Source of the DNA: an uncultured Gammaproteobacteria bacterium
Lineage (GTDB): Bacteria > Patescibacteriota > Microgenomatia > CAYQLK01
DNA length: 64,000 bases
Direction: 5' to 3'
Assembly: GCA_964349875.1 (NCBI GenBank)
Contig: CAYGIG010000001.1
Location: forward strand, 52 to 64,051
Shown here: in pieces, positions 1-64,000 of the stretch
How positions within the stretch are numbered: position 1 is the first letter of the stretch
Layout of the letters: every line of letters begins with the position of its first letter
Notes under the pieces: model-generated
The model's input: only the letters and a program-made list of their open reading frames with translations
What the model was told of the DNA's origin: nothing
The model's database searches: none
Program-made: the position numbers and the translations under genes

Positions 1-710
1 TATATTCCAAAAACCGCATAAGGTAACCCTAAAATTAATATTGCCAACGATATTCTTCTAAAATCCAGCTTCTTTTTTAAGCCGTAAATATACAGCCCCA
101 AAATTAAAGGATAAATAATCGCAAAGATATATATATATGTTAAAGAAACAGAAAAAGACAAAAATGAGAGCACTGAAACCAATACCAATTCTTTCAGCCT
201 CCATCCTTTTTTATGAAAGATTTTCAATAACACTAAACCATAAATAGGAATCAGAAGGTAGGAGATTAAAGTCTCAGACAAAAACATCTGCCCCCACCAA
301 TATGTCGAGCCCACAAGCATGATCGCGGCGTACAACAAATAAAATCGGCTCTTTACTTCACCAAAACTACTCCTAAAAAGCAGGTAAGTCATTAAAATTG
401 CCATCCAAATTTCCAAAGCAAAAAACAGTCTGAATAATACGAACGATTGCTGGGTAAAAAATGTGCTAATTGAAGCTATAAAATAAGCTCCAATATTATG
501 ATGAGTAAAAAATCCAACGTTAGGCAATATTCCTTTATTTATATAGTATCCCCCCAAAATATTATCGTACTCGTCAGGAAAAGTTTCGTGAACCGCACTT
601 ATTAGAGTCAGAAACAAAAATATTACGAACAAACAAACCAGCCATTTGTTTCTAGTTACAAAACGAACAGTTTTTTTTAACAATCCAATGCCGCCAAAAT
701 AATTAGGCAT
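1..710 (-). CDS. polytopic membrane protein, 5'-partial in window (start codon ATG at 710..708, continues past position 1); possibly GT-C type glycosyltransferase-like
   Basis: Hand translation of the minus strand from 710 gives MPNYFGGIGLLKKTVRFVTRNKWLVCLFVIFLFLTLISAVHETFPDEYDNILGGYYI... with no stops over several hundred nt. It is strongly hydrophobic. It is absent from the ORF track, probably because it runs off the window edge. Confidence 0.4.
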   Translation of the reverse strand, partial: MPNYFGGIGLLKKTVRFVTRNKWLVCLFVIFLFLTLISAVHETFPDEYDNILGGYYINKGILPNVGFFTHHNIGAYFIASISTFFTQQSFVLFRLFFALEIWMAILMTYLLFRSSFGEVKSRFYLLYAAIMLVGSTYWWGQMFLSETLISYLLIPIYGLVLLKIFHKKGWRLKELVLVSVLSFLSFSVSLTYIYIFAIIYPLILGLYIYGLKKKLDFRRISLAILILGLPYAVFGI

Positions 711-713
711 CTT

Positions 714-1388
714 TTATTTTTTTACTATTCTCTTCTTTGTTCCGTTAATTCCTTTTTTTATTATCTCTCTGCTGCCAGGATCCTTTAAAATATGCCAAGC
801 AGCTGGTGCAACTGAGACAAAGATAATTATTGCAATAATTAGCAGTAAATAATTATCTATACCGGGAATCTGACCTAGGAAAAAACCTAGTAGTGTCACA
901 CCGACTGCCCAAGCAAAACCTCCAACCAAGTTATATAGAAAAAACGTCTTATAATTCATGTCCCCTATTCCTGCTACAACCGGAGCAAAAGTCCGGACAA
1001 ATGGGATAAATCTGGCTAGGATTATGGTTTTCCCTCCATGCTTTTCATAAAACTCTTGTGCTTTAAGCAAGTGCCCCGGCTTAAAAAATTTAGACTCTTC
1101 CTTGGTAAATAATTTTTTTCCAAATCTCTTGCCGGTCGTATACCCAACATTATCTCCAATTACCGCTCCTAAAAACACAAAAATTAACAGAGAATATATA
1201 TCGATAAGTCCGGTTGAAGCTAAAATTCCCGCCGAAATCAACAGTGAATCACCTGGTAAAAAAAATCCGACCAATAGACCCGACTCAGCAAATACTATTA
1301 AAGAAACCAATCCCACCCCAACTATACTTCTCAGCGAGGGATCAACCGACTCAATAATGTGTTTTATATCAAATATTCCAATAGCCAT
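714..1388 (-). CDS. DedA/SNARE-associated family membrane protein
   Basis: Motifs VGFFLPGDSLLISAGILA, GKRFGKKLF, ILARFIPFVRTFAPVVAGIGDMNY are typical of DedA (TVP38/TMEM64) family proteins. Confidence 0.75.
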   Translation of the reverse strand: MAIGIFDIKHIIESVDPSLRSIVGVGLVSLIVFAESGLLVGFFLPGDSLLISAGILASTGLIDIYSLLIFVFLGAVIGDNVGYTTGKRFGKKLFTKEESKFFKPGHLLKAQEFYEKHGGKTIILARFIPFVRTFAPVVAGIGDMNYKTFFLYNLVGGFAWAVGVTLLGFFLGQIPGIDNYLLLIIAIIIFVSVAPAAWHILKDPGSREIIKKGINGTKKRIVKK

Positions 1389-1408
1389 AATACCCGAAGA
1401 ATTCTACA

Positions 1409-1717
1409 CTACCAAAACCAAAATTTACCACGACCAAAAAGCGGATAATACCGCAAAATCACCTTTCCTAAAACCATATTTTCTTCTATCCACCCAAATT
1501 CTCTCGAGTCAGTAGTAAAACTTTCATTCAAACCCATGACAAAAACCTTACCATTTTTTTTATTCACCACTCTTTTCAACAGCCTTCTATTTCCACCTCT
1601 TGGATCACAAAAAACCACATCGCTACCTACTTTAATTGACCCAAAACTAACTGAAATCAAAAAATCACCCTGAAAATAATCAGGCTCCATACTTCTCCCC
1701 TCAACCAAAAACCTCAT
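1409..1717 (-). CDS. sodX: S26/S24-type signal-peptidase-like protease, candidate NiSOD maturation peptidase (SodX-like)
   Basis: The GRSMEP motif carries a Ser nucleophile and LLKRVV a Lys general base, as in SPase I/LexA-type peptidases. It lies directly downstream of, and co-oriented with, the NiSOD gene, as in Streptomyces sodN-sodX. Confidence 0.6.
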   Translation of the reverse strand: MRFLVEGRSMEPDYFQGDFLISVSFGSIKVGSDVVFCDPRGGNRRLLKRVVNKKNGKVFVMGLNESFTTDSREFGWIEENMVLGKVILRYYPLFGRGKFWFW

Positions 1718-1740
1718 TTAATTTAAAATTTGATTCTCTC

Positions 1741-2154
1741 TTACACCGCAGCCTTAGCTTTTTCAAACATTTCAGCTATCTCATCCACTGCCTTAACTAA
1801 TCTTTGTGCTGCATCCAAATGGGCATGTTGCTTGTTTTCTGAAATTAACTTAGCCGTATTCCAAACTTTATTATGCAAATCCGGAAACTTCTCTAAATGT
1901 TCCGGTTTGAAAAAATCAGTCCACAAGGTCAATATTTCTTGTTTGCAGATTCTGGCATGTTCTTCCTTCGTAGTAACCATTCTCACAAAACTATTCATAT
2001 CAGACGGTGCCATTTCTTTTGGCAAGGCTAAGATTTTCTCAACCATCTTTAATACCGTTGCAGCTGCTATTTGAGCCGGTTTTGGATCATAAATACCGCA
2101 TGGCACATCGCAATGTGCGAACACTTTGTTGGAGGGTTTAAATATATTAATCAT
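1741..2154 (-). CDS. sodN: nickel-containing superoxide dismutase precursor (NiSOD)
   Basis: The mature N-terminus HCDVPCGIYDP follows a 13-aa leader MINIFKPSNKVFA. This is the canonical Ni-hook motif (His1, Cys2, Cys6). Length of 137 aa and the helical remainder fit NiSOD. Confidence 0.8.
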   Translation of the reverse strand: MINIFKPSNKVFAHCDVPCGIYDPKPAQIAAATVLKMVEKILALPKEMAPSDMNSFVRMVTTKEEHARICKQEILTLWTDFFKPEHLEKFPDLHNKVWNTAKLISENKQHAHLDAAQRLVKAVDEIAEMFEKAKAAV

Positions 2155-2216
2155 GTCAGTAATTATACCTCTGATAACAAAAGTACAATATAATCATTAA
2201 GAACTATTCCATAAGA

Positions 2217-3875
2217 GTGCACAAACACATAAAAAAAATATTTTCCTTATTAAAAGGCCACAAAACCCTAACAGCAATTCTCATCCTTGCTGCGCTGCTG
2301 AGATTCTATAATCTTGCAAATAATCCAGTTTCTCCATACTGGGACGAAGTTTCGATCGGTTATAACGCCTATTCAATTTCTCAGACCGGAAAGGACGAAT
2401 GGGGTGAACCTTTACCGCTTCTCTTTAAAGCATTTGGAGAATACAAACTACCAGGTCAAATTTATTTAACCGTTCCTTTTGTAAAAATCCTTGGACTCAA
2501 CGATTTTTCGATTAGATTGCCATCCGCCGTTATGGGAATACTGGCAGTATTTGCAATTTATTTACTGACATCACAGCTGGCCCAAAAAATTACTTCGTCA
2601 CGATACTCACACAAAATTGCTTTATTTTCTGCACTTCTTCTGGCCATTTCCCCTTGGCATTTGCAATTTTCAAGAGCCGCTTTTGAAGCCAATTCCGCTA
2701 TTAGTTTATATGCCTTTGGTTTGTATTTCTTATATTCCGGTCTCAAAAAACCCCGCAATTACATATATGCGGCTATTATTTTTGGCCTCTCATTCTACTT
2801 TTATTATCACGTTAGAATAATTATTCCCTTAATCGCTATTTATTTTTCGATCGCTTATTTCAAATTACTTTTCAAAAATCTACGCACCATTTCAGTTGCA
2901 GTTATCTTCTTTTTGATAATTACTCTACCTATTATTTACTCTGCTTTTACACCCCAAGCACTCAAACGTTCCGAAGAAGTTTCAATTATTGATATTACCA
3001 CTCCACAAACAAATCCGGATTTTGTCAAAGCCTACGCTAAATACCAAAATCTGTCAGTAATACCGAACAACTTTAAAGACAAACTTGCTTGGACAGACGT
3101 TCTTTTCGAGTATTACCTTCGCCACTTAGATTTTAACTTTTTGTTCACCACAGGCGACCCTCACCAGCCTCGCCACAGCACTACCAATCACGGCCTCCTG
3201 TATTATTTCCAAATTCCGCTCCTCCTTACCGGCCTTTTCCTGCTTATCCGCAAACATTCAAAGGAGTCAATCTTTGTTATTTTTCTTGGCGCAATATTTC
3301 CATTGTCGGCAATTTTTTCCGACCTCACTCCTCACGCACTCAGATCTTCCTTGGGTTCATTTAATTTATCTCTCTTGAGCGCATTTGGAATGTTACCGTT
3401 TTTAAAGCAAAGAATTATCAAGAGCATTTCAATAATAATTATTACTTTATCTGTTGGTTTTTATTTGTTTCAATACCACGCAGTCGCACCAAAAACGACT
3501 TCACAAGCTTGGGGATATGGCCACAAGGAGTTGTTTACATATCTCCAACCTCATACAGAACCAATAATTATCTCAGGCGCTTATTGGAATCCTTATATAT
3601 ATTTCCTCTACTACAACCACATTAATCCTTCAGATTATCAAAAACTCGATATTAAAAAAACTCACTTCACAAACTACTTTTTTGCAGGCGCCGACTGGGA
3701 CGGACGTGGTGCATTAAGTAATAACTTAATCAAAAGCCAACTTCAAGCCGGAAAAAACATTTTAGTTCTAACCCCCACGGACGATTTACGAATTACTATT
3801 TTCCGTACTTTATTGCATACAATTTACGACAAAAATAATTCGCCGATATTTTTAATTTACGAAACATACTACTAA
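2217..3875 (+). CDS. GT-C fold membrane glycosyltransferase (GT39/ArnT/PMT-like)
   Basis: 552 aa with about 10 TM helices. The N-terminal loop motif YWDEVSIGYNAYSISQTGKDEWGEP is characteristic of the ArnT/PMT-like glycosyltransferases abundant in small-genome bacteria. Confidence 0.65.
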   Translation: MHKHIKKIFSLLKGHKTLTAILILAALLRFYNLANNPVSPYWDEVSIGYNAYSISQTGKDEWGEPLPLLFKAFGEYKLPGQIYLTVPFVKILGLNDFSIRLPSAVMGILAVFAIYLLTSQLAQKITSSRYSHKIALFSALLLAISPWHLQFSRAAFEANSAISLYAFGLYFLYSGLKKPRNYIYAAIIFGLSFYFYYHVRIIIPLIAIYFSIAYFKLLFKNLRTISVAVIFFLIITLPIIYSAFTPQALKRSEEVSIIDITTPQTNPDFVKAYAKYQNLSVIPNNFKDKLAWTDVLFEYYLRHLDFNFLFTTGDPHQPRHSTTNHGLLYYFQIPLLLTGLFLLIRKHSKESIFVIFLGAIFPLSAIFSDLTPHALRSSLGSFNLSLLSAFGMLPFLKQRIIKSISIIIITLSVGFYLFQYHAVAPKTTSQAWGYGHKELFTYLQPHTEPIIISGAYWNPYIYFLYYNHINPSDYQKLDIKKTHFTNYFFAGADWDGRGALSNNLIKSQLQAGKNILVLTPTDDLRITIFRTLLHTIYDKNNSPIFLIYETYY

Positions 3876-3934
3876 AACCACTCACACCCACTCAATGGAA
3901 ATACGAAACATCACCAAACATAACCTCTTTTCTG

Positions 3935-4429
3935 TTAATTTACCCTAATTTTTTTCTTACCTCTTACTTCTAACGTTTTTTTGTTCTTAGTTTTTTTATT
4001 TTCCAACTTTGCAATCCAAACCATACAAACTCCAATCAACAGAAACGCCATCAAAGACAAAAAAGGAATATTTATAAATCCAAAAAACTCAAAATACTTA
4101 GTAGTACAAGATACCCCAAGCCGACACGGCGCCAAATTTTCCGCAATCACTCCAGCATTAAGCAGCACATGGTAAAAAGCCACCAATCCCCCGATTATCG
4201 TTAGCGGTAAGGCATATAAATACACTTTATAATCCCGTCTAAGCATCGCAATCAACAATATAACCGTTAATGGATATAAACAAATTCTCTGTATCCAACA
4301 TAGCTCACAAGGCGCAAACTTTAGCACCTCGCTAAAATACAAACTTGTAACCGTTCCCGCCAAAGCACAAAACCATGCAATATAAAGCAAATAACTTTTC
4401 ATCGACTGTAATAATAAACCATAAAACAA
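3935..4429 (-). CDS. bdbC: disulfide bond formation protein DsbB/BdbC family (likely true start at the internal Met near 4402)
   Basis: SLYFSEVLKFAPCELCWIQRICLYPL plus a second Cys pair (APCRLGVSCTT). Close resemblance to the Bacillus BdbC CxxC-WYQR motif. Confidence 0.75.
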   Translation of the reverse strand: MFYGLLLQSMKSYLLYIAWFCALAGTVTSLYFSEVLKFAPCELCWIQRICLYPLTVILLIAMLRRDYKVYLYALPLTIIGGLVAFYHVLLNAGVIAENLAPCRLGVSCTTKYFEFFGFINIPFLSLMAFLLIGVCMVWIAKLENKKTKNKKTLEVRGKKKIRVN

Positions 4430-4472
4430 ATTTTGTCTTTTTTAGTCTTCATAGAGCATAATAACCCGCATT

Positions 4473-5939
4473 ATGATTAAAGTCGAAAATCTTTCACTTG
4501 GACATCAGTTTGGAAACCTGTACGAAAATGCTAATTTTTTAGTTGGTACAAACATCAAAGCCGGCCTCGTCGGGCCCAATGGTAGCGGCAAATCCACTCT
4601 TCTCAAGGCCATTATTGGCCAAATCGAACCTTCAGAGGGCAAACTTACCGTAATCGGTACGGTTGGATACGTTCCTCAAGAGATCAAATCAGATGCCGAA
4701 TTAGAAAAAAGCAAAACAATCAGAAGCTACATCGATCCACACAACAACCACCCTGATCATGAACTATCAAAAATCCTTTTCGGCCTAGAACTGGAAAACT
4801 TAGAATTAGAAATGGCGCCGCAAAAGCTTTCTGGCGGCCAGAAAACCAAACTCTGTCTGGCAAAAGCTCTACTGGCTAAACCAGACGTACTCTTACTCGA
4901 CGAACCCACAAACTTTTTGGATGCCAAGGGCAAAACTTGGGTTATGAATTTTTTAGCACATTACCCAAAAACCCTCCTCATGATCTCTCACGACTTAGAA
5001 CTTTTAGACAAACACATCGACAAGATTATCTCGATTAATCCTCAATTCAGAACAGTTGATGAGTACAAAGGCAACTACTCGAAGTATTTAGTCGCCAAAC
5101 AACAAAACGATGATCTACTTAAAAGAAGCGTAGAACAGGAACAAAAACATATCAAAAAACTCAAAAAAAGCCTTACTCTCTACTCTCAGTTCTCACGCAA
5201 AAAAAGTGTCCTATCCAAACGTATCGACCGCCTAGAAGAAGAATTGCCTGAACTGCCAAAAGATGTTCAAAAACTCAAAATCAACCTTCCCACTCCTTCC
5301 AATGTTGGCGAAATTCCAATCAGCATCAAAGGAATCAATAAAACATATGGAGAAACCAAAATTCTCTCTGACTTTTCTCTTTCTATAATTCGCGGCGAAA
5401 GAATAGCCTTAATCGGCCCAAACGGTGCTGGTAAAAGCACAATTATTAAGATACTGACAGAAACATCTAAGCCAGATTCTGGTGAAATTACCAAAGACGA
5501 CAACCTAAAAATCGGCTACTACTCCCAAGAGTTTGAAACGTTCGATTTTGAAAAAACTCTTAGCGAAACCGCGACTGAAGTAAGCGGCATGTCTGAATTT
5601 TCAATTCGTCCTTTTTTGGCTAAATTTATGTTCACAGGCAATAAAATTTATCAAAGAATTTCTACTCTTTCTGGTGGAGAAAAAACCAGATTTTCAATTG
5701 CCCTAATAATGCTTAGCAACAACAATCTACTCATCCTCGACGAACCCACCACATATCTTGATGTCGTCTCACAAAAAGTAATCCTTGAAGCAATCAAGAG
5801 TTATATTGGGGCAATGTTAATTGTCAGCCACACCGAAGAATTTATTACCCAACTCGAACCAAACAGAGCAGTTATTATGCCTGAAGGAATAGTTCGCCAT
5901 TGGTCACCCGAACTGGTGGAAAAAATTTCCGACATCTAG
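4473..5939 (+). CDS. ABC-F family ATPase (two tandem ABC domains, no TM domain)
   Basis: Two Walker A sites (GPNGSGKST, GPNGAGKST), two ABC signatures (LSGGQKTKL, LSGGEKTRF) and a linker with a charged coiled-coil. Confidence 0.85.
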   Translation: MIKVENLSLGHQFGNLYENANFLVGTNIKAGLVGPNGSGKSTLLKAIIGQIEPSEGKLTVIGTVGYVPQEIKSDAELEKSKTIRSYIDPHNNHPDHELSKILFGLELENLELEMAPQKLSGGQKTKLCLAKALLAKPDVLLLDEPTNFLDAKGKTWVMNFLAHYPKTLLMISHDLELLDKHIDKIISINPQFRTVDEYKGNYSKYLVAKQQNDDLLKRSVEQEQKHIKKLKKSLTLYSQFSRKKSVLSKRIDRLEEELPELPKDVQKLKINLPTPSNVGEIPISIKGINKTYGETKILSDFSLSIIRGERIALIGPNGAGKSTIIKILTETSKPDSGEITKDDNLKIGYYSQEFETFDFEKTLSETATEVSGMSEFSIRPFLAKFMFTGNKIYQRISTLSGGEKTRFSIALIMLSNNNLLILDEPTTYLDVVSQKVILEAIKSYIGAMLIVSHTEEFITQLEPNRAVIMPEGIVRHWSPELVEKISDI

Positions 5940-5972
5940 GATAAAAATTGTATAATCGACCCACATTTCACT

Positions 5973-6974
5973 ATGAAGATCTCTTATCTCGCCACAGGAA
6001 TTTTTTTTCTAGTTATTGGACTATTTGCCGGAGCTAAATTCTTTTCATCGCAAACACCTATACCTTTAAACACAGACAAAGGTATTAATAATTTAGAACT
6101 AATCAATCCAATCTATGGATTTGACCTCGAAATCGACAAATCCGACCCAAAAGTAAGTCTCATCAAACAAGACATAGAAAACCTGTTAAACGAAAAAACT
6201 TCGCACAGTAATTACAACCCAATCGGGGTGTACTTCAGAGATCTTAGCTACGGCGGAGCTACTTTTGGTATACATTCTGACACATTTTTTACTCCGGCAA
6301 GCCTCTTCAAGCTTCCTCTTATGATGGCATATTTCAAAAAAGCTGAAACAAATCCTGATTTTCTTCAAAAAAAAATCGTTTATACAGCCGACAAAAACAC
6401 CAACAGCTCAGAGCATTTTAAGGACATCGAATATATTAAACCGGGACAGAACTACACCATCCAAGAACTAATTGAACATATGATTATTAATTCCGACAAT
6501 GAAGCAACACTATTGCTAATGGAAAATATTGACCAAAAAACCACCAACCAAACCTACTTTGACCTTGGTATTGTGATTCCGGAAAACGATCCCAACGCTG
6601 AGTTCGTTACAGTTAAAAACTATGCTTCATTTTTTAGAATTTTATACAATTCAACTTATTTAAATGAAGAGTTCAGTGCCAAAGCTTTAAGTATTCTTTT
6701 ACAAGCTAATTTTAGCCAGGGACTTACAAAACAACTTCCGCCGAACACCAAGGTTGCTCACAAATTCGGCGAAAGATCCGACATGGACAAACAGGTCAAA
6801 CAGCTTCACGACTGCGGAATTATCTATTACCCTCACCATCCTTATGTCCTCTGCGTAATGACTAAGGGCGACGATTTTGAACAAATGGCTCAGATGATTC
6901 AAAACATATCCAAAACCGTCTACGATGGAATGAAAAAATTCTACTCATTCAACAAATCCGGAGTAAGGCTTTAA
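5973..6974 (+). CDS. class A beta-lactamase-like serine hydrolase (secreted/membrane anchored)
   Basis: N-terminal TM/signal segment. SxxK (SLFK), SDN (INSDNEA), an E-x-x-x-N-like segment (ENDPN) and a KTG-like motif (HKFGE). Confidence 0.6.
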   Translation: MKISYLATGIFFLVIGLFAGAKFFSSQTPIPLNTDKGINNLELINPIYGFDLEIDKSDPKVSLIKQDIENLLNEKTSHSNYNPIGVYFRDLSYGGATFGIHSDTFFTPASLFKLPLMMAYFKKAETNPDFLQKKIVYTADKNTNSSEHFKDIEYIKPGQNYTIQELIEHMIINSDNEATLLLMENIDQKTTNQTYFDLGIVIPENDPNAEFVTVKNYASFFRILYNSTYLNEEFSAKALSILLQANFSQGLTKQLPPNTKVAHKFGERSDMDKQVKQLHDCGIIYYPHHPYVLCVMTKGDDFEQMAQMIQNISKTVYDGMKKFYSFNKSGVRL

Positions 6975-6981
6975 ACGTCAA

Positions 6982-7509
6982 ATGAATGTTGAAATAATTA
7001 CCTTTCTAATAATCTCACTCAAAATTTTAGTTCCTGCCTCAATGATTATTTTTCCACTTATTGGATTATGGGGTAATTATTTCCTCGATATTATCGATGG
7101 AGACTTGCTTCAAGGCCTCGGAATGTCCGATTATTTTTATCAAACCGTCGACAAATCAGCTGACTTTGTTTCATACATTTTTATGCTCCTGTTGGGTCTG
7201 AGATGGCATATTCGTAAAACGATTTTAATTCTTTTTATATATAGAATAATCGGTCAAATTCTCTTCTTTATCACCCGCAACGAATCAATCTTTTTCTACT
7301 TTCAAAACTTTTTAGAGCCTCTAATGCTTATCTATGTACTGTTAATTTGGAAGCAAAAATCCGAAAAAGCAGCTTATCTTACCTATAAAAAACATTGGAA
7401 AATTATTTGGACAATAGTTATCGCCTACAAGCTTTGGAATGAATGGTACCTGCATCTAGCCAACATCGATCTCTCCACCATATTCTTCGGTTTTAATGGC
7501 GGACACTAA
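6982..7509 (+). CDS. hypothetical integral membrane protein
   Basis: Hydrophobic ORF of 175 aa. No recognisable motif. Confidence 0.4.
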   Translation: MNVEIITFLIISLKILVPASMIIFPLIGLWGNYFLDIIDGDLLQGLGMSDYFYQTVDKSADFVSYIFMLLLGLRWHIRKTILILFIYRIIGQILFFITRNESIFFYFQNFLEPLMLIYVLLIWKQKSEKAAYLTYKKHWKIIWTIVIAYKLWNEWYLHLANIDLSTIFFGFNGGH

Positions 7510-7565
7510 ATAACAGTCATAATCTTCACTACAACAACGGCTGCCCTAAATCAAATTAGTTTCTG

Positions 7566-7787
7566 TTAAGCACAAGCTTTACAATCTTTCTTGTGTGTCA
7601 TTAGCAAATAAACTGCTGAGACACCAACAAGGATATAAACTACCTTCTCAGCCATTGGAACTGAACCTACTACTGCACTTACTAGATTAAAATCCAATAA
7701 ACCCACCAGTCCCCAATTAACTCCACCTACAACTGTAAGCAAAAACGCTACCATGTGTAACATTTTCATATACTCATTCACCCCCAA
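7566..7787 (-). CDS. DUF378 family small membrane protein
   Basis: GGVNWGLVGLL motif with two TM helices, 73 aa. Confidence 0.6.
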   Translation of the reverse strand: MGVNEYMKMLHMVAFLLTVVGGVNWGLVGLLDFNLVSAVVGSVPMAEKVVYILVGVSAVYLLMTHKKDCKACA

Positions 7788-7897
7788 TCTTCAATATCTA
7801 TCTACTAATTATTATATTACTCCCATTAATCACTAAAAACTTTATATTCTAGTTAATAAAAGACTCTACAATCCCTCGTCTCTGTTAGAGTTAAAAT

Positions 7898-8251
7898 ATG
7901 GATAATTTGATTAATATCTGCCCACACTGCAATTCCCCTGTTACAACCACCGACTACTTTTGCCCAAATTGTGGCAAACCCATTCGTCGCAAACCACAAA
8001 ACCTCTCCATCAATCGGCAAATTATTGTCTACCTAATCAGCTTCCTTTTACCTCCTCTTGGGCTCTGGCCGGCTTTCCGATATCTCAAGGACGATAATCC
8101 CAAAGCCCACACGATCGGATATATCGCAATTGTGTTAACAATCCTTTCCGTTATCATCAGCATCTGGAGTACTTATGCAATTATTGGAGGAATTAATCAG
8201 GCAATTAACTCACAGCTAAATTCCGGCTCTTACTCTGAACTTGGATTTTAA
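7898..8251 (+). CDS. zinc-ribbon domain membrane protein
   Basis: N-terminal CPHC-x15-CPNC zinc ribbon followed by two TM helices. Confidence 0.5.
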   Translation: MDNLINICPHCNSPVTTTDYFCPNCGKPIRRKPQNLSINRQIIVYLISFLLPPLGLWPAFRYLKDDNPKAHTIGYIAIVLTILSVIISIWSTYAIIGGINQAINSQLNSGSYSELGF

Positions 8252-8310
8252 TTTGTAAAAGATACACATAGATAAAAACCAGACCAATCAAAAACACAAA
8301 AAGGACAAGC

Positions 8311-9138
8311 TTAAAGACTAACAGTCACCCGCATGAAGGTAGCAGGTATTGAAGTGCCGCCGTCAGTGCTTTTGTTTTGGTTCTTCGCCAGCTCCAAGAG
8401 TTGGCTGTGTAGCTCCTCTATTCTTCCACTCTCCTTAGCCGCTGCAACAGCATTCATTGTTGGCCCATAAAATCGTTCCAATAATTCTACAAATTCTTCC
8501 GGATTTTTATCATTCGACACAAAAGAATATGTGTCTTTGACCATGGATATTTTCTCTTTGGGCACACCGGCCTGACTAAAACGCTCGATGATGTGATTTT
8601 CCACACCCCATGTCATTGGACTAATGAATCCTTCAGGTGGTGGAGGTGTAAATGCTGCGCTTATCGCTAACAGTTGTGATACGAACGAAGTCGGATCATT
8701 CGGGATCCAATTACCCATCACGATGCGACCACTTGATTTTGTAACCCGAACCATTTCACGGGCTACATCGAAAGGCTTGGGAGCAAACATGGCGCCGAAT
8801 ATAGAGATGGTTAAATCAAACGAATGATCACTGACTCCCTGCAAATTGCATGCATCTCCCTCTTGAAATGTTAGTCGGCTGAGACCTAAGTCTAGAGCTC
8901 GCTTGTTTCCGGCATCAACAAGATTCTTAGCAATATCAATCCCTACAACCTCAGCTCCCAAAAGAGCTAGGGGAATCGCGGTAGTGCCATCTCCGCAACC
9001 AAGGTCCAAGACCTTTATTGGCGGTGCTATCCCAAGTGACTTAACAAGTGCTTCCCCAGATTGGCGCATGAAAGCAGCAATTTCAGTAAAATCGCCTTTC
9101 TCCCACAACGCTTTGTTTGGATTTATTGTGTTGTCCAT
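8311..9138 (-). CDS. class I SAM-dependent methyltransferase
   Basis: Motif I VLDLGCGDGTTAIPLA. Post-I acidic residue (GIDIA). Confidence 0.75.
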   Translation of the reverse strand: MDNTINPNKALWEKGDFTEIAAFMRQSGEALVKSLGIAPPIKVLDLGCGDGTTAIPLALLGAEVVGIDIAKNLVDAGNKRALDLGLSRLTFQEGDACNLQGVSDHSFDLTISIFGAMFAPKPFDVAREMVRVTKSSGRIVMGNWIPNDPTSFVSQLLAISAAFTPPPPEGFISPMTWGVENHIIERFSQAGVPKEKISMVKDTYSFVSNDKNPEEFVELLERFYGPTMNAVAAAKESGRIEELHSQLLELAKNQNKSTDGGTSIPATFMRVTVSL

Positions 9139-9220
9139 AAAATAATTATTTCACAAAACGAAAAGATATAACACTTATAGCTATAGCGAGGAGTTTTATG
9201 AGTCACAATCTTGAACCTAG

Positions 9221-9236
9221 CTCCTCGACTAGGATG
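9221..9236 (-). repeat. ~16-nt copy of the 3' end of tRNA-Asn (T-stem 3' half plus acceptor 3' half), att-like direct repeat
   Basis: ctcctcgactaggat at 9221-9235 is identical to the 3' end of the tRNA-Asn gene at 11077-11091. Confidence 0.6.
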
Positions 9237-9288
9237 TTCGCTTCGCGAAGAATAGTTAACCGCATTATTGAAATAGGTACTCGAATTT

Positions 9289-9636
9289 TTAAGATTTTTG
9301 ATATTTTTTATCGTAAATCACCCATAAAACCCAGGCATTCGTAAACCAAGCCACAATAGCCAACAAATCAGCCAAAGTAATCGGTATTCTTCCCATACTC
9401 GTTAACCCGTTATCTAAGTCAAATAAACCAAAAATAATTATCGCAAGTATTACGCCAATGAAAAACTCAAGAAAAAGAAATAAACCAATTTTTCTATTCA
9501 ATAATTTCTTATTGCCCCACCGAAACGGAACCACAAAATCCCAATAAGACCAATAATTATTAGTTTTATCCATCACAATCAAATTATAGAGAAAATTTAC
9601 AAGGAAAATATAAAAAATACAAAGGCTTTGAAACAA
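9289..9636 (-). CDS. hypothetical membrane protein
   Basis: Hydrophobic ORF. Inside the segment bounded by tRNA-Asn and its 3'-end repeat. Confidence 0.4.
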   Translation of the reverse strand: MFQSLCIFYIFLVNFLYNLIVMDKTNNYWSYWDFVVPFRWGNKKLLNRKIGLFLFLEFFIGVILAIIIFGLFDLDNGLTSMGRIPITLADLLAIVAWFTNAWVLWVIYDKKYQKS

Positions 9637-9844
9637 ATCCTCTAGAAAATAGTCGGCAAAGCCATTCTGTAGCTTTAGCGAAAGATGGCTCGCTAAGTGG
9701 AATGATTTTAGAACTGCCGATTGGTTGGAAATAGTTGAATTCCCCGATTATGTACTGAAGGAAACTCAACAATTTCTCACAAAATAGGAACTTGATATAA
9801 TACTTTTTACGAGCAAAAACCAATGAGGTAAAGATGGAATCGAC

Positions 9845-10273
9845 TTATGCTCCTTGTTTAGGCCATTTCCAGGCATACCAAATAATCAAGAATAGCAGTA
9901 AACTTTCAATAATCGTTCCAAAGATATAATACCCCCATTCTCCGATACAAGCACCAAGCGTGGTCACAATATAAAATATGCTAATAATGATGTTAGTACT
10001 GCGATTTACTTTTGGCTTAAGCACCAAAGACAGGAAAATCATCACGCTGGGGATGGCTATATAGAGCGTGGTAAAGAATAAAAATGTTTGACTAATCTGA
10101 AAAACAAACATTTTCCCATCCATTATTCCTTCAATAATCCCAGGTTTCATCAATGAAAAAATATCCACATATGCATATAAAAACATTACAGCTATCCATA
10201 ATGCTGAAATCTTGAGCTTTACATTTACTTTCACATCTTCCAGATTTCTTGTGGTATCTCTGTTTGAATTCAT
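9845..10273 (-). CDS. hypothetical membrane protein
   Basis: 4 predicted TM helices. Overlaps the start of the next ORF by 4 nt (operon-like). Confidence 0.45.
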   Translation of the reverse strand: MNSNRDTTRNLEDVKVNVKLKISALWIAVMFLYAYVDIFSLMKPGIIEGIMDGKMFVFQISQTFLFFTTLYIAIPSVMIFLSLVLKPKVNRSTNIIISIFYIVTTLGACIGEWGYYIFGTIIESLLLFLIIWYAWKWPKQGA

Positions 10274-11010
10274 TTTTTACTTCCTTTCCCCGCGTCTGAT
10301 TTGTCAGACAGAGAAGCGATCGCAGATGGATTGAATCCTTTGACTATCAGCCACACTGCCAGAACCATTTCCTGAAGAGCAATAGAAGCGGCCAAAATCA
10401 TTGTCACTCCAGCTATAGCAAAGGCAGGTCCGTGATATAAGGCGCTAAATACAGCAGTTAAAAGTAGGAGACAGCTGACAATACCCCAAACTGACAACCA
10501 ACGTGGAACCAGTTTTGTTTGGTAAAAAATTAGGTAGTAAGCAACGGCACCTAGAGAAAAAGCGATGACGGCAAAAATAAAGCCAGATACATCACGAGCT
10601 GTAAGTATGAAATTTCCCAAGGTTTGAAAATATGAATTATTGGGGCTCCCCGCCTTTAGATATTCTTGTCCGAGAACAATAAGCGACAATGACCCAACAG
10701 CGGAGACAATATAAAAAACAGACTCAACGGTGCGAAAAACGACTGAAGTTAGAGCAAGGTATGGATTATATTTTTTTAGAATCGGATAAAGACAGATAGC
10801 AATACTCACCGAGGCGAGTGCAGAGAGAAAGACTAACAATGAGCCTGTCTTTATATCTACAGCATTTGAGGAGACTAGACTAAGCCAGTTTGGAGAATTA
10901 AGGACTGAACCAATAAAACTAGTGCCGATAATATTGACGACGGTAGCTATTATAAATAACACACCAACTGTCCTTGCGATTTTTATATTTGTATTCATTT
11001 TCCCTTCCAC
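10270..11010 (-). CDS. hypothetical polytopic membrane protein (DUF4386-like)
   Basis: GTG start. 6-7 TM helices. Confidence 0.45.
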   Translation of the reverse strand: MEGKMNTNIKIARTVGVLFIIATVVNIIGTSFIGSVLNSPNWLSLVSSNAVDIKTGSLLVFLSALASVSIAICLYPILKKYNPYLALTSVVFRTVESVFYIVSAVGSLSLIVLGQEYLKAGSPNNSYFQTLGNFILTARDVSGFIFAVIAFSLGAVAYYLIFYQTKLVPRWLSVWGIVSCLLLLTAVFSALYHGPAFAIAGVTMILAASIALQEMVLAVWLIVKGFNPSAIASLSDKSDAGKGSKK

Positions 11011-11076
11011 AAGTCAATTATATTATATGCAAAAAAAGTCAATCCTGAGGCCAAAAACTATATCAAAATATATCAG

Positions 11077-11148
11077 CTCCTCGACTAGGATTCGAACCTA
11101 GAACCTACCGCTTAACAGGCGGGCGCTCTACCGTTGAGCTATCGAGGA
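11077..11148 (-). tRNA. tRNA-Asn (anticodon GTT), CCA not encoded
   Basis: Minus-strand sequence TCCTCGATAGCTCAACGGTAGAGCGCCCGCCTGTTAAGCGGTAGGTTCTAGGTTCGAATCCTAGTCGAGGAG. 7-bp acceptor stem, anticodon loop CTGTTAA, T-loop TTCGAAT. Confidence 0.85.
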
Positions 11149-11244
11149 CTATGCGCTAACTTCGATAATTAGCTTCAAGATTCTACCACTCTGACACCCG
11201 TTTGCAAAACCTCATTTTTTCCCGATTTTCCAGTTTACTGTATA

Positions 11245-11844
11245 ATGCAAGACATGTTCAAAAATATAGCTATCACAGCAATCACTATTTCTACTTTATT
11301 AAGCCCTTCGATGGCAATAGCTAGCGATGAAAGTGAAAATCGCTCAACTGAAGTTCAGGAAAAACGAGCAGAAATAAGATCGAATATTGAAGAAAAACGC
11401 GAAGAAATTAAAAACAAAGTTGAGGCTAAAAAAGAAGAAATTAAATTAAAATTCGTCGAAAAAAGAACCGAAACAGCAAATAAAGTTATTGAACGCCAAG
11501 CCAAACACGCAGACAATCTTGACAACATTATCCAAAGAGTCCAAGCCAGAATAGAAATCCTAAAAACCGAAGGTAAAGACACCGCTGCAGCCCAAACTGA
11601 ATTAGACAAGGCCAAAAGTACTCTAGCTGAAGTCTTAATTAGCATCACCACTTCTACCGATATTCTCAACTCAATTACCACAGACAACATTGACACAGAA
11701 TTTCCAAAACTCAAAGACTCCATAAGACTGACTCACCAAAAACTCGTCGCAACCCAGAAAGCAATTCGTAATTCAATTAATGAAATGAAGAAAGTATCTG
11801 ACCCGACTACTAAAGACGATTCAGAAAGATCTAAAAAAGAATAA
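11245..11844 (+). CDS. secreted coiled-coil protein (Lys/Glu-rich), hypothetical
   Basis: Signal peptide ending SPSMAIASDE. Highly charged heptad-like sequence. Confidence 0.5.
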   Translation: MQDMFKNIAITAITISTLLSPSMAIASDESENRSTEVQEKRAEIRSNIEEKREEIKNKVEAKKEEIKLKFVEKRTETANKVIERQAKHADNLDNIIQRVQARIEILKTEGKDTAAAQTELDKAKSTLAEVLISITTSTDILNSITTDNIDTEFPKLKDSIRLTHQKLVATQKAIRNSINEMKKVSDPTTKDDSERSKKE

Positions 11845-12077
11845 TGACTACCAAAAAACTTCTTATCGGAATAGCTCTAGTGTCCACACTCGCCGCTTGC
11901 TCTAGTTCCAAAGTTTCTAATGATGACATAAAACAGCTTGATACCAACAATTCTTCTTCTGAAACTCAAACAGACACACAAATGTCTGAATCCACAGAAA
12001 CGACAGACATTGATAAAGATCTAAATTCTCTTCAAATCACCGACCCAACTCAAGAGCTCACGACCTCCGAAAAGTAG
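11844..12077 (+). CDS. small lipoprotein, hypothetical
   Basis: Lipobox LAAC. Ser/Thr/Asp-rich mature part. Confidence 0.4.
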   Translation: MTTKKLLIGIALVSTLAACSSSKVSNDDIKQLDTNNSSSETQTDTQMSESTETTDIDKDLNSLQITDPTQELTTSEK

Positions 12078-12290
12078 GTTCTCACTCAAATTCCTTCGTA
12101 ATTTCGGCTAGGCTCATTACTTCAGTCAGTTTGAGCTACAAGCCTGCGTTTCAGGAAACCTGATGCTAAGTTCCTCATTCAACAGGATTTTCGATTTCTT
12201 TTAAGGAAGGGAAGAATGATCGTTTTTGTTTTATCAAAACTAAGCTTTGCTTAGAGTGAATTGAAGGGAAACCTTGGTGTCCCTTCAGGT

Positions 12291-13508
12291 TTAGAACTCC
12301 GCATAATCCCGCAACTTCTTTGCCCGAGACGGATGTCTTAATTTCCTAATAGCCTTAGCTTCGATTTGTCTAATTCGCTCACGTGTAACCCCAAATTCTT
12401 TTCCAACTTCTTCCAAAGTCCTCTGTTTTCCGTCTTCCAAGCCGAAACGGTATTCCAATACCTTTGCCTCTCTTGGTGTCAGCGTAGAAAAAACTTCCGC
12501 AATATGTTCTTTAAGTAGAGCTGCTGATGCTTGCTGGTCCGGCGAAGCAGTTTCATCGGGAATAAAATCACCCAATCTTGAATCCTCTTCTTCTCCGACT
12601 GGTTTTTCAAGACTCGTTGGTACTTGGCTCACTTTAATGATTTCACGCACTTTTGTAACTTCGATTTCCATTTCCCTAGCAATTTCTTCCGCGGTTGCTT
12701 CTCTCCCCAAATCCTGCATCATTCTTCTGCTCACACGACCGTATTTATTAATTGTCTCTACCATATGAACAGGAATACGAATTGTTCTTGCCTGGTCAGC
12801 GATTGCACGCGTTATAGCCTGTCTTATCCACCAGGTAGCATAGGTAGAAAACTTAAAACCGCGATGATAATCAAACTTGTCTGTCGCTCTCATCAGTCCA
12901 ATGTTCCCTTCTTCAATCAAATCCAGTAGAGTCAGTCCGCGATTAACGTATTTCTTGGCAATCGACACAACCAGTCTTAAATTAGAAGAAATTAGTTTCT
13001 GTTTAGCTGCAGCTGAACCAGCCTCAATAGCTTTAGCCAGTGCAACTTCTTCTTCATATTTCAGCAAAGGTACTTTTCCTATTTCTCTTAAGTACATTCT
13101 TACGGGATCAGAAACACCCAAATCTTCAGAAACAACAACTTCGTCAGTCTTTTCCTCCGCACCTTCTACTTTTTCAATCGTGTCAAAAACATCAACCCCA
13201 AGGTCGATCAATTTTGCATACAGCTGATCCAAATCTTTAATATGATCTTCAGGCTTTTCAAAAACTTTAAATATCTCATCCTGAGTCACATAACCATTAT
13301 CTTTACCTTTTTTAACTAGTTTTCGGATTTGAAGTTTCAGTTTTTCCTCCAAAGCTGATCTAATCGGCTTGATAACTGCAACCTTAGGAACTTTTGGCGC
13401 CTTAGGCTCTTTTATTGAAGCGCTTATTTTGGCCACTTTTGCTTCTTTTGGCTCTTTTTTAATTTTTGCAATTTTGGGTTGTTTTTTTGGTGTGGAAATT
13501 TTAGCCAT
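12291..13508 (-). CDS. rpoD: RNA polymerase sigma-70 factor RpoD with Lys-rich N-terminal extension
   Basis: Region 2 [20 protein letters not shown]. Region 4 [33 protein letters not shown]. Classical rpoD-dnaG adjacency. Confidence 0.95.
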
Positions 13509-13512
13509 ATTT

Positions 13513-15348
13513 TTAGATCTTTTGTATTGACCTTAGTTTTTTAGATAATCTGGTGAACTTCCGGCTGTAGGTCGCAAGGTCGTGAACCTTACCCGAAGCA
13601 TCCAATTCTTTCAACTGATGTGTAATTGTATCCAAATTTGCTTTTAATGCAAGCGTGCAAAGCTGAACCGCTGACTTTTCCAAGGAGACATTATAACCAT
13701 GAGCCTCATCAATCACTTCAGAAAGATCCAATAAACACAGCTTATCAGCTCTTATGATGAGGTTTTCCGGCAAACTGTTTATAAACCTTGATTGGTCGAA
13801 ATACTCTTTTTTATCCTCGGACTTATGGAACTTGCCAGCACTTCTAAAAGGTTCATATTCAACCAAAAGTGTATAAATCTCTTTAATCTCCGAGTCCTCT
13901 ATATCTCCGATCTCCGGCCAAACGGTCAGTCCGCAAGAATAATCCCCAATCTGCAATAAGTGTGCCAAAAAGTATTCTTCCAGTCCGGATTTCTGCAAGT
14001 TCGAATTATCTAAGACTTTTTTAGCTTCGACTTCTTCGCCTCTGGAAAAGTCGCTCAGAGAATCAAGTGATCTGGATTTTGTTTTACTCATACTGCGCAT
14101 TATTACGTCCTCGCTGGTGTCCAATCGCTCAGCTAAGATCTTTACATAATGGTTTTTAACAATTTCATCACTAATTCCCGACAGCACTGGCAATAGCTCT
14201 TGTCCTATTTTTCTTTTTCCCTCGCTTGTTGTCCTATCAAAACTTCTAAATGCCCAGTCTATATAGTAGTCATATATTCCCTGCGCGTTTTTTATCGCCT
14301 CTTTCCACCCAGCCAAGTTAGTTTTTACCATCTCATCAGGATCTTTTACTCCTGACAAGGTAACCACTTTAACTACCAAACCGACGCTTTCTGCCAACTC
14401 TATCCCTCGTCTAGAAGCTGTATCTCCCGCTGTGTCCGAATCAAAACATATCAAAACATTCTCGGTAAGTCTTTTAATTACTCTTAATTGCCCATCGGTC
14501 AAAGCCGTTCCGCCGGTTGCAACCACATTCTTGGTTCCTGCTAAATACGCAGAGACCATATCAAACTGCCCCTCGACCAGTACCACACTATTTTCTTTGG
14601 CAATGTGCTTCCGTGAAAGGTGTATTCCATACAATAAGTTCCGCTTCGAAAACATCGGCGTCTCAGGAGTGTTCACATACTTTGCCTCTTTTGGATCACT
14701 CATTAAAGTCCTTCCCGAAAATCCAGCCAACCGTTCCGCAATATCACGAATGGGAAACATCACCCTTCCGCGAAACCGATCATAAAATCCTCCCCTGTCT
14801 TTACTGACAACCAGTCCCGACATTGCAATATCGGCCTGCGAAAATCCTTTTTTTATCAGCATGTTTATTAAAGAATCCCAAGAATTCGGTGCATATCCAA
14901 GCTCAAAAGTTTTTATATCCTCGACTTTTAACCCTCTTTCCTTTAGATATTTTCGAGCTTTCTCAGCCACTGGATGTGTTAGTAATATTTTGTGATAAAA
15001 ATCTTTGGCAGCCTCATTAATCGACAACAATGTTTCTTTTTGTGTGTCTTTTTGACCTCTGAATTTCTTTTCCAGTACAATCCCAGCTCTTTTGGCTAAT
15101 TTTTCCAAAGCTTCTGGAAAATCCAATCCTTCAATTTTTTCTAAAAAAGTAAATACATCTCCGCCCTCGCCGCAGCCGAAACACTTCCACGTTCCCCTTT
15201 CAGGATTAACCATAAATGACGGAGTTTTTTCCCCGTGAAACGGACACAATCCTTTCATATTTCTGCCCGAGCTTTTTAGCTGAACATATCCCTTGATAAC
15301 TTCAGCTATATCCGTCCTATCCTTTACCTGGCTTACCTGGTCTTGCAT
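13513..15348 (-). CDS. dnaG: DNA primase DnaG
   Basis: Zinc-binding [11 protein letters not shown]...[13 protein letters not shown]. Toprim region EGQFDMVS...DSDTAGDTA. Confidence 0.95.
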
Positions 15349-15584
15349 ACCTAAAGGAATATATCACAGCAGCCCATATAACCCAAAAATTTAACGGCTT
15401 TGCAAAAGCCTTTATCAGTTGTACACTAACCTCAAGCAGTGTTTCCTTAAATAAGAATCTCTGCTGCACATTTCAATCACTAAGGAGGAATTAGAAAAAA
15501 ATCTTAACCGAGCACGAATCAGGAAGGGATGGGAATTCTAGGCAAGGAAAAAAGGTCTAGGATAAACCATAACCGACGAAGGGG

Positions 15585-15815
15585 GCACCACTTGAGCAAA
15601 GAGATCGCCCAAACGGTCGGAGGCAAACGCTTTGCAGTGCTTCTCGCACTGATTGCTGTCTTCGCTGTTTTGGCAAAGTTCCTAGGGTAGGCCAAAAACC
15701 AACAAAGGGGCACCGTTTGAGTAATAAAGAGATCGCCCAAACGGTCGGAGGCAAACGCTTTGCATGGCTCGTCGCCATCATCGCCGCTTTCGCTGTTTTC
15801 GCAACCATCGGCAGC
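15585..15815 (+). repeat. tandem duplication (2 x ~115 bp, ~80% identical) covering the start of the GC-rich ORF
   Basis: The first copy encodes a truncated N-terminus (SKEIAQTVGGKRFAVLLALIAVFAVLAKFLG then a stop). The second copy is the start of ORF 15717..16709 (MSNKEIAQTVGGKRFAWLVAIIAAFAVFATIG). Confidence 0.7.
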
Positions 15816-16709
15816 CAGTGGCGTCACGCCTCGGCTTCCGAACTCAGCCCCGCCGACAACTCGCAGACAGTGCTTATGCCGTCTACGGCTAGCACCTCTG
15901 CCGATAGCGTGAACCTTCCCGACATCCGCGGCAGCACCGATGGTGCAATCGCCACAGTCGCTAACTTCACGGAAGTCGTCGGCTCCACTGTCTCGACCGT
16001 CAACGTCCCGCTCATAGCCGAACCTGGCTTCTGGGCATTCGTTGCCGCAACCGTCGCTTTCGTCGTACTCCTACGAGTCGTCACACTTGGCACTCTCGTG
16101 GAATGCGCCGACCCTCGTTACGTCCGTCGTCAAGACCTCGGCATGTACGGTCACCGCGCGCGGAAGGGCAACAGCCCGCCCAACTCGCTCGCAGCCCGCT
16201 CGACTTGGCTTCGTACTACTGACACTTCGGGGACAAGCAAACGATCCGGGCTTAAACGTGCATCGCACGTGACTATTACCCGCGACACGCTGCTGTCCGC
16301 GAACACCACGACGACCTCGCGCAAGACGCATGCTGTCACCAGCGCGATCTTCGGTCGACTACACGCCGCCTTCATCACATTCGTCGGCGCCGTCAGAACC
16401 TCGATTTCGTATTTCCGAAGGGCCATCGCCTCAGCCGGAACGGCCATGATTTCGTCGCTCAAGCGCTTTGGAGCAGGATCCGCGTATCCGCTCATCGCAC
16501 ACAAGTCATTCGTCCGCGTCGCCAGCGCCAGTCGCACATCCGCCTTCGCGACTCACAGGCAACTCAGTAAGTCCGAATTCCTCCACCATATCAGCTTCGA
16601 CAGCAACGCCGGCAAACGCGCCGACAGCCAAAACAGTGGCTGGCTCTCGAACCTGATGAACTCGCTGTACGGAAACGGCCCTTCGCCGGCTCTCGTGCTC
16701 CGACTCTAA
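15717..16709 (+). CDS. hypothetical membrane-anchored Ser/Thr/Ala/Arg-rich protein inside a high-GC segment (TTG start)
   Basis: Longest ORF in a ~1.3 kb segment of about 60% GC. All six frames are open there. One N-terminal TM helix, then low-complexity sequence. Coding status uncertain. Confidence 0.3.
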   Translation: MSNKEIAQTVGGKRFAWLVAIIAAFAVFATIGSQWRHASASELSPADNSQTVLMPSTASTSADSVNLPDIRGSTDGAIATVANFTEVVGSTVSTVNVPLIAEPGFWAFVAATVAFVVLLRVVTLGTLVECADPRYVRRQDLGMYGHRARKGNSPPNSLAARSTWLRTTDTSGTSKRSGLKRASHVTITRDTLLSANTTTTSRKTHAVTSAIFGRLHAAFITFVGAVRTSISYFRRAIASAGTAMISSLKRFGAGSAYPLIAHKSFVRVASASRTSAFATHRQLSKSEFLHHISFDSNAGKRADSQNSGWLSNLMNSLYGNGPSPALVLRL

Positions 16710-17155
16710 GACGTCCCACTCCGTCCCCAAGAGGGAGGGTTTGCGCCTAATAAACGCGCCCGCTTGCACCTCAACCTCCTAAAAAGAGGCGTCTTACTTA
16801 CCCCAATAGTGGGAACAAAGGCTTACCAAGCACCTTGCTCAATGCTAATGGACTTCTCCATTATGCTTGGATTTGCCAGCGTTACCCGTCCCTCGGGCCC
16901 GTTTCGGATTAACCTCCGACCGGGCCCCCTTTCTTGCCCAAATCTCTCAATATTTCCCTTAATCAGCTTTATTTTTTACTTTTTACTCAACCCATACTTT
17001 CCTTTAACGATTTTACTGTGAACGCCTTTTGACGAGCGACGGCGAGGCAAGGAGCTCGACGCTAGCAAGCCAAAGAGCTGAAGTGAACAGTGAAATCAAA
17101 AAACATTGTTTCTACGAAGTAGAAAACTCCTATTAATGGAAAACGAAAACTAATT

Positions 17156-17674
17156 TTATATTTGGATTTTTGAAAAATCCGTCCTGGAAACGGCAATCTT
17201 AAACCACGATGTATATTTGTTGGGACTTCTCTCAATCTCTTTCTTCAAATCACCCATACTAATCCAAAGATAATCATGAGCCTCGTTTTTATTAAGAATC
17301 GGATTTCCTTCATAAATGCCTATAAAAATATGATCAAATTCGTGTTCAAACAGTCCCTCAAATTCCGTTTTGTAAACAAAACTATCAACCTCTCTCAATT
17401 CACATTCAATCCCCATCTCCTCCTTCAGTCTTCTTTTTGCCCCAGCTATTGTTTCTTCCCCTACTCTCGGATGTGAGCAGCAGGTATTTGTCCAGAGTCC
17501 GGCAGAATGATATTTATCTAACGCTCTTCTCTGTAATAATGTTTCACCTTTGGAATTAAATACAAAAACCGAAAACGCACGATGCAGCCTCCCAGCGCGA
17601 TGGATATCCATCTTTTCGCCAGTACCTATTTGCTTATCGTCTTTATCAACGAGAATTATTATTTCTTCCCTCAT
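17156..17674 (-). CDS. idi: isopentenyl-diphosphate delta-isomerase type 1 (Nudix fold)
   Basis: HRAFSVFVFNSKGETLLQRRALDKYHSAGLWTNTCCSHP and EHEFDHIF match IDI-1 signature regions including the catalytic Cys and Glu. Confidence 0.8.
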   Translation of the reverse strand: MREEIIILVDKDDKQIGTGEKMDIHRAGRLHRAFSVFVFNSKGETLLQRRALDKYHSAGLWTNTCCSHPRVGEETIAGAKRRLKEEMGIECELREVDSFVYKTEFEGLFEHEFDHIFIGIYEGNPILNKNEAHDYLWISMGDLKKEIERSPNKYTSWFKIAVSRTDFSKIQI

Positions 17675-17686
17675 CCTGTGGCAAAA

Positions 17687-18079
17687 TTATTCCGTGGTCT
17701 TACCGTCAAAATGTTCTTCCTGCTCCTCGGCGTCTTTTTTGGTGTGTCTGACAATTCCATCTTGGTGCTCAGGAGGAGAATAAACTGTATAAAGCTTTAG
17801 TTCATTATCTCCAGAATTAATCACGTTGTGCACACATCCCGCAGGAATAACTACCGCATAATCTGCACCTGCCTCTTGTTCTACTCCGTCCAAAACTACT
17901 TTGGCTGTACCCTGCTCAAAACGAATGAACTGATCTAGTGTGTGAACTTCTTCCCCTATTTCTTCGCCAACAGCTATCGACATCAGTACCAACTGGCTAT
18001 TTTTGCCCGTATAAAGCACTCTGCGAAAATCAGTATTTTCCAGTGTCGCTTTCTCAATATTAGTCAAATATCCTTTCAT
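17687..18079 (-). CDS. cupin domain protein
   Basis: Cupin motifs G-x5-H-x-H-like (EEVHTLDQF) and PAGCVHNVINSGDNELKLY. Confidence 0.6.
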   Translation of the reverse strand: MKGYLTNIEKATLENTDFRRVLYTGKNSQLVLMSIAVGEEIGEEVHTLDQFIRFEQGTAKVVLDGVEQEAGADYAVVIPAGCVHNVINSGDNELKLYTVYSPPEHQDGIVRHTKKDAEEQEEHFDGKTTE

Positions 18080-18164
18080 AAATATTCCTTTCTTTGATTA
18101 TTCTGTCTTATATTTTATATTGTACCCACTACAAGAGAAACTGTTAGTGTCTCTTTAGAGTGTC

Positions 18165-18257
<93 letters not shown>

Positions 18258-18280
18258 TAATAATTCACCCTACTTAACAG

Positions 18281-18398
18281 GTCGAACAAGGTTCTCAAAC
18301 TTTAGTTTGAGGTTCTTATGCGACCTCTCCAAAATTTTTAGTCGAAAAGGCTGAACAAGAATCCAAAATAAAATTTTTGATTCTTCTGCGACCTCTCC
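18281..18398 (-). repeat. two tandem copies of a ~50-nt tRNA-Ser-5'-derived hairpin repeat (18281..18330 and 18341..18398)
   Basis: Each unit, read on the minus strand, starts GGAGAGGTCGCA(T/G)AAGAA(C/T)C, identical to the first 14 nt of tRNA-Ser. A short variable perfect palindrome follows (CTCAAACT/AGTTTGAG, or CAAAAT/ATTTTTG), then (G/A)GAA(C/T)CTTGTTCGAC. A third copy is at 26197..26248. Confidence 0.7.
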
Positions 18399-18503
18399 TT
18401 GTTGCCTATTCAGGCCGATATATTCTACCTGAGATTAACTTAAGTGTAAAAAACGAAAAAATAGTCTCGCAGAAAAAAACCTCAAGTACTACAATATTCC
18501 TAC

Positions 18504-18620
18504 GCTAAAAGCCATAATTGTTTCCCGCAAAGGCTTACCCGCAACATCAAACCTATACAAAAAAAATCAAATCAAAACTAGAAATAGTTGAGAGCAACCA
18601 AAAAGCCGATTTTATTCTTA
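18504..18620 (+). pseudogene. degenerate duplicate of the 5' end of nadK (~117 bp, ~85% identity to 25187..25305)
   Basis: gctaaaagccataattgtttcccgcaaaggcttacccgcaacatcaaacctatacaaaaaa... parallels the nadK start MLKAIIVSRKGLPTTSNLYKKIKSKLEIVESGQKADFIL. No complete ORF. Confidence 0.7.
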
Positions 18621-18630
18621 ATTTTGTCGC

Positions 18631-19203
18631 TCATATCTCAAATTCTTTTACTTCTAAGTGATTCCATGGAAACTTGCGTAACAGATCAATCACTATTCGC
18701 GGATTACTTCTCCATTCCAACATTCCCGTTAATGAGCATGCTAAATGTCTAAAAAAAGTTCCATGCGCTACCACAGCCACAGTCTTGCACCCCTTCTCTT
18801 TATCTTCGAGTAGCAGCTTGTGAAACAAAGCAGCCCTGTCTGCAATCTCTGCGTACGACTCTCCATCCTCAGGCTTCCAGTCCGGATCATATTTATCATT
18901 TTTATGATCTTCCCAAAACTGCACCAGCTCTGCCTTACTAGCGCCGATAAACCGCGATGGTCTGACGTACTCGTTTATTAGCGGTGTATAAACAACGTCT
19001 GCTCTATCTGGAAAAATTAATCCTGCCGTCTGTTTGGCCCTTATTAGCTCTGAACAATATATATTGTCAGGGTTGACTACCTCCAACTGCGCCCGCTTGA
19101 TACCCGCAATTGTTTCGTCGTCATTGACAATTGGATCCACAGTCCCTTGGACGACCTCCTCAGTCGTTTCTATCTTGGCGTGCCTTATTAAGTATATTTT
19201 CAT
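18631..19203 (-). CDS. histidine phosphatase (phosphoglycerate mutase-like) family protein
   Basis: N-terminal IYLIRHAK catalytic His motif. C-terminal AVVAHGTFFRHL second His. Confidence 0.65.
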   Translation of the reverse strand: MKIYLIRHAKIETTEEVVQGTVDPIVNDDETIAGIKRAQLEVVNPDNIYCSELIRAKQTAGLIFPDRADVVYTPLINEYVRPSRFIGASKAELVQFWEDHKNDKYDPDWKPEDGESYAEIADRAALFHKLLLEDKEKGCKTVAVVAHGTFFRHLACSLTGMLEWRSNPRIVIDLLRKFPWNHLEVKEFEI

Positions 19204-20183
19204 CCGAGTATTTGTTTGGCTTCATACATAGCTGTCAAAAGATGTTGCACACCATACTCTTCACACACAGTCGTAAAGGACTTGTCTCGCAAAAAAGCAA
19301 TACTCCGACCGATATTGTTCGCCACATATGCCGCAGTTCTGAGTTTTAAGGTCGGGTCATCTTCCTCATGTTCTTTGAGATAGTCCAAAACGCGCTGCTT
19401 GATTGCCTCAGTCGTTTCGGTCTGCCTAGGTAAAGCAGATGCAAATTCGGCCTTCTCATCCTCCACATTAGGTGAACCAATCACACCTGGAAAATCTGCG
19501 TTAAACAAATACGTCCTCGCAAAGATATTTCCCAGCACCCAAGCTAAATCATAATAACCGGCAAAACGAGCATCAATTACTTTGTAAGCGCCACTTTCCG
19601 GATCTTTGGGGACCAAAATATTGCCGAGATTTTCATCACCATGAGACAGCACCAATTGAGGAGGCTCGATTGCAAAACCTCTTTCCTGAATGTCAAAAAA
19701 CTCGTCAAGCGATCCGATATCGACCCCTCCCGTGACAATCGGTATAGCGCCAGAGACACCCAGTCTCTCTTCCGCCGCTTGCCTGAACTTTGGCATAACT
19801 CGCAAAGCGATTTCGGCATAATTTCTAATTAGTTTTTCACTCTCGAACGGTATGGCAGTCTTTTCCCACATCGAAACCAGGTCGCCAAAAAAAGCATCAA
19901 AACTCTCGACTGCTTTTTTGTCATTTTGGTTCGTCAGATCATTGACAGTCTCACTCGGACAGTACCGTACGATCAAACTCGGTCTACCGTCGATATCTAT
20001 CCGCTTGGTCGGCAACACCGACAGATAGTCTTTAATCTTTTGCCATCCGGCATACTCCTCATCGACAAACTGCGTTTTTATGACACTATTGACATGCTCT
20101 CTACCTGTATAGACGATCTCCCCCGTTGTCCCTGCTTGTTTAGATTCAAATGATCTCATCACCCTACCTATTTGCTCCGTCAT
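19200..20183 (-). CDS. phosphotransferase (APH/choline-kinase-like) family protein
   Basis: Brenner motif LSHGDENLGNILV. DARFAGYYD metal-binding segment. Confidence 0.65.
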   Translation of the reverse strand: MTEQIGRVMRSFESKQAGTTGEIVYTGREHVNSVIKTQFVDEEYAGWQKIKDYLSVLPTKRIDIDGRPSLIVRYCPSETVNDLTNQNDKKAVESFDAFFGDLVSMWEKTAIPFESEKLIRNYAEIALRVMPKFRQAAEERLGVSGAIPIVTGGVDIGSLDEFFDIQERGFAIEPPQLVLSHGDENLGNILVPKDPESGAYKVIDARFAGYYDLAWVLGNIFARTYLFNADFPGVIGSPNVEDEKAEFASALPRQTETTEAIKQRVLDYLKEHEEDDPTLKLRTAAYVANNIGRSIAFLRDKSFTTVCEEYGVQHLLTAMYEAKQILG

Positions 20184-20249
20184 ATTTACCTAATATTCTA
20201 CCACTTGTGCGAGTCTAATCTGGATCACAAGTTCTAGAACGTATTACCC

Positions 20250-20280
20250 CACCCCCCAACTAATAAAATATGGGGGGGTG
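20250..20280. promoter_or_regulatory. G/C-tract inverted repeat CACCCCCCA-N12-TGGGGGGGTG in the divergent promoter region
   Basis: 9-bp perfect arms. No flanking T-run on either strand, so unlikely to be a terminator. Resembles the G/C-tract CsoR-type operator of M. tuberculosis. Confidence 0.35.
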
Positions 20281-20335
20281 AAAACTCGATTAGAAATACC
20301 TCGACAGTATTGTCTCCTTCCAGCTCATCGCCTCG

Positions 20336-20364
20336 TTGACAATACCCCCTAGGGGGTATATATT
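20336..20364 (+). promoter_or_regulatory. sigma-70-like promoter (TTGACA-17-TATATT) with an embedded perfect 18-bp palindrome ATACCCCCTAGGGGGTAT, a CsoR-type operator
   Basis: -35 at 20336-20341, palindrome at 20342-20359 filling the spacer, -10 at 20359-20364, csoR ATG at 20373 (near-leaderless). The palindrome matches the B. subtilis copZA operator consensus TACCC-N-GGGGGTA. Confidence 0.7.
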
Positions 20365-20372
20365 ATTTTCTT

Positions 20373-20648
20373 ATGAAACACATGGAGGACAAAAACAAGC
20401 TCAAAATTATCCAGCGTCTTAAGATTCTCGAAGGCCAAGTCCGAGGACTTCAGGAAATGATCGACAAAGATACTTATTGTATTGATGTCATTACCCAAAC
20501 ATCGGCAGTCAAACAAGGTCTGTCAAATGTCGAAGACTTACTACTCAGCAATCACTTAGACAGCTGCATCATCGACCAACTCAAATCCGGACAAACAGAC
20601 AAAGCAAAAGAAGAAATCCTTAAAGTCTACAAGCTTAAGAGAAAATAA
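20373..20648 (+). CDS. csoR: CsoR/RcnR family copper-sensing transcriptional repressor
   Basis: 91 aa. Cys in [10 protein letters not shown] plus His/Cys in LSNHLDSCI give the C-H-C Cu(I) ligand set. Confidence 0.8.
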
Positions 20649-20649
20649 T

Positions 20650-22965
20650 ATGCACAGCGAAACTTATCAAGTAAAAGGAATGCACTGCGCTTCGTGCTCG
20701 TCGATGATTGAAAAGACTTTTAAAAAAGTTGAAGGGGTCGAGTCCGCCGAAGTTAATTACGGCACTGAAAAAGCCAAAGTCACTTTTGATCCAAAAAAAA
20801 CAAACCCTGAAGCTCTTTCCAAACACATCGAACCGCTTGGCTATTCACTAATTATGCCTACCGTCGACACACCAAATTCCCCTAGTGCCAGCGAAATGGG
20901 CATGTCCGCTAGCGATCACGCTGAACATTTAGGTCTCAATCAATCAAAAAAAGAAAAACTCATTGAAATTGCCGACATGCGATCAAAAGTAATTTCGGCC
21001 ATCCCTCTTGTGATTATCGGCATTTTTATCATGGGCTGGGATATTCTATCTGAGTTCAAAGTCGTTGCTCCCCCATCACAAAACCTTGAGGAATTTTTCC
21101 ATCATCTCCTGCCGATTATGGCTACATACATGTTATTTGTGGTCGGCAAACCATATCTTTTAGGTTTCTACCGTTTTCTCCGCTACGGCAAAGCCAATAT
21201 GGACACACTTATCGGCATCGGCACTTCGGTCGCATTTCTCTATAGTTTTATAATCACTGCTTTTGAAGAACCCCTTCGGCAGTATGTCAATGTTACTAAC
21301 ACCTATTACGACGTCACTATCGTAGTCATCACATTCATCGCACTCGGTAAATATCTTGAAGCCAGAGCAAAAGTTAAAACCGGAGATGCCATCGAAAAAC
21401 TACTTAACCTCCAGGCAAAAACCGCAATCGTTATTCGTAATAAAAAAGAGTTGGAAATTTCCATCAATCTAGTCATTCACGGCGACCGCATTGTGGTAAA
21501 ACCCGGAGCTCGGATTCCTGTCGATGGAACTGTAGCCGACGGGTCTTCTTTTGTCGACGAATCAATGGTTACCGGAGAGCCAATGCCAATCGAAAAAAAT
21601 GCCGGCGATACCGTCGTAGCGGGAACAATCAATACCACTGGCTCTTTTACCTTTACAGCAACCAAGGTCGGCTCAGAAACATTACTTGCTCAAATTATCA
21701 AGATGGTCGAAAACGCGCAAGGAAGCCGCGCGCCCATTCAAGCTTTGGCTGATAAAATTTCTGCCGTGTTCGTGCCAATCGTCTTAATACTAGCCTTTGT
21801 CACTCTCGGAGCTTGGCTTCTCATAGGCACGCCGCTACTCGGATTCTCCACCGCATTATCATTCGGACTTACATCATTTGTAGGCATCTTGGTTATTGCC
21901 TGCCCATGTGCTCTCGGCTTAGCAACACCTACAGCGATTATCGTCGGAGTGGGCAAGGGAGCCAAAGAGGGCATCTTAATAAAAGACGCCGCAACTCTGG
22001 AAAAACTTCACAAGGTTGATACCGTTGTCGTAGATAAAACCGGAACCATAACCCGCGGTAAACCGGAGCTGACAAGTATTCAAAACCTCTCAAAATTAAC
22101 CGACGAAAAAATTATCTCCATACTAGCTTCACTTGAAAACAAGTCAGAACATCCAATTGCTTACGCTATTACTCAGTACGCAAAAGCGAAAAATATTCGC
22201 TCCGTTACGATTTCGGGTTTTGAAATCATCAAAGGCAAAGGGCTTAAGGCTGTTATTGGAAAAATCGAATATTTTGCCGGCAACACCAAACTTGTTTCCG
22301 ATCTCAAACTTTCCTTTGACGTAAAGAATATTGAGGCAGAAACTTTACGAGGCAAAACCCCTGTCATTCTTGCCACAAAAAATGAAGTTCTAGGTATTGT
22401 TATGGTAGCTGATGCTATAAAACCCGAAGCCATTGAAGCAGTAAAAAATCTCCATAAGCTTGGAATCAAAACAGTTATGCTAACAGGTGATAACAAGAAC
22501 ACAGCTCTTGCCATTGCCAAAGAAGTCGGTATTGACGATGTAGTAGCCGAAGTACTTCCGGAAGACAAACTAAAGAAGATAAAAGAGCTGCAAAGTCAGG
22601 GTCATATCGTGGCAATGGCTGGCGACGGCATTAACGATGCCCCAGCTCTAGCTCAAGCCGATGTTGGTATCGCCATGGGAACCGGCACGGACGTGGCCAT
22701 CGAAACAGCCGGCATCACGCTCCTAAACGGAGATATTTCAAAACTTGTAAAAGCTATCCGACTATCTAAGTTCACTATGAACGGCATCAAACAAAACCTC
22801 TTTTGGGCGTTTATTTACAACATCGTAGGCATACCTCTTGCTGCAGGAATGTTTTATCCCATTTTTGGTTGGCTTTTAAATCCGGTTTTTGCTGGATTCG
22901 CAATGGCATCTTCCAGCGTCTCAGTCGTCGGTAATTCATTACGCCTCAAAACAAAGAAAATTTAA
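20650..22965 (+). CDS. copA: copper-translocating P1B-type ATPase
   Basis: N-terminal HMA domain [14 protein letters not shown] motif [18 protein letters not shown] phosphorylation site, GDGINDAP, eight TM helices. Confidence 0.95.
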
Positions 22966-22969
22966 ACCT

Positions 22970-23989
22970 ATGAAAACCCACACATTCCACGTTAATGGTA
23001 TGCACTGCAATGCTTGCGTAGTACTAACAGAAAGTGAGCTAAACGAAGTATCGGAAGTCTCCCATGTAAAAGCATCACTCAAACATCTTAATGTCGAAGT
23101 GACTGGAGACTTTGGCGACAAAAAACCAGAACACATCGCCCGCGACCTAAGCGTTGTTCTAGAATCACACGGCTATACTCTCTCCCTCGAAAAACAAAAA
23201 CATTCAGCCAAATGGTCTGACTTCCGCATTTCCCTTCCTGTTGCAGGAGCATTTATTGCACTATTTATCATCTTGCAAAAACTCGGCATCGTGAATTTAA
23301 TCACAGCATCGGATGTCAGCTATAGTACAGCGTTTATCATCGGCCTTATCGCCTCCGTTTCTACATGCATGGCAGTCGTCGGTGGCTTAGTGTTGTCCAT
23401 GTCTGCCAATTTTGCCTTAACAGGTGACAAGGTACGTCCGCAAATTTTATTTCATATCGGCCGGCTCATATCGTTTTTTATTCTTGGCGGTGCAATCGGC
23501 GCCCTTGGTTCGGCATTCCAACTTGGCACGACAGGCACAATTGTTCTTAGTTTTATTGTTGCGATAGTTCTTCTTATTCTTGGTATCAACCTTCTCGATG
23601 TATTTCCTTGGGCAAAAAAACTTCAGCCAACCATCCCAAGCTTAGTTGGCAAACATGTTTATGGGCTCAAAAATGTCAATCACATCCTTACCCCTCTCTT
23701 AATCGGCATTGCAACATTCTTTTTGCCCTGTGGATTTACTCAATCCATGCAGATTTATACCCTAACTACCGGGAGTTTTTTAACCGGAGCATTAATTATG
23801 TTTACTTTTGCACTCGGCACGCTTCCGGTACTTGCCCTCTTAAGTTTCAGCTCACTAAGTATTCACAAAAAAGCACAATCCGGGGTATTTTTTAAGACCG
23901 CCGGCCTTGTTGTAATATTTTTCGGAGTCTTTAATCTAATTAATGCACTAGTCGCTATCGGTATTATTCCGCCGCTTTTCAGTTTTTAG
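22970..23989 (+). CDS. HMA (CxxC) domain fused to a DsbD_2/CcdA-like 6-TM permease; putative metal/thiol transporter
   Basis: Start moved to the ATG at 22970, because the track ORF overlaps the copA end. VNGMHCNACVV HMA motif. Membrane domain with Cys in two half-repeats (VSTCMAVVGG, FFLPCGFTQSM). Confidence 0.5.
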   Translation: MKTHTFHVNGMHCNACVVLTESELNEVSEVSHVKASLKHLNVEVTGDFGDKKPEHIARDLSVVLESHGYTLSLEKQKHSAKWSDFRISLPVAGAFIALFIILQKLGIVNLITASDVSYSTAFIIGLIASVSTCMAVVGGLVLSMSANFALTGDKVRPQILFHIGRLISFFILGGAIGALGSAFQLGTTGTIVLSFIVAIVLLILGINLLDVFPWAKKLQPTIPSLVGKHVYGLKNVNHILTPLLIGIATFFLPCGFTQSMQIYTLTTGSFLTGALIMFTFALGTLPVLALLSFSSLSIHKKAQSGVFFKTAGLVVIFFGVFNLINALVAIGIIPPLFSF

Positions 23990-24017
23990 ACGAAGTTAAT
24001 AAAACATAAATGAATTT

Positions 24018-24398
24018 ATGAAAATACCAGGCAAAACAATTCTTATAGCCACAACAATTATTATTGGACTAGCGGCACTCTCTGGGTGTAGCAGCACTTC
24101 AGAAGCTGTAAACAATGTAAGCATGGCTGACGGTAAACAAATCATCAAAATCCAAGCTAAGGGTGGTTATTCCCCCAAAGTGACAACCGCCAAAGCTGAT
24201 ACGCCTACAACTATTGAGGTATCTACACAAAGTACTTTTGATTGTTCGTCAGCATTAGTAATTCCGAGCTTGAATTATCGTAAAAATCTTCCACCATCCG
24301 GAACTACAGATATCGAAGTTCCTGCACAAAAAGCCGGCACAAAATTGCAAGGGTTGTGCGCCATGGGAATGTACAGTTTTGTTGTGAATTTTAATTGA
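24018..24398 (+). CDS. lipoprotein with cupredoxin-like beta-sandwich; candidate Cu(I)-binding Cys/Met site
   Basis: Lipobox LSGCSS. C-terminal QGLCAMGMYSFVVNFN resembles the cupredoxin C-terminal ligand loop, with Met where His is usual. Sits in the cop operon. Confidence 0.4.
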   Translation: MKIPGKTILIATTIIIGLAALSGCSSTSEAVNNVSMADGKQIIKIQAKGGYSPKVTTAKADTPTTIEVSTQSTFDCSSALVIPSLNYRKNLPPSGTTDIEVPAQKAGTKLQGLCAMGMYSFVVNFN

Positions 24399-24431
24399 TT
24401 TTAACGTAACGAGTACGAGTAAAATATTAAT

Positions 24432-25175
24432 ATGATATTTCATTTTGATAAAAACTTTGACGAAAAAGATCGCGATCTGTTTAAAAAAGCGCAAGAAGAT
24501 GACTTAAAAAAGATTTGTTCATATTTACAAACAGACGAAAAGTTATTAGAAAAAGTTAGATTCGAGGTTTTTAGTACCCGAGAGGGCAAACAAAATGCCG
24601 ACCCCAACCACAGCATCAGCCGAGCAAGTGCTAGATTCGAAGAAATGGCTATTTATCGATTCTGGCTCCCCCCAGAAGACCCCCACTTCCCCCATGAAAC
24701 TACCCATCTTGTAGCCCACACTTGGACGGACCCTTATTTACTTAAAGACGAATTGGATACTTGGGACGGTAAAAAAATCACCAAAACAATTGAAATGGTT
24801 TCAACCTCTTTTTTTCAAGAAGGCTTGGCGATTGCAGTTGATGATATTGTGTTTGGTAGAAAACTCCCAGAAGAGGGCGAAACAAAATTTATTGATGACT
24901 GGTGCAGAGACCAAATTGATAAAATACCTCAACTCAGTCAATGCATCAACATGGAAGGCTTTGACTCTTTCGAAAACAAGCTTGTCGTTCCTTTTACAGC
25001 CTCGTTTTCAAAATATCTCCTAGAGTCTTTTGGGGTTGAAATTTATAAAAAAATGTATATATCAATCAGTGAAACAACCTCAATTAAAGAAAATATTAAC
25101 GAAATAGAAAAGATTTATAATATGTCTGAAAACTCCCTACTACAAAATTGGAAATCTAGCCTATTATCAAAATAA
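24432..25175 (+). CDS. hypothetical protein with HExxH motif (possible zinc metallopeptidase)
   Basis: PHETTHLVAH contains HETTH. Confidence 0.3.
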   Translation: MIFHFDKNFDEKDRDLFKKAQEDDLKKICSYLQTDEKLLEKVRFEVFSTREGKQNADPNHSISRASARFEEMAIYRFWLPPEDPHFPHETTHLVAHTWTDPYLLKDELDTWDGKKITKTIEMVSTSFFQEGLAIAVDDIVFGRKLPEEGETKFIDDWCRDQIDKIPQLSQCINMEGFDSFENKLVVPFTASFSKYLLESFGVEIYKKMYISISETTSIKENINEIEKIYNMSENSLLQNWKSSLLSK

Positions 25176-25185
25176 TTATTAAGCA

Positions 25186-25956
25186 ATGCTAAAAGCCATA
25201 ATTGTTTCCCGCAAAGGCTTGCCCACCACATCAAACCTATATAAAAAAATAAAATCCAAACTTGAAATAGTTGAGAGCGGTCAAAAAGCCGACTTTATTC
25301 TTGTCTTGGGTGGCGATGGCGCAATGCTTAACGCTATTAACAAATATTACAAATTAAAAATTCCTTTTGCAGGTTTCAACTTCGGACATTTAGGCTTTTT
25401 ATTAAACGAAGCCAAGACTGGTGTTTTAGAAGAAATTCTTGCGGGAAAATTCGACACTGTCGAATCCAATCTGCTGGAAGCCAAACTTTATTCATTCCAT
25501 CAAAAATTAAAAACGGTCCTGGCTTTTAACGACTTTTATTTCGAGCGCAAAACACCCCAAACCGCCAGAATAGAAATATCAGTAAACGGCACCGTAAGAT
25601 TCGAAACCTTAGTCTGCGACGGCGTGATTGTTTCCTCGCCTGCCGGCTCCACCGCCTACAACGCATCGGCAGGAGGAAAAATACTCCCTATCGACAGCAG
25701 GCACATGGTTTTAACAGGCATTTGTCCGGCACTATTCCACAACTGGCGCAGCGCCCAACTCTCTCACAATTCAACAATTTGTCTAAATATTATCGACACC
25801 GAACTCCGTCCAGTGGTTTTTATGGCCGATGGTAGGGAAATAGCAGGAGTAACCAAAGCAGAAATAAAATACTCCAAACAGAAGGTCAAAATCCTCTTTG
25901 CTCGCTCCCAAGACTTTCGCGAAAAATTCCTCCGCCTCCAATTCTCTACTCTGTAA
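25186..25956 (+). CDS. nadK: NAD+ kinase
   Basis: GGDGAML motif (LVLGGDGAMLNAI). DGVIVSSPAGSTAYNASAGG NAD-binding segment. Confidence 0.9.
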   Translation: MLKAIIVSRKGLPTTSNLYKKIKSKLEIVESGQKADFILVLGGDGAMLNAINKYYKLKIPFAGFNFGHLGFLLNEAKTGVLEEILAGKFDTVESNLLEAKLYSFHQKLKTVLAFNDFYFERKTPQTARIEISVNGTVRFETLVCDGVIVSSPAGSTAYNASAGGKILPIDSRHMVLTGICPALFHNWRSAQLSHNSTICLNIIDTELRPVVFMADGREIAGVTKAEIKYSKQKVKILFARSQDFREKFLRLQFSTL

Positions 25957-26084
25957 CTAACCTAACAAGTAGAAAACGGGGACCCCACAAAATCTTTGAT
26001 TTTGAAGGGGAGAAGGAGGAATGGCGGAAACCAATTTAACTTTACGTCAGAAAAGTCTCTTGGTTGTAGTCCATTCCAACGCGG

Positions 26085-26172
26085 CGGAGGGGGAGAGATT
26101 CGAACTCTCGGAAGGAAAAAATCCTTCAGCAGTTTTCGAAACTGCCGCACTAGTCCACTATGCGACCCCTCC
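26085..26172 (-). tRNA. tRNA-Ser (anticodon CGA), long variable arm, 3' CCG instead of CCA
   Basis: GGAGGGGTCGCATAGTGGACTAGTGCGGCAGTTTCGAAAACTGCTGAAGGATTTTTTCCTTCCGAGAGTTCGAATCTCTCCCCCTCCG. Anticodon loop TTCGAAA. Confidence 0.8.
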
Positions 26173-26196
26173 AAACTAAACTAGTTTACAGTATGG

Positions 26197-26248
26197 GTCG
26201 AACAAGGTTCTTCTAATGTATAACATTAGGTTCTTATGCGACCTCTCC
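26197..26248 (-). repeat. third copy of the tRNA-Ser-5'-derived hairpin repeat
   Basis: Minus strand GGAGAGGTCGCATAAGAACCT-AATGTTATACATT-AGAAGAACCTTGTTCGAC. Same flanks as the 18281 and 18341 copies, with a different internal palindrome (CTAATGT/ACATTAG). Confidence 0.7.
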
Positions 26249-26279
26249 TAAGCAGGCTTATTCTAACAAAAAAATTTTG

Positions 26280-26352
26280 TGCGCTCGGAGGGATTTGAAC
26301 CCCCGACTTTCAGATCCGGAATCTGACGCTCTATCCACTGAGCTACGAGCGC
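26280..26352 (-). tRNA. tRNA-Arg (anticodon CCG)
   Basis: GCGCTCGTAGCTCAGTGGATAGAGCGTCAGATTCCGGATCTGAAAGTCGGGGGTTCAAATCCCTCCGAGCGCA. Anticodon loop TTCCGGA. Confidence 0.85.
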
Positions 26353-26403
26353 AAAAAAGACAGGTCGATTGTATATCAAACCTGTCCTTTTAATAATCCA
26401 AAG

Positions 26404-26823
26404 TTAACTCCAGAGTGTCAAAATCGCTGCACTCACCAAAACAGACACTAAAGCATAACCGGCATTTATTGCAAAATACTTAATTGGCTTACTCTCGTAT
26501 AACCAACTGTTGATCATCCAAACAGCCACAAATCCCAACCAAACCCATCCGCCGATTTTTAACGCACCTACCAAATCATCACCAGCTCTAGTCCAAACCA
26601 AAAGTCTAGCCAGAACAAACGCGCCGATTAAATTACAGATAAGCCCAATCGCATACATTCGACCCATTTGGGATTGCGATGGTTTACCTTTTTTAGTATC
26701 CAGCCCTGCAGCTTTCATCCACTCTTTTACAAACATTACAGGCGAATACCAAGCTGCTCCAATTGCAAATGAAACCAAACCGGCAACTACCATTGCTAAA
26801 TAGTTTATTTCTGTTGCAAACAT
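26404..26823 (-). CDS. DUF1761 family membrane protein
   Basis: GAAWYSPVMFVKEWMKAAG motif typical of DUF1761. 4 TM helices. Confidence 0.55.
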   Translation of the reverse strand: MFATEINYLAMVVAGLVSFAIGAAWYSPVMFVKEWMKAAGLDTKKGKPSQSQMGRMYAIGLICNLIGAFVLARLLVWTRAGDDLVGALKIGGWVWLGFVAVWMINSWLYESKPIKYFAINAGYALVSVLVSAAILTLWS

Positions 26824-26842
26824 TTATTTATTCACCGCCTTC

Positions 26843-27214
26843 CTAATTGAAAAGCTTAATTAATTGAAAATAATTCCCGTCCGTGTCTTCAAAAGTCGCC
26901 ATTCTTGCATAGCCCTCAACATCATATGGCTCTTTTAGTACTTTCGCTTTTTTATCCTTTAACTCATTAAACTTTGTGTCTAAATCTTCCGTTTCAAAAT
27001 TCAAAAATAATCTTGAGGGATTTTCATTTCTGCCTTTTACTTCACTATGAGAAGATACAAACAAACTAACTCCATTTCCCAATTCAAGTTTCATTCCATA
27101 TTCCGCCTCCCCCCACTCTTCTTCTGAATTCATTTTCAACCCGACCACGTCACGATAAAATTTTCCAAGTTCTTTTGGGTGTTCACTGCTTAACATTACT
27201 GCACTTAATATCAT
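26843..27214 (-). CDS. VOC (glyoxalase/bleomycin-resistance) family protein
   Basis: 123 aa. Paired beta-alpha-beta-beta-beta module pattern. FYRDVVGLKM N-terminal motif. Confidence 0.55.
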   Translation of the reverse strand: MILSAVMLSSEHPKELGKFYRDVVGLKMNSEEEWGEAEYGMKLELGNGVSLFVSSHSEVKGRNENPSRLFLNFETEDLDTKFNELKDKKAKVLKEPYDVEGYARMATFEDTDGNYFQLIKLFN

Positions 27215-27262
27215 TATTTTAATTGTACCTCATGCTCCCTGTTTCACAATTCATCTGAATTT

Positions 27263-27280
27263 TGGCGGAGAGGAGGATTG
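27263..27280 (-). repeat. partial duplicate of the 3' end of tRNA-Ser(GGA) immediately downstream of the gene
   Basis: tggcggagaggagg at 27263 against tggcggagagagggg at the tRNA 3' end. Both tRNA-Ser(GCT) and tRNA-Ser(GGA) also share the downstream context ttagagtgtc. Confidence 0.45.
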
Positions 27281-27297
27281 GGTCTCCTTAGAGTGTC

Positions 27298-27387
27298 TGG
27301 CGGAGAGAGGGGGATTCGAACCCCCGATACGCTTGCGCGTAAACTTGCTTTCCAAGCAAGCGCCATAGGCCACTAGGCGACCTCTCC
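27298..27387 (-). tRNA. tRNA-Ser (anticodon GGA), CCA encoded
   Basis: GGAGAGGTCGCCTAGTGGCCTATGGCGCTTGCTTGGAAAGCAAG...GGGGGTTCGAATCCCCCTCTCTCCGCCA. Anticodon loop TTGGAAA. Confidence 0.85.
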
Positions 27388-27421
27388 AAGTGTGGTATTT
27401 TAGCAGAAGCCGTAAACCAAA

Positions 27422-28066
27422 TTGAAGCCGAATAAAAATTTCGCTGATATAATTGATTTTATGCCCACAAAATCAAAGTCAAAAAAAGGCCAAAGAGTCA
27501 TAGAAAAAGCCTTTAGCATCCCTGAATTCCCCAACCCAAACAGAAATCTGACAAAAGAAGAAATATTGGCACTCAAATCTGACGTTATCAGAAGCAAGAA
27601 CCTTTTATCATGGAAAGCTTACTCCCGTGTTTATAAAAAACGCACCAAGATGTACTACATCAATATCGCAATAATCGTTTTTTTGTTGGGACTGATCGCA
27701 ATTACCGTTAATGAGCCCATCGTTGCCCTGGTTATTTTGTCACTGGGGTTTGTTGCGTATGTGCTCGCTTATATTGAACCGGAAATTGTTGAAAACAAAA
27801 TAACTAGACTTGGAGTCGTTACAAATGGAAATGCCTTTTTATGGACAGAATTAGGAGATTTCTGGTTTTCTAGAAGAAACAACCAAACAATTCTTAACAT
27901 CACTCAAAATAGGCTTAGACCCGCGATAGTAATGATAATTGAAGACAGTAAGAAAGATAAAATAATTGACATACTTTCAGAACAGCTGAATTTTCGCCGC
28001 GACTACAAAGGCTTTGTCGTGGATAAGATGGCAGACAAGCTTGTTGAAAAAGTACCTTTAGAGTAA
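27422..28066 (+). CDS. hypothetical membrane protein
   Basis: Basic N-terminus and two TM helices. Followed by two hairpins (28090-28160). Confidence 0.4.
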   Translation: MKPNKNFADIIDFMPTKSKSKKGQRVIEKAFSIPEFPNPNRNLTKEEILALKSDVIRSKNLLSWKAYSRVYKKRTKMYYINIAIIVFLLGLIAITVNEPIVALVILSLGFVAYVLAYIEPEIVENKITRLGVVTNGNAFLWTELGDFWFSRRNNQTILNITQNRLRPAIVMIIEDSKKDKIIDILSEQLNFRRDYKGFVVDKMADKLVEKVPLE

Positions 28067-28274
28067 AATTCCCCTCGTTCTTTATCTTATTTATTAAAAA
28101 AGAAATTGCAAAGCAATTTCTCACAAAACACTAAAGTGTTTTGAAAGGACGAATGACAAAATTCATTTGCTCCCGTTACAAAGGGAATGAGAGTAGGACG
28201 GTCCGGCTTTAGTCGGATTTAGCTTTGCTAAAAGTTCGTCGAGAGAAAACCGTAGGTGTTCTCAGGAAAATCAA

Positions 28275-28347
28275 GCGCTCGTAGCTCAGTGGATAGAGTA
28301 TCAGATTGCGGATCTGAGGGTCGCAGGTTCGAATCCTGCCGGGCGCA
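28275..28347 (+). tRNA. tRNA-Arg (anticodon read as GCG; unusual for bacteria, verify)
   Basis: GCGCTCGTAGCTCAGTGGATAGAGTATCAGATTGCGGATCTGAGGGTCGCAGGTTCGAATCCTGCCGGGCGCA. Anticodon loop TTGCGGA. Confidence 0.7.
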
Positions 28348-28361
28348 CAATTATTACTTAA

Positions 28362-28451
28362 TGGCGGAGGGGGAGAGATTCGAACTCTCGAAGGGCGTAA
28401 ACCCTTAGTCGTTTTCAAGACGACCGCACTAGTCCACTATGCGACCCCTCC
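28362..28451 (-). tRNA. tRNA-Ser (anticodon TGA), CCA encoded
   Basis: GGAGGGGTCGCATAGTGGACTAGTGCGGTCGTCTTGAAAACGACTAAGGGTTTACGCCCTTCGAGAGTTCGAATCTCTCCCCCTCCGCCA. Anticodon loop CTTGAAA. Confidence 0.85.
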
Positions 28452-28518
28452 TTGACTAATCGTTTCTGAAAATCAAGCCTGCATATTCTATCAAAGTTGT
28501 TTTATTATTACCTAAAAC

Positions 28519-29484
28519 ATGGCCACAAAACAAAAAAATATTAAACATATTATCGAGGTCGAAAATCTCGTTAAAAAATACAAAAAAGCAAAAACAAACG
28601 CCGTTGACGATATCTCTTTTTATGTTGAAGAGGGCTCGTTTTTCTCTCTTCTTGGCCCAAACGGCGCCGGCAAAACCACAGCTATTACGATACTAACATC
28701 AATACTCAGCAAGACATCCGGCAATGTCACAATCGCGGGATTTGATGTTGAAAAAGATCCTGGAAAAGTTAGACAAAATATCGGTGTAATTTTTCAGAAT
28801 CCCTCGCTTGACCTCAACCTTACCGCCGAAGAAAACATCCGTTTCCACGCCAGTCTTTACAACCTCTACTCATTCATGCCCACCTACTCTCTAATGCCGA
28901 ATGCCTATAAAAAAAGAGTTACGGCGCTTGCCAAAGTTGTCGGATTGGAAAAAGATATGAACAAGCCGGTCAAAACACTTTCAGGTGGAATGAAGCGCAA
29001 ATTGGAAATAATTCGTTCTCTAATGCACCAGCCAAAAGTTCTCTTTTTGGACGAGCCTACTACAGGACTAGACCCAGTCAGCCGCCAAAACCTCTGGAAA
29101 TATCTACAAGACATTCGCAAAAAGGAAGACATTACTATTTTTCTAACCACCCACTATCTTGAAGAAGCCGAAGGATCCGATTACATCTGTATTATTGACC
29201 AAGGCAAAATTACTGCTAAAGGCACACCTTCTGAAATAAAAGAATCTTTAATAAAAAAATACATTATTCTCGACTCGAAAAACCGTAAAAAACTAACCGA
29301 AGAGCTTGCCAATCTCAAGATCAAACACGAAGGGAAAGGTCCTTTTACTGTTCATATCAAAAACCAATCAACCGGCCAGGAGTTTTTACAGAAAATAAAA
29401 ACACCTCTAACTTATCTAGATATTCACAATCCATCTCTGGAAGACGCTTATGTAGAAATAATCAACAAAAATGCACAATCTTAA
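28519..29484 (+). CDS. ABC transporter ATP-binding protein (ABC-2 type exporter partner)
   Basis: Walker A GPNGAGKTT, signature LSGGMKRKL, Walker B LFLDEPTTGLD. Confidence 0.85.
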   Translation: MATKQKNIKHIIEVENLVKKYKKAKTNAVDDISFYVEEGSFFSLLGPNGAGKTTAITILTSILSKTSGNVTIAGFDVEKDPGKVRQNIGVIFQNPSLDLNLTAEENIRFHASLYNLYSFMPTYSLMPNAYKKRVTALAKVVGLEKDMNKPVKTLSGGMKRKLEIIRSLMHQPKVLFLDEPTTGLDPVSRQNLWKYLQDIRKKEDITIFLTTHYLEEAEGSDYICIIDQGKITAKGTPSEIKESLIKKYIILDSKNRKKLTEELANLKIKHEGKGPFTVHIKNQSTGQEFLQKIKTPLTYLDIHNPSLEDAYVEIINKNAQS

Positions 29485-30250
29485 CGCGATTCTCACCATT
29501 GCATTCAGGGATGTTACTAAACTATTCCGCGACCGTCCGAGGATTCTCGCTAGCCTTATTTTCCCAGTTATCTTCATTGGTGTCCTTGGAACCAGTCTCC
29601 AGTCAAATCTTGGCAGTCATATTGGCTACAATTACCTGGTTTTTGTCTTTATTGGTGTACTAGCTCAAACCCTTTTTCAGTCAACTGCTTCTGGAATTAT
29701 TTCTCTCGTCGAAGACCGCCAAAATGACTTCTCGCAAGAAATGTTTATTGCTCCGATTTCCCGCTACTCAATTCTGCTAGGTAAAATTTTAGGCGAAACA
29801 TTAATTTCGCTTGTACAAATAGTCGGTGTTTTAGCATTCGGCTTCATCATTGGAATTCCATTAGACATCTTCGCACTCGTCAAACTTATTCCTTTTATAT
29901 TCCTAATCTCTTTCTTTGGCGGCGCCTTCGGTGTCATGGTCATGTCAAGCCTAAGTAACCAAAGATCGGCTAATCAGATCTTTCCTTTTATCCTTTTTCC
30001 GCAATTTTTCCTAGCTGGAGTTTTTAATCCGATCAATAACCTTCCTCTGCCTATTCTGATTGCTTCACGCCTGTCGCCAATGACTTATGCTGTTGATCTT
30101 ATGCGTAGTATTTATTACTTTGGCACTCCCGAGTATGCCAAAACAGTATTGTTTAATCCTCTGCTAAATGTAGCGGTCGTATTAGGAGCCGGGCTAGTTT
30201 TTTTGGTAGTGGGAACATTTTTATTTGTGCGCAACGAACGCAATCGCTAA
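29471..30250 (+). CDS. ABC-2 family transporter permease
   Basis: 6 TM helices. Overlaps the ATPase gene by 14 nt. Confidence 0.75.
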   Translation: MHNLNAILTIAFRDVTKLFRDRPRILASLIFPVIFIGVLGTSLQSNLGSHIGYNYLVFVFIGVLAQTLFQSTASGIISLVEDRQNDFSQEMFIAPISRYSILLGKILGETLISLVQIVGVLAFGFIIGIPLDIFALVKLIPFIFLISFFGGAFGVMVMSSLSNQRSANQIFPFILFPQFFLAGVFNPINNLPLPILIASRLSPMTYAVDLMRSIYYFGTPEYAKTVLFNPLLNVAVVLGAGLVFLVVGTFLFVRNERNR

Positions 30251-30386
30251 AACCATCTTACTAATCCACAAATTTACTTTGACATCAAAAGGGGTCAGTG
30301 TTAACATTTTGCCCCAAGCACACATCGCGCAAGAGGTGTTTTGGTAAAGCACTTTCAAACAACTCCAACTGGAAGGTGGTTCATCA

Positions 30387-31013
30387 ATGGTCTCGATAAT
30401 CCCCAAGGAAAAATTCAACGCCGAACTAATAAGCGGAGCCAAACGAGGAATCAATTGGTTCAAATCAACATCTCCTTATGGCTACAACATCGCCCAGTGT
30501 GTCTCTGCAGCTATCAAAGAGGTTCGCAGAGGCAACGAACATGACGCGATCTTCTGGGCACACCAGGTCGCCATCTCAGGCATTCAAGCCGAAACATTCC
30601 TCTGGGAACTAATCCGCGTCCACTCAATCGAGGAATGCGGCGTCACCAACCCGGCAGCAATCAGCATCGTCAGCGATGCAATGAGGCTGTACTTCGATCT
30701 CCCTGATCGGGATGATAGACGTTACGCCACACTCGCCTTCGCAGTCACCTATCTGGCCAGATCAGAAAAAACCAGATACAGTAACGAACTTTTTCAGCAG
30801 GTTGTCTACCAACTCAGAGAGGGCACTCTCAAGCTGAAAATGCCCGACTACGCCATCGACCTACATCTTCCGGAAGGCAGACAAATGGGCAGAGGAGTGC
30901 TTCATTACCTGACCGAAGCCTCAACGTTGGACAACGAAGATCTTAGCCTTCCGACCGAACCAAGAGAATGGCTAAATAATTGGGCCAGACTTAAGGAGCA
31001 GAAGCAGAGTTAA
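30387..31013 (+). CDS. hypothetical protein resembling the C-terminal helical domain of RarA/MgsA (no AAA+ domain)
   Basis: AIFWAHQVAISG ... ECGVTNPAAISIVSDAMRLYFDL ... RYATLAFAVTYLARSEKT parallels the MgsA_C arrangement. Gene GC (~50%) is clearly above the flanking ~38%. Confidence 0.35.
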   Translation: MVSIIPKEKFNAELISGAKRGINWFKSTSPYGYNIAQCVSAAIKEVRRGNEHDAIFWAHQVAISGIQAETFLWELIRVHSIEECGVTNPAAISIVSDAMRLYFDLPDRDDRRYATLAFAVTYLARSEKTRYSNELFQQVVYQLREGTLKLKMPDYAIDLHLPEGRQMGRGVLHYLTEASTLDNEDLSLPTEPREWLNNWARLKEQKQS

Positions 31014-31033
31014 AATCCTCCCGCACACCCCTA

Positions 31034-31075
31034 GCCGAACCGTTTGACAGTAAAATCAAACCGTTCGGCTTTTTC
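31034..31075 (+). terminator. Rho-independent terminator
   Basis: GCCGAACCGTTTGA-cagtaaaa-TCAAACCGTTCGGC followed by TTTTTC. Confidence 0.65.
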
Positions 31076-31344
31076 ATTAGCATCAGGTCTCCTGATGCGC
31101 AGGACGTAGCTAAAACTGACGACAAAAATGACTGGTTCAGTTTTTGGAGGAATTTTGGCGAGTAACTATAGACTCCAGCAAAAAGAGCTCGCAAAAAATG
31201 AAAGAGAAAAATCTCGCTGGGATTTTTATCGTGCCTGGAAAGGGAGTTGAAAAAAAATGTTTCTGCATCGCAGAAAACCCTTCTCCGTGGAAATGAGTAT
31301 TAAAAAATAATGTCCACTAGAAAAAATAAAGTAAAATAAACCTA

Positions 31345-31782
31345 ATGCGTATTGCTAATCGTCGCGCCTATCATGATTATTTCATTCTAGAAACCTTCGA
31401 AGCGGGTATTGCTCTTGCGGGCTCCGAGGTAAAATCTCTCCGCCTCGGAAGAGGTAATTTGCAGGAAAGTTTCGTTAAAGTATTATCTGACGGTCTTTAC
31501 CTCGTCAATTGCCATATACCCTCGTTCCAAGGTTCACAGCTCAACATTAGTCCCGATCGAGACCGCAAATTACTCATGCACAAAAAAGAAATCCTCCATC
31601 TGACCATGCATAACACTCAAAAAAGTATTTCCATTATTCCACTCGCAATTTATTTCAAAAATAATCTTGTTAAAATCCAAATTGCTCTTGCCAAACCCAA
31701 AAAACTCGCCGACAAAAGAGCAACTTTAAAAAAAGCCGCGATTGATCGCGACATTGCCAAGTCTTTAAGGTCTAAAATATAA
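31345..31782 (+). CDS. smpB: SsrA-binding protein SmpB
   Basis: IANRRAYHDYFILETFEAGIALAGSEVKSLR, KLLMHKKEI and the basic C-terminal tail match SmpB. Confidence 0.9.
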   Translation: MRIANRRAYHDYFILETFEAGIALAGSEVKSLRLGRGNLQESFVKVLSDGLYLVNCHIPSFQGSQLNISPDRDRKLLMHKKEILHLTMHNTQKSISIIPLAIYFKNNLVKIQIALAKPKKLADKRATLKKAAIDRDIAKSLRSKI

Positions 31783-31811
31783 ACACTCTATAAAACTTGC
31801 CCTGACATAAA

Positions 31812-33725
31812 GTGAAAAATATTTCTGTCATTTCTGAAACAGTAAAAATAACATCCGAGGACGAGCCAAACTTGGGCGAGGTAATTTTTCGTGAGGTAGA
31901 ACTTCACAATGGGCAACCGGTTTTCCTAATTTTTGCTTCATCCAATTCTAACTCTGAAAATATCAGCGAAAAATCAGCACAATCATTCGAAACGATCGTC
32001 AACACGCTCAAATCCAACATCTCTTTAGGTAATTTAGAATCACTTAAAACAGCGTTTTCCGAAGGACTTTCAATACTACAGCCAGAATCTGCAGCACTTG
32101 TTACTGTATTTGATCAAACAATCTACGCCCTAACCCAAAATCTCGGACAGGTATATCTCAAACGACACTCTACTTTTGCTCCAATAGTCCACAACCCACC
32201 GCTTCCAGAGCAAGAATCCGAAGCTCAAAAAAGAGTTATTCGTTCCGCCTCAGGCACTTGGGAGGAAAACGACATTATCGTACTCTCCAGTAATTATCAT
32301 CCGGTTCTTAAAAATGCTCTCAAATCCATAAATTACAAAGAACCCGGCAGCATTGAAAATACGTTAAGACAGGAAGTAGATTTAGAAATTTTATCCAAAA
32401 CAACAATTGGTATTTGCAGAATAATTACGCTCCCTGGCAGTAAAAAAACAGAAAGATTAACTTATGACAATCTTGAGTCTGTTGACCAAAATGTTTTAAA
32501 CCCCAAACCCCAAGAAGAATTAGAATCTGACTCAGAAGATCCGCTTCTTACTTCGGCTCAAAAATCCCAGCTTAGATCAAGGATCAAAGATCACAATCTG
32601 ATTGACAGATTCAAAGATCCTCGCAACACTAAAAAAATATATGGCCTACTCACTCTCACACTAATCATTGCCGTAATGATCAGGCTATTTTTAGCCTTCG
32701 CCGGAATTACTCAGGAATCAAAAAACCTCGAAAGCGAACGCCTACTTCTTCAGGCACAGGAAGAATTTACTCTTGCCCAACCACTCAAAACCTCAAACCC
32801 ACCGCTTGCCCGCAAAAACCTAGTTGCCGCTCAAAGCAAAATAAACAATATTCTTGCTTTAAGCCCCAACAATGAATCAGCCAAAATTTTGCTTACCAAA
32901 ATTCAACAAAGCATTGAAGAAACATTAAATGTAAAAGACACCCTCATTTCTGACTTTCTCAAACTGGACTTAATAAAAACTGGTGCCACTGGTCACAGTT
33001 TAGATCTCGACGGCAGGCTGCTTAACATCTTAGACAGCCAAAATGGAACCCTTTATCAGGTAAATATTGACAGAAAAAGCACTGAAATAGTTGGTGGCGG
33101 AGAAAATGTGAAAAATGCTCAATTCGTAGCCGGGTCTCTTGGGCGCACATTTGCCTATAAAGATGCTCTTGGAATTGTTAAGTCAACCGCTGGCGATACA
33201 AAAACAGAAACCGTCATTAAAGCCAGCGACCAGAGCTGGAACGGCATCGGCAGTATCGCATCCTTCGGGGGAAATGTTTACACTCTCGACAATGGCAATA
33301 ATCAGGTCTGGAAATATACCCCCACCGAAAATGCTTTTTCTCCAAAAACCAATTACATTAAAGATGCAGTTTCACGCGATATCAGTGATGGTATTGATAT
33401 GAGTATCGATGGCTCTGTCTGGATTCTCACAAAATCCGAAAACATCTACAACTTCCTTCCTGATTCCGGTACCAGCTTCCCCACTTCTGGATTAGACAAA
33501 AAAATCGGCGATAATGCCAAAATATATTCTGATGCAGAATCAACTGATCTAGTCTATGTTCTTGATGCGCAAAATTCTCGCGTCATTGCTTTTAGCAAAA
33601 CAGGCGGGTACAGACTCCAATACCAAGATCCTCAGATTGCATCCGCTATTGATATTGCCGTGTCCGAAAAAGACCAAACCATTTTCCTTCTCACGCCAAA
33701 CTCCATCCTGTCACTAAAACTTTAA
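31812..33725 (+). CDS. hypothetical membrane-anchored protein with C-terminal beta-propeller-like repeats
   Basis: GTG start. One central TM helix (IYGLLTLTLIIAVMIRLFLAFAGI). The C-terminal ~300 aa carry repeated beta-strand motifs (VYTLDNGNNQVWKY, VYVLDAQNSRVIAF). Confidence 0.4.
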   Translation: MKNISVISETVKITSEDEPNLGEVIFREVELHNGQPVFLIFASSNSNSENISEKSAQSFETIVNTLKSNISLGNLESLKTAFSEGLSILQPESAALVTVFDQTIYALTQNLGQVYLKRHSTFAPIVHNPPLPEQESEAQKRVIRSASGTWEENDIIVLSSNYHPVLKNALKSINYKEPGSIENTLRQEVDLEILSKTTIGICRIITLPGSKKTERLTYDNLESVDQNVLNPKPQEELESDSEDPLLTSAQKSQLRSRIKDHNLIDRFKDPRNTKKIYGLLTLTLIIAVMIRLFLAFAGITQESKNLESERLLLQAQEEFTLAQPLKTSNPPLARKNLVAAQSKINNILALSPNNESAKILLTKIQQSIEETLNVKDTLISDFLKLDLIKTGATGHSLDLDGRLLNILDSQNGTLYQVNIDRKSTEIVGGGENVKNAQFVAGSLGRTFAYKDALGIVKSTAGDTKTETVIKASDQSWNGIGSIASFGGNVYTLDNGNNQVWKYTPTENAFSPKTNYIKDAVSRDISDGIDMSIDGSVWILTKSENIYNFLPDSGTSFPTSGLDKKIGDNAKIYSDAESTDLVYVLDAQNSRVIAFSKTGGYRLQYQDPQIASAIDIAVSEKDQTIFLLTPNSILSLKL

Positions 33726-33727
33726 AG

Positions 33728-34405
33728 CTATCCTGCCAACACCAGTACCCACACTTTCCCAGCCCCTCTTCGTTTCAAAACTTTCACACACTCTCTTGCA
33801 GTCACTCCGGTAGTTATTACATCGTCTATTAACAGAAAATTTGACCCTTTTTTAAAATTATTCTTCACTTCAAAAGAATTAATGATATTTTTTAGTCTCT
33901 CTTTTTTGTTCAACTCAAATTGAGGCTTGGTATCCTTGTTTCTTTTTAAGCAATCCTCAGTTTCTAAGCCAAATTTAGCAGCCGCAGCCCGCCCCAAAAG
34001 CTCCGCCTGATTAAACCCTCTTTTGTTTAATTTCGTGTTTGATATCGGCACCCAGGTAACTACAAAATTATTCCTCTTCCAATAATCCACCAGCCGAGAA
34101 TCTGTTTTTGCATAAAGTTCAGAAAGCTCAACAACCAAACTTCTTACCCGACGAAATTTTATTTCTTTAATCAGTTTTTTGATTCCGCCTTTGTATCTAA
34201 AAATTACAAATATTCCTTCTACAGAAAGAACTGTTTTACATTTTGGATGAGTCAATCCGTCTAATCCAAGCCTACGGCACTTAATACAGCGCTGACTCAG
34301 GTAAAGCTCCTGTTTTTTAATACATTTTGCACAAAAATAAGTCGCACTTTTCCCGCACCCGATGCATTTTTTAGGAAACAGCCAACTACTAACAAAATTA
34401 AGCAT
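33728..34405 (-). CDS. comFC: ComF family protein (ComFC, phosphoribosyltransferase-type competence protein); start placed at the internal Met after the tmRNA terminator
   Basis: N-terminal zinc finger CIGCG...CAKC. C-terminal PRTase motif LLIDDVITTGVTAREC. The upstream part of the track ORF overlaps the tmRNA gene and is rejected. Confidence 0.75.
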   Translation of the reverse strand: MLNFVSSWLFPKKCIGCGKSATYFCAKCIKKQELYLSQRCIKCRRLGLDGLTHPKCKTVLSVEGIFVIFRYKGGIKKLIKEIKFRRVRSLVVELSELYAKTDSRLVDYWKRNNFVVTWVPISNTKLNKRGFNQAELLGRAAAAKFGLETEDCLKRNKDTKPQFELNKKERLKNIINSFEVKNNFKKGSNFLLIDDVITTGVTARECVKVLKRRGAGKVWVLVLAG

Positions 34406-34416
34406 AATTTTAAGCA

Positions 34417-34449
34417 ACAAAAAAGGCCGCCCATGTTGAGCAGCCTTTT
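34417..34449 (-). terminator. Rho-independent terminator downstream of tmRNA
   Basis: Minus strand AAGGCTGC-tcaacatg-GGCGGCCTT followed by a T-run. Confidence 0.45.
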
Positions 34450-34480
34450 TGTCTTTTCCTTTTTCAAGAAATTCCATTAG

Positions 34481-34934
34481 TGGAGATGGCGGGCTATGAA
34501 CCCGCGTCCGATAATAATCCGAAAAGAAACTTCTACAAGCGTAGTTAGTGTTTATAAAAATCATTCTGATCTCCAAACCCACTAACAGGCGCTGGAGGCA
34601 AAACTATCTAATTTAATTAAGAATACCCAAAATTAATTGAGTACTAATAATATCTTTTCCGCATTTCTCAAAATTAGCAAATGAGCGCTTAGACTCCAAC
34701 AAAGGTTATACCCTAAGCGGCTCCGTTGGAGAAAAACCACTTAAAGTCCTTATCGGCCTAACTTAGGCAAAAGCGTAAGCAGACGGACGAGGAGCAAACA
34801 ATCCCGCGAGGGAGTCGTTTACTTTGTCAGAAATTTTGCTGACATTTATTTTTTCTAAAAATATTTTGCGAGTTATTTAGAATCACTCGGCTTGCAGTTT
34901 TTAACGAGCTAAACCGTCGAGGCAATACATCCCC
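34481..34934 (-). ncRNA. ssrA: tmRNA (SsrA), ~454 nt, CCA not encoded
   Basis: 5' end GGGGATGTATTGCCTCGACGGTTTAG (conserved GGGG..TCGACGG). 3' tRNA-Ala-like end GGACGCGGGTTCATAGCCCGCCATCTCCA with a G3-U pair in the acceptor stem. In-frame tag candidate ...GCT CCT CGT CCG TCT GCT TAC GCT TTT GCC TAA (APRPSAYAFA, stop near 34763). smpB is 3 kb away. Confidence 0.8.
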
Positions 34935-34993
34935 ATAGCGCGCATTATAACATTTTTAGGCTCGAGGGTCAAATATTATGGGGCGAAAACAAA

Positions 34994-35233
34994 CTAAATA
35001 CCGCTTAAGATCACGCCTCCAACCAAAAGTAGCACCGACAAAGACGCACCAAGATTAAGAATCGAGATAAACTTGAATACCTTTCCTTCAGCAGTGATTA
35101 CCGTACGATTAGTCACATTCACCTGCTTAAGCACCAAAAAGGCAAAAACCAGATAAAACACCGATCCCAAAACCAGAAATGCTTTAAATACCGTTTCAAA
35201 ATTAAATAGTCCGCCTGAAAAAAATAGATCCAT
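34994..35233 (-). CDS. small membrane protein, hypothetical
   Basis: Two TM helices, 79 aa. Stop 3 nt before the next gene start. Confidence 0.4.
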   Translation of the reverse strand: MDLFFSGGLFNFETVFKAFLVLGSVFYLVFAFLVLKQVNVTNRTVITAEGKVFKFISILNLGASLSVLLLVGGVILSGI

Positions 35234-35235
35234 AA

Positions 35236-35802
35236 TTACTTTATTTCTCCCGCCGGCTCAGCTTTTTCAAGCCTGGCTTCTTTTTGAATAGCAAGTGACA
35301 CCTTAGCTGGATGGGGCACGGAATTAAAATCAAATTCCCGTTGTTCAGCGGCGGTCTGAATATGCACATGTCCGTAATCAAAAAACAGCCTCGCAATTCC
35401 CCCAACAGCCTGCGAAACATCTTCAATATTATCAAGCCCCGCGTAAGATACTTTTTTTGACAATAAGTTGTGAAAATCCACATCGATTATCCGCTCGTTA
35501 GTCAAAATATACGTATTATTAAACCAGCTAACCAATCTTTCCAATAACACTCCAAACGTTATCAAATACCACAAAATAGTTGCAATAATCCAATATTCAG
35601 CAGAAATTACACTGGTAATATCAATTTCATACATAGAAACTGCCCCAAAGAAAACAAATGGCACCAGAACCATTAAGCCCACAGTCACAAACCAGTTGAG
35701 CAAAACCACGAAATGCTGCCTTAGAAAAAGTATTACTTTTTCCCCCTCCTCTTGGCCTTCAAACGTTATATTTTCTGGGTTTTCAAAAAACGATTTCAAC
35801 AT
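35236..35802 (-). CDS. bacterial PH-domain (bPH_2/YdbS-like) membrane protein
   Basis: Two N-terminal TM helices, then ILTNERIIDVDFHNLLSKKVSYAGLDNIEDV, typical of DUF304/bPH_2. Confidence 0.55.
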   Translation of the reverse strand: MLKSFFENPENITFEGQEEGEKVILFLRQHFVVLLNWFVTVGLMVLVPFVFFGAVSMYEIDITSVISAEYWIIATILWYLITFGVLLERLVSWFNNTYILTNERIIDVDFHNLLSKKVSYAGLDNIEDVSQAVGGIARLFFDYGHVHIQTAAEQREFDFNSVPHPAKVSLAIQKEARLEKAEPAGEIK

Positions 35803-35842
35803 TGCAACAATTCTACCCTAATTACTAAATTATTTAACAAGC

Positions 35843-37639
35843 CTACTTCTTCTCTACATTAAACAAACCGCCAACAATCTGGATATTTGCTGGAGCTCTG
35901 AGATTAAATCTATCTTTAAATTCTCTACCCGAAAAGTTCTGACTACCTGCGTCTCCGTTTATAGTGATTGTATTGACTACCCCAATACTTTTGTCCCAAT
36001 CAATTGATACACTCGATACAGAACCATAAGGACTCCCGCCCTTACTTTTTAATTCATCTTTGACTTTATTTGCGTCCCAATTGTCAGTACCAGCCGGATT
36101 TGATTTATCGGTCTGGTAGAGGTGTTCAGCACTAGAAGAGTCACTCTTGACTAACAATAAAGTGTTTACAATATCGGCCACCTCTTCGGATTTAAGCCAG
36201 GCGGAGTTGCCATATTGTGATCGATAACCTTGTGCAGCATATAAACACTTTGAGTCCTTATCATAAGATTTACTTAATAACTCATCAAAGCTTCCTATGT
36301 CACCATTTGTATCTCTCAGCCTCTTTGTCCAAGCAGTGTTTCCTCCCCATACGTCAGCTGAAGTAAAGGTGTAACCGCCTGATGTAGATGCGAACCATGC
36401 TTTAATTGGACTGCCACCGTTTGTCATAATCTTTCCTTTAGTTGCCTCTACTGCGTTTATCCAATTCGAACTATTTACTTCTTTCTTGATTACCTGATCT
36501 GACTGACTTGGAAGAATATAACCTTTATCTTGCATAATTTTTAACGCATAAGACCTAGCAGCTATTGCTTGTGCCTTTAAAGCAGCCGAGTCGTTATCCG
36601 TCCAGCTTGTTGGCATTTCATGAACGTGTTTCATATACTCCTCGATACTCATAGTCTCGTTGTCAAAAGTTTGGCCAAACTCATTTTTTCCATTCACTTT
36701 TATCGTCTCGTTTTCTTTTCCAGTTTGAAATTCAAAATTCTGAAAATAGGCTTGAAGTATCTGTTCAGCAGATTGACCAGCCTTTGCCCTTCCCCACGCT
36801 CCGTACTGATTCATTCCAACCCTATGAGGTATGCCAAATGTAAAAAATGCAAAAGCATTACCAAACCCAGGGTCTAATTTTCTATCGTCAGTACAAGATA
36901 AAGGACCAGCTCCTAAACTAGAGGGTAAATTCAAACTTCCAAGTTTTTGTGCAAGAATTTCATTCTGTCTCGCTGTGAGGGAAACTATCTGGTTCGACAA
37001 GCTACTTTGATATTTCTTTGCCCCCGAAACCTCTTTCTTATAAAAATCCGCTTCCTTGTTTAGCGAAGCCTGCAGTCCCGCGGATTTTATTTTCTCTTTC
37101 GCTAAATCCTCTTTCTCTTTTTTTAATCCCGTAATGTCTCCTGTAATAGAAATAATTAGATTCTTGTCTCTGTCTGCAGTTTTTGCCCGAAAAGTCAGCT
37201 CCCGAGTGACATCAGTAGCGTTATCCGAAGACAACAAAGTCAAAAGAGGTGTATCTACAAAAGTTTTAATGTAATAACTTCTGACAGTTGCAGCCAAAAT
37301 TTTCTTCTGCTTGTCCAAATCAGCCTCTTTTTGTTTTATCTGTTTTTCAGCTAGCCCTATATTGCTTGTTAATTTGTTTATTTTGGTTTGTATCGAAGTT
37401 ATTTGTCCATTTAAACTCTTCAGTTTCTGTTCCAGAGGCACAGTTGCGTCTTGACTGGATTTTAAGTCTCTGCTTAATTTTTCGATTTCTTTGGCAATTT
37501 CATCACTGCTATTTAGATCCAGCGCCAAAGTATTTGGCATAAAACTGATATTTAGTATTTCGACCACAATAAGTACACTTATCAGCAATAGCTTCAGATA
37601 GCGGAAAAAAACTTGACGATAGGCAGGCAACTTTGTCAT
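35843..37639 (-). CDS. SpoIID/LytB domain protein with N-terminal TM anchor and long coiled-coil (start uncertain; track ORF extends to 37729)
   Basis: HRVGMNQYGAWGRAKAGQSAEQILQAYF resembles the SpoIID/LytB catalytic region. The preceding ~250 aa are heptad-rich. Confidence 0.55.
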   Translation of the reverse strand: MTKLPAYRQVFFRYLKLLLISVLIVVEILNISFMPNTLALDLNSSDEIAKEIEKLSRDLKSSQDATVPLEQKLKSLNGQITSIQTKINKLTSNIGLAEKQIKQKEADLDKQKKILAATVRSYYIKTFVDTPLLTLLSSDNATDVTRELTFRAKTADRDKNLIISITGDITGLKKEKEDLAKEKIKSAGLQASLNKEADFYKKEVSGAKKYQSSLSNQIVSLTARQNEILAQKLGSLNLPSSLGAGPLSCTDDRKLDPGFGNAFAFFTFGIPHRVGMNQYGAWGRAKAGQSAEQILQAYFQNFEFQTGKENETIKVNGKNEFGQTFDNETMSIEEYMKHVHEMPTSWTDNDSAALKAQAIAARSYALKIMQDKGYILPSQSDQVIKKEVNSSNWINAVEATKGKIMTNGGSPIKAWFASTSGGYTFTSADVWGGNTAWTKRLRDTNGDIGSFDELLSKSYDKDSKCLYAAQGYRSQYGNSAWLKSEEVADIVNTLLLVKSDSSSAEHLYQTDKSNPAGTDNWDANKVKDELKSKGGSPYGSVSSVSIDWDKSIGVVNTITINGDAGSQNFSGREFKDRFNLRAPANIQIVGGLFNVEKK

Positions 37640-37658
37640 TGTTAGATTATACCTAACC

Positions 37659-38237
37659 ATGCATATCTTTAACCTCGCCCAAAAAACCATACTGGTTATG
37701 GCATTTTTTGTTTTCGGCACTATTTTCACCTATTTAGCTAATCCTCAACCCGTCCACGCAGAAGCAGGATGGAAAATAGTCGGCGGTGACAGTGTCGACA
37801 ACCCGCAACGGTGTATGTATTCTGACAACAACGCAGATTTTGAAAACGTTTATTCTTCTCAAGCAGCCTGCCAAGCAGGTCTTACAAATTCAGAAAACAC
37901 CGACTTTACCCCATTTAGCGGTGAATCCAGCGTACCTTGTCATCCAACTTGCTCCATCGGAGGCCTCTTCACTTTTGACACTAGCGACAAGGGTGGAAAA
38001 ACCGTTTCCCGTATTCTATTTATTAGTATTTCTATCGCCGCCATTATCTCATTTATTATGGCGGGCTTTGGAGCCGTCAGAATCATCACCTCTGCCGGCA
38101 ACCCAAGCGGTATTAACGCTGGAAGAGAAATGATAATTGCCGCCATTTCCGGCCTCCTCTTCATAATTTTTTCCGTCACAATTCTGCAAATTATTGGCGT
38201 TTCCTCCTTACAAATTCCGGGTTTTGGAATTTACTAA
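37659..38237 (+). CDS. VirB2/TrbC-type T4SS pilin-like protein with an N-terminal Cys-containing extracellular domain
   Basis: Signal/TM segment, then a domain with Cys at QRCMY, AACQAG and VPCHPTCSIGG. C-terminal hydrophobic-loop-hydrophobic module IITSAGNPSGINAGREMIIAAISGLLFIIFSV, shared with the five downstream paralogs. Confidence 0.6.
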   Translation: MHIFNLAQKTILVMAFFVFGTIFTYLANPQPVHAEAGWKIVGGDSVDNPQRCMYSDNNADFENVYSSQAACQAGLTNSENTDFTPFSGESSVPCHPTCSIGGLFTFDTSDKGGKTVSRILFISISIAAIISFIMAGFGAVRIITSAGNPSGINAGREMIIAAISGLLFIIFSVTILQIIGVSSLQIPGFGIY

Positions 38238-38240
38238 AAC

Positions 38241-38576
38241 ATGACAGACCAACTTAAACAAATTGCTCTCACTCTCGGCGATGTCAACGTCGACAACCCA
38301 ATCGGCTATAACCAATCCGGTCAGGCGTATAACGTCGGCACCTTAATCACTGCGGCCATGCTTGTTGTGATTTTTCCGTTTGCATTTTTGGTTTCAATAA
38401 TCCTCATCGCAATCGGTGGATTAAGAATCATTATGAGCCAGGGCAACCCAGGCGCAGTCTCAGGCGGACGATCAATGATAATCAACTCAGTCATTGGGCT
38501 TGTAATCATCTCAATTGCCTGGGCTGTTACTTCATTCGTCTCCACCAACCTACTTAACGTCAACGTAATCGGATAA
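38241..38576 (+). CDS. VirB2/TrbC-type T4SS pilin-like protein (paralog 2)
   Basis: TM1 LITAAMLVVIFPFAFLVSIILIAIGG, loop IIMSQGNPGAVSGGRSM, TM2 IINSVIGLVIISIAWAV. Confidence 0.65.
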   Translation: MTDQLKQIALTLGDVNVDNPIGYNQSGQAYNVGTLITAAMLVVIFPFAFLVSIILIAIGGLRIIMSQGNPGAVSGGRSMIINSVIGLVIISIAWAVTSFVSTNLLNVNVIG

Positions 38577-38577
38577 C

Positions 38578-38898
38578 ATGCAGGATTCCGCTAAATATTT
38601 AGCTCAAAACATAAGTATAAAAGAGTTGTTTCAACCCGCCAAAAGCGGAAAATTCGATAACGTGGGAGATCTTGGTTCTTTTATTTTTCAAATATTGCTT
38701 TATTTTGGCGTAATTCTCGCTGTGATTTTTATTATTATCGGCGGATACAAATTTATAACCTCCGGAGGCGACCCCGCAAAAGCTGCTGGCGCCAAAAGTA
38801 CACTTATTTATGCAATTGTTGGCCTTATTCTAATGTTCTTCTCTATTGTGATAATGTATGTAGTACAAGCCACTTTTATTAACAACGCCAAATTGTAA
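38578..38898 (+). CDS. VirB2/TrbC-type T4SS pilin-like protein (paralog 3)
   Basis: ITSGGDPAKAAGAKSTLIYAIVGLILMFFS loop and TM2. Start 2 nt after the previous stop. Confidence 0.65.
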   Translation: MQDSAKYLAQNISIKELFQPAKSGKFDNVGDLGSFIFQILLYFGVILAVIFIIIGGYKFITSGGDPAKAAGAKSTLIYAIVGLILMFFSIVIMYVVQATFINNAKL

Positions 38899-38899
38899 T

Positions 38900-39355
38900 A
38901 TGTCCAAAGTCAAATCGGCCATTATCACGGCAATATTTACGATCATCAATCTTTCAGGTTTTTTCCCTTTACTTGGCGTATCAAAAGCTCTGGCAGGCCC
39001 AACCGATGGAACTGATGGGGGTGGTAGTGGTGGAATTTCAGGAGAAAATAATCCATTAGGAGCAATAAGAGGTCCAAGCGGAGTTCCTACCGAACCAGGC
39101 TCCCTTGTTTCTATCATTAATTTATTAATAAAAGGTTTGATGGGAATTGGTTTTTTATTAGCTTTTATTTACTTACTTCTTGCAGGAATTAGCTATATTA
39201 CTAGTAACGGAGAACCTGCCAAAACCGCCGCAGCTCAGAAAAAAATCATCTACGCCATTATTGGAATGGTTGTTATTGGACTATCTTTTGCGGTCCTTTC
39301 ACTAATCGAAACAATATTCGGAATACCGGTTACAAGTCCGGAGCTTCCATTCTAA
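38900..39355 (+). CDS. VirB2/TrbC-type T4SS pilin-like protein (paralog 4) with Gly-rich insert
   Basis: ITSNGEPAKTAAAQKKIIYAIIGMVVIGLS, plus a flexible GPTDGTDGGGSGGISGENNPLG segment. Confidence 0.6.
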   Translation: MSKVKSAIITAIFTIINLSGFFPLLGVSKALAGPTDGTDGGGSGGISGENNPLGAIRGPSGVPTEPGSLVSIINLLIKGLMGIGFLLAFIYLLLAGISYITSNGEPAKTAAAQKKIIYAIIGMVVIGLSFAVLSLIETIFGIPVTSPELPF

Positions 39356-39424
39356 AACCTTGAAAGGGGGTGAGTTGTTATAAAAAAATTAATCGCCTTA
39401 TCATCTTCGATTGCCGGAACTTTA

Positions 39425-39763
39425 TTGACCTCAACATTTGCACTTGCTGACGAAATTAACGTAAACCCTTACGGAGTTAACGTCGCTGAACCTGGCCAAA
39501 TCTTAAGTTTCGTAATCAAAGCAATTATTTTTGCTGCGTTCCTTATCGCTTTCATCTGGCTGTTAATCGGTGGTATCAAATGGATCCTTAGTAGCGGAGA
39601 TCCAGGAAAAGTTGCTGCTGCCAGAAGCCAAGTAATTCACTCACTCGTTGGTTTAGTAGTTGTAGTTCTAGCTTTAGCTTTAATTATGCTTGTCCAACAG
39701 ATACTTGGAGTCAGTATTATTACTGGAGATTCATTTACCATTCCAACAATTGGAGGTAACTAG
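39425..39763 (+). CDS. VirB2/TrbC-type T4SS pilin-like protein (paralog 5); the signal peptide appears to be encoded upstream from ~39374 without a canonical start codon
   Basis: ILSSGDPGKVAAARSQVIHSLVGLVVVVLA. The in-frame upstream sequence after the TGA at 39371 reads VVIKKLIALSSSIAGTLLTSTFALA/DE, a textbook signal peptide. Only GTT/ATA/TTG codons are available as starts. Confidence 0.55.
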   Translation: MTSTFALADEINVNPYGVNVAEPGQILSFVIKAIIFAAFLIAFIWLLIGGIKWILSSGDPGKVAAARSQVIHSLVGLVVVVLALALIMLVQQILGVSIITGDSFTIPTIGGN

Positions 39764-39961
39764 GTTTTGGGTATCGTTAAACGCATACCTTGTAGCTTTT
39801 GTTTGAAAAAAAGTGGAAGATCTGTCCTTTTTCGAAGAACAATTAAGCGAGAACTTAAATTTCTAGTTCTTGAATAATATCGATTGCCGGAGAATGTATC
39901 CAGCAATCGATATTTCAAGTTTTAAACAAATTACTGTTATTATTTAGTTAATAGTCAAGAT

Positions 39962-40345
39962 ATGCCCAAATACCTCAAAATAATCTCAGCCTTCATTGCC
40001 ATAAACATCGGTTCTTCCACTGCGGTTTTTGCTGACGGAGAACCGCCGCAGATTGTGCAGCTTACAGAATTGATCAGCAAAATTATTGGATTTATCGCAC
40101 CAATTGCCGGTATTGGTTTCTTTCTAATACTTGTCTACGCAGGCTATTTGTACATCTTTTCTTTTGGTGATCCAGGCAAAGCCGGCAAGGCTCGAAGTGC
40201 CATGCTAACAGCCGTTATCGGTCTTGTCGTCTTGGTACTAATCTATTTAGTTTATGTCGCAATTGGGCTAATGACCGGCTGTAATGTACTTGAACTAAAC
40301 TTCAACAACCCTGACTCGGTTTGTCCAAGTAATACCGGGTCATAA
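39962..40345 (+). CDS. VirB2/TrbC-type T4SS pilin-like protein (paralog 6)
   Basis: Signal peptide, then IFSFGDPGKAGKARSAMLTAVIGLVVLVL. C-terminal Cys pair (GCN...VCPSN). Confidence 0.6.
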   Translation: MPKYLKIISAFIAINIGSSTAVFADGEPPQIVQLTELISKIIGFIAPIAGIGFFLILVYAGYLYIFSFGDPGKAGKARSAMLTAVIGLVVLVLIYLVYVAIGLMTGCNVLELNFNNPDSVCPSNTGS

Positions 40346-40355
40346 TTCAAAAGCC

Positions 40356-41540
40356 GTGATACCACAAAAAAAGATTCTCAGTTTTTTTGTATCCGTCACA
40401 CTAATCTTGGCCTCAGCTCCTCCTGTTTTGGCCGCTGCACCCAAAGTCTGTACCTACCCCGCTCCGCCAGATAGCTCCAACCCAACTTATGTCCAACCAA
40501 CCTGGTTCGAATTAGAAAACAAAACCGAAAACGAATTTAAACCTCCAAGGGCAGTAGTCAATGCCTCAGGAAACTCCGCCGTTGTAAACAAACCTGTATT
40601 ACCCTACGCACGCTCGATGGCCAACTACCTTGAGGGGAAATTTCAAACAGATTCACACCGTAAAGCAGATATTTCAAAATTTACCAATAATGAACTCAGC
40701 AACTTTAATGGACCATTAATAAAAGTATTACCTAAAAACAACCTCGACAAGCTCCGTCAAACCTATGTCGAAACAGTCTATCAGCTCTCCAAATCAGGCA
40801 CCACCAAGCTCGAGGAAGCAACCGCAGAATATGCCGACTTCTGTGGTCAGCATTTCAGAACAATTAAGGACCTATATTCAGCTTGGGGCAAACCCAAACC
40901 TCCGGGGCTAGACCAAGGTGTTTCCAACTCCAAATGGGAGAGTACTTGGGGAAGATATTGGGCAAAAATTCCTCTAGTCACCAATTGGACCTCAAGAGGC
41001 TGTCTCTCCTCGACATCTGACTCAAAAGACGTTTCCGAATCCTGCACTCCCGGAAGAGATTTGCTTCTAGGTGTCCCTTCTGTTGCCAGACTGGCTGCGC
41101 TTTCTCAAATCTTGCAGCAAATCACTATTCCGCAGGACCTAATCAAAGAAGCCAAAGATTTTAATCCCGAACCCGCCAAGGCCGAAGGACGCGAAGGCCC
41201 AGGAGAAGAATATATTCTTCTCTACAATAGCTCAGGCGTAGTTGCTAATTCTGTTGCTTACACCAAGACCGGTAGTCTAATTTCTGCCCGCATACCTTAT
41301 GTTGACGTCGCCTGGAAATCCTTAGTTCGCAAAAAAACCGGCGGTTTTAGACTGTTTGGCCCAGGAGATTTTTGGAGTACCCACAACACAGGCGAATTTT
41401 CCGATACAGCCTCAACCAGACTTAAAGGCTTTGGTAGTTCCAATCAAGTCTGGGCGGGTTACCTAGGCAGCATTCAAACCGCTAAAGAAATCATCCTAAA
41501 AACCATTACCCCTAAAGATGTTGAAATCAAAAAAGAGTAA
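40356..41540 (+). CDS. secreted protein of the T4SS-like locus (signal peptide; possible pilus-associated or adhesin component)
   Basis: GTG start. MIPQKKILSFFVSVTLILASAPPVLAAAP signal peptide. Mature part has several Cys. No known motif. Confidence 0.45.
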   Translation: MIPQKKILSFFVSVTLILASAPPVLAAAPKVCTYPAPPDSSNPTYVQPTWFELENKTENEFKPPRAVVNASGNSAVVNKPVLPYARSMANYLEGKFQTDSHRKADISKFTNNELSNFNGPLIKVLPKNNLDKLRQTYVETVYQLSKSGTTKLEEATAEYADFCGQHFRTIKDLYSAWGKPKPPGLDQGVSNSKWESTWGRYWAKIPLVTNWTSRGCLSSTSDSKDVSESCTPGRDLLLGVPSVARLAALSQILQQITIPQDLIKEAKDFNPEPAKAEGREGPGEEYILLYNSSGVVANSVAYTKTGSLISARIPYVDVAWKSLVRKKTGGFRLFGPGDFWSTHNTGEFSDTASTRLKGFGSSNQVWAGYLGSIQTAKEIILKTITPKDVEIKKE

Positions 41541-41593
41541 TTTTGCAAAAACTCATCGGTTAAGCATAAAATAAGCTAATTACTGCCAAACAA

Positions 41594-43279
41594 ATGCGTC
41601 TCAAACTAGTCCTGCCAATTATCGTAATAGCTAGCCTTCTCCTAACATTTTTCAGCTTCAAACCAGTATTTGCCGAGGACCCTTTTAAATGTGACGAGCA
41701 AGCAGCAGCCGCTGGCGGTGCAGCTTCAGGCACTTCAGCAATTTCCAACCCCCAATTGGGAGTCGGCGAAACAGTTCAACCCTACCAGCAATCAATTTGT
41801 CAGTACAAAAATGCCCTCGACGAGGACGATGTTAATCTGCAAAAATTCAACCTCGGCCTTATGGACAATCTTGCATTTGGCATTAATCGCCAAATTACCG
41901 GCCTCCCCGCAACAGACGCAGAATTAGCCTGTCTGGAAGCAGGTACATGCAAAACCAGTGCCGCAATTCCTTTTCTGATGAAAAGCATTTCTATGCTTTA
42001 CACTGAAAAACCGGCTTCAGGAGTGCAATATTTGGCCGACCTTAAATCAAAAATCACAGGCGACACACTCGCCGCCCAAACTGGCTACGACGCACTTAAA
42101 CCTACCCAAGCTCTTTGGACAACCTTCCGCAACCTCACCCTTCTTTTGTATGTCATTTTCTTTATCGTTATTGGTTTTATGATTATCTTCCGCCAAAGAT
42201 TAAGCTCTAGCTCTGTCGCTTCTGTTCAAGCGGTATTGCCAAAAATAATTGTCAGTCTAATTCTAGTAACTTTCTCCTATGCCATTGTTGGCTTAATGAT
42301 CGACCTGATGAACTTTTTCATCGCCATTATGATTAATATTCTTTCCACTCAAGACGTGGCCAGAGCAAACTCGAACGATATTTACTACAACAAAAGTGTC
42401 TTTAGTTTTATGTTTAATGACCTTTTTCTGAAAAATATCACAGGTATATTTTCTGTGCCGAACGATATTATCTCAGGGGCTCTTGATGAGGTCGACGTAA
42501 TGCCTGACTTAATTAATAATTTTGCCTCAGGATTACTCGCCGGCCTCGCAGTTGCTGTCATTGCAATAATGCTACTAGTCGCAACATTTAGAGTATTCAT
42601 GATGTTGCTAATGGCTTATGTTAAGGTCTTTTTCTACACCATCTTTGGGCCACTGATGATTGGTATTGGTGTTATTCCAGGTATGCCGGGATTTGGGCCA
42701 TGGATAAGAAACATCGCCGCACAACTCTCAACATTTGTCATTACTATTCTAATGATTATTTTTGCTGCGTACTTTATGGGAGTCAGTAAAGGCGATAACG
42801 GAATAACCTCAGGCGAAGCGACAATAACCTCAGGCGAGGGTTGGAATGCGCCATTATTGGGCGGCTTCACAAACCCTGAAGGTGGCGGTAACGCACTAAA
42901 GGGAATGATTGGTATAGGAATACTTTTAGGTATTCCGTCGGCAGCCAAAATCGCTCAAGACGCCTTTAAGGTTAAAGGTGGTGGAATTGGCGGCATGATC
43001 GGCGGAGCAGCCGGCGCTAGTGCTGGTGCAGGCATGGCAATGGCTGGAAGTCCGTTTAGAGGCGCTGCCGGCAGAGCAAAAACAAATGTCAATAATTTTG
43101 CCGGAGAAAGATTGAACAACACTTTTAATCCATTGAGTGCTGACCGAAGATATGACAGGCTCTCAAGACAAGCAGGTGCCTCCACACCAATAAACCCAGG
43201 TACTTCAGGTCCTGCAGGTCCAACATCGGTACCGGGAGCTAGGAATAGAGTCGCAAACCCCTTCCGCCGGAGAACATAA
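41594..43279 (+). CDS. VirB6/TrbL-like polytopic membrane protein with N-terminal Cys-rich exported domain and Gly-rich C-terminal tail
   Basis: Signal peptide. ~150-aa domain with 5 Cys. Then 5-6 TM helices (LLLYVIFFIVIGFMIIF, IIVSLILVTFSYAIVGLMIDLMNFFIAIMI, LLAGLAVAVIAIMLLVATF ...). GGIGGMIGGAAGASAGAGMAMAGS tail. Placed between the pilin array and VirB4, as VirB6 is in Gram-positive systems. Confidence 0.55.
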   Translation: MRLKLVLPIIVIASLLLTFFSFKPVFAEDPFKCDEQAAAAGGAASGTSAISNPQLGVGETVQPYQQSICQYKNALDEDDVNLQKFNLGLMDNLAFGINRQITGLPATDAELACLEAGTCKTSAAIPFLMKSISMLYTEKPASGVQYLADLKSKITGDTLAAQTGYDALKPTQALWTTFRNLTLLLYVIFFIVIGFMIIFRQRLSSSSVASVQAVLPKIIVSLILVTFSYAIVGLMIDLMNFFIAIMINILSTQDVARANSNDIYYNKSVFSFMFNDLFLKNITGIFSVPNDIISGALDEVDVMPDLINNFASGLLAGLAVAVIAIMLLVATFRVFMMLLMAYVKVFFYTIFGPLMIGIGVIPGMPGFGPWIRNIAAQLSTFVITILMIIFAAYFMGVSKGDNGITSGEATITSGEGWNAPLLGGFTNPEGGGNALKGMIGIGILLGIPSAAKIAQDAFKVKGGGIGGMIGGAAGASAGAGMAMAGSPFRGAAGRAKTNVNNFAGERLNNTFNPLSADRRYDRLSRQAGASTPINPGTSGPAGPTSVPGARNRVANPFRRRT

Positions 43280-43305
43280 GTTAATCCAGGTTTTTAGAAA
43301 AAAAA

Positions 43306-46131
43306 CTACAAATCCTTCTTTATCTGATCTTTACTCTGATTAAACAAGGTTTTTATCCAAAATACTGGCACATTCAATAATAAATTCTTCGGAGAAAGCA
43401 CCTCCCTTGCAAAAGCCTTAGTAATCTCCGCCGGCCTACTAACAAAAGTACGCTTCACTTTACCGCCATAAAGTTCTTTAAGTAATTGGTCCATTTCACT
43501 CTTACCAAGATAAACCGGCACTTGCTTGAGCAAATAGTCCTCAACTCTTCTCGGCCCCCATCTGCCATACTGCGGCTTATTATCTCCTTTAACATTTATT
43601 ACTCCGTTTACACTCATCTTATGTACCATCAATGCCTGCAATACACGCCTATTAAATTCGCGCCGGTCATCAGGTGATTTTGCAAAATAGCTATCCATTA
43701 GTGCTTTGGCTCCCTCTTCTGTCGGGCTCATTTCAAACGCTTCTAACTTACCGTACATGTCGTTAGTTTCAGTTGCTGCCGCGTCTTTATAAACATCATC
43801 TTTAAGATTGGTCACAATATTTGTATTCCTTTTTATTTTCTCTCCGAAATCGTCAATATTTTTAAACTCTTCAAGACTGCTCGAACCAAACAAGGCCATT
43901 AACTTTTCGGATGGATCTGTATATTTGTAAAATCCGTCTCTTAAAAATATGTGTTCAAAAATCGCCTGGTTCTCAAAATTAACCTTATTTCCCCCAGCCT
44001 CGATCATCCACTGCGGAAAGCGATCCTTAATTAGCGCATTGTCCTTGTAATTACCCGCAAAAATGTAATTTCTGTCATTAAAATATTTACCAGCCTTTCC
44101 CTTTGTTCCTTCGTCTCCAGGTTTTGGCGCCACCTTGATTGGCTCGATGACAATTGGCGCAATTGTCGTTTCGTAAAAATCTCTAGCAACAGCCATTCTC
44201 TGCTCAAAGGCAATTTTATTTGCTGAATACTCATTCGAGCCTTTAATTTTATCCGTCAACGCCTCCTTTTTTGCAGAATCACTATCATCGATCTCAAAAC
44301 CGTTTATCTCCGCAAACTTTGCTCTATATACACCGTTTTCCAAAAATTTTGCGTTCAACTTACTCTTTACAAAAACCTCTTTCATTTGCTGTTTAAATTT
44401 AAAACCCACTGTCCAATTATCCTGATGAGCGTCCTCAAAACCACTTTGCTCATCTGAACTCAATGCTACATATTGTGCCTGCAAATCATCGTCAACAAAA
44501 ACCCTGCCCTCATTGCCTAAAACAGTTTCATTTTTTAACCTGCTTCTTACTTCTTCTTCCGATTTTAATTCTGGAGCATTATTAATAGCCTTAAATACCG
44601 CAGAGTCTGCTTGATATCTCGCCAAAACCATCTTTCTTACAGCTTCCCCTTCCGCACCACCCAATATATCAACCAAAGCTTCGTAATTAAGTGTGCTAGA
44701 TAACGCTTCAGAAACCTCCTTGGCACCCCTGCCTTTAGCGGCGACAGCGAAATTATGCATTCTCCTTAAAGCTTCATATTCTCGTTTAAATTGATCTATG
44801 TCTGGTGAGAACGTTTGTCTAGTATCTGGATCAAGCTCGTCAAATCGGCGGATTTTATCACTATTAGCCGGAATTTCGCTGGGCTTTTCCAAATCCTGCA
44901 ACGCTCGTAATTTAATAATCTCCAACGGATTAAATGCCTCAATTGCACTACTAACTTCCAATCTTGCTTTTTCCAAAACAATATCTAAAGCATCTGCTCT
45001 CAAATCAAGCTCCTGTCTTTCTTCAACCTTCTTAACTTCCTTCTCTCTTAATCCTTGAATTGCACCAGACAGATCGTTAAATCTATTTAAAAGTTCCTCT
45101 TTGTTTATTCTGATACTGTCCGTTGCACGAATAGTCTCAATAATTCTTTTCTCCTGGTCTTTAATCCTGGTATAAATCCTGTCTCTATCTGTTCTATAAG
45201 CATCTTTACTACTCTCAGTTTCAAGTGTTGTCGTAAGTGCTTCCGAAATTTCATCGAGTTCAGCCAATTCAGTAACTGAGGCGGCCCCACTACTCTTTCT
45301 CTCCTCAAGCTCTTTCTTTCTTCCCAACTTACTGACACTTTTTTCGGCCGTGGGTTTGGACTCCGATTCTGCTGTAGGAGGCTTTGCTCCAAAAGCAGCA
45401 AAGGCGCCTTCTCGGTCACGAGTATTTAGTAATTGTTCAAAAAAATTAGCCGTCACCTCCATATCTCCACCAAGCTCTTCAGCTTTGGCTCTAATAGCTT
45501 CACTTGTAATACCTTCCGCCTGAAATCTCGCAAACAACCTCGCCGCTCGCTCTTCCGGACTATCGGTACCGTCAGAACCACCAGCATCAGTACCACCTGA
45601 ATCGCCCGAGTCCGCCGAATCATCAAAATTGTCGAAGTCGCTTGCAAAATAAGCTTGACTTATATCGTTTATTGCCTCATCCCTACTTCTTAACAGATCA
45701 AACCTATAGCTACCCCCGTCGATAAAAGAGGCATATTTAACTCCGTCATTTCCGACTACTATTGACTGTATTCTTTTTGGTTTGGCCCATATAAAAACTC
45801 CGCTGGTTCCGTTCTTATCCACCGCAACAACCAAATCCCCCACTTTAAAAGGGGAAGGATCATCATCCTCATTTTCATTCTTGGAAGTTTTTTCATCATC
45901 GCCCGTATCTTTCAAAATACTCGGATCTTGTCGCTCTCCAGGATTACTTGCGTCACGTCCGTCAAGCTCCTTCTCAAAAAAGTTTGCCGCGGCCTCTATG
46001 TCTCCATGAAACTCATCAGCTTTTGCTCTAATTTCGTCCGAAGTTATACCTGCCGCGCGGATTCTCGCAAACAACTCATTTGCTCTCTTTTGTGGATCTT
46101 CTAAAATAGAATCTTCTCTCTGTTCTGCCAT
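43306..46131 (-). CDS. large acidic hypothetical protein (941 aa) with two ~40-aa UBA-like internal repeats, embedded antisense in the T4SS-like locus
   Basis: Repeat 1 ELFARIRAAGITSDEIRAKADEFHGDIEAAANFFEKEL. Repeat 2 ARLFARFQAEGITSEAIRAKAEELGGDMEVTANFFEQLL. Asp/Glu-rich linkers (DSADSGDSGGTDAGGSDGTD). No Walker, HUH or TM motifs seen. Confidence 0.5.
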   Translation of the reverse strand: MAEQREDSILEDPQKRANELFARIRAAGITSDEIRAKADEFHGDIEAAANFFEKELDGRDASNPGERQDPSILKDTGDDEKTSKNENEDDDPSPFKVGDLVVAVDKNGTSGVFIWAKPKRIQSIVVGNDGVKYASFIDGGSYRFDLLRSRDEAINDISQAYFASDFDNFDDSADSGDSGGTDAGGSDGTDSPEERAARLFARFQAEGITSEAIRAKAEELGGDMEVTANFFEQLLNTRDREGAFAAFGAKPPTAESESKPTAEKSVSKLGRKKELEERKSSGAASVTELAELDEISEALTTTLETESSKDAYRTDRDRIYTRIKDQEKRIIETIRATDSIRINKEELLNRFNDLSGAIQGLREKEVKKVEERQELDLRADALDIVLEKARLEVSSAIEAFNPLEIIKLRALQDLEKPSEIPANSDKIRRFDELDPDTRQTFSPDIDQFKREYEALRRMHNFAVAAKGRGAKEVSEALSSTLNYEALVDILGGAEGEAVRKMVLARYQADSAVFKAINNAPELKSEEEVRSRLKNETVLGNEGRVFVDDDLQAQYVALSSDEQSGFEDAHQDNWTVGFKFKQQMKEVFVKSKLNAKFLENGVYRAKFAEINGFEIDDSDSAKKEALTDKIKGSNEYSANKIAFEQRMAVARDFYETTIAPIVIEPIKVAPKPGDEGTKGKAGKYFNDRNYIFAGNYKDNALIKDRFPQWMIEAGGNKVNFENQAIFEHIFLRDGFYKYTDPSEKLMALFGSSSLEEFKNIDDFGEKIKRNTNIVTNLKDDVYKDAAATETNDMYGKLEAFEMSPTEEGAKALMDSYFAKSPDDRREFNRRVLQALMVHKMSVNGVINVKGDNKPQYGRWGPRRVEDYLLKQVPVYLGKSEMDQLLKELYGGKVKRTFVSRPAEITKAFAREVLSPKNLLLNVPVFWIKTLFNQSKDQIKKDL

Positions 46132-46384
46132 AATTTAAATATACCTCATTATACCACTTTTAGCCTTATTGGATAGTCCCATAGTTTTTATATTAAGCTC
46201 ATATATTAAATAATAAAAATAGACAAATATCTCTCATTTGCCACTCCTAAATCAGCTTCAAAAATTTCACGCTTTCTTTTCACTGCAACCTATATTTTTT
46301 TCTGCTAAAATCGCTATGCAAATAACATCCTGCCTTTACTCTAATTAATTATTGCACCATAAAAAAGCGGGATAAACCTTTGAT

Positions 46385-48409
46385 ATGGAAGAGCATGCTG
46401 TACCGCAGAACATAACTAATTTTGAGTTCAAACTTTTTGGCCCTTTTACCATCCATCAATTCATTTATGTTGCCATAGGCGGCATTATCGGAGCTGTTTT
46501 TTATTTTTCACCGCTTCCAAAAGGCATTGCTTATATTCTTGGTGGAATTGCTGTTTTTGGAGGTATCGGGTTTGCTGCCATCCCTTTGCAGGGCAGGTCT
46601 CTAGATAAATGGATTATCGCTTTCTTTCGCTCAATTACTCACCCAACCCAGCGAATTTGGATTAAAGATAATCACATTCCATATTTTCTCGAAACCAGCT
46701 TTCTGCAAACCACCCCTCAACCTACAACTACCCAGCCTCTTGCCTCGCCGCGCCTTAATCATGCTGATTTACAAACACTTTTAGCCAAGCAACGCCGCAC
46801 CACAAACGATAATCCCTTCGATCAAAAAGAAAGTCAGTTTTTGAGTCAAATTTTAAGTCTTAACTCGACCGTTAAAGCTACAGCCGCACCACCACCCCAA
46901 AATCAACAAGCCAATCAATCCCCATTCTCTCCATTCCAAAAACCTTATCGAACTTCGCGTCCAATTATTCAAGCCACTCCTAAGCCGGCCCAGCTTTTAG
47001 TGCGGGAACAGGAGATAAAAGCACAAGAACTAGCTTTGGCTGAAAAACAGAAGGAATTAGAAGCAACCAAGCTCAAACTCGAAGCTGAAAAGCAAAAAAA
47101 ACTTGAACTTCTAACTCAAAAACCTACCATTCAGGCGCACGCAATCGGCAACTTAGAGATTCAAAAACGTCCTGAACCATCTCCAGCTTCTACTCCGATC
47201 ATAAAATTCTCCGACTATCCGGAAAGCCTTAATCCTGATCGCGAGATCAAAGTTCTGCCTTACAACCCAATCACTGCCCCTGCTGGATCCACAGCTCCTC
47301 AAAATCCTCACACGGACCACACCGCAACCGACCAGGCCTCTAAACAAAGGCTGGCCGAGCTTGATAAAGTTCTTCTGGCCCAGCAAAAGATCGAGGCTGA
47401 GATAAAAGCCAAAGAAGAAGAAATTAAGCATCAGCAAACAAAAATTCAGCAGGAAGAAGAAAAGTTCACTCAAGCATGGAAAGATTTCGAAAAAACCAAA
47501 AGCCTGATCGAAGGAGGGGTTGATACCTCCACACCTGACGCGCTGTCTAGACACATGCTTACAAATATTGGCAAAAAAACCACTGTTGCACCAATGCCGT
47601 CATCAAACTTCTCATCTCTTTACAGCACCCAGCCAATCGCCGCTCAAATAGCTTCAGACATAAATTTCGGCGGTAATGTAATTGCCATCCCCGGCATTAA
47701 AGTACAATTTCTTCAAGGCATTGGAGACACTAGAATCAGAAAACTTCGTTCCAGACCGCCTGATTTTTCAAAAGCAACCCTGCCAATTCTCGGAGAAAGA
47801 CAGTTTGATATCAGCAAAGAACTGAAAAAACGCTACGAACAACCCTCAGAATCCACAGCCGTCAAAACCGCACCAGCAACGGGAATTTCTATTGAACAAA
47901 TAAAAAAAGTCGGCGACTTTCAACCAGTCAGGGCAGGAGAAATAAAAGAGCACGAGAGTAAAAACTTTACCCCGCCTCCAAGCCCTAATATTCACCCCAA
48001 ACCAGAAAAACAATCTAAAACACAGGAGAATGTTGAACACACCCCCGCCCAGCGACCTAAACACGGCCAAATAGTCCAACCCTTTAACTACCAAAAAGAG
48101 ACTTCAAATACCGCCCCAAAAGCCGAAGTCAAAATCAACCTTTCCGAACATTCCAACACTCCCAACGGTATTGTTTACAATAGCCAGGGCGGGCTGATCC
48201 AGGGAGCACTAATCTCTGTATTTGATCGTGACGGGGTTCCTGTTAGGGCTTTCAAAACTAACGGTCTTGGTCAGTTCGTCTCCGTCACACCACTGCCTGA
48301 TGGACACTATACGATTCAGACAGAATTTAACGGTTTAAACTTTGATACAATTGCCTTCGATGCAGAAGGAAAGCTTCTTGATCCATTTGCTATAACTGCT
48401 AAAAACTAA
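46385..48409 (+). CDS. PrgI/VirB3-like membrane hairpin fused to coiled-coil, Pro/Gln-rich linker and C-terminal carboxypeptidase-regulatory-like beta-sandwich domain
   Basis: N-terminus FEFKLFGPFTIHQFIYVAIGGIIGAVFYFSPLPKGIAYILGGIAVFGGIGFAAIPLQGRSLDKWIIAFF is a two-TM hairpin like PrgI/TcpE/VirB3 analogues upstream of VirB4. Then a heptad region (KELEATKLKLEAEKQKKLE). C-terminus GIVYNSQGGLIQGALISVFDRDGVPVRAFKTNGLGQFVSVTPLPDGHYTIQTEFNG is CarboxypepD_reg-like. Confidence 0.55.
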   Translation: MEEHAVPQNITNFEFKLFGPFTIHQFIYVAIGGIIGAVFYFSPLPKGIAYILGGIAVFGGIGFAAIPLQGRSLDKWIIAFFRSITHPTQRIWIKDNHIPYFLETSFLQTTPQPTTTQPLASPRLNHADLQTLLAKQRRTTNDNPFDQKESQFLSQILSLNSTVKATAAPPPQNQQANQSPFSPFQKPYRTSRPIIQATPKPAQLLVREQEIKAQELALAEKQKELEATKLKLEAEKQKKLELLTQKPTIQAHAIGNLEIQKRPEPSPASTPIIKFSDYPESLNPDREIKVLPYNPITAPAGSTAPQNPHTDHTATDQASKQRLAELDKVLLAQQKIEAEIKAKEEEIKHQQTKIQQEEEKFTQAWKDFEKTKSLIEGGVDTSTPDALSRHMLTNIGKKTTVAPMPSSNFSSLYSTQPIAAQIASDINFGGNVIAIPGIKVQFLQGIGDTRIRKLRSRPPDFSKATLPILGERQFDISKELKKRYEQPSESTAVKTAPATGISIEQIKKVGDFQPVRAGEIKEHESKNFTPPPSPNIHPKPEKQSKTQENVEHTPAQRPKHGQIVQPFNYQKETSNTAPKAEVKINLSEHSNTPNGIVYNSQGGLIQGALISVFDRDGVPVRAFKTNGLGQFVSVTPLPDGHYTIQTEFNGLNFDTIAFDAEGKLLDPFAITAKN

Positions 48410-48411
48410 AG

Positions 48412-49443
48412 ATGAAATCTGCCCCGATCAAATCATCAACTCAAGACCATCTAGATATCGCAGACATTCGCGATGATGTTGTTATACTTAAAGATAATTC
48501 CGCCGCAATCGTTATTCAAACAGCGGCCATAAATTTTGAACTGCTCTCCGAGTCTGAACAGGATTCAATTATTTATTCATACGCCGGACTATTAAACTCA
48601 CTTAACTTCACCACACAAATCGTTGTACGCAGTAAAAAAATCGATCTTAGTAATTATTTACAGCTGATCTCAGACGCAGAATCCCATCAGGCTAACCCTG
48701 ATATCAAGCGCCAGATCTATCAGTACCGGCAGTTTATTCAGACGATTGTTCAGCAAAATAACGTCTTAGAGAAAAAATTCTACGTGGTTGTTCCTTTTAA
48801 TCCACTCGAGTTAGGCGTCAAGGGCGCAGCTTTAGGCAAAGTTCAAAAAGACACAACACACCTTCAGGGTTTTATTGATTTGGTCAAAACCAGTCTTTAT
48901 CCAAAACGAGACCATTTGATCAAACAGTTTGCTCGTCTAGGAGTTAAATCCAAACAATTAACCACTCAGGAGTTAATAGAGCTGTATTTTGATATTTACA
49001 ATCCAAGCGAGGTCGGATTGCAAAAAATCACCGAAGCTGCAGGATCATACACCTCCCCAATGGTCTCACCGGCCGTAGCTGCTCCAAATCTCGCAGATCC
49101 AAGCACAAACGACTTAGCTCCGATCGTACCGACTACATCAAACCTTGCCCAATCGGGTCCAAACCTTGAATTACAACCTGCCCCTTTTGCACCTGCAGCA
49201 CCGCAAAACAACCCCACAATCTCAGCTCCGCCACCAAGTATTCAGCCGGCTACTCCCGTTGTCACCACTGAAACTCCGATCCAAAATACCAACATTCCGC
49301 CAATTCCAGATCAAACTCCGGTAAACTCATTTTCTCCCGCTGCACAAAACTCTCAAGCCCCAGAACAGCCCGAGGTAACTCCCAGCAGCAACACTCTCGA
49401 TCCTGACATTCTAAAGGCTCTCGATGCACTAAAATCGCCTTAA
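48412..49443 (+). CDS. VirB4 N-terminal-domain-like protein lacking the ATPase domain, with Pro-rich C-terminal tail
   Basis: DIADIRDDVVILKDNSAAIVIQTAAINFELLSESEQDSIIYSYAGLLNSLNFTTQIVVRS follows the N-terminal pattern of VirB4/TrbE family proteins. No Walker motifs. C-terminal ~120 aa are Pro/Ala/Thr-rich. Confidence 0.45.
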   Translation: MKSAPIKSSTQDHLDIADIRDDVVILKDNSAAIVIQTAAINFELLSESEQDSIIYSYAGLLNSLNFTTQIVVRSKKIDLSNYLQLISDAESHQANPDIKRQIYQYRQFIQTIVQQNNVLEKKFYVVVPFNPLELGVKGAALGKVQKDTTHLQGFIDLVKTSLYPKRDHLIKQFARLGVKSKQLTTQELIELYFDIYNPSEVGLQKITEAAGSYTSPMVSPAVAAPNLADPSTNDLAPIVPTTSNLAQSGPNLELQPAPFAPAAPQNNPTISAPPPSIQPATPVVTTETPIQNTNIPPIPDQTPVNSFSPAAQNSQAPEQPEVTPSSNTLDPDILKALDALKSP

Positions 49444-49465
49444 CGGCACAAAAAATAATAAACAT

Positions 49466-51334
49466 ATGAGTATATTCGGCAAGAAAAACAACCAAGACTC
49501 AGGCCAGACAGCACCACAGTTGGCATCTGCTCAGGCAAAAGCCGTTGCACAAGGTACGGTTTCAGTACGCGACATTATCGCCCCGCCTGCAATTGAGGTT
49601 GACTTTGACTCAATAAAAATCGGAGAAACGTACTTTAAAACACTCTTTGTTATTGGCTACCCTCGATATGTGGGTGCCAACTGGCTATCTCCGCTTATTA
49701 ACTTCAACCACACACTGGAAATATCTATGTTTCACTATCCTGTCGAAGCCCAGGCTGTTTTAGATGACATTAAGCGAAAGATCGGCGAAATGGAAGCCAC
49801 GATCTCTACCGACATCCAAAGAGGAAAAGTCGTTGACCCAAGTGTTGAGGTCGCACTCGACGACGCACGTGAATTTCAGCAGAATCTTGTCAAAGGAGCC
49901 GAAAAATTCTTCCAGTTTGGTCTTTATGTCACAGTTCCCGCCGACACCAAAGAGGAGCTTGTAAATATCACCAAACAAGTCGAGAGCCTGCTTGGCTCTA
50001 TTATGGTCATCTCCAAACACGCAACACTACAGCAAGAAGACGGATTCCGTACCACACTGCCTTACGGTCACGACAAAATGCTTGTGACCAGAAACATGGA
50101 CACAACCTCGCTGGCCACAACTTTTCCGTTTACTTCCAGCTCGCTTACCAGCAATGAAGGAATTATGTATGGTATCAACGAGCACAACGGCTCGCTTATT
50201 ATCTTTGACCGTTTTAGTCTGGAAAATGCCAATACGGTAATTTTTGCAAAATCCGGTGGAGGAAAGTCGTATTTAACCAAACTTGAGGCTCTCCGCTCTC
50301 TAATGTTCGGAACAGAAATCATCATTATTGATCCTGAGGAAGAATATAAAAATCTCTGTACAGCAATAGGCGGCGAATATATTAGTTTTGACTTCAACTC
50401 CGACACCAAAATTAACCCATTTGATCTCTCCGGAGTTTACGAAGAAGGCGAAAACGAGCTGGGCCTCAAAATCCTTTCACTCCACGGGTTGTTCAGAGTC
50501 ATCATGGGACAGCTTTCTGCCACTGAAGATGCTATTCTCGACCGAGCCTTGGTACTCGCTTACAAGAACAAAGGCATAACCGCTGATCCTCAAACACAAA
50601 CCCTTCAACCGCCATTGATGGAAGATTTGTACAAAGCCCTAATCGGCATGGAGGAACCACAAGCACAAACTCTGGCCGAAAGGATTGAAAAATTTGTCAA
50701 AGGCTCATTGGTTGGAATTTTTGATCAATATTCCAATCTGGATATCCGAAACACATTCACTGTTTTTAGTATTAAAAATCTCGAAGCAGAACTTCGTCCT
50801 ATCGCAATGTACATCATCCTCGATTTTATTTGGACCAGAGTTAAAAGGGATCTTAAAAAGAGAATACTAATAGTCGATGAGGCTTGGTACATGATGCAAT
50901 ATCCGGACTCGGCCACTTTTATGTATTCAATTGCCAAGCGCGCCCGAAAATATTATCTCGGCCTGACCACTATCACACAGGATGTTGAAGATTTTCTCGG
51001 TACTGAGTACGGCAAAGCCATCGTTACAAACTCCAGTTTGCAGATTTTACTCAAACAATCTCCCGCAGCAATCGACAAACTCGCCGAAGTCTTTTATCTC
51101 TCAGAAGGAGAAAAACATCTGCTTTTGGCCGCAGATGTTGGAGAAGGGTTGTTTTTTGCAGGCAGCTCCCATGTCGCTATGCGTGTAATTGGCTCTCCAG
51201 AGGAACACCAACTTGTTACCAGCAACCCCAAAGAAGTACTTGAAATGCAAAACCAGGCTGAAGCCGAACAGGCAAACATTGATAGAGACAGCTCTCAAGC
51301 ACAAGCCTCTGATCAAACTCAGGAAATCATCTAA
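49466..51334 (+). CDS. virB4: VirB4/TraC/CagE-family T4SS ATPase (Gram-positive-type, PrgJ/TcpF/ConE-like)
   Basis: N-terminal KTLFVIGYPRYVGANWLSPLINF. Walker A FAKSGGGKSY. Walker B ILIVDEAWYMM. LGLTTITQDVEDF C-terminal motif. 622 aa. Confidence 0.85.
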   Translation: MSIFGKKNNQDSGQTAPQLASAQAKAVAQGTVSVRDIIAPPAIEVDFDSIKIGETYFKTLFVIGYPRYVGANWLSPLINFNHTLEISMFHYPVEAQAVLDDIKRKIGEMEATISTDIQRGKVVDPSVEVALDDAREFQQNLVKGAEKFFQFGLYVTVPADTKEELVNITKQVESLLGSIMVISKHATLQQEDGFRTTLPYGHDKMLVTRNMDTTSLATTFPFTSSSLTSNEGIMYGINEHNGSLIIFDRFSLENANTVIFAKSGGGKSYLTKLEALRSLMFGTEIIIIDPEEEYKNLCTAIGGEYISFDFNSDTKINPFDLSGVYEEGENELGLKILSLHGLFRVIMGQLSATEDAILDRALVLAYKNKGITADPQTQTLQPPLMEDLYKALIGMEEPQAQTLAERIEKFVKGSLVGIFDQYSNLDIRNTFTVFSIKNLEAELRPIAMYIILDFIWTRVKRDLKKRILIVDEAWYMMQYPDSATFMYSIAKRARKYYLGLTTITQDVEDFLGTEYGKAIVTNSSLQILLKQSPAAIDKLAEVFYLSEGEKHLLLAADVGEGLFFAGSSHVAMRVIGSPEEHQLVTSNPKEVLEMQNQAEAEQANIDRDSSQAQASDQTQEII

Positions 51335-51389
51335 AATCAGCCTGAAATGGCCTGCTACACCATAAAAGATTTATGATTAAGTAAGTAGT

Positions 51390-54300
51390 ATGCCTCAACA
51401 GACAGCCGAACAAACCAAACCCAAAAACGCCCTTGATCAACTTCTTCAATTCCGGCTGGCCGATTGGGCTTTGGAATTTTTTGAAACATCAAGCTCAGAA
51501 CAAAACCCGCCGCGCTTCCCAACCCCTGAAGAATTTAATCAAAAATTTCACGATTTATTTCCGGATGCCGACTATCAGCAAACACTTATTGTTATCCAAA
51601 ATATCGCTGATAAATATCACGTTAACGATATTGGTCAGAACATTATTCTGTTAAGGCAAATTTTTGCAGGTCTAATAAAAAACGACCTTGAAGAATTAGA
51701 AATCTCAACCGAAACTTCAACTCCTATCATTCAAAAAACAAAGGGAGAACAAAAAACCCTTCCAAAAAGCGGGCTGGCAGTGCTTGAAGAGGTCGATTCA
51801 ATCATTGAAAAACTTCGACAGACTCGCACTGAAGAGACTTTGCCTCCGGCAGTGGAGCTGCCTGAAACATTAAAGATCCCCACTCCGCAAGCCCAGCCGG
51901 CTTCTTTCCAAACTGCTGATTTGCCCGCGTCACCACGGCCCATCCAGTCAGACTCAAACATCAACAAACCACAACTTACGCTCCCAAACGACTTTAAAAC
52001 ACAAACCACACCGGCTTCAATTGCCGAGTCCGATATCGCACCCACGACTAAAAGACTCGAAGGCACGGTCAACCTTACTCATACCGAACTTCAAACTGCA
52101 GTTAAAAACCTTATTCTCTCTCCGGTCGTCGCCGCAAATATCTTTTCCCGTCAAATTGATAAACCAAACCAAGAAAGAATAGCTGCCAACATTGCCAAGG
52201 CCGTGGCAACACGAATTGTCTACACCACCCACACCGCAGACTTTCAAGAACTTTCACCAGTTTTAGCTTCAGAAATCTACGAATCTGCCACACAAGACCC
52301 CTTAACAGCTCCGAGTTCCGGAAAACTACTAAAATCTGAAGATTTCCTGCAAGCTGTCGATACTATTTCCGAAAACAACTTTCCGGCAATTTCTCAAGCC
52401 AACGTTGCTTCCCAAATTCTCCTAATCAGCACACTTACAGACTCTAAAAATGCACCAGCTGTACACAGCGAAATCATTAATAAAGCAGTCACAACCAGCT
52501 TAAAAATTAATCCCGCCAAAAATACCGCCAAAAACAAGCTCACTATAACCACAGCAGTTCAGCAAGTGTATCTTCCGGCAATCGCAGTAAGGGTTTTATC
52601 AAAAACCAAAGAAGATCTTGATAAAAATATCCCTCTCGAACCAAAACGCTTCCTCCAAAATCTCGACACGGCTCAAGAACAAAGTTTTCAGTCTTTCTTA
52701 AAACATTTAGACAATAAGCTCGAAGACAAAACCATCATTGCCGAAGCAATACCCAGGTTTGTAATCGATACGGTCTCACAAGAAATCCTTAAACCTGTAA
52801 ATGTTTACGCCCAAGGACAGAGATCAATTAATACGCCAGAAGCCGAGGCTGCCGAAAACCACGCCTTTGCATCACTCATGTCCAACCCCAAAAGACAACA
52901 GGAAAGCTATCAGGATTTTTTGGTTGAGTCTCTGCACCCAAACCCGCAGAGATATTCTGTGCTTCACGAAAGCGTTCGAGAGTTCGGCAACAGGGAATCA
53001 AAAAGTCTTGGTCAGACAATATTGCTCGCGAATTACACAAGCGAAATGGATCTATATGAACAAATTCCTCAATTTAAAAACCCTGCTCGCAGGTCGATTT
53101 GGAGAATGGGCGGGTTTTCGCGCAGTTATTATTCTCAAAGCCCCGCGGGCCAAGCAGTTACAAGATCGGTCAATTTTGTGCCTAAAAAATCGTATTTCAA
53201 GTTTTCTCAAAAATTCTCATCCGGCAGAGCAAAGGGTGCTCTAAAAGCATTTGCTAAAAAAGGGGCTGGTAAGGTCGCCGCAAAAGTGGGTATTTCAGTC
53301 GCAGTCGGAGCAGCAACCGGCGGCACGTCATTGCTCTTACAGGCAGCAATTATGCTCGCTCTAAAATTCAAAAAACAAATTGCCAAAATTCTTGGAGTCC
53401 TAATTGCTTTACAAATATTGTTTTTGCTTTGGCTTTTAACGCAAGCCGCTGCTTTTGTTATGGGGGCACTCGTTGGAGCCACAATAGGCTTTGCTCTTGG
53501 CGGACCAATTGGAGCAATGGTAGGCGGATTTTTGGGCGGCACAGCTTCAGTTTGGTTGTACAGCCATTTCCCTCCTTATGCAGCGTTTGTTGACAATGTC
53601 TTACTTAATCTACCTAAACTTTGGAGTGCTGTTACAGCGCCAATAGGATGGGCAGCCTCAGCATTTGGAGCAATAAGCGCGACAGCCTCATTTGTTGGTG
53701 GCGCAGCGGGAGCAACTGCTTCTTTTATTGGTGGCGGGGCCTCGTTTGTTGGTGGATTATTAACAGGAGGAGGTGGCGGCAGCGCAATTGTCTCAACACT
53801 CGCAAGCCCAGGCGTACTCATTCCCACAGCCACCGTCGGAGGGCTCGCCGCTTTTTCTGTCCTTAGTTACAACCTGTTAGCTTCAGCTTTATACACTAAC
53901 CCCAGTCTTCCGGAGCAAATTGTCCTTCCGGGCGATGCCACTGAAGGAGAAACAACAAACACATATATTTCGATTCAAAAATTGGCCTCTGTAAATGCAA
54001 AATCTCTCGGACCAGCCAAAACTATCAACCTTGAAAACTTCGACCTGCCCCAAACCGTGACTTACTCAGTCAGCATCACTGCAGGCGCGCAACCCGTTTA
54101 CAACATAACTTGTACAGATGCTATTACTCACACCACTAAATCAGGCTCGGTCAGAAATCTTACAAGCCCGGCAATTAACTGCCCAACCTCTTTAGCTCCG
54201 AATCAATCAGAGCTGATAACATACAACTTAAATCTAGCCTCTGATCCCATCTTTTATGACTCCAGTATAAATAATAAGTTTTCGATTAATTTCAAATCTT

Positions 54301-54872
54301 TTGACCCTGATGTCACTCCTATTCCTGATGTCAGCGGTGGTTTTATCAACTCCGTTTCAAGCCAAGCTAATGACTTAGCGGCAGTATTTATTGGCACTCC
54401 AGCCAGTGAGTGTCCGTCCGGATGGCCGGTAGCAGGCACTGGGCGCGTAACCCAGGGTCCTGGTGGTAATATTTCCCACCAATCACTTGAGGCTGTTGAT
54501 ATTGCCACTTTTTACACCGACAGCCTTTTGGCCAGCTTTAACGGTGTAGTTCAATACAAATACACCGACCCCGACGGAAATCATCCGATCACCGGAAGGA
54601 CTGGATACACTGTGATCTTAAACGGAACCTGCAATGGTGTACCATTTCAGGTAATTTACGGCCACATGGATTCTTTTGGAGCCGGTATCGAAGTCGGGTC
54701 TGTTGTGACAAAAGGGCAGGTAATTGGCTACGAAGGATATACTGGATATATCCTTCCTCCAGACATTAGAGGAACACATCTGCATTACGAATTCCGCGGT
54801 TTGAGAATGGAACCGCCTTTTATACCTGAAGATGTGCGTGATTGCTCAGGAAATTGTGCAACCGTAAACTAA
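51390..54872 (+). CDS. giant (1160 aa) membrane protein with central Gly/Ala-rich TM cluster and C-terminal M23 (LytM) peptidoglycan endopeptidase domain; candidate T4SS cell-wall hydrolase (VirB1/PrgK/CwlT analogue)
   Basis: C-terminus GNISHQSLEAVDIAT ... GHMDSFGAGIEVGSVVTKGQVIGYEGYTGYILPPDIRGTHLHYEF carries the M23 HxxxD and HxH motifs. Residues ~620-800 hold 5-6 TM helices with GGAAGATASFIGGGASFVGGLLTGGGGG. Confidence 0.6.
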   Translation: MPQQTAEQTKPKNALDQLLQFRLADWALEFFETSSSEQNPPRFPTPEEFNQKFHDLFPDADYQQTLIVIQNIADKYHVNDIGQNIILLRQIFAGLIKNDLEELEISTETSTPIIQKTKGEQKTLPKSGLAVLEEVDSIIEKLRQTRTEETLPPAVELPETLKIPTPQAQPASFQTADLPASPRPIQSDSNINKPQLTLPNDFKTQTTPASIAESDIAPTTKRLEGTVNLTHTELQTAVKNLILSPVVAANIFSRQIDKPNQERIAANIAKAVATRIVYTTHTADFQELSPVLASEIYESATQDPLTAPSSGKLLKSEDFLQAVDTISENNFPAISQANVASQILLISTLTDSKNAPAVHSEIINKAVTTSLKINPAKNTAKNKLTITTAVQQVYLPAIAVRVLSKTKEDLDKNIPLEPKRFLQNLDTAQEQSFQSFLKHLDNKLEDKTIIAEAIPRFVIDTVSQEILKPVNVYAQGQRSINTPEAEAAENHAFASLMSNPKRQQESYQDFLVESLHPNPQRYSVLHESVREFGNRESKSLGQTILLANYTSEMDLYEQIPQFKNPARRSIWRMGGFSRSYYSQSPAGQAVTRSVNFVPKKSYFKFSQKFSSGRAKGALKAFAKKGAGKVAAKVGISVAVGAATGGTSLLLQAAIMLALKFKKQIAKILGVLIALQILFLLWLLTQAAAFVMGALVGATIGFALGGPIGAMVGGFLGGTASVWLYSHFPPYAAFVDNVLLNLPKLWSAVTAPIGWAASAFGAISATASFVGGAAGATASFIGGGASFVGGLLTGGGGGSAIVSTLASPGVLIPTATVGGLAAFSVLSYNLLASALYTNPSLPEQIVLPGDATEGETTNTYISIQKLASVNAKSLGPAKTINLENFDLPQTVTYSVSITAGAQPVYNITCTDAITHTTKSGSVRNLTSPAINCPTSLAPNQSELITYNLNLASDPIFYDSSINNKFSINFKSFDPDVTPIPDVSGGFINSVSSQANDLAAVFIGTPASECPSGWPVAGTGRVTQGPGGNISHQSLEAVDIATFYTDSLLASFNGVVQYKYTDPDGNHPITGRTGYTVILNGTCNGVPFQVIYGHMDSFGAGIEVGSVVTKGQVIGYEGYTGYILPPDIRGTHLHYEFRGLRMEPPFIPEDVRDCSGNCATVN

Positions 54873-54874
54873 AA

Positions 54875-55897
54875 ATGACACTAACGGACCTAAAATCAAA
54901 ATTATCAAAATATTGGATCTTTATTTTCTTCGGCGGCTTTTTTCTTGTGTTCATTCTTCTCTACCTAGCTCTCAACCCATCCAAAACACCTACTACTCCA
55001 ACAGGCTCCAAAACCGTCATTCCTGCTGAATCTAGGCCTGGCGCCGATCCGTTCGTTTCCAAACCTAAAAAATATCAAATTGCAACCAGCATTGGTTCGT
55101 TCTCTATACCCACACAAGCCTCCAATCTGTCCGTTAATAATACTCCTATTGATTCAACCAAAATTGCACAAGTGTTTAACTTTGACCCAACCAACTTTAA
55201 AGAACTGCCGACTGATCTGGGGGTTAGAAAGGTTTTTATTGACCAAAACAGGACGCTAACCATCGACAGTCTCACTATCACCTATCGCAACCCCCAAACC
55301 CAAACGGGTTCGGTTCAATTGGACGTAATCAAATCTCAAGCGGAAAATACTCTCCGATCCGTATCTATAAATAATGAATTATCTCTTTCTGGGCCGGAAT
55401 TTCATCTATCGACAAACCAAACCGACAAAGCCGTTGCACAATTTGAAGATGGTGACACTATCACTTACAAAATTCTTATTTCAGTAAATAGTTTACCTGT
55501 TGGCACTGACCGCACACCAGACACCTCAGTTGGCGTTATCACCCTCGATCATTCAGGAGAAGTTATCAGTTTTAGCCTTATCACTTCAAACTATTCTGTA
55601 AAGGACCCTATAAATATTATTTCTACTCAAACAGCTATCACTAAACTCACCAACAACCAATCGGTCGTTCTTCAGGTTAAAAAACTCTCAGGCACAAAGA
55701 CCGAAGAAGAATCCTATTATGTTACTAATTACAAAGACATTAATATTGATTCAGTCAAAGTCGCTTATTTCTTTCCGACGACCAAAAACTCGCAAACTAT
55801 TTTCCCTTTTTATATTTTTTCGGGCACTGCAACTTCAAATGAAAACCAGCAATACAGAATATCTCTAGCTGTTGAGGCGGTTGCGTCTTCCAATTAG
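54875..55897 (+). CDS. membrane-anchored exported protein, last gene of the T4SS-like locus (VirB8-like candidate; topology only)
   Basis: Start moved to the ATG at 54875. N-terminal TM IFIFFGGFFLVFILLYLAL, then a ~300-aa Thr/Ser-rich beta-rich domain. Confidence 0.4.
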   Translation: MTLTDLKSKLSKYWIFIFFGGFFLVFILLYLALNPSKTPTTPTGSKTVIPAESRPGADPFVSKPKKYQIATSIGSFSIPTQASNLSVNNTPIDSTKIAQVFNFDPTNFKELPTDLGVRKVFIDQNRTLTIDSLTITYRNPQTQTGSVQLDVIKSQAENTLRSVSINNELSLSGPEFHLSTNQTDKAVAQFEDGDTITYKILISVNSLPVGTDRTPDTSVGVITLDHSGEVISFSLITSNYSVKDPINIISTQTAITKLTNNQSVVLQVKKLSGTKTEEESYYVTNYKDINIDSVKVAYFFPTTKNSQTIFPFYIFSGTATSNENQQYRISLAVEAVASSN

Positions 55898-56208
55898 GCC
55901 GTTTTTACCTTTACGTTTATTTTTTTTACTAAACCCCGTCCCAAAGATTTGTTTAATTGCAACATTAATCCTTTTGAGTTTCTTCTTATTTCCACCACCT
56001 CAAGCCCATTTCTAGCCTCTAAACTTAGTAACCCTTGACTAAATGCCACCACACAAACAACCAAACTACTTCCAAACTTGTTTTTAACCCATTTATCAAT
56101 AATTGGCTGACTCACAGAAATGACCTGTAAGGCCCCTAGGGCCCCTTTTTCCCTACTGGTAAAGCTGAGCTGACGAATTAGCCCTCCGGCCTTTTCAAAT
56201 CCCGCCAT
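55894..56208 (-). CDS. DUF721/DciA-like small protein downstream of dnaN
   Basis: 104 aa. LVVCVVAFSQGLLSLEARNGLEVVEIRRNSKGLMLQLN resembles the DUF721 core (V..s.W.qEL......l..rLN). The position after dnaN is typical for DciA. Confidence 0.45.
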   Translation of the reverse strand: MAGFEKAGGLIRQLSFTSREKGALGALQVISVSQPIIDKWVKNKFGSSLVVCVVAFSQGLLSLEARNGLEVVEIRRNSKGLMLQLNKSLGRGLVKKINVKVKTA

Positions 56209-56232
56209 AAGCCATTTAAAGTCTTTTAACCC

Positions 56233-57363
56233 TTACTCTTGAAGCCGAACAGGCATAATAATATGCATAAATTCAACCCCTGTCTCGTTTTTCTCTAGAG
56301 TGAACTTTCCTGGTTTTAGGCTCTCTAATATCTCCAGAGTAAACTTTTCAGACTCACATATTCCCAAGAAATCATTTAAGTACCGCCAATTAAAAGCGAT
56401 TTCGCCGGACGGGCCGGATAATTCACCCTCAATTTCATTCTTTTCCTCTCCAATTTCCCTCGAAACCGAAGAGACCAGCAAACCAAGACCGTCACCCAGT
56501 CCAAGCCTGACCACATTTCCGGACTCTTTTGCAAAAACCGCTGCCTGGGTTAATGCCCGCGCGAACTCATCTTTAGCTACGGAAATACTTGTACTAAAAC
56601 TGTCAGGAACTATTTTTCTCCAGTTTGGATATTCTCCTTCAATTATTCTTGAAACTATTTTAACTTCTCCAGCTTTAAACACAGCTTGTTTGTCATTTTC
56701 TGATAACCACACCCCTATTTCATCATTCTGGCCGGCCAGTTTTGACACCTCTTGTAGGGTCCGTGCCGGAATTACAGTTCTTATTGGTTTTGTTGCAAAT
56801 TCGCCGCTAAACATTGCATGCGAAAGTCGATAACCATCGGTTGCAACTAATTCAAGTCCTTTTTCGCTCAAATCAAACAAGACTCCTGCCAAAATCGGCC
56901 TGGATTCATCCACCGCAGCCGCAAATTCAACTTTATCTATTGCGTATGAAAAGGTCTTCGCTGGTATTTTTACACGTGCTTCACCCACCTCTGTCGGTAT
57001 TACCGGGAAATCCTCTGTTGGGGCGGTATTTAATTTTGCTGCAAACTTACCCGAAACCAAACTTCCGATTCCATCAATGATCTCCAAGCTTAATGTTCCG
57101 GGATTTAATGTAGATACTAGGTCACTCAGTATTTTCCCTGGAACCGCTATTTTTCCTATATATGTTTCTGTAGCTGTAAGTGTGACTGAAATTGCAATAT
57201 CGAGATTTGTCGATGAAACAGTAATTTTTCCTTCATATACCTCTATAAGAAAATTACTAAGGATCGGCAAGGTGATTCTTGTACTTATTGCCCTAATTAC
57301 CAACTGAAGGGCCTTGCTGAATTCTTCTTGTTTTACTGAAAAACCGATTTTTTTGTCAGACAT
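56233..57363 (-). CDS. dnaN: DNA polymerase III beta subunit (sliding clamp)
   Basis: 376 aa. Three-domain beta-clamp pattern. Immediately downstream of dnaA. Confidence 0.9.
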   Translation of the reverse strand: MSDKKIGFSVKQEEFSKALQLVIRAISTRITLPILSNFLIEVYEGKITVSSTNLDIAISVTLTATETYIGKIAVPGKILSDLVSTLNPGTLSLEIIDGIGSLVSGKFAAKLNTAPTEDFPVIPTEVGEARVKIPAKTFSYAIDKVEFAAAVDESRPILAGVLFDLSEKGLELVATDGYRLSHAMFSGEFATKPIRTVIPARTLQEVSKLAGQNDEIGVWLSENDKQAVFKAGEVKIVSRIIEGEYPNWRKIVPDSFSTSISVAKDEFARALTQAAVFAKESGNVVRLGLGDGLGLLVSSVSREIGEEKNEIEGELSGPSGEIAFNWRYLNDFLGICESEKFTLEILESLKPGKFTLEKNETGVEFMHIIMPVRLQE

Positions 57364-57606
57364 ATCTTTATTATTTTTTTATTTATAACAAGTAGTCGTT
57401 AGTAATATACTCTGTAGATATGTGTATTGCTAAGCATCTCCCAGGCGTAAATTTTCTGTCTAGAACTAACAACATCCTATCAGAATAAGCTATTTTTGTA
57501 TTATACCCCATAATTTTAGGTTCTTTTTGGGTTTACTTTGTCTGTAAAAACCATTTGGTATTGTGGATAAGATTGTGGACAAAACCTTATCTTCTGTGTA
57601 CAACTT
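57364..57606. other. oriC candidate (dnaA-dnaN intergenic) with DnaA boxes and an AT-rich unwinding element
   Basis: TGTGGATAA (perfect, 57562-57570) and TGTGGACAA (57574-57582). AT-rich tract tattatttttttatttataa at 57364-57385. Confidence 0.65.
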
Positions 57607-58971
57607 TTAAACAGCATTATTAATTTCTAATATCAATTCTCTCAGAATAATGTTCGTCTTAAGGCTCGACTTTATCTTTCCAACCCCATGCATAATTGTA
57701 GTGTGATCGCGCCCACCCAGAGCATCACCGATTGAAACCAGAGAAAACTTAAACTCTTCCCTCAACAAGTACATTACTATTTGTCTGGCTAAGACTAGCT
57801 CTTTTTGCCGGTTCTTACTTAAAATATCGCCTGTAGAAATTTTTGTTTTCTGGCCGACAACAGAAATCACCCTCCTTGGTGTAATCGGTTTTGCTCGCTT
57901 GTTTTCGCTTTGGATCCCAAAGAATTTTTTAACGATATCCACGTCAATTTCCTGGCCTCTGAGTGAGGCTAAAGAAATGATACCTGTCAACACTCCTTCT
58001 AACTCTCTGGTGTTTTTATCCACTTTTGAAGCAATGATATCCACAATTTCAGGCAGCAAATTAATATTTTTGGCTTTAATTTTTTGGTTTATTATGGCCA
58101 CCCTCATTTCGAAGTCCGGATTGCCAATATCGACCGTTAATCCTCCTAAAAATCTAGAGACCAGCCTGTCTTCAATTTTCCCCAAAGAAGACGGGTGTCT
58201 ATCAGAGGTCATGATGATTTGTTTTCCGCTTCCCTGTAATTCGTTAAATGTATGAAAGAACTCTTCTTGTGTAGACTCTTTACCGCTCAAGAACTGTATG
58301 TCGTCTATTAGTAAAATGTCGGTCCTGCGAAATTTTTCCCGAAAACCCCTTGAATTTTTAGAAGAGATTGACTCAATGAATTCGTTAGTAAACTTTTCAC
58401 ATGTTGTATAAATAACCCTGATTGAAGAGTCTTTCTCTAACACCCCATTAGCTACAGCTTCCATTAAATGCGTCTTTCCTACCCCAACACCGCCATAGAT
58501 AAAAAACGGGTTATATACACTGCCGGGGCTTTGAGACACTGCCTGAGCCGCGGCAAACGCCAAATTATTTGAGTTGCCGACTACAAATTTTTCAAACGTG
58601 AAATTAGGATTTAAATTATTAGAGCTTCCCCATCCGATTTTTATTTCACTAATAGTTTTCTGTTCGTTAAAAACATTTTCTTTCGTCATTAATTCTTGTT
58701 TTGGCCTATCTACCTCTCCAACCTCGACAATAAGCCTAAATTCAGCCAGATCAGCTTTTTGCTCAAGATGCTGTCTGATACTGTCCAAATATCTTGCCTG
58801 TACCTGCTCTTTTACGAAATTATTTAAAACAACTACTTTAAACTGGGGATTCTTTTCTTCGCTGTTAATTTCAAGCTTGGTGGCACTAAACCATGTACGA
58901 AAATTTGCCGGCGACAAGTCAGACTTAATGTCTTTTAATATTTCACTCCAAAGTTTTTTTGAATCAACCAT
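57607..58971 (-). CDS. dnaA: chromosomal replication initiator DnaA
   Basis: Walker A GGVGVGKTHL. Box VII and sensor motifs. C-terminal DNA-binding HTH ...ALGGRDHTTIMHGVGKI. Confidence 0.95.
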   Translation of the reverse strand: MVDSKKLWSEILKDIKSDLSPANFRTWFSATKLEINSEEKNPQFKVVVLNNFVKEQVQARYLDSIRQHLEQKADLAEFRLIVEVGEVDRPKQELMTKENVFNEQKTISEIKIGWGSSNNLNPNFTFEKFVVGNSNNLAFAAAQAVSQSPGSVYNPFFIYGGVGVGKTHLMEAVANGVLEKDSSIRVIYTTCEKFTNEFIESISSKNSRGFREKFRRTDILLIDDIQFLSGKESTQEEFFHTFNELQGSGKQIIMTSDRHPSSLGKIEDRLVSRFLGGLTVDIGNPDFEMRVAIINQKIKAKNINLLPEIVDIIASKVDKNTRELEGVLTGIISLASLRGQEIDVDIVKKFFGIQSENKRAKPITPRRVISVVGQKTKISTGDILSKNRQKELVLARQIVMYLLREEFKFSLVSIGDALGGRDHTTIMHGVGKIKSSLKTNIILRELILEINNAV

Positions 58972-59211
58972 AATGTTTTGTATATCAGACTTTAATACCC
59001 TTTCTTGCTGGGTATTTACGCAAATATATTTTTGTTTGGAGGTGTTTTGCTTACGGAGGAAAGGCTGGGCAAACAGTCTGTAATATCCAACTTAAGTTGT
59101 AAAACTATATTCCTTTTATCCACAATCAGTCAAGCAGAACTAAAATGTGGAAAAGATTTTTTTCCGCTTGCAATTGTAGCTATTTAGAGAATATAATCGC
59201 CCACGCAATTT
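58972..59211. other. dnaA upstream region with a perfect DnaA box (TTATCCACA at ~59116-59124) and the rpmH promoter
   Basis: Perfect consensus box. rpmH putative -35 ttgcaa and -10 tataat near 59168-59199. Confidence 0.55.
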
Positions 59212-59376
59212 ATGGCAACCAAACGAACCTACCAACCAAAAAAGAAAAAAAGAGCCCGCAAACACGGATTCCTCAAACGAGCCCTGACTAGAGCAGGTCA
59301 AGCAGTGCTCTCGAGAAGGAGAAGGAAGGGTCGTAAATCTTTAACAGTCAACGTACGCAATCACAACCGCAAATAA
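59212..59376 (+). CDS. rpmH: 50S ribosomal protein L34
   Basis: [46 protein letters not shown] plus a short C-terminal extension. 54 aa, below the ORF-track cutoff. The TAA stop abuts the rnpA ATG. Confidence 0.85.
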
Positions 59377-59676
59377 ATGCTCGCTCGCGAAAATAGTCTT
59401 AAAAAATTTTCTCGCAACTTTACCCACTCCACCAGCTCAGCACTTTTTATTGTTAACACGCGTCCTTCATCCGGTTTTAAACTTATTGTTACCGTCCCTA
59501 AAAAAACTTGCCCGTTGGCCGTAGATCGTAATCGTTCTCGTAGATTAGTCACGGCGGCTTTTTTAAAATTAAACTCTCAAACAAGCACCAATCACGAAGT
59601 CGCCGTATTAGTAAGGCGCAACCTCAAAGAAACCCCGCTTGAAACAGTTAAAGCAGAACTGAAAAAACTTTTGTAA
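59377..59676 (+). CDS. rnpA: ribonuclease P protein component
   Basis: 99 aa, basic. AVDRNRSRRL (RNR motif). Classical rpmH-rnpA order. Confidence 0.85.
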   Translation: MLARENSLKKFSRNFTHSTSSALFIVNTRPSSGFKLIVTVPKKTCPLAVDRNRSRRLVTAAFLKLNSQTSTNHEVAVLVRRNLKETPLETVKAELKKLL

Positions 59677-59691
59677 TTAAAATCAAGAAAT

Positions 59692-59958
59692 ATGTTTAAA
59701 GCTATGACAAGTACGATCATTCTGTTAATTAAATTCTATCAGCGAACTCTTTCTCCGGATCATGGTTTAGTAAAGATTTTTTTTAATCACCCCGTCTGTC
59801 GCTACATGCCGACCTGTTCAGAATATGCAATTGAATCTCTAGAAAAAAATGGTCTTAAGTCCCTCTCTGCAATTAGTAAACGAATACTAACTTGTAACCC
59901 CTTTTTTGCTGGAGGATTTCATCCGGTCACGTCAAGCAAGCAAAAAAACCGATCATAA
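59692..59958 (+). CDS. yidD: membrane protein insertion efficiency factor YidD
   Basis: FYQRTLSP...CRYMPTCSEYAIESLEKNG signature. Confidence 0.85.
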   Translation: MFKAMTSTIILLIKFYQRTLSPDHGLVKIFFNHPVCRYMPTCSEYAIESLEKNGLKSLSAISKRILTCNPFFAGGFHPVTSSKQKNRS

Positions 59959-59997
59959 GTTATTATATTTGCCAGTATATCTATAGAAATTAAAAAA

Positions 59998-60834
59998 ATG
60001 GAAATCTTAAATCAAATTTTTATTGACCCGACCCTTAATGTTGCGATATTTTTTTACAAAATATTTGAAGCGGCAAATTTCCCTTTTCCTCTGGCCTTTG
60101 CAATTTTAGGCCTAACCATTCTAATTAGGCTAATTGTTTGGCCTCTTACCTCCAAGCAGCTTCATCAAACCAGAAAAATGGCCGAGTTAAAGCCTCATCT
60201 TGATGATCTTAAAAAAAAGCACGGCAAGGATAAAACTATTCACGCACAAAAGCAGTCTGAACTATATAAAGCACACGGAGTAAACCCGGCAACGGGCTGT
60301 ATTACTATACTTATTCAGCTTCCAATATTCTTTTCGCTTTACCAGGTACTAAGCACCATTGTTTCCGCAGGGGGCAATTCACTAGATGTTATTAATAAAG
60401 TTAATCAGAGCCTGTACTTTTCGTTTCTTCATTTAAACAAACCTCTTGACGCTTCATTTTTGGGTACCCAGCTTAGTACAAAACCAGCAGACTGGCAGTC
60501 GGCCGGTGTTTTACTTCTTCTCGTTCCGGTAATCACAGCAATATTTCAACTAGTTCAATCAAAGATGGCTATTCCAAAATCTCAAGGACTAGCAAAAATC
60601 AAAAAAGACCCCAAAGAGAAAGAAAGTCTTGCAGATTCCTTAATGCAGGCTCAAGGTCAGATGACTTTTATCCTTCCTTTGCTTATCGGCTACTTCTCTT
60701 ACACACTCCCAATAGGCTTGTCGCTGTATTGGAATATCTTTTCGGTGTTTGGCATAATTCAGCAGTATCTTGTCATGGGCTGGGGGTCTTTGGTAGACTG
60801 GCTACCCGCTCTGAATAAAAAGAAAAATGGATAA
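59998..60834 (+). CDS. yidC: membrane protein insertase YidC (short form)
   Basis: ILIRLIVWPLTSKQ and GCITILIQLPIFFSLYQ conserved TM segments. 278 aa, 5 TMs. Confidence 0.9.
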   Translation: MEILNQIFIDPTLNVAIFFYKIFEAANFPFPLAFAILGLTILIRLIVWPLTSKQLHQTRKMAELKPHLDDLKKKHGKDKTIHAQKQSELYKAHGVNPATGCITILIQLPIFFSLYQVLSTIVSAGGNSLDVINKVNQSLYFSFLHLNKPLDASFLGTQLSTKPADWQSAGVLLLLVPVITAIFQLVQSKMAIPKSQGLAKIKKDPKEKESLADSLMQAQGQMTFILPLLIGYFSYTLPIGLSLYWNIFSVFGIIQQYLVMGWGSLVDWLPALNKKKNG

Positions 60835-61297
60835 GAATACAAACCTAGAAGAAAAAGTCCTCGACCAGCTCGAGAAAATTATCACCCGTCTCAATTTGAG
60901 TGCGGAGATCTCTTCTACGACCGAGCCTGACGGCACTATCAAAATAATGGTCACAAGCTCAGATTCAAGTCTTTTAATTGGTCGACACGGAGAAAACCTA
61001 GACTCTCTTCAGACCATTCTGCACACCATGATTTTTAAGTCGATGCCAAATGAAGAGCTTCCAGATATTATTGTTGACGTCGATAACTGGAAAGCAAATC
61101 GAGAAGTAGAACTTAAAGACTTGGCAGCAAAGATCGTTCAGAAAGTAAAGTTTTCCAAACAACCACAAAGTTTATCCAACCTTAAACCGTTTGAGCGAAG
61201 AATCATACATTTAAATCTCGAAGACAATCCAGATGTCGAAACAAGATCAGAGGGCGAAGGCCGTTTCCGTAAGCTTATCGTTTCTCTCAAGTCTTAA
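60827..61297 (+). CDS. jag: Jag/KhpB RNA-binding protein (KH and R3H domains)
   Basis: C-terminal R3H LKPFERRIIHLNLEDNPDVETRSEGEGRFRKLIV. Follows yidC. Confidence 0.8.
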   Translation: MDKNTNLEEKVLDQLEKIITRLNLSAEISSTTEPDGTIKIMVTSSDSSLLIGRHGENLDSLQTILHTMIFKSMPNEELPDIIVDVDNWKANREVELKDLAAKIVQKVKFSKQPQSLSNLKPFERRIIHLNLEDNPDVETRSEGEGRFRKLIVSLKS

Positions 61298-62573
61298 AGA
61301 CTTTAAAAACATTTTTGCCCTCCTAACATTTTTATTTGCCGCAAGTCTAAGTTTTCAAACAGGTTTTAAAGTTGATACTTCCCAAGCATATGTTTTTGGT
61401 TTTTTAACTGATTATTTTATTTTTTCCATCCATTTTTCCGACATCATAATATTAATTTTCTCTGCTCTAATAATATATCGTTATCAGCCTTATCAAGGAG
61501 CGCAAATCAGTGTCATCCAGAAGATCTCGCTACTATTATTCTTAGTTCTGGTCCTGCAGTGGTTATTTTTCTCACAAAACCCCAAACTGATATATTTTGG
61601 ATTGTTTAATATCCTTATATTTTTTCTAACCATTTTATGTATTTATCTTCAGTGCCTATCAAAAAAATCCTTACTAAAAACAATTCATTTCTTTGCTCTT
61701 GGTCTTGTTTCTGGGCTTATTGTCGCCGTTTCTATTGGATTAATTCAGTTTAGTGCTGGCAACTCGCCGGATATTCCAATATTTGGATCATATAAATTTT
61801 CATCACAAACCCCAAACATCGCGCTCGGGTCAGTTTTTGGCCACGATTTTTTACGAGCATACGGGACCACTCCTCATCCTAATATTTTTGGCGCACTTTT
61901 AGTTTTTGGTATCGGATTTATTCTGTTTCTTATCAGAAAAACAAAAATACACTCGGTTAAAATCATCTACTCCATTTGCCTTTTAATTCTCTTATTGGGA
62001 CTAGGAATGTCATTTTCCAGAACTGCGAGTGCAATGTTAATCGTCCTGATTTTTTTTCAAACGAAACAATTTCTTCAGGGCCGTAATTGGGGATTTTTGC
62101 TTTTTATATTCGCGCTTGCACTTCTGGCTATCTTATTTATTTCAGGGCTAACAATATATTCTAAATCTGTCGTCGAGCGATTCGAGTTAAATTTAATAGG
62201 CCTAAAAATATTCTTTGATAATCCCATTTTTGGAGTTGGCATTAACAATTATTTAATTTCGGCGCAAAGCTATTTTTTCCAAAGTTTTAATCTTAGGCTT
62301 TTTCAGCCCCCGCACAACCTAGTCATTCTCTTCTTGTCTCAATTTGGAATTATAGGACTAGTATCAATCAGTATAATTATCCACCGGCCGCTAAATATAA
62401 TGTTTCGCGTCAAAAACGAAATCTTTCAATTATTACTAATTCCGCTATTTTTAGCCTTTGTCACAGGTTCGATGTTCGACCACTATTTTATGACGCAATT
62501 TCAGCCCTTTTTATTGGTTGCAGCTCTGACGGGGTTTATTCTCGGAAGCACCAAAATGCTAGACTTTAAATAA
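61233..62573 (+). CDS. O-antigen ligase/Wzy-like polytopic membrane protein (start uncertain; track ORF overlaps the jag 3' end by 65 nt)
   Basis: About 12 TM helices. Periplasmic loop with YGTTPHPNIFGALLVFGIGF, typical of Wzy_C/O-antigen ligase. Confidence 0.55.
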   Translation: MSKQDQRAKAVSVSLSFLSSLKDFKNIFALLTFLFAASLSFQTGFKVDTSQAYVFGFLTDYFIFSIHFSDIIILIFSALIIYRYQPYQGAQISVIQKISLLLFLVLVLQWLFFSQNPKLIYFGLFNILIFFLTILCIYLQCLSKKSLLKTIHFFALGLVSGLIVAVSIGLIQFSAGNSPDIPIFGSYKFSSQTPNIALGSVFGHDFLRAYGTTPHPNIFGALLVFGIGFILFLIRKTKIHSVKIIYSICLLILLLGLGMSFSRTASAMLIVLIFFQTKQFLQGRNWGFLLFIFALALLAILFISGLTIYSKSVVERFELNLIGLKIFFDNPIFGVGINNYLISAQSYFFQSFNLRLFQPPHNLVILFLSQFGIIGLVSISIIIHRPLNIMFRVKNEIFQLLLIPLFLAFVTGSMFDHYFMTQFQPFLLVAALTGFILGSTKMLDFK

Positions 62574-63820
62574 TGTCGAATCTTAAAGCAGTCTCTAAAA
62601 ACACGATCTTCCAAATAATTGCCAAAGCTTCTACGGTCTCAGTTTCCCTAGTCATTACCGCCTTGATCACGAGAAAGCTGTCTGCGTTTGATTATGGAGA
62701 ATTCGTAAAAATTATGTCCTTTGTCTCAATCTTTTATCTTTTGGCCGACTTTGGGTTCAACGCCACCTTTTTAAAAACGACTTTAAATAAAAAAATAGAA
62801 ACCGATTTTAATAAATTTTTTGCCCTTAGGATTCTAACCTCTGGATTTTTAACGATATTTTGTATTTTGTTGGTTTTGCCTCTGCCACACAATCAAATAG
62901 ACGGAACAGGATATAGTCAGGCTGTAAAATTTGGAATTTTTCTTGCCTCTTTCACAATTTTTTTCCAAGGACTTTTTAATACCGCCAATGCTATTTTTCA
63001 AAAAAAACTGCGATACGATCTATCTTCTGTTGCCAGCGTTATTTCAAGCTTAGCAACGTTAGGATTGGTAATAGCAGTTATTCCAACGAGGAATCTTTAC
63101 CTTCTTGTACTTAGCTACACTTTTTCAAACGCCGTATTGTTTCTTGTTGCATACCGATTATTAAGGAAATTTTCACTAAAACCAAAACCGGATTTCAACA
63201 AAATTTATTCAAAGAAAATGTTCTTTGGGTCAATTTCCTTGGGCATCACTTTGGTGATTAATTTAATTTATTTCAGACTCGATACAATAATTTTAGGTTT
63301 TTATAGGTCTCCTGTTGAAGTAGGGTTTTATGGTCTGGCTTACAGGATTTTTGAAACCGTATTGGTTATTCCCATATTCTTTTCCAACTCATTATTTCCC
63401 GTCTTTCTGACGAATCTGCACAACATTGAAAATATTAAACGGATTTTTAAAAAGTCGTTTTTGTTGTTATCCGTCCTTTCCTTAAGTCTCTCATTATTCT
63501 TTTATCTAACAGCAGATTTAATTGTTTATGTCATTTCCGGTCCCGAGTTTGCAACCTCAGCAGACCTACTTAGAATTCTTTCAGCCGGGTATCCATTCTT
63601 TTTCCTTTCTGCCATTGTCATGTGGCTCCTGATCAGCTTAAACACTCAAAAATATTTAAGTATTCTCTATTTAATTGTTGGTACCCTAAATTGTTTGGCA
63701 AATCTTTATTTCATTCCAACATATGGCGCTTTTGCCTCAGCATATATTACTGTAATTAGTGAGATAATTATTTTATTCGGGGGAGCATATATTTTGATAA
63801 ACAAATTAAAAAATGTCTGA
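62573..63820 (+). CDS. polysaccharide biosynthesis protein / oligosaccharide flippase (Wzx-like, MOP superfamily)
   Basis: 415 aa, ~12 TM helices. N-terminal TIFQIIAKASTVSVSLVITALITRKLS is typical of Wzx-family flippases. Confidence 0.6.
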   Translation: MSNLKAVSKNTIFQIIAKASTVSVSLVITALITRKLSAFDYGEFVKIMSFVSIFYLLADFGFNATFLKTTLNKKIETDFNKFFALRILTSGFLTIFCILLVLPLPHNQIDGTGYSQAVKFGIFLASFTIFFQGLFNTANAIFQKKLRYDLSSVASVISSLATLGLVIAVIPTRNLYLLVLSYTFSNAVLFLVAYRLLRKFSLKPKPDFNKIYSKKMFFGSISLGITLVINLIYFRLDTIILGFYRSPVEVGFYGLAYRIFETVLVIPIFFSNSLFPVFLTNLHNIENIKRIFKKSFLLLSVLSLSLSLFFYLTADLIVYVISGPEFATSADLLRILSAGYPFFFLSAIVMWLLISLNTQKYLSILYLIVGTLNCLANLYFIPTYGAFASAYITVISEIIILFGGAYILINKLKNV

Positions 63821-64000
63821 GCTAATTATTTTTACTGATGGAGCAAGCCGTGGTAATCCGGGCCTTGCCTCTACTGGTTTTGTCATAAAATCTAGTACTA
63901 AAACCCTACATGAAGGTGGAAGTTTTTTGGGTATTGCAACAAACAATGTTGCAGAATACTCTGCGATCGTCGAAGCATTGTCAAAAGCAAAAGATTTTAC
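63813..64000 (+). CDS. rnhA: ribonuclease HI, 3'-partial (continues beyond window)
   Basis: MSELIIFTDGASRGNPGLASTGFVI... with the DGASRGNPG catalytic Asp motif. The ATG overlaps the preceding stop. Confidence 0.8.
   Translation, partial: MSELIIFTDGASRGNPGLASTGFVIKSSTKTLHEGGSFLGIATNNVAEYSAIVEALSKAKDF

Follow-up and report, generated by a model that had tools for sequence, protein, structure and literature searches.

A nickel superoxide dismutase gene and its predicted SodX-type maturation peptidase gene in a genome fragment of a CPR bacterium

In cyanobacteria and streptomycetes, sodN, the gene for nickel superoxide dismutase (NiSOD), is known to be paired with the peptidase gene sodX (PMC3919588, PMC4284471, PMC8346466). 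Processing of SodN by the cognate peptidase SodX yields the active enzyme (PMC3919588); the maturation protease cleaves the preprotein and thereby activates NiSOD (PMC8346466). In Streptomyces, the conserved sodN–sodX intergenic region contains the 5′ end of sodN (PMC3919588). The cyanobacterial cluster includes SodT, a nickel permease of the UreH family (PMC4284471), and NiSOD can be the sole superoxide dismutase (SOD) in Prochlorococcus and marine Synechococcus (PMC8346466).

One published survey of NiSOD distribution does not have the CPR among its listed phyla (PMC8346466). In the literature that we searched, NiSOD in the CPR appears only in passing, as sodN counted among the SOD genes of Patescibacteria metagenome-assembled genomes (MAGs) (bioRxiv 10.1101/2021.07.28.454184, also PMC8672522), and no biochemical data for a CPR NiSOD were found. 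Several CPR homologues are named “superoxide dismutase, Ni” by NCBI.

Here, we describe a sodN–sodX-type locus in a stretch of 64,000 nucleotides, which as a whole is called the window below. Its nearest named relatives are Levybacteria, Roizmanbacteria, Daviesbacteria, and other Patescibacteria. The window is chromosomal, with dnaA, dnaN, rnpA, yidC, rpoD, dnaG, smpB, and tmRNA present, and one of its gene clusters, type IV secretion-like and typical of the CPR, has five pilin paralogues in tandem. The G/C disparity between the strands is strong and one-sided and does not flip at dnaA; such a disparity has been published for Microgenomatia of the order UBA1400 (PMC7143001). As judged from its neighbours, the genome is presumably reduced, which fits a CPR affiliation. 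The label “uncultured Gammaproteobacteria” on the closest GTDB records is at odds with the rest of the evidence and seems to be a placeholder.

Locus layout and conserved gene order

The features of the locus, from upstream to downstream in the direction of transcription, are the following.

2162–2167, minus strand: TATAAT hexamer, candidate −10 box, 7 nt upstream of the sodN ATG
1741–2154, minus strand: sodN, 137-aa NiSOD precursor
2116–2154, minus strand: leader MINIFKPSNKVFA, 13 aa, predicted to be removed after Ala13 (read from the sequence)
2089–2115, minus strand: Ni-hook HCDVPCGIY, mature residues 1–9 (by alignment to His1–Tyr9 of 1t6u)
1718–1740, minus strand: sodN–sodX spacer, 23 nt
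1409–1717, minus strand: sodX-type gene, 102-aa soluble S26 Ser/Lys peptidase, predicted NiSOD maturation protease
1691–1693, minus strand: Ser9 codon, predicted nucleophile (GRSMEP), aligned with the SM-P box of signal peptidases
1688–1690, minus strand: Met10 codon, a false start in some gene calls (93-aa product without Ser9)
1574–1576, minus strand: Lys48 codon, predicted general base (LLKRV), invariant in 111 homologues
1493–1513, minus strand: box E of S26 peptidases, TDSREFG, with D70, S71, R72, F74, and G75 invariant
1409–1450, minus strand: clade-specific SodX C-terminal tail YYPLFGRGKFWFW, then the stop codon
714–1388, minus strand: gene for a DedA-family membrane protein (VTT_dom, PRK10847), co-oriented, 20 nt downstream of sodX

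We consider it very likely that this locus is an intact sodN–sodX unit for cytoplasmic superoxide detoxification, with the enzyme matured by the adjoining peptidase. The earlier note on this DNA had described a sodN with a 13-aa leader followed by HCDVPCGIYDP, and the open reading frame (ORF) is found exactly where it was placed, on the minus strand. The peptidase ORF begins 23 nt past the sodN stop on the same strand; no terminator-like site was found in this spacer, so the two genes are presumably co-transcribed. The identical SodN protein is present on nine contigs, and the six listed ones, from independent ENA and Logan samples, share called gene order and lengths. As the same arrangement recurs in six independent contigs, the locus is not a chimera or an assembly artefact.

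Profile searches identified the flanking genes as those for a PMT_2 glycosyltransferase and the DedA-family protein, which reached 80 bits against Pfam VTT_dom and 186 bits against the DedA model PRK10847. From its position, dedA may be co-transcribed with sodN and sodX. A DedA gene after sodX was found only in the closest clade, which consists of the window and four other loci (L007, L008, L009, and L021), and DedA as a general third member of the operon was therefore rejected. These four loci share with the window the 13-aa leader, a GLN or GIN motif in the peptidase, and the SodX tail as well. TATAAT also stands about 9 nt before the sodN ATG in all four; its position so near the start codon suggests a leaderless or near-leaderless mRNA. 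No regulator-binding palindrome or Nur-like box was found upstream of sodN.

The conservation of gene order was evaluated in 49 loci with relatives of the window SodN, taking one genome per GTDB species. At 44 of these 49 loci, all from other species, the gene immediately after sodN on the same strand encodes an S26 peptidase; contig ends cut two of the remaining five. The syntenic pairs span the CPR, cyanobacteria (including Prochlorococcus), and Actinobacteria-type and archaeal MAGs. The earlier note had matched the pair to the sodN–sodX pairs of Streptomyces and cyanobacteria; the gene order bears this out for Prochlorococcus, while the window peptidase, at 40.4 bits, falls short of the 63.25-bit cutoff of the SodX model TIGR02754.

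In the sodT–sodN–sodX cluster of Prochlorococcus (locus L040) and marine Synechococcus, sodN is followed on the same strand by a small soluble sodX, as in the window. The NiSOD of a Prochlorococcus strain is reportedly active, and its dependence on the cognate peptidase is said to have been shown experimentally by Eitinger in 2004. The third cyanobacterial gene, sodT, is absent beside the window pair, where the DedA-family gene follows sodX instead. Compared with Streptomyces, the window genes are co-directional and 23 nt apart, and the Nur box and anti-sodN sRNA context is not seen at the window locus. This co-directional operon is the arrangement of Prochlorococcus and the other scanned loci.

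The SodN precursor and its Ni-hook

The SodN protein scored 145.4 bits against Pfam PF09055 Sod_Ni (cutoff 25, E = 1.8e-42, model positions 2–127 of 127) and 152.8 bits against NCBIfam TIGR02753 (cutoff 90, E = 6.9e-45), matching the latter end to end. Among solved structures, its only sequence matches are NiSODs (1t6u/1q0d, E about 1e-19 to 1e-20). The earlier note had set the absence of a NiSOD core downstream of the hook as a refutation test. The core is present: the alignment with Streptomyces NiSOD spans residues 1–115 of 117, with His14 placed on His1. The core block LWTDFFKPEH is intact, and Tyr9, Arg39, Asp61, and Lys64 (Streptomyces numbering) are all retained. The AlphaFold model, built on the alignment of SodN homologues, has a mean pLDDT of 90.5 and consists of four long helices behind a leader and hook of low confidence. 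In Foldseek, the top 16 PDB matches are all NiSODs (target TM 0.89–0.92, rmsd 1.6–2.5 Å; TM 0.89 for 1t6u). The model thus predicts that the window SodN adopts the NiSOD four-helix bundle carrying the hook.

The precursor opens with MINIFKPSNKVFA, followed by HCDVPCGIYDP. No start codon comes between the ATG at 2154 and the preceding in-frame stop, so the leader length of 13 aa is unambiguous. A six-frame translation of the whole window contains a single H-C-x-x-P-C motif. The hook HCDVPCGIY comprises SodN residues 14–22 and aligns on residues 1–9 of 1t6u; in NiSOD, nickel is bound by His1, Cys2, and Cys6, and Tyr9 is the gate residue. All 120 homologues have H14, C15, D16, P18, G20, and Y22 of the hook, and 119 have C19. 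Wherever the hook is kept (48 loci), Ala precedes His1. The window leader ends in V-F-A, with Val at −3 and Ala at −1, which fits the specificity of S26 peptidases, and it falls outside the mature Streptomyces chain in the alignment. We therefore predict from the sequence that the leader is removed and that His14 becomes mature residue 1.

The SodN of Streptomyces coelicolor and S. seoulensis (1t6u, 1q0d; SCO5254/SCO5255 for SodN/SodX) has the same hook form, H-C-D-x-P-C-G-x-Y, and there, too, the hook becomes N-terminal only after the loss of a leader of similar length that ends in Ala. As in the window, the partner S26 Ser/Lys peptidase is encoded next door (PMC3919588). The mature chains nevertheless share only about 36% identity, and the window SodN differs by a six-residue insertion in the loop after helix 1 and by an extra invariant cysteine, Cys70 of the precursor. 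A second extra cysteine, Cys104, is found in 108 of 120 relatives and is absent from the window clade. The mature Prochlorococcus chain is closer, with 49% identity and the hook HCDGPCGVY as against HCDVPCGIY; in both proteins, Ala replaces Glu17, and both genomes are small.

The closest counterparts are the pairs of other CPR lineages (Levy-, Roizman-, Davies-, Magasanik-, and Terrybacteria, and Saccharibacteria), which have the hook HCD[VI]PCGIY, 55–87% identity, and the same downstream peptidase. The window clade is set apart from these pairs by a leader of only 13 aa, the replacement of GDN with GLN or GIN, the FGRGKFWFW tail, the downstream DedA gene, and the lack of Cys104.

It could be asked whether the SodN homologue is a working SOD at all in this organism, of a kind usually regarded as an anaerobic fermenter, or is instead a relic or binds nickel for some other purpose. 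No nickel uptake gene was found in the 64 kb, and Glu17 and Arg47, which in the Streptomyces enzyme support His1 from the second sphere, are replaced by Ala and His, respectively. Both residues are missing from the Prochlorococcus sequence too, and the two positions also differ in nearly all other loci. An aberrant enzyme was therefore rejected as the meaning of these replacements, since most family members carry the same ones; judged from the alignment, they are family variation rather than a defect. The hook is complete, as is the LWTDFFKPEH core, the 60–87% identity to homologues in other CPR species points to purifying selection, and SOD genes are enriched in Patescibacteria of oxic groundwater (PMC8672522). 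These observations make it extremely improbable that the window SodN has lost or changed its role, and argue for a functional NiSOD precursor.

The adjoining peptidase

The downstream gene encodes a protein of 102 aa (MRFLVEGRSMEP...RRLLKRVVN...FTTDSREFGW...YYPLFGRGKFWFW). The earlier proposal of an S26-like peptidase of this length, co-oriented with sodN and carrying GRSMEP and KRV, was confirmed by a score of 55.7 bits against Pfam Peptidase_S26 (cutoff 22.9, E = 7.4e-15). The Ser/Lys dyad, whose absence would have spoken against it, is in place. In an alignment of 111 sequences, Lys48, Gly62, Asp70, Ser71, Arg72, Phe74, and Gly75 are invariant and Ser9 is conserved in at least 90%; Lys48 is also present in nearly all syntenic peptidases. 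No membrane-spanning segment was found in the protein, the maximum Kyte–Doolittle value over 19 residues being 1.53. The AlphaFold model (pLDDT 80) matches SpsB, LepB, SipA, and LexA/UmuD with query TM values of 0.68–0.76, which predicts a Ser/Lys peptidase fold.

The type I signal peptidases (LepB, SpsB, SipS; MEROPS S26A) have the same Ser/Lys dyad and fold as the window peptidase, along with boxes B, D, and E, and they too favour small residues at −1 and −3. This raises the question of whether the 102-aa protein is a general signal peptidase of the LepB/SipS type that lies beside sodN by chance. It passed the signal peptidase I model TIGR02227 (48 bits, cutoff 47) while failing the SodX equivalog model TIGR02754, its best PDB matches in both sequence and fold are signal peptidases, and it is the sole S26 gene in the window, as no second one was found by Pfam among the approximately 60 ORFs. 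However, the signal peptidases have 170–320 aa, an N-terminal membrane anchor, and large beta-domain insertions, whereas the window protein has 102 aa and lacks both anchor and insertions, and its predicted substrate is a cytoplasmic 13-aa pro-peptide rather than a secretion signal. The TIGR02754 match covers model positions 3–88 of 90, in effect the whole model, while the TIGR02227 match is in two separate pieces. Chance adjacency is contradicted by the same small peptidase following sodN at the 44 syntenic loci. Taken together, a general signal peptidase at this position is very unlikely.

The scores of the syntenic genes also speak for a SodX. Against TIGR02754, the sodN-adjacent peptidases scored 85 bits in Prochlorococcus, 74 in a marine group II archaeal MAG, 69 in Terrybacteria, 65 in L018, 64 in L039, 60 in L007 (a close relative of the window), 56 in Levybacteria, and 48 in Acidimicrobiales. 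The window protein, at 40 bits as compared to 85 for the Prochlorococcus SodX, which passes the model, is the most divergent sampled member of this series. As the scores fall smoothly, the TIGR02754 cutoff splits one orthologous series, and it is an annotation threshold with no biological boundary behind it. A profile search from the window clade collected 930 homologues, and the named ones are mostly “nickel-type superoxide dismutase maturation protease”. On these sequence comparisons, the window peptidase appears to be a divergent SodX.

Points counted against the SodX reading include the score below the TIGR02754 cutoff, GLN for GDN, and a Shine–Dalgarno (SD)-like run before Met10. Box E is preceded by GLN or GIN, not by the GDN of other S26 peptidases, in the window and in the four loci of its clade. 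The tail YYPLFGRGKFWFW (FGRGKFWFW) is likewise restricted to this close clade, where it is nearly invariant, and it is modelled with low confidence.

The last of these points concerns the start codon. A TAA stop directly precedes the first ATG of the peptidase gene, and 102 aa is therefore the maximum length. In ENA and Logan assemblies, the gene is called as a 93-aa product that starts at Met10 and lacks Ser9, while the NCBI copy has 102 aa. Codons 6–8 (GAG GGG AGA) form an SD-like GGGGAG 5 nt before ATG-10, which explains the false calls, and upstream of the first ATG there is no more than a weak purine-rich stretch, at a distance of about 16 nt.

If translation did start at Met10, as Prodigal-type calls in several assemblies and the strong SD-like run would have it, the gene would be effectively dead, and SodN would either depend on some other protease for its maturation or remain immature. 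ATG-1 and the motif M-R-F-x-V-x-G-x-S are kept in five loci, in peptidases that are only 52–58% identical, and these loci show synonymous differences at Arg2, Val5, and Gly7 with the amino acids conserved. Such codon-level conservation from ATG-1 to Ser9 reflects coding constraint; codons 1–9 are thus translated, and the 102-aa form is correct. The purine-rich run before Met10 arises simply from the codons for G-(E/D/R)-S-M, and the Ser is retained in more distant homologues. A dead peptidase gene is therefore highly improbable, and the SodX-type protein most probably keeps its catalytic serine.

At the level of sequence, all that marks a sodN–sodX pair is present in the window, save the curated SodX equivalog score.

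Nickel supply and significance for the CPR

Sequences, motifs, predicted folds, and conserved gene order are what our analysis shows directly; by analogy with Streptomyces and Prochlorococcus, we infer cleavage by the peptidase, nickel loading, hexamer formation, and SOD activity. In the proposed course, sodN would be translated into an inactive 137-aa precursor, which the 102-aa S26 peptidase, with Ser9 as the nucleophile and Lys48 as the base, would cut after Ala13 (VFA|H), and His14 would become the new N-terminus. The His1 amine, the Cys2 backbone amide, and the thiolates of Cys2 and Cys6 would then serve as nickel ligands, joined by the His1 imidazole in the Ni(III) state. The nine-residue hook would thereby hold one nickel ion on the four-helix bundle, and superoxide would be dismutated by Ni(II)/Ni(III) cycling.

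To survey the window for other SODs and for nickel genes, we compared about 60 ORFs with Pfam and scanned for motifs of Fe/Mn SOD, Cu/Zn SOD, superoxide reductase (SOR), NiCoT, and HypB/UreG. Fe/Mn SOD, Cu/Zn SOD, and superoxide reductase were not found within the 64 kb, and neither were a NiCoT/SodT, Nik, or Cbi transporter or a HypB/UreG nickel chaperone. The 265-aa ORF upstream of sodN in Prochlorococcus (L040), a probable SodT, has no homologue in the window, and His-rich proteins were not found there. The side remarks of the earlier note on a DsbB/BdbC gene (3935–4429), a copper module (20373–24398), and a cupin (17687–18079) all hold. The metal module was considered as a nickel system and rejected, as its CsoR/RcnR-family repressor has the C-H-C copper fingerprint. 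Its P-type ATPase is of the CopA type, with the CPC, YN...P, and MxxSS motifs of Cu(I) exporters, and the module also encodes an HMA–DsbD_2 fusion and a cupredoxin.

The nickel need of a minimal genome that has no recognisable importer nearby raises a testable question about the source of the nickel. It is conceivable, though unlikely, that NiSOD is the sole superoxide defence of this Microgenomates-type CPR lineage and is loaded with nickel without known importers, either via the DedA protein or from a host, with the FGRGKFWFW tail tethering maturation at the site of nickel entry at the membrane. What speaks for this idea is the local order of genes in a single narrow clade.

For annotation, these results have two consequences. 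TIGR02754 misses divergent SodX proteins of the CPR, and surveys that report “sodN without sodX” (as PMC8346466) could therefore under-count the protease. Automatic gene calling often deletes the catalytic Ser of this SodX by starting at Met10. The system itself is well known, and the window provides a further example of it rather than a new kind; many CPR genomes already have an annotated NiSOD. This additional intact NiSOD/SodX pair, from an ultra-small CPR bacterium, fits the enrichment of SOD genes in Patescibacteria of oxic groundwater (PMC8672522).

Replication genes, RNA genes and two further clusters

We found that the GC skew of the + strand is below zero in every 2-kb bin across positions 1-64000 of the window (-0.05 to -0.31), independent of gene orientation, and that it keeps the same sign throughout the dnaA/dnaN region, which is laid out as follows.

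56233-57363: dnaN
57607-58971: dnaA
59377-59676: rnpA
59998-60834: yidC

A whole-chromosome G/C strand disparity is known from the Microgenomatia order UBA1400 (PMC7143001), and the same disparity seen here hints at the taxonomic placement of the window. Among the RNA genes, there are four for tRNA-Ser (CGA, GGA, UGA and, at 18165, GCU), and tRNA-Ser and two tRNA-Arg genes are clustered within about 2.4 kb (26083-28451). The smpB gene (31345-31782) lies near the tmRNA gene (34478-34934). A ComF-like phosphoribosyltransferase has a longest ORF (33728-34582) that shares about 100 nt with the tmRNA gene, which makes a real start further in probable.

The window also carries a CPR-type type IV secretion-like cluster and a four-gene copper module, each on the + strand.

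38241-54872, +: type IV secretion-like cluster, comprising
38241-40345: five small, tandem T4SS_pilin paralogues
46385-48409: PrgI-like protein of 674 aa
49466-51334: TraG/VirB4-like ATPase
51390-54872: protein of 1160 aa with an M23 peptidase domain at its end
20373-24398, +: copper module, comprising
CsoR-type repressor with the C-H-C fingerprint
CopA-type P1B ATPase with a CxxC HMA domain, CPC, YN...P and MxxSS
HMA-DsbD_2 fusion protein
small cupredoxin

Several large ORFs of the secretion-like cluster gave no match in the Pfam search; a paper to set beside the cluster is bioRxiv 10.1101/2025.01.22.634366. A reading of 20373-24398 as a nickel system was rejected, as the module is a copper system.

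Cysteines, candidate promoter and neighbourhood of sodN

CPR-type NiSODs have additional cysteines beyond the Ni-hook, at SodN residues 70 and 104.

1945-1947, - strand: SodN residue 70, Cys in all 120 aligned sequences
1843-1845, - strand: SodN residue 104, Cys in 108 of the 120

Position 104 is Ile or Val in the clade of the window, and Streptomyces NiSOD has neither Cys70 nor Cys104.

The sodN gene and a PMT_2 glycosyltransferase gene are divergent, and two blocks of the 62-nt region between them (2155-2216) are kept in five loci, namely that in the window and those of four other species (L007, L008, L021 and L009, each around 4930-5010). The first block, TATAAT, stands 7-9 nt ahead of the sodN ATG, a position that suggests a leaderless sodN mRNA. 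The second, TGATTATA, reads TATAATCA on the opposite strand and could serve the PMT_2 gene as a -10 box.

A DsbB/BdbC-type disulfide oxidoreductase gene (3935-4429, - strand) lies 1-3 kb from sodN, and this association recurs at the same distance in three more distant CPR loci with SodN identities of 65-70% (L012, 1664-2113; L016, 6309-6848; L037, 7544-7981), where the oxidoreductase gene is on the strand opposite to sodN.

Lineages and record labels

According to one survey, NiSODs are restricted to bacteria (PMC8346466). We found sodN followed by sodX in three loci (L050, L051, L053) whose MAGs bear the labels Thalassarchaeaceae, Poseidoniales and Euryarchaeota, marine group II archaea by these labels, with binning errors possible. 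The closest GTDB relatives of the CPR-type locus in the window come from TPA assemblies that bear the title "uncultured Gammaproteobacteria bacterium". Loci under this title (L007, L008, L009, L010-L013, L016, L018, L021, L023 and L049) are Patescibacteria by gene content and nearest named relatives; their title is apparently a placeholder or a mislabel.

Tail and start codon of SodX

SodX closes with a nearly invariant aromatic tail, YYPLFGRGKFWFW (1409-1450, - strand; L007, L008, L009 and L021), which is confined to this narrow clade and absent from all other SodX homologues. Within the clade the tail exceeds the catalytic domain in conservation, and its confidence in the structure model is low.

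At the other end (1688-1717, - strand; also in P0121, P0122, P0127 and P0128), Prodigal-type gene calls begin the peptidase at Met10, giving 93 aa, and codons 6-8 contain an SD-like GGGGAG. A SodX called from Met10 lacks its catalytic Ser, and such calls could mislead surveys that look for catalytic motifs or for "sodN without sodX".

Follow-up and report, generated by a model that had tools for sequence, protein, structure and literature searches.

Compositional decay of imported genes (amelioration) is a concept reportedly due to Lawrence and Ochman. Mosaic, recombining surface-protein genes are found in naturally transformable bacteria, among them pneumococcal pspA/pspC and neisserial porB/tbpB. 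Signal peptides with conserved motifs (YSIRK, KxYKxGKxW, Tat and SipW/TasA-type) mark classes of proteins, and models of them are held in NCBIfam. The locus described here can be compared with each of these. It is a GC-rich block with one gene that, on balance, probably came long ago from a high-GC donor and has since ameliorated in part and been exchanged among related low-GC, probably Patescibacteria (CPR), genomes.

The window (the whole 64-kb stretch of DNA that was analysed) rises in GC content from approximately 0.40 to 0.58-0.63 at about positions 15560-16900. In 200-nt windows the GC content is 0.385-0.41 over positions 15200-15599, 0.585-0.635 over 15700-16699 and again 0.395 by 17000, in agreement with the jump described in the original prediction. 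The block is the sole place in the 64 kb where any 300-nt window reaches a GC of 0.53. Pfam domains and homologue names support its predicted position between dnaG and idi:

13513..15348, minus strand: DnaG
17156..17674, minus strand: NUDIX-type isopentenyl-diphosphate isomerase (idi)

The nearest named idi homologues are from Parcubacteria/Patescibacteria, and the sigma factor has a short SigA architecture (best PDB matches: SigA chains, 368-390 residues). Two MAG records are labelled Gammaproteobacteria; the host taxonomy is uncertain and the carriers are probably Patescibacteria.

No mobility genes, tRNA target or meaningful flanking repeats were found at the islet, and Pfam, PHROGs and PADLOC gave no match that would indicate a mobile element. 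Phage, plasmid and viral-contig collections searched with the block also gave no match. No inverted repeats, reverse transcriptase or recombinase of a diversity-generating or silent-copy system were found nearby, and the signal module described below is present only twice in the 64 kb, both times at the dnaG-idi locus.

One frame of the block has 2 stops and an open run of 378 codons, longer than in all 2000 composition-preserving shuffles (99th percentile 248, maximum 361). The other five frames have 7-28 stops each and open runs of 51-170 codons, so the claim that all six frames are open was overstated: the ORF frame alone is nearly stop-free. The longest ORF is as predicted, TTG-started, rich in Ser, Thr, Ala and Arg, and TM-bearing. 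It has third-position periodicity and encodes 330 residues, with Ala, Ser, Thr, Val, Leu and Arg abundant and two hydrophobic helices. The gene and the predicted parts of its product are as follows:

15717..16709, plus strand: protein-coding gene, TTG start, 330 aa, GC 0.60, GC3 0.70 (from the ORF, third-position periodicity and dN/dS)
15717..15836, plus strand: signal-peptide module, residues 1-40, with a basic n-region, hydrophobic core and invariant A-S-A (from near-invariant columns, dN/dS of 0.19, hydropathy and charge)
15837..16028, plus strand: acidic, Ser/Thr-rich predicted ectodomain, residues 41-104, net charge -6 (from charge and dN/dS of 0.77)
16029..16139, plus strand: TM helix and conserved juxtamembrane motif WAFVA.TVAFVVLLRV...P.Y.RRQ (from a hydropathy peak of 2.27, invariant columns and dN/dS of 0.23)
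16140..16706, plus strand: very basic predicted cytoplasmic tail with the conservation islands SKR.GL.RAS and GAG.AYP.IA (from charge, pLDDT below 50 and dN/dS of 0.73-0.91)

The ORF frame has the lowest dN/dS of the frames in every allele pair (0.49-0.75), and the gene-wide value is 0.60. The signal peptide has a dN/dS of 0.19, the TM segment one of 0.23 and the remainder 0.73-0.91 (ectodomain: 0.77, pooled over 45 pairs); the maximum is 0.91 and no region of the protein exceeds 1. The signal peptide and TM segment are under purifying selection, and the acidic ectodomain and long basic tail are almost neutral. In the ectodomain the LPDIRGST motif is invariant and the rest is variable, with low nucleotide identity between allele groups.

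Judged from these features, the product is a predicted bitopic membrane protein of an orphan family. Its n-region has a net charge of +2 and is followed by a hydrophobic core at residues 15-33 and by the invariant A38-S39-A40, as in Sec-dependent type I membrane proteins. The charges follow the positive-inside pattern (ectodomain net -6, TM segment at residues 105-127, tail net +21). Export of the protein is likely to be through the Sec pathway, with cleavage following A-S-A, which would leave a short variable part outside the membrane and the basic tail inside. The full tail (residues 128-330; pI 11.6) has no confident predicted fold. An AlphaFold2 model built from an 8-sequence alignment has a mean pLDDT of 39, and the TM segment is one of only two segments with values above 50. 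Searches of Pfam, NCBIfam, PHROGs, PADLOC and PDB with the protein, the upstream small ORF and two relatives returned no family, and the mature protein has no relatives outside its own small family among 1.84 billion cluster representatives. The protein may act at the cell surface, for instance in host-cell contact or as a target of phages; no homology or confident structure supports a function. Gene callers often miss or mis-strand the gene because of its TTG start and atypical composition.

The predicted tandem duplication of the gene start, with the extra copy truncated by a stop, is present, and approximately 115 nt recur upstream:

15578..15690, plus strand: upstream partial copy of the gene start, with its own ribosome-binding site GAAGGGGG, a TTG at 15592, a 32-residue signal-module peptide and a TAG stop (from repeat analysis and alignment)

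Positions 15598-15676 and 15726-15804 are 85% identical without gaps. If a 3-nt indel is allowed, the copies extend over 15578-15690 and 15704-15819, and the upstream copy stops at the TAG at 15688-15690. The first ~45 nt of the two copies are identical and the rest is ~70% identical. Both contain CGCTTTGCA (Phe), which is specific to the window, and the module's 32-nt core has exactly two occurrences there, where chance would give 0. The upstream copy lies within an inserted stretch that is missing from L001, L010, L011, L013 and L014. By this alignment, the duplication is private to this genome, a secondary event that is no part of the conserved design. It gives rise either to a small upstream ORF or to a start of the gene that is dead.

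The block with its ~60% GC and an intact ORF lies between dnaG and idi in 11 other sampled contexts, which cover at least 7 distinct genome backbones of 38-44% GC besides the window's own. In these 38-44% GC genomes the ORF at dnaG-idi encodes 270-338 aa and has a GC content of 54-62%. It is intact in all 12 diverged alleles, indels notwithstanding. All sampled backbones (idi identity 67-95%) carry the block. Because no empty dnaG-idi junction was seen among them, four further fetched backbones included, the insertion itself was not directly seen. A second contig (L009; ENA k141_621733) matches the window at 99.99% identity over 20,993 nt and reproduces its positions 15300-17200 exactly, duplication included. 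Samples from JGI, ENA, NCBI and Logan likewise gave contigs, 2-660 kb in length, on which the block joins the same neighbours. Comparison with sister genomes thus finds the same block, with similar GC, in all sampled relatives. This refutes a recent or artefactual origin; it does not refute a foreign one.

The gene is flanked by further conserved elements, some of them candidates only:

15421..15427, plus strand: candidate -10 hexamer ahead of the islet's transcript, TACACT (TACAAT or TAAAAT in relatives), a weak assignment from the conserved block GGTGTACAAT and the upstream alignment
15482..15492, plus strand: Shine-Dalgarno-like element AAGGAGGAATT in the 5' leader (columns invariant in 6 of 6 aligned upstream regions)
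16710..16894, plus strand: structured, conserved 3' untranslated region (from conservation and a folding z of -4.5)
16895..16935, plus strand: likely intrinsic terminator, stem GGGCCCG...CGGGCCC followed by CCTTTCTT, at the 3' edge of the GC-rich block (from the predicted fold)

A consensus promoter scan found no sigma-70-type site. The Shine-Dalgarno-like element lies ~100-230 nt upstream of the start codon and has no conserved ORF behind it. The core of the 3' UTR is the motif GAGGGAGGGTT-[GCGC hairpin]-CACCTCAACCTCC at 16731-16779, followed by the hairpin CCAAGC...GCTTGG at 16826-16870. This region is kept even in L024, an allele of 40% identity, and 4 of its 32 predicted pairs have compensatory changes. 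Rfam gave nothing at the gathering threshold (best permissive matches: 16.5 and 15 bits, against cut-offs of 39.5 and 52). The terminator hairpin is also present in L001 and L024. It was not flagged by a simple terminator scan because its loop is longer than the scan allows. A sliding folding z-score scan gave a slight signal in the coding region (mean z -0.65; 5' part z ~-2.5). A large structured RNA was rejected for the CDS on this slight signal and kept for the UTRs. The leader and 3' UTR sequences are conserved and grade into the flanks.

The base composition of the ORF by codon position (GC 0.55/0.55/0.70; third position C > G > T > A) is like that of 61-69% GC phyla and unlike that of the host, whose ORFs have 0.48/0.37/0.38. 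Genes of high-GC MAGs that bear the same signal module have 0.56-0.59/0.51-0.56/0.81-0.89 and the same third-position ranking; decay has begun at the third position only. Recent substitutions are mostly GC to AT. Singletons in the block comprise 66 GC-to-AT and 29 AT-to-GC changes (p = 2e-4), part of which skew may be methodological, as the parsimony direction test may overcount common-to-rare base changes and the dnaG control has a mirror-image bias (73 GC-to-AT and 105 AT-to-GC). The skew implies an equilibrium GC of ~0.42; the current value is 0.63. If GC3 decayed from 0.85 to 0.70 in a two-state process, pairwise divergence should be ~0.43; the pS measured between allele groups is 0.41-0.47. 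L024, the allele that has diverged furthest, is down to 54% GC and a GC3 of 0.63. Had the islet been present in the common ancestor of its synonymously saturated carriers, GC3 should have equilibrated already. As it has not, later spread or continuing exchange is needed, and the mosaicism of the alleles suggests that this took place.

One sign of exchange is a tract shared with a distant backbone:

16300..16470, plus strand: recombinant tract, 94-100% nucleotide identity to the L013-type allele; the gene elsewhere is 50-70% identical (from sliding identity)

In the genes on either side, 4-fold sites have reached saturation between these two genomes (identity 0.22-0.39). In L023 the allele is chimeric and the backbone is of the L013 type. 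The alleles fall into at least two deep classes, and their identity does not follow host identity (Spearman 0.017, 28 pairs). The alleles are thus mosaics independent of the host backbone, which means that homologous recombination carries segments of the gene from one related genome to another. These data also suggest that allele coalescence is younger than the host split. The earlier suggestion of a fast-evolving surface-protein cassette fits in part: dN/dS is 0.60 and the alleles are mosaic and decoupled from the backbone, but there is no cassette machinery or silent copy, and dN/dS nowhere exceeds 1.

The TTG-started signal module is also found at the head of giant proteins encoded in 61-69% GC MAGs of Chloroflexota, Holophagae and Planctomycetales. 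These proteins are uncharacterised and have no Pfam domains. The module shares 64-82% amino acid identity with seven of the eight matching MAG genes (L015-L021; 50% with L022) and 69-78% nucleotide identity with the six compared. In the six MAG genes where it is readable, a stop 3-4 codons upstream forces the TTG start. Curated signal models in NCBIfam/TIGRFAM (YSIRK, KxYKxGKxW, Tat, SipW-type and lipoprotein) gave no family at E-values up to 10 with either the ORF or the module alone. In the search for homologues in donor lineages, the ~40-residue module alone matched genes of high-GC phyla and the mature part had no outside homologue. When the island body was compared with the donor-type loci in six frames, none yielded a significant match. 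Origin by frame-shifted reading of the sampled donor-type genes is unsupported by that comparison. The link to a donor therefore rests on the ~40-residue module and on composition. Actinobacteria, named as a possible donor in the original prediction, are not indicated; the module is common to Chloroflexota, Holophagae and Planctomycetales genes instead. The wider proposal of acquisition from a high-GC donor is supported by the composition, the GC-to-AT bias and the shared module, but not as a recent event private to this genome. A literature search for transfer or association between Patescibacteria and Chloroflexota found nothing specific.

An outline of the history that appears probable can be given. 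The block would be a single transcription unit composed of the leader, the TTG-started gene, the structured 3' UTR and the terminator. This unit would have entered a low-GC, probably Patescibacteria (CPR), clade from a high-GC donor and would now be fixed between dnaG and idi. The donor may have come from a pool of (Chloroflexota-like) organisms with the same signal module on giant surface proteins. The import, or its last sweep across lineages, is likely to be younger than the split of the carrier genomes. In a speculative and rather improbable extension, the gene would be that of a Patescibacteria-type epibiont, taken from a Chloroflexota-like host phylum with its TTG-started export signal. 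Its product would act at the cell-cell interface, its alleles would be traded among co-occurring epibionts in response to hosts or phages, and the module would be a cross-phylum export or sorting signal.

High GC might instead be a maintained equilibrium, held by GC-biased gene conversion that stems from frequent recombination here or by selection on the mRNA or protein, in a gene that is possibly native. This is unlikely, though it would account for ~60% GC in all 12 alleles despite synonymous saturation of the carriers' neighbouring genes. Recombination at the locus is demonstrably frequent, a full-length donor homologue is absent from the 1.84 billion cluster representatives, and the equilibrium GC implied for third positions (0.48-0.57) still exceeds the GC3 of the host (0.38). 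A native gene at equilibrium fits poorly with the 66:29 skew to AT, which dnaG lacks, with the fall of L024 in GC and GC3, with the C-rich third position and codon-position profile like those of high-GC phyla, and with the slight RNA-structure signal of the coding region (mean z -0.65). It is quite unlikely that only the module and GC-rich DNA were imported, with a de novo or overprinted protein selected in its two helices alone and otherwise effectively random, its ORF being long since GC-rich DNA has few stops. The other five frames have 7-28 stops, the ORF has stayed intact in 12 of 12 diverged alleles despite indels, and SKR.GL.RAS, GAG.AYP.IA and LPDIRGST are invariant. Such a protein would nevertheless agree with the orphan body, its low-complexity, Ala/Ser/Thr/Arg-rich composition, the lack of a confident predicted fold, the dN/dS of 0.73-0.91 outside the helices and the open runs of at most 361 codons that shuffles of the same composition reach.

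Allele classes older than their carriers, kept as an ancient balanced (trans-species) polymorphism with no horizontal exchange, could explain why there are at least two deep classes and why allele and host similarity are uncorrelated. This is very unlikely given that allele pS (0.41-0.47) is lower than flank divergence, that a 170-nt tract is 94-100% identical between distant backbones and that GC3 is far from equilibrium. That the block chiefly encodes a large structured non-coding RNA, with an incidental ORF and a high GC of the kind often seen for RNAs in AT-rich genomes, is extremely unlikely. The conserved 3' UTR (z = -4.5, with some compensatory pairs) and the folding of the 5' part below shuffles (z ~-2.5) are consistent with it, as is nucleotide identity that is alike at the three codon positions in distant pairs; this evenness arises because of mosaic ancestry and relaxed constraint. 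The helix dN/dS of 0.19-0.23 and a frame kept across alleles indicate selection on protein, no Rfam family matches, and the mean z of the coding region is only -0.65. An assembly chimera, or a contaminating high-GC fragment in a low-GC contig, had also been proposed and can practically be discounted. The compositional boundaries are sharp, and many metagenomic contigs that carry the gene are just 1.1-1.6 kb and end near the block edges. The same junctions and neighbours nevertheless recur in many samples and at least 7 other backbones, on independent contigs that are 2-660 kb long, the second contig is identical across the whole region, and the conserved leader and 3' UTR grade into the flanks.

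If the gene is an old, ameliorating import, it shows a textbook trio at one locus: compositionally distant import, slow amelioration and block-wise exchange of alleles among relatives. The setting is one of poorly understood ultra-small bacteria, in which surface proteins are the main candidates for host attachment. The TTG-started module, which links the gene to giant proteins of several high-GC phyla, may merit a family model of its own. Were the epibiont extension true, the module would point to a signal, not described so far, by which giant surface proteins are exported or sorted in more than one phylum. No new kind of genetic system is revealed.

Like ameliorating genomic islets, the block has a sharp compositional break, a donor-like codon-position profile and a flow of substitutions toward host composition that is strongest at third positions. 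Unlike typical examples, it is a single gene without an integrase, tRNA target or flanking repeats and occupies the same site in every sampled relative. Its compositional signal also outlasts the synonymous saturation of its neighbours, which requires later spread or continuing exchange. Like the loci of pspA/pspC and porB/tbpB, this one is fixed in position and has deep allele classes and alleles that are chimeric block by block; distant backbones have nearly identical tracts in common, and the allele trees do not follow the genome trees. It differs in having no homology to those proteins, a dN/dS nowhere above 1 (maximum 0.91), a predicted surface exposure of only ~64 residues and a compositionally foreign gene. 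As with YSIRK-type signals, a conserved N-terminal export module, n-region included, stands on otherwise unrelated proteins in several phyla; this module, however, matches no curated model, is always TTG-started and is found on giant proteins without Pfam domains. The gene resembles orphan genes in that homologues of the mature protein are limited to a handful of close genomes and in its low complexity, absence of a predicted fold and weak constraint. Unlike orphan genes, it has a signal module that is borrowed and occurs widely, and its base composition is clearly not native.

The GC-rich block between dnaG and idi (the gene for a NUDIX-type isopentenyl-diphosphate isomerase) is a real feature of the sequence and behaves like a horizontally acquired gene undergoing amelioration. 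GC content per 200-nt window rises from 0.385-0.41 (15200-15599) to 0.585-0.635 (15700 to 16699) and returns to 0.395 by 17000; across the whole 64 kb, no 300-nt window outside the block reaches 0.53. GC windows and an ORF scan thus bear out the GC jump and TTG-started ORF of the original prediction. Its claim of six open frames was overstated: the ORF frame alone is almost free of stops (2, with 378 open codons), and the other five have 7-28. This 378-codon open run exceeds every one of 2000 shuffles. In almost all 150-nt segments of the ORF, third codon positions are ~70% GC, and C alone accounts for 50%. The features of the locus are as follows.

13513..15348, - strand: DnaG, flanking the island
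15482-15492: leader element AAGGAGGAATT, invariant and Shine-Dalgarno-like, 100-230 nt before the start codon
15717..16709, + strand: island ORF, TTG start, 330 codons
16710-16894: 3' UTR of the island gene, with conservation extending to the most divergent allele
16895-16935: GC-rich hairpin and T-run following the 3' UTR
17156..17674, - strand: isopentenyl-diphosphate isomerase (NUDIX-type), flanking the island
Residues 1-40 of the ORF product: predicted signal segment (basic n-region, hydrophobic core, invariant A-S-A motif)
Residues 41-104: predicted acidic, Ser/Thr-rich ectodomain (net charge -6, invariant LPDIRGST motif)
Residues 105-127: predicted transmembrane helix
Remaining ~200 residues: predicted basic tail (net +21, pI 11.6)

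An assembly chimera, one of the explanations first offered, is ruled out by a second assembly contig (L009), which matches the window at 99.99% identity over 21 kb and has an exact copy of 15300-17200, and by the same junctions on other backbones. The arrangement of a low-GC dnaG, a block of ~60% GC in which an intact TTG ORF runs on the opposite strand, and a low-GC idi is also seen in the reference MAGs L013 and L014, where the block has 60-62% GC in genome stretches of 38-41%, on three JGI contigs (L001, L002 and L023) and on four further backbones picked by the idi gene alone (L026, L028, L030 and L032). In these four, idi is 71-81% identical, and the block has 55-68% GC between flanks of 41-44%. 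The block, for which a check in sister genomes had been proposed, is therefore not private to the window genome: it is present with high GC in all relatives sampled, none of which has an empty dnaG-idi junction. The ORF is unbroken in 12/12 alleles (270-338 aa). Public gene calls omit the island gene in L028 (1631-3275) and give short antisense ORFs instead in L026 (1930-3659) and L032 (2361-3753), despite an intact TTG ORF of 270-330 aa in each. The 319-aa allele P0005, also found in the 660-kb L013 contig, lies on seven Logan contigs of 1.3-1.6 kb, each from a different sequencing run (6/7 fetched, L003-L008); all stop near the island edges. The many metagenomic contigs of 1.1-1.6 kb ending there would fit assembly breaks where several backbones share one allele. 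L013 also has a second, smaller GC-rich patch (14201-14600; 0.54-0.56 in 300-nt windows) ~3.3 kb downstream of its island.

A Patescibacteria-type bacterium is the probable host: the sigma factor (402-407 aa in L013 and L014) is of the short SigA architecture, and the named homologues closest to idi come from Parcubacteria/Patescibacteria. Against this, the records of L013 (CAYOLO010000001.1) and L014 (CAYROP010000030.1) are labelled "uncultured Gammaproteobacteria", labels that look wrong. The window also has a tmRNA match at 34478-34934 (-) of 457 nt against a 374-position model, apparently a gene with sizeable insertions.

The island ORF codes for a protein, and the constraint along it is uneven. 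Of the six frames, dN/dS is lowest in the ORF frame in 8/8 allele pairs (0.49-0.75). With 45 allele pairs pooled, it is 0.19 in the signal peptide, 0.23 in the transmembrane and juxtamembrane segment, 0.77 in the ectodomain and 0.73-0.91 in the tail. AlphaFold2 gave no confident fold (mean pLDDT 39, above 50 only in the two hydrophobic helices), and no matching family was found in Pfam, NCBIfam, PHROGs, PADLOC or PDB. The protein body is an orphan, because an exhaustive HMMER profile search without the signal peptide (1.84 billion cluster representatives) returned five proteins, all of the island-gene family.

The untranslated parts belong to the same unit as the gene. No conserved ORF lies behind the leader AAGGAGGAATT, which resembles the 5' stabiliser elements that occur in Gram-positive mRNAs. 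The 3' UTR has a folding z of -4.5 and a few compensatory pairs. RNA structure was rejected as the cause of the coding-part GC, because the folding signal there is slight (mean z -0.65 vs +0.45 in the flanks).

The tandem-duplicated, stop-truncated gene start originally described was recovered as copies at 15578-15690 and 15704-15819 with one 3-nt indel, the upstream copy ending in TAG (15688-15690). Within these, 15598-15676 aligns to 15726-15804 gap-free at 85% identity, and a 32-nt core occurs exactly twice in the window (none expected by chance). The second copy is the orthologous gene start, since the inserted stretch (~15547-15696) has no aligning counterpart in any relative, even in L001, which carries the closest allele. 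The duplication arose in the window lineage, and the extra copy has since been scrambled or partly converted, because both copies share the window-specific CGCTTTGCA (Phe; CGCATCGCA, Ile, in all other alleles) and agree fully for the first ~45 nt, then fall to ~70% identity. The extra copy retains a ribosome-binding site, the TTG and a predicted 32-residue hydrophobic peptide. Another stray gene-start copy in the window (116 nt, ~90% identity) pairs 25188-25302, the 5' end of an NAD-kinase gene (25186..25956, +), with 18504-18619, in the spacer between tRNA-Ser (18165-18257) and a histidine-phosphatase gene.

Related genomes exchange the island gene. When the window is compared with L013/L014, the neighbouring genes rpoD, dnaG and idi show 67-91% protein identity, but their 4-fold sites are saturated (identity 0.22-0.39). 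Island 4-fold identity is higher (0.64 with L013, 0.47 with L014), although island protein identity is only 48-57%, a combination explained by mosaic ancestry. Identity to L013 reaches 94-100% over window ~16300-16470, against 50-70% in the remainder of the gene. L023 has an L013-type backbone, yet the N-terminal half of its allele is window-like; L026 is the closest backbone to the window by idi, yet carries an allele of the other class. Allele and idi identity are uncorrelated (Spearman 0.017, 28 genome pairs). Synonymous sites are saturated between the carriers but not in the island. The gene was therefore either imported after the carriers had split, and then spread from one to another, or it has gone on being exchanged.

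The signal module (residues 1-40) links the island gene to high-GC phyla. Matching N-termini occur on proteins that are unrelated in other respects, encoded in MAGs of Chloroflexota (Tepidiformales, Anaerolineae, Ca. Amarobacter, Dehalococcoidia and Chloroflexia), Holophagae and Planctomycetales, at loci of 61-69% GC, with protein identity of 64-82% in 7/8 matches and 50% in the other (L022). DNA identity to the six high-GC modules compared is 69-78%. The TTG start is forced in six high-GC loci by an in-frame stop 3 or 4 codons upstream. GC by codon position is 0.55/0.55/0.70 in the window ORF, close to the high-GC module genes (0.56-0.59/0.51-0.56/0.81-0.89; third-position ranking likewise C > G > T > A) and unlike 35 long host ORFs (0.48/0.37/0.38). 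The high-GC module mostly heads very large proteins (~1,350 to >2,100 residues; 329 in L017) without Pfam domains. Giant proteins with the TTG module (~1,460 to >2,100 aa) occur in Chloroflexota and Holophagae MAGs (L016 923-5515, L018 3585-8186, L019 30-4406, L021 from 10001) and matched no Pfam family; a further motif, ELRHIADD...INSNVRGS.HT.CT, is conserved in those of L016-L019. They make up an uncharacterised family of large secreted proteins. The island body matches no sampled donor-type locus in any reading frame, and phage, plasmid and viral collections gave no match to the island. A more far-reaching reading, in which the island protein came from the organism that the lineage lives on, acts at the cell-cell interface and bears an export signal shared across phyla, is improbable.

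Substitution patterns are consistent with import and decay. Singleton substitutions in 10 distinct alleles comprise 66 GC-to-AT and 29 AT-to-GC changes (p = 2e-4), implying an equilibrium GC of ~0.42 against the present 0.63; parsimony can overcount common-to-rare base changes, and the control, dnaG of the same genomes, is biased in mirror image (73 GC-to-AT, 105 AT-to-GC). The most divergent allele, L024, is down to 54% GC (GC3 0.63). A two-state decay model (GC3 0.85 to 0.70, target host 0.38) predicts a pairwise divergence of ~0.43, near the synonymous difference of 0.41-0.47 observed between allele groups. An import in mid-amelioration is therefore a quantitatively coherent picture, subject to the parsimony caveat.

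Tests placed the island in no mobile-element class and in no described protein, RNA or signal-peptide family. Three features set the block apart from a textbook genomic island: it consists of one gene and lacks mobility functions, it is fixed in the same position throughout a whole clade, and its foreign composition has outlasted synonymous saturation of its neighbours. Its behaviour is like that of the mosaic surface-protein loci of transformable bacteria.

What the first reader, a model, noticed from the sequence alone, without database searches (positions are those of the whole stretch)
18281..18398. Novel small repeat family: tRNA-Ser 5' leader plus variable palindrome plus conserved tail (3 copies in window)
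Each copy, read on the minus strand, is GGAGAGGTCGCA(T/G)AAGAAYC, then an 8-17-nt perfect palindrome that differs in every copy, then RGAAYCTTGTTCGAC. The outer arms can also pair (GGTCGCATAAG with CTTGTTCGACC), giving a long bipartite hairpin.

The architecture resembles a MITE, or a tRNA-primed retro-/integration scar, more than a promoter. The variable inner palindrome with conserved flanks is unusual. The third copy is at 26197-26248.
Basis: seen in the sequence. Interest (0 to 1): 0.5.

Follow-up and report, generated by a model that had tools for sequence, protein, structure and literature searches.

The report
Mini-tRNA hairpin cassette upstream of tRNA-Ser
A 45-130-base hairpin that starts with an exact copy of the first 14 bases of serine tRNA sits just in front of some serine tRNA genes in ultra-small 'candidate phyla radiation' bacteria; it is a real, conserved RNA-structure family that I could not find described, and its job is unknown.

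Summary
Three minus-strand copies (18341-18398, 18279-18330, 26195-26248) begin with GGAGAGGTCGCA(T/G)AAGAA, the first 12-14 nt of tRNA-Ser. Each folds into a long hairpin and lies between a promoter-like site and a tRNA-Ser gene.

It is not a local accident. About 30 distinct relatives turned up in Daviesbacteria, Levybacteria, Berkelbacteria, Saccharibacteria and unnamed low-GC MAGs and metagenome contigs. Every relative that has the hairpin is upstream of a tRNA-Ser gene, on the tRNA strand.

The inner helix covaries at all 6 pairs. The AAG/CUU pairs and a 3x3 AAC/AAC internal loop are conserved. The tail matches the tRNA's own D-stem 3' strand plus its acceptor 3' strand. The cassette therefore reads as a miniaturised tRNA-Ser copy: acceptor stem plus D-stem, a hairpin in place of the D-loop, and the rest deleted.

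It behaves as a discrete present-or-absent unit bounded by a 12-14-nt direct repeat. It can be tandem (2-3 copies) and is missing from close relatives. Rfam has no match, it is not in IMG/VR, and I found no paper on it.

Best reading: a tRNA-Ser-derived structured leader RNA, co-transcribed with the tRNA and cut off by RNase P. Its function is inferred only. A selfish site-specific mini-element remains a live rival.

The parts
18422..18450 (-). Sigma-70-like promoter (TTTACA-17-TAGAAT) upstream of copy 1, copy 2 and tRNA-Ser(GCU)
   Evidence: Consensus scan, 10 of 12 matches. The orthologous promoter in L144 and L008 is followed after 10-11 nt by the tRNA or by the cassette head. The start site is inferred, not mapped.
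18341..18398 (-). Cassette copy 1, a diverged 'G' variant: GGAGAGGUCGCAGAAGAAUC...GGAUUCUUGUUCAGCC. The repeat unit runs 18331-18398.
   Evidence: Covariance-model hit of 51.6 bits. Fold -19.0 kcal/mol, z -4.0. The ortholog in L008 (417-483) is the only copy there.
18279..18330 (-). Cassette copy 2, canonical. Head is nt 1-14 of tRNA-Ser; AAG/CUU pairs; AAC/AAC internal loop; inner stem CUCAAAC/GUUUGAG; tail GUUCGACC.
   Evidence: Covariance-model hit of 64.1 bits at 18272-18330. Fold -20.5 kcal/mol, z -5.3. This copy is absent from the close relative L008.
18258..18278 (-). A/T-rich spacer between cassette copy 2 and tRNA-Ser
   Evidence: Read directly from the sequence. Unpaired in the whole-precursor fold.
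18165..18257 (-). tRNA-Ser(GCU), whose nt 1-14 are repeated as the cassette head
   Evidence: ARAGORN; Rfam tRNA 53.1 bits.
26260..26265 (-). -10-like TAGAAT (TGT-TAGAAT), 11 nt before the head of copy 3
   Evidence: Read directly from the sequence. The spacing and the '...gcctgctta|GG' context match those upstream of cassette heads in L053, L054 and L105. The consensus scanner did not call it; that scanner found TTGACA-17-GATTAT at 26421-26393, upstream of tRNA-Arg.
26195..26248 (-). Cassette copy 3: same head and tail as copy 2, with a different inner stem (CUAAUGU/ACAUUAG)
   Evidence: Covariance-model hit of 56.7 bits at 26188-26248. Fold -15.1 kcal/mol, z -3.2.
26173..26194 (-). Spacer between copy 3 and tRNA-Ser(CGA)
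   Evidence: Read directly from the sequence.
26083..26172 (-). tRNA-Ser(CGA) downstream of copy 3. It starts GGAGGGG, one base different from the head.
   Evidence: ARAGORN; Rfam tRNA 51.8 bits.
26279..26352 (-). tRNA-Arg(CCG) directly upstream of copy 3, possibly on the same transcript
   Evidence: ARAGORN and Rfam. Promoter-like site at 26421-26393.

Best explanation
**What it is.** The repeats are members of a family of tRNA-Ser-derived, structured 5'-leader cassettes found in Patescibacteria (CPR) bacteria; I found no description of it.

Each cassette is a miniaturised copy of tRNA-Ser:
- It keeps the acceptor 5' strand, U8-C9 and the D-stem 5' strand (nt 1-13/14).
- The D-loop is replaced by AAG-AAC-[variable stem-loop]-AAC-CUU.
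- It then resumes with the tRNA's D-stem 3' strand, G(U/A)GC, including the tRNA's own U13-G22 wobble.
- After 1-3 linker nt comes the acceptor 3' strand (CUCUCC). This strand is truncated in the window's copies.
- The anticodon, variable and T arms are gone in short forms. Long forms of 100-130 nt keep extra stems.

**Shown.**
- The cassette sits where a tRNA would start relative to a -10 box, or between two tRNAs, on the tRNA strand. Reading this as transcription with the tRNA rests on that position and is not tested.
- It folds as a self-contained rod hairpin and leaves the tRNA cloverleaf intact in the predicted precursor fold.
- The hairpin is under selection: compensatory changes, a conserved internal loop, and an excess of G-U over A-C.
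- It is gained, lost and multiplied as one unit bounded by the 12-14-nt repeat it shares with the tRNA.

**Inferred.**
- RNase P cutting at tRNA +1 removes the cassette from the precursor and releases it as a small RNA.
- Recombination or slippage between the head and the tRNA 5' end explains precise loss and tandem arrays. Gene conversion between cassettes explains identical copies at two loci.
- The conserved AAC/AAC loop, together with the retained acceptor and D-stem, makes it a tRNA-Ser look-alike that engages a tRNA-Ser-recognising or RNA-processing protein (SerRS, RNase P or RNase III). It would act as a dispensable decoy or processing handle.

I put about 0.85 on 'conserved tRNA-Ser-derived structured leader RNA family' and about 0.3 on the mimic/handle function.
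For: **Distribution.** Head-pattern scans of GTDB genomes and JGI metagenomes returned many chance hits in GC-rich coding DNA. Every hit that also has the hairpin lies in low-GC CPR DNA, 7-35 nt upstream of tRNA-Ser (GCU, CGA, UGA or GGA), on the same strand.

**Structure.** On 26 distinct sequences aligned to the model:
- 81.8% of cells pair, against 72.0% in shuffles.
- The covariation score is 0.279 against 0.120; 0 of 500 shuffles reach it.
- All slid registers score 0.10 or less.
- The inner helix has both-sided changes at 6 of 6 pairs.
- A-U/U-A exchange occurs at acceptor pair 3.
- AAG/CUU is essentially invariant and U13-G is kept in 23 of 26.

**Strand.** G-U outnumbers A-C 56 to 19 in paired columns.

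**Head tracks the local tRNA.** GGTGAGG (L083, L087), GGTGGGG (L104), GGAGGAG (L084) and GGAGGGG (L026, L041) each match the tRNA downstream.

**Position.** The head begins 8-11 nt after a -10 box in about 16 loci. That is the same spacing as promoter-to-tRNA at empty sites.

**Empty and filled orthologous sites.** L144 against L008 (GCU) and L144 against L026 (UGA) show a clean unit with a 12-14-nt direct repeat.

**Copy-number behaviour.** Tandem arrays occur in L083 (3 copies) and the window (2 copies). Identical cassettes sit at two loci in L053 and in L154.

**Fold and databases.** The precursor fold keeps the cassettes and the cloverleaf separate, z -4.6. No Rfam family matches.
Against: - There are no transcript or 5'-end data. 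Transcription, RNase P release and any protein partner are all inferred.
- The cassette is dispensable and patchy. Close relatives with all four tRNA-Ser genes have none. Only 1 of 8 protein-anchored Microgenomates lineages has it. That pattern fits a selfish or neutral element as well as an accessory function.
- In the window's copies 2 and 3 the acceptor-like outer helix is missing, so GGAGA is unpaired.
- Head conservation is partly forced by how members were found, because the scans needed an exact 18-mer.
- Sequences are related, so the shuffle statistics overstate independence. Without the conserved U-G column, the G-U/A-C excess is only 33 to 19, p about 0.07.
- Three heads differ from their tRNA at position 5.
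Confidence: 0.55

Rival explanations
1. A selfish, non-autonomous, site-specific mini-element homes to the 5' end or D-loop of tRNA-Ser genes. In this reading its core is the 14-nt identity with tRNA nt 1-14, which acts like an att site or a long target-site duplication. Its conserved AAG-AAC...AAC-CUUG hairpin is the recognition structure for a recombinase or reverse transcriptase encoded elsewhere. The hairpin covaries because the mobile single-stranded DNA or RNA form needs it.
For: - Clean presence/absence at orthologous sites, with a 12-14-nt direct repeat.
- Absent from close relatives and from most sampled lineages.
- Identical cassettes at two different tRNA-Ser genes in one genome. 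The identity starts exactly at head G1 and ends at tRNA +1 in L053 and L154.
- Tandem arrays.
- Three heads do not match their tRNA at position 5, as if the head travels with the unit.
- Other unrelated leader and trailer cassettes also move between tRNA genes in this clade.
- An orphan inner module lies next to a serine-recombinase/Bro-N region in L153.
Against: - No integrase, transposase or reverse transcriptase sits next to any cassette in the window.
- None was found in IMG/VR.
- Copy number is only 1-3 per genome.
- Known tRNA-targeting integrases duplicate the 3' part of the tRNA, not the 5' part (my knowledge; context in PMC9897764).
- The tail equals the tRNA's own D-stem and acceptor 3' strands, which points to descent from a tRNA copy rather than a foreign element.
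- Precise loss by direct-repeat slippage, plus gene conversion, explains the same data without any mobility machinery.
Confidence: 0.2
2. A neutral relic. A tandem tRNA-Ser duplicate decayed by internal deletion. The only selection is that the leftover 5' strand stays sequestered by the leftover 3' strands, so that it cannot disturb folding of the real tRNA. RNase P discards it and it has no function of its own.
For: - The tail equals the D-stem 3' strand plus the acceptor 3' strand of the tRNA. Long forms look like less-reduced tRNA-like remnants.
- Comparable partial 5' copies with D-loop insertions lie upstream of tRNA-Arg (L096, L026, L156) and tRNA-Asn (L160).
- The cassette is dispensable in relatives.
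- It stays separate from the cloverleaf in the predicted fold.
Against: - A relic should not keep an unpaired 3x3 AAC/AAC loop and the AAG/CUU pairs nearly invariant across Daviesbacteria, Levybacteria, Saccharibacteria and unnamed MAGs while the inner stem turns over by compensatory change.
- The inner module is duplicated inside one cassette in L084 and L154.
- Deleting the relic through its direct repeats is easy, so long persistence without benefit is unexpected.
Confidence: 0.15
3. A DNA-level element: a palindromic operator or promoter-proximal protein-binding site that controls tRNA-Ser transcription, with no role for the RNA.
For: - It lies immediately downstream of -10 boxes.
- The GAACC...GAACC direct repeats could be a protein-binding site.
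Against: - G-U pairs greatly outnumber A-C, and U13-G is conserved. These would be mismatches in a DNA cruciform formed on the other strand.
- Inner stem sequences differ completely between members while pairing is kept.
- Copies also occur between two tRNA genes (L026, L154).
Confidence: 0.05
4. An intrinsic terminator or attenuator hairpin in the tRNA leader, or a chance local duplication.
For: The hairpin is stable.
Against: - No U-run follows it, and no minus-strand terminator-like site was called there.
- The spacer to the tRNA is 7-12 nt in most members.
- Chance is excluded.
Confidence: 0.02

Closest known systems
Partial tRNA gene copies left at integration sites of genetic elements (att-type tRNA gene fragments; reviewed in PMC9897764)
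   Same: Both show a direct repeat identical to one end of a tRNA gene, bounding a segment that is present in some genomes and absent in close relatives.
   Different: - The repeat here is the 5' end (nt 1-14), not the 3' end.
- The 'element' is only 45-130 nt with no cargo or integrase.
- It has a conserved, covarying hairpin and recurs across several candidate phyla.
MITEs (miniature inverted-repeat transposable elements)
   Same: Both are small and non-coding, have inverted-repeat ends (here head and tail), are flanked by a direct repeat, and can be tandem or polymorphic.
   Different: - It is not dispersed: every full member is upstream of tRNA-Ser.
- Its 'terminal repeats' are the tRNA's own acceptor and D-stem strands.
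- No related transposase was seen.
tRNA-like structures and minihelices used as RNase P substrates or processing signals (plant mitochondrial t-elements, acceptor/T-arm minihelix substrates; from my knowledge)
   Same: Both are a shrunken tRNA look-alike embedded in a longer transcript, and both have an acceptor-like stem.
   Different: - This cassette keeps the acceptor and D-stem, not the acceptor and T-arm that RNase P, CCA-adding enzyme and EF-Tu read.
- It has no 3' RCCA (except in L021).
- It sits in front of a real tRNA that already supplies the RNase P site.
Functional tRNA spacers such as the E. coli 3'ETS-leuZ sRNA sponge (from my knowledge)
   Same: Both are a transcribed spacer of a tRNA precursor that would be released by tRNA processing and could act on its own.
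   Different: - This one is a 5' leader, not a 3' spacer.
- It is a structured tRNA mimic rather than a single-stranded sponge.
- No target is known.
RNase III processing hairpins with a central internal loop (phage T7 R1.1 type; from my knowledge)
   Same: Both have a lower stem of about 15 bp, a small internal loop, and an upper stem-loop within a precursor RNA.
   Different: - No cleavage data exist for this cassette.
- The lower stem has mismatches and a bulge.
- Sequence identity with the tRNA 5' end is not a feature of RNase III sites.
Group I introns in Patescibacteria tRNA genes (PMC13011429)
   Same: Both occur in the same phylum and are extra structured RNA associated with tRNA genes. 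The U-G wobble in a hairpin next to tRNA-derived sequence superficially recalls helix P1.
   Different: - Those introns sit in the anticodon loop (35/36), are much longer and self-splice.
- This cassette is 45-130 nt and lies outside an intact tRNA.
- It has no catalytic core and gave no Intron_gpI hit in Rfam.

Membership tests
MITE | Terminal inverted repeats | tested here: met
   The head GGUCGCAUAAG and the tail CUUGUUCGACC are imperfect inverted repeats. They equal the tRNA's own strands.
MITE | Many dispersed copies at unrelated genomic sites | tested here: not met
   A covariance model with filters off over 64 kb found only the 3 copies. Scans of about 600 kb of related loci found full copies only upstream of tRNA-Ser, plus one partial orphan inner module away from any tRNA-Ser gene (L153 9871-9903).
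MITE | Short target-site duplication and a related autonomous transposon | tested here: inconclusive
   A 12-14-nt direct repeat flanks the unit, which is long for a DNA transposon. No transposase was found among neighbouring genes. Whole genomes were not searched.
Integrase att-site scar / tRNA gene fragment | A direct repeat of a tRNA end bounding a segment absent from related genomes | tested here: met
   L144 (empty) against L008 and L026 (filled).
Integrase att-site scar / tRNA gene fragment | The repeat covers the 3' part of the tRNA, and an integrase or element cargo lies between the repeats | tested here: not met
   The repeat is nt 1-14. Only 45-130 nt of hairpin lie between the repeats, with no ORF. 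Neighbouring genes are housekeeping.
tRNA / tRNA pseudogene (Rfam RF00005) | A cloverleaf detectable by tRNA models | tested here: not met
   ARAGORN and Rfam call only the real tRNAs. There was no sub-threshold tRNA hit on a long form or on the window leader.
tRNA / tRNA pseudogene (Rfam RF00005) | Acceptor stem and D-stem formed by tRNA-identical strands | tested here: met
   Pairs 1-6 with CUCUCC are present in most members. G10-C, C11-G, A12-U/A and U13-G use the tRNA's own GUGC strand. In the window's copies 2 and 3 the acceptor part is truncated.
Intrinsic terminator | A G+C-rich hairpin followed by a U-run | tested here: not met
   No minus-strand terminator-like site lies at the copies. 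The sequence after the hairpin is not U-rich.
Group I intron | A catalytic core (P3-P9) and flanking exons that join into one gene | tested here: not met
   The length is 45-130 nt. There was no Rfam intron hit. A complete tRNA follows the cassette.
Any curated RNA family (Rfam 15) | A score at or above the gathering threshold | tested here: not met
   Only tRNA and tmRNA were found in the window and loci. The E-value mode gave only noise hairpin hits.
SerRS-recognised tRNA-Ser mimic (hypothesis) | Retains tRNA-Ser identity elements: acceptor pairs 1-72 to 3-70, C11-G24, and a long extra arm (as recalled for E. coli) | not testable with these tools
   G1-C/U, G2-C/U, A3-U and C11-G (18 of 26) are present, together with a protruding hairpin. 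Whether SerRS binds needs an experiment.

The most novel reading that the evidence does not exclude
The cassette is a functional tRNA-Ser mimic made from the tRNA's own acceptor and D-stems plus a conserved AAC/AAC loop. It would be produced in step with tRNA-Ser and released by RNase P. It would then bind a tRNA-Ser-specific partner, such as SerRS, a modification or processing enzyme, or a tRNA-Ser-targeting toxin, acting as a decoy or recruitment handle. Alternatively, it is a new kind of site-specific mini-element that homes to the 5' end of tRNA genes. Either would be a new class of tRNA-linked RNA element in the reduced genomes of the candidate phyla radiation.
Probability: 0.3. Interest if true: 0.8.

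Novelty: new variant of a known kind. Interest (0 to 1): 0.55.

Why it matters
If the family is real, and the covariation and distribution say it is, it adds an undescribed structured RNA to CPR/Patescibacteria. These organisms have minimal genomes, where any conserved non-coding RNA stands out.

It gives a concrete test case for how tRNA genes spawn tRNA look-alikes. Open questions it makes testable:
- Whether pre-tRNA leaders can carry functional mimics of the tRNA they precede.
- Whether small cassettes can home to tRNA 5' ends.

Together with the 3' trailer cassettes and a second leader cassette type seen here, it suggests that tRNA flanks in this clade are hotspots for small structured insertions. 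That also matters for tRNA annotation and for reading tRNA 'fragments' in MAGs.

Tried and rejected
- **Rfam.** I ran gathering and E-value modes on the window, on long-form loci and on the leader itself. Only tRNA, tmRNA and noise hairpin hits came back.
- **Viral contigs.** Two IMG/VR scans, one with the head pattern and one with the inner-module pattern, gave only chance hits in coding DNA.
- **Tail motif alone.** It is not above chance at 3 mismatches.
- **Terminator or attenuator.** No U-run follows the hairpin.
- **Group I intron remnant.** I considered this because of the U-G wobble next to tRNA-derived sequence. I rejected it: the U13-G pair is the tRNA's own D-stem wobble, the size is far too small, and an intact tRNA follows.
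- **Promoter inside the cassette or spacer.** Only inconsistent weak matches appeared.
- **Split or permuted tRNA, or a D-loop intron, reading.** It is not needed, because the downstream gene is complete.
- **Neighbouring genes.** There is no integrase, transposase or reverse transcriptase.
- **Literature.** Six full-text searches found nothing on this cassette. PMC9897764 and PMC13011429 give context only.
- **Trailer motif in the window.** GKTRTRTTRTC has no match in the window. The small GGAGA...UCUCC-GCCA hairpin after tRNA-Ser(GGA) does not fold better than shuffles.
Full report
**1. The observation**

On the minus strand the window reads as follows:
- promoter-like TTTACA-17-TAGAAT (18450-18422);
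- copy 1 (18398-18341);
- copy 2 (18330-18279);
- a 21-nt spacer;
- tRNA-Ser(GCU) (18257-18165).

At the second locus the order is tRNA-Arg(CCG) (26352-26279), TAGAAT plus 11 nt, copy 3 (26248-26195), a 22-nt spacer, then tRNA-Ser(CGA) (26172-26083).

The 18-mer head GGAGAGGTCGCAKAAGAA occurs three times. The expected count is 0.04, and no shuffle of 100 reached three. The tail is exact in copies 2 and 3 and degenerate in copy 1.

A covariance model scored at every position of the window finds only these three copies. The other two tRNA-Ser genes in the window (GGA, UGA) have no copy.

**2. It is a family, and it belongs to CPR/Patescibacteria**

I scanned one genome per GTDB species for the head. 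That gave 79 loci, most of them chance matches inside GC-rich coding DNA.

The hits that also have the hairpin are all in low-GC DNA:
- Daviesbacteria: L031, L053, L054, L062.
- Levybacteria: L063.
- Berkelbacteria: L061.
- Saccharibacteria: L060.
- MAGs labelled 'uncultured Gammaproteobacteria': L001, L008, L021, L026, L041. These are syntenic with the window and with Daviesbacteria loci, so the label is doubtful.

A metagenome scan added about 15 more distinct members. Homologs of a window protein that sits inside the tRNA cluster are named Daviesbacteria, Microgenomates or Patescibacteria by their sources. The window is therefore from a Microgenomates-like CPR bacterium.

Every member with a hairpin is followed within 7-35 nt by a tRNA-Ser gene on the same strand. 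All four isoacceptors are represented. Nothing was found in IMG/VR.

**3. Anatomy**

The consensus, 5' to 3', is:

GGAGAGG-UC-GCAU-AAG-AAC-[6-7-bp stem, 3-7-nt loop]-AAC-CUU-G(U/A)GC-(1-3 nt)-CUCUCC

A spacer follows (often UCAUUGCAUUC) and then the tRNA.

The key point is that the 3' half is not an arbitrary complement. G(U/A)GC is the tRNA's own D-stem 3' strand, G22-U23-G24-C25. The conserved U13-G wobble is the tRNA's own U13-G22 pair. CUCUCC is the tRNA's acceptor 3' strand. This follows from comparing the cassettes with the tRNA sequences.

The cassette is thus a tRNA-Ser copy in which a hairpin module replaces the D-loop and nt 26-65 are deleted.

Variants:
- Minimal forms lack the inner stem (L089, L084 4441-4480).
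- Some carry two inner modules (L084, L154).
- Long forms of 100-130 nt keep further stems (L053, L081, L021, L054).
- L021 even ends in ...CUCCGCCA directly before the tRNA.
- In the window's copies 2 and 3, and in L060, the acceptor-like part is truncated, so GGAGA is left unpaired.

**4. Evidence that the structure is selected**

The test used 26 distinct sequences aligned to the model (similar on the MAFFT alignment).

| Measure | Observed | Shuffled control |
|---|---|---|
| Cells forming a standard pair | 81.8% | 72.0% |
| Covariation score | 0.279 | 0.120 (0 of 500 shuffles reach the observed value) |
| Covariation score in slid registers | - | 0.10 or less |

- All six inner-helix pairs show changes on both sides.
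- Acceptor pair 3 switches between A-U and U-A.
- AAG/CUU is almost invariant, and the unpaired 3x3 AAC/AAC loop is conserved.
- Close relatives differ by double compensatory changes: CUCAAAC/GUUUGAG in the window against CUCAAGU/ACUUGAG in L026 and L041.
- G-U pairs outnumber A-C 56 to 19. Without the conserved U-G column the count is 33 to 19, p about 0.07. This points to the tRNA-sense strand as the folding strand.

Caveats:
- The sequences are related, so they are not independent.
- The head was fixed by the search pattern.
- The alignment was fitted to the model.

**5. Position relative to promoters, and unit behaviour**

In about 16 loci the head G1 lies 8-11 nt after a TAnAAT box. In genes without a cassette the tRNA itself starts at that distance. 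Examples are the window's tRNA-Ser(GGA), which starts 9 nt after TAAAAT, and L144 GCU.

Orthologous sites show the unit cleanly:
- L144 reads ...caggTAGAATatacaagctt|GGAGAGGTCGCATAGTGG.
- L008 reads ...caggTAGAATatacaagctct|GGAGAGGTCGCA[67 nt ending in GGAGAGGTCGCA]TAGTGG.
- L144 has tRNA-Arg, 17 nt, then tRNA-Ser(UGA). L026 has the cassette inserted after the same 17 nt.

Further behaviour of the unit:
- L008 has only copy 1, where the window has copies 1 and 2.
- L083 has three exact 57-nt tandem units.
- L053 and L154 each have two near-identical cassettes in front of different isoacceptors. The identity begins at head G1 and ends at the tRNA start.
- The head follows the local tRNA's acceptor sequence: GGTGAGG, GGTGGGG, GGAGGAG and GGAGGGG. 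Three exceptions differ at position 5: window copy 3, L053 UGA and L081.

**6. Prevalence without the head bias**

I fetched loci through the anchor protein rather than through the head pattern.
- Close relatives (73-85% amino-acid identity; L138/L139, L144-L147) have all four tRNA-Ser genes and no cassette.
- Among eight more distant Microgenomates lineages (L151-L160, about 35 tRNA-Ser genes), only L154 has cassettes: two copies, one with head GGAGAGCUCGC.
- L153 has an orphan inner module.

The cassette is therefore widespread but patchy, and clearly dispensable.

**7. How it most likely works**

Shown:
- It lies on the tRNA strand, at the position of the tRNA start relative to promoter-like sites.
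- It folds on its own and leaves the cloverleaf intact in the predicted precursor.
- The fold is conserved by compensatory change.
- It comes and goes as a unit bounded by the repeat it shares with the tRNA.

From established knowledge: RNase P cuts every pre-tRNA at +1, so the cassette would be removed and released.

Inferred:
- Slippage or unequal exchange between the 12-14-nt repeats gives precise loss and tandem gain.
- Gene conversion between cassettes gives identical copies at two loci.

Function is the weakest step. The conserved unpaired AAC/AAC loop argues for a sequence-specific partner. So does retention of exactly the acceptor and D-stem pairs, including C11-G24, which I recall as a SerRS identity element in E. 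coli. I therefore favour a tRNA-Ser mimic that acts as a decoy or handle for SerRS, RNase P or RNase III. The probability is modest, about 0.3.

**8. Rivals**

- **A selfish site-specific mini-element** fits the patchiness, the clean boundaries and the heads that do not match their tRNA. It also fits the presence of other mobile-looking leader and trailer cassettes in the clade. It lacks any enzyme, any dispersed copies and any phage or plasmid carrier, and its sequence is tRNA-derived.
- **A neutral relic of a tandem tRNA duplicate** explains the origin. It does not explain the conserved loop across candidate phyla.
- **DNA operator, terminator and chance** are contradicted.

**9. Comparison with what is known**

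No Rfam 15 family matches, and six full-text searches found no description. The nearest known things are:
- att-type tRNA gene fragments (PMC9897764). They share the repeat-bounded, polymorphic behaviour, but the wrong end of the tRNA is repeated, there is no cargo, and they have no conserved structure.
- MITEs, which differ in being dispersed.
- tRNA-like processing signals, which keep different arms of the tRNA.
- Functional tRNA spacers.
- Group I introns in Patescibacteria tRNA genes (PMC13011429), which are a different phenomenon.

I file it as a new variant of the known kind 'partial tRNA copies and tRNA-like structures flanking tRNA genes'. It is not a member of any named family.

**10. 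Verdict**

It is partly wrong: it is not a MITE and not a local accident.
- Interest is 0.55. This is a solid new structured-RNA family in CPR with an intriguing tRNA-mimic design, but its function is untested.

Noticed in passing
window 28180-28263 (+), just upstream of tRNA-Arg(GCG) at 28275-28348: This is a second, unrelated multi-hairpin leader cassette. It is 89% identical to the leader of tRNA-Ser(CGA) in the relative L139 (about 4539-4621). The L139 copy folds with z -3.8 and the window copy with z -1.7. Leader cassettes of more than one type seem to move between tRNA genes in this clade.
   Followed up: partly
L008 about 160-325 (-); L031 about 2300-2442 (-); L053 about 1125-1239 (-); L054 about 1635-1760 (-); L062 5190-5250 and 5870-5916 (-); L083 about 1385-1471 (-): These are 3' trailer cassettes of 25-150 nt made of hairpins. 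They end in a conserved GGUGURUUAUC motif followed by a second copy of the tRNA's last 16-18 nt, starting in the T-loop near position 59. The distal copy often carries CCA while the gene-proximal copy lacks it. They occur after tRNA-Ser and tRNA-Arg genes. They are polymorphic: L008 and L139 are filled, while the window and L144 are empty. They mirror the 5' cassette, with the junction in the T-loop instead of the D-loop.
   Followed up: partly
window 27250-27297 (-), after tRNA-Ser(GGA); also 18125-18164 (-): The trailer of tRNA-Ser(GGA) contains a second ...CCUCUCCGCCA preceded by GGAGA. The trailers of tRNA-Ser GCU and GGA share GCCA-GACACUCUAARGAGAC. The small hairpin does not fold better than shuffles, z -0.6.
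   Followed up: partly
L096 1903-1960; L026 3948-4032; L156 10626-10693; L160 17280-17393: Analogous leader pieces lie in front of tRNA-Arg(GCG) and tRNA-Asn. Each is an exact copy of the tRNA's first 16-21 nt, broken in the D-loop (again after ...AUA|AG in the Arg cases) by a small AAG...CUUG-type or other hairpin. A partial complement or further tRNA fragments follow. The 5'-copy-with-D-loop-insertion design is therefore not strictly specific to tRNA-Ser.
   Followed up: partly
L153 9871-9903 (-): An orphan inner module (AUAAGAAC-AUCCGCC...GGCGGAU-AACCUUGA) has no tRNA-Ser head and no adjacent tRNA-Ser gene. In this locus the usual tRNA-Ser(GCU/UGA) pair is missing, and a large serine recombinase and a Bro-N gene lie a few kb away.
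   Followed up: partly
L139 2180-2302 and 6737-6805: Other long leaders of 123 nt and 69 nt lie between conserved promoters and tRNA-Ser GCU and UGA. They have no similarity to the cassette studied here.
   Followed up: no
window 34478-34934 (-): The tmRNA gene spans 457 nt against a 374-position model, so it probably carries an insertion. The cluster of tRNA-Ser, tRNA-Arg, tmRNA, SmpB and tRNA-Asn is syntenic across the CPR loci.
   Followed up: no
L001, L008, L021, L026, L041 (record titles): MAGs titled 'uncultured Gammaproteobacteria' are low-GC and share gene order and up to 83% amino-acid identity with this window. They also share synteny with Daviesbacteria loci. The taxonomic labels are probably wrong.
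   Followed up: partly
Spacers before tRNA-Ser in L031, L096, L154, L081, L063 and L084: The 10-12-nt spacer between cassette and tRNA is itself conserved (UCAUUGCAUUC and close variants). It usually puts C at position -1, which could pair with the G73 discriminator.
   Followed up: no

Follow-up and report, generated by a model that had tools for sequence, protein, structure and literature searches.

The copper locus and its neighbours

The window, which is the whole stretch of 64,000 nt of DNA analysed here, carries a csoR gene that is followed on the plus strand by genes for a copper ATPase, an HMA-DsbD_2 membrane protein and a cupredoxin-like lipoprotein, while a kinase-like gene and a phosphatase gene lie divergently on the minus strand. 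The 189-bp region between csoR and the kinase-like gene holds two G/C-tract inverted repeats; the one within the csoR promoter is referred to as element 1 and the one further upstream as element 2. The features of the locus, given by coordinates in the window, are listed below.

18631-19203, minus strand: His_Phos_1 phosphatase gene, after the kinase-like gene
19200-20183, minus strand: kinase-like gene (327 aa), HGDxxxxN motif visible
20195-20203, minus strand: putative extended -10, TGGTAGAAT, of the kinase-like/His_Phos_1 operon
20247-20280, no strand assigned: element 2, inverted repeat of G/C tracts, CCCCACCCCCC ... GGGGGGGTG, around an AT-rich centre of 15 nt
20318-20372, plus strand: csoR control-DNA block common to sister lineages with different upstream contexts (local and multiple alignments)
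20336-20341, plus strand: -35 hexamer TTGACA of the csoR promoter (promoter scan)
20342-20359, no strand assigned: element 1, predicted type-2 CsoR operator, perfect palindrome ATACCCCCTAGGGGGTAT with the core TAC (20343-45)-N10-GTA (20356-58)
20359-20364, plus strand: -10 hexamer TATATT of the csoR promoter, with an overlapping alternative TATTAT at 20361-20366
20373-20648, plus strand: csoR (91 aa), PF02583 (Trns_repr_metal), E=8.9e-23, residues 9-85
20650-22965, plus strand: copA, P1B-type copper ATPase (E1-E2_ATPase and Hydrolase domains, HMA domain at the N-terminus)
22970-23989, plus strand: HMA-DsbD_2 membrane protein (Pfam), start called likewise in the related loci L081-L087
24018-24398, plus strand: cupredoxin-like lipoprotein with an LSGC lipobox (Cupredoxin_1, E=7e-11), conserved in L081-L087

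The best solved relatives of the window CsoR are S. lividans CsoR (4ADZ, E=9e-16) and M. tuberculosis CsoR (2HH7), both of which are bona fide CsoRs, and the latter could be aligned to it residue for residue with identical numbering. It has been reported that Cu(I) is bound in CsoR by Cys36, His61 and Cys65 in the M. tuberculosis numbering (PMC10601412). The x-C-H-C ligand fingerprint (C36/H61/C65) is present in the window protein, and the Tyr35/Glu81 pair is kept as well. These two residues we take to be the second-shell allosteric pair, with the same role as in M. tuberculosis CsoR. Among 25 homologues, M1, Y35, C36, H61, C65 and E81 are invariant, and M4 is not conserved. In the RLXR DNA-contact motif the second Arg is changed to Ile or Leu in these CsoRs; as the window protein has RLKI instead of the S. 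lividans RLXR, its DNA contacts may differ in detail. M4 is the start used by some gene callers, whereas the conserved start is M1. An exact look-up found no record of the 91-aa protein, but an 88-aa call starting at M4 is on record. Patescibacteria have a great many homologues that are about 80% identical to this CsoR. The third codon of csoR (20379-20381; MKH...) encodes His in this clade, and this position is off by one from the 'W' ligand position of RcnR/InrS. As Tyr occupies it in most relatives, His3 is not a conserved fourth ligand, and it is probably no metal ligand. Neither a second CsoR paralogue nor an RcnR-like paralogue was found in the window.

The four genes of the csoR operon are separated by 1, 4 and 28 nt, and neither a convincing internal promoter nor a convincing plus-strand terminator was found within csoR-copA-HMA/DsbD_2-cupredoxin. 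An autoregulated operon of csoR, copA, the HMA permease and the lipoprotein had been predicted by the first-pass annotation, and this prediction fits the domain content, the ligand residues, the tight gene spacing and the promoter layout found in 59 of 61 loci (described below). After the cupredoxin gene comes an ORF of 247 aa (24432-25175, plus strand) with an HExxH-like motif (HETTH) and without a significant Pfam match; it is missing from the sister locus L086, where a NAD kinase gene directly follows the cupredoxin gene.

On the divergent side, the same annotation had named a phosphotransferase and a phosphatase. The phosphatase was identified as His_Phos_1, but the 327-aa kinase-like protein showed no significant Pfam match (Choline_kinase, E=0.12) besides its visible HGDxxxxN motif, and the protein collection held only six homologues of it, for which five loci could be retrieved. 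The putative extended -10 of this operon, TGGTAGAAT, is overlapped by a candidate operator, the inverted repeat TTCTACCACTTGTG / CACAAGTTCTAGAA (20196-20209 / 20226-20239; arms complementary at 12 of 14 positions, gap of 16 nt). In the window as a whole, the GC skew is negative in all 2-kb bins from 1 to 64000 (C exceeds G on the plus strand). The segment from 14 to 18 kb is richer in GC (45-49%) and contains a 330-aa Ala/Ser/Thr-rich ORF (15717-16709) and overlapping ORFs on both strands.

Element 1 and the csoR promoter

The csoR promoter agrees with the consensus at 11 of 12 positions, has a spacer of 17 bp and was the best match of the promoter scan within 20300-26100; TTGACA-TATATT is the only strong sigma-70-type promoter of the region. 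The spacer is occupied by the 18-mer ATACCCCCTAGGGGGTAT, within which the type-2 operator dyad is arranged as TAC(20343)-CCCCTAGGGG-GTA(20358), with N10 between its halves. It had been stated that a perfect 18-bp palindrome exactly fills the 17-bp spacer; the palindrome is perfect and both hexamers are in place, but the fit is not exact, since the final T of the palindrome doubles as the first base of the -10. Element 1 overlaps the csoR-copA promoter, lying within its spacer, as type-2 CsoR operators do. The 18-mer occurs as a single copy in the 64-kb window even when up to 3 mismatches are allowed, and 0.01 copies would be expected by chance.

The conservation of this layout was examined in related loci. 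Eighty loci with CsoR relatives were fetched, and 60 of the Patescibacteria type were analysed together with the window (61 loci). A strict box, TACCC-N4-6-GGGTA, stands just upstream of csoR in 59 of the 61 loci and was found 0 times elsewhere in 275 kb of flanking sequence; the two loci without it have degenerate versions instead. The dyad is spaced as TAC-N9 in 43 loci and as TAC-N10 in 18. Of the 61 loci, 50 have a -35 with at least five of six matches at the equivalent position, and in 60 loci the GTA of the box is adjoined or overlapped by a TAnnnT hexamer. The spacer between the -35 and the -10 stays within 16-18 bp in 54 of 60 loci, although the box slides a few bp inside it. A CopA homologue is encoded directly after csoR in 38 loci; in 10 others it lies within 1-2 kb. 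In a few loci a second conventional CsoR box is present: for example, L005 has ATACCCCCGTAGGGTATAC about 95 nt upstream of csoR, and in L041 a box-like ATACCCTAATCATGGGTGT adjoins the -35. Dual operators thus occur in Patescibacteria, as normal boxes and not as split tracts.

The reading of the 18-mer as a CsoR operator, which had been proposed under the label "B. subtilis-type" (for which the class description of type 2 in PMC3902906 is the basis), is supported by the TAC/GTA dyad, by the ligand residues of the adjacent CsoR and by the same layout in 59 of 61 related loci. A search for further copies of the 18-mer, which had been proposed as a check, agrees with it: no second copy exists in the 64-kb window, and the strict box is absent from the 275 kb of flanks. 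Element 1 is predicted to be an ordinary, well-conserved CsoR binding site in the promoter of a copper-export operon. It is scarcely credible that it is instead the hairpin of an intrinsic terminator. A terminator scan did flag 20342-20359 together with the T-rich tail ATATTATTTT. However, no plus-strand gene upstream needs termination, the hairpin reaches only -11.3 kcal/mol (z=-1.4), and in 60 related loci the box lies between the -35 and the -10 and is followed by TAnnnT, about 6 nt and the ATG, with no T-run. The terminator reading of element 1 was dropped on this promoter context.

The promoter predicted around element 1 leaves little room for a leader. The csoR ATG at 20373 is separated from the -10 by 8 nt (a distance of about 9 nt had been given before, and the near-leaderless transcript deduced from it fits the geometry), and the first in-frame ATG lies 6-9 nt past the -10 in 51 of 60 loci. 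From such a distance, transcription would be expected to begin at the start codon or right beside it. No Shine-Dalgarno (SD) motif precedes csoR, and its transcript is probably leaderless or nearly so; the two -10 registers (TATATT or TATTAT) make a leader of 0-3 nt or of zero length possible.

The genome is poor in SD motifs more generally, with GGAG, GAGG or AGGA at positions -18 to -6 ahead of only 6 of 58 crude ORF calls, in line with a report that a subgroup of Parcubacteria has lost the anti-SD sequence (PMC9297842). Many first genes have a TAnnnT ending 6-11 nt ahead of the ATG, for example 1741-2154 (minus strand), 27461-28066 (plus), 35236-35802 (minus) and the kinase-like gene at 19200-20183 (minus); in the homologous kinase-like loci L091 and L093, TATAAT lies 7-9 nt ahead of the ATG. 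The scarcity of SD motifs and the TAnnnT hexamers near the ATG of many first genes suggest that leaderless initiation may be general in this genome.

Element 2, the upstream G/C-tract repeat

The first-pass annotation had also described a second G/C-tract inverted repeat with longer arms and an N12 gap, conspicuous in an AT-rich genome. The repeat is present, but its perfect arms measure 8 bp (CACCCCCC, 20250-57, and GGGGGGTG, 20273-80) and stand 15 nt apart; the longer strings read before, CACCCCCCA (20250-58) and TGGGGGGGTG (20271-80), do occur there and are not exact complements (C6 versus G7). The genome, at about 40% GC, is only moderately AT-rich. G7 (20272-20278) is the sole run of at least six G in the 64 kb, and C4 followed by G4 within 30 nt occurs at four places in the window, two of them in the csoR/kinase-like intergenic region. 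Perfect stems containing 7 or more G:C pairs were found in 2 of 421 equal-sized windows, compared with 22 of 421 for any 8-bp stem. It is by composition, not by length, that element 2 exceeds chance.

The predicted fold of element 2 has a free energy of -16.8 kcal/mol on the plus strand and -18.3 kcal/mol on the minus strand, with shuffle z-scores of -1.8 to -2.0. No T-run follows it on either strand and the terminator scan gave no call (15-nt loop); without a T-run, an intrinsic terminator was discarded as a reading of element 2. A permissive Rfam search of 20150-20400 returned matches at chance level only, and no credible small ORF was found in the csoR/kinase-like intergenic region. The arms were also compared with known operator types. 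Element 2 lacks the TAC-N9/10-GTA dyad, its sole TAC (20245-47) being 30 nt off from the GTG at the right end (20278-80). With respect to type-1 (RcnR/NreA-like) operators, a trivial TATTA/TAATA repeat of 5 bp flanks the C-tract and the G-tract has no flanking dyad; neither an AGTA nor a GGATA-type dyad was found in element 2. M. tuberculosis-type (GTA...TAC) and RcnR-type readings were rejected, as the arms are similar but the dyads and the spacing do not fit.

Element 2 is unchanged in the same-strain contigs L081-L085, except for G8 in place of G7 (20272-20278) in L082, a difference that reflects either genuine variation of the homopolymer or a mistake in the assembly. In the sister lineages L086/87 and L088/89 the CsoRs are 97-98% identical and the promoter/operator is identical, but the upstream neighbours are different. 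Homology to the window starts at 20318 for L088 and at 20323 for L086 in local alignments, with which the multiple alignment agrees, and element 2 is therefore missing from both sister lineages. No split G/C-tract repeat was found in the 60 other csoR loci, which show ordinary terminator hairpins and occasional second boxes (L005, L041), and none upstream of the kinase-like homologues in five loci (58-63% identity). A metagenome-wide scan for CCCCACCCCCC-N10-20-GGGGGGGTG returned more than 120 matches, mostly poly-C/G artefacts at contig ends and unrelated GC-rich hairpins; none was associated with CsoR, CopA or kinase homologues or with similarity to the csoR/kinase-like spacer, so this search yielded no copper-linked relatives of element 2. 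As a separate observation, a long perfect palindrome, AAATCCCCCCACCCCCC(C)-TTTnnAAA-GGGGGGGTGGGGGGATTT, recurs in the unrelated metagenome contigs L098, L141, L157 and L206 (48-65% GC).

The earlier description of the upstream repeat as a second operator-like element is not supported, since it has no TAC/GTA dyad, lies outside the conserved block and has no counterpart in 60 csoR or five kinase-like loci. Element 2 is confined to this lineage and does not form part of the conserved copper switch; that it is a CsoR operator is improbable. It is most likely specific to the lineage and belongs to the side of the divergent kinase-like operon, where it could be a structural or relic hairpin or the site of another factor.

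Among the more specific readings, a non-regulatory relic or by-product (for instance a one-time hairpin, or homopolymers prone to slippage) next to the junction of a rearrangement is plausible, and it is put forward tentatively. Element 2 lies about 40 bp from the end of the sister-lineage homology, it is found in one strain group only and with G7 or G8 among near-identical contigs, and it fits no definition of an operator or terminator. However, a C6/G7 inverted repeat is very rare in the genome, which argues for an origin or a constraint beyond drift, and the difference between G7 and G8 may stem from the assembly. It is possible but doubtful that element 2 serves the divergent kinase-like/His_Phos_1 operon in cis, either as the site of another regulator about 60-90 bp upstream of that operon's promoter or as an RNA hairpin in a longer 5' leader. 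The absence of the repeat upstream of the five available homologues (58-63% identity), the failure to predict a minus-strand promoter upstream of element 2, the missing Rfam match and the modest z-scores of the hairpin all weigh against such a role, whereas the stability of the minus-strand hairpin (-18.3 kcal/mol) and the position of element 2 on that flank of the synteny break which goes along with this operon are in its favour. The inverted repeat at 20196-20209 / 20226-20239 over the putative extended -10 further suggests that more regulatory DNA is present there.

It is unlikely that element 2 is a second, non-canonical CsoR site, consisting of widely spaced half-sites (TACCCC ... GGGGGTG) or of A-form-prone tracts that are read by shape; such a site would extend the repression or link the divergent kinase/phosphatase operon with copper. 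The evidence for a link between element 2 and CsoR is circumstantial. G/C tracts determine the shape of CsoR operators (PMC3902906), some CsoR/RcnR promoters have two operators (PMC12724321), and in L005 another complete box is found about 65 nt upstream. It is also suggestive that two of the four C4..G4 pairs of the window cluster in the 189-bp spacer with the promoter box close by, that the left arm holds CCCACCCCC, as does the M. tuberculosis cso operator (PMC10601412), and that half-sites are resembled by TACCCC on the left and by GGGGGTG, as in the L017 box, on the right. However, the TAC-N9/10-GTA dyad is lacking, and half-sites alone are not bound by S. lividans CsoR (PMC3902906). Moreover, element 2 is missing in sister lineages that have an identical promoter/operator and a CsoR 97-98% identical, no split tracts occur in the 60 other loci, and the metagenome scan gave no copper-linked copies. 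It is very unlikely that element 2 represents a new class of long-spaced CsoR-family site, with its arms separated by about two more helical turns than those of a normal box, or a switch based on G7/G8 slippage; a long-spaced site, if true, could put the divergent kinase-like/phosphatase operon under copper status or loop to the promoter box.

The proposed copper switch and known CsoR systems

With element 2 set aside as a probable lineage-specific element, 20336-20372 is very probably a compact copper-responsive promoter/operator to which element 2 does not belong. From its anatomy we infer the following sequence of events. A sigma-70-type promoter (TTGACA-17 bp-TATATT) would drive csoR-copA-HMA/DsbD_2-cupredoxin, with transcription starting at the csoR ATG or within a few nt of it and giving a leaderless mRNA. 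The type-2 operator (TAC-N10-GTA flanking C5/G5 tracts) is predicted to sit in the 17-bp spacer, where apo-CsoR, as two tetramers by analogy, would occupy the box and block RNA polymerase. Binding of Cu(I) to C36/H61/C65 would then free the repressor from the DNA, and csoR itself and the efflux and handling genes would be induced.

This gives a confident and transferable annotation of a canonical CsoR copper switch in uncultured, genome-reduced Patescibacteria (candidate phyla radiation). The predicted operator and leaderless layout is ordinary for the family, and its phylum-wide occurrence in Patescibacteria is newly documented here; knowledge of how CsoR works is unchanged by these results. 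A promoter/operator of about 40-55 bp that is conserved across the phylum and has an apparently leaderless mRNA offers a compact candidate for a copper-inducible part. The csoR promoter also provides a concrete case for SD-independent initiation in a lineage reported to be without the anti-SD sequence.

The proposed switch was compared with three groups of known systems. In M. tuberculosis, as predicted for the window, csoR is the first gene and is autoregulated. In B. subtilis, csoR lies outside the copZA operon. The B. subtilis CsoR-copZA and M. tuberculosis cso systems share with the window the repressor family and the C36/H61/C65 ligands (PMC10601412), and in all three a G/C-tract pseudopalindrome overlaps the promoter of the efflux operon (copA/ctpV). 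However, in M. tuberculosis the operator is longer, with its dyad inverted to GTA...TAC in place of TAC/GTA, and the window operon has no gene for a CopZ chaperone and encodes the HMA-DsbD_2 protein and the cupredoxin lipoprotein instead.

In Mesorhizobium, the NreA operator lies in the spacer between the -35 and the -10, and the mRNA was found to be leaderless by 5'-RACE (PMC12724321). Like csoR in the window, nreAXY has an autoregulated promoter that is compact (about 39 bp) and whose spacer is filled by a dyad operator, with the repressor gene first (PMC12724321). NreA is, however, a Ni sensor with a type-1 operator (single G7 tract, TATCC...GGATA), whereas the predicted window operator is of type 2 and the ligand set and the neighbouring genes point to Cu(I).

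The CsoR operators of S. lividans are TACCCCCTAGGGGTA, and their TAC/GTA dyad is needed for binding (PMC3902906); two tetramers bind, a half-site alone is not bound, and the G/C tracts are a determinant of operator shape (PMC3902906). The type-2 operators of this species (copZA1, copZA2 and csoR-4375) are one G apart from the window box, and the TAC/GTA dyad flanks C and G tracts in both. The spacing is N10 in the window and N9 in S. lividans copZA1, and both spacings are found among Patescibacteria. The two CsoRs share a basic C-terminus and a Gln six residues past the first Cys (Q42 in the window, Q81 in S. lividans), but the window protein is without the long N-terminal extension and has Ile or Leu for the second Arg of RLXR. 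The hosts differ as well, as the window CsoR belongs to a Patescibacterium with SD-poor genes. Since element 1 closely resembles the S. lividans operators and the design of the NreA promoter, it is a predicted member of a well-known kind of operator.
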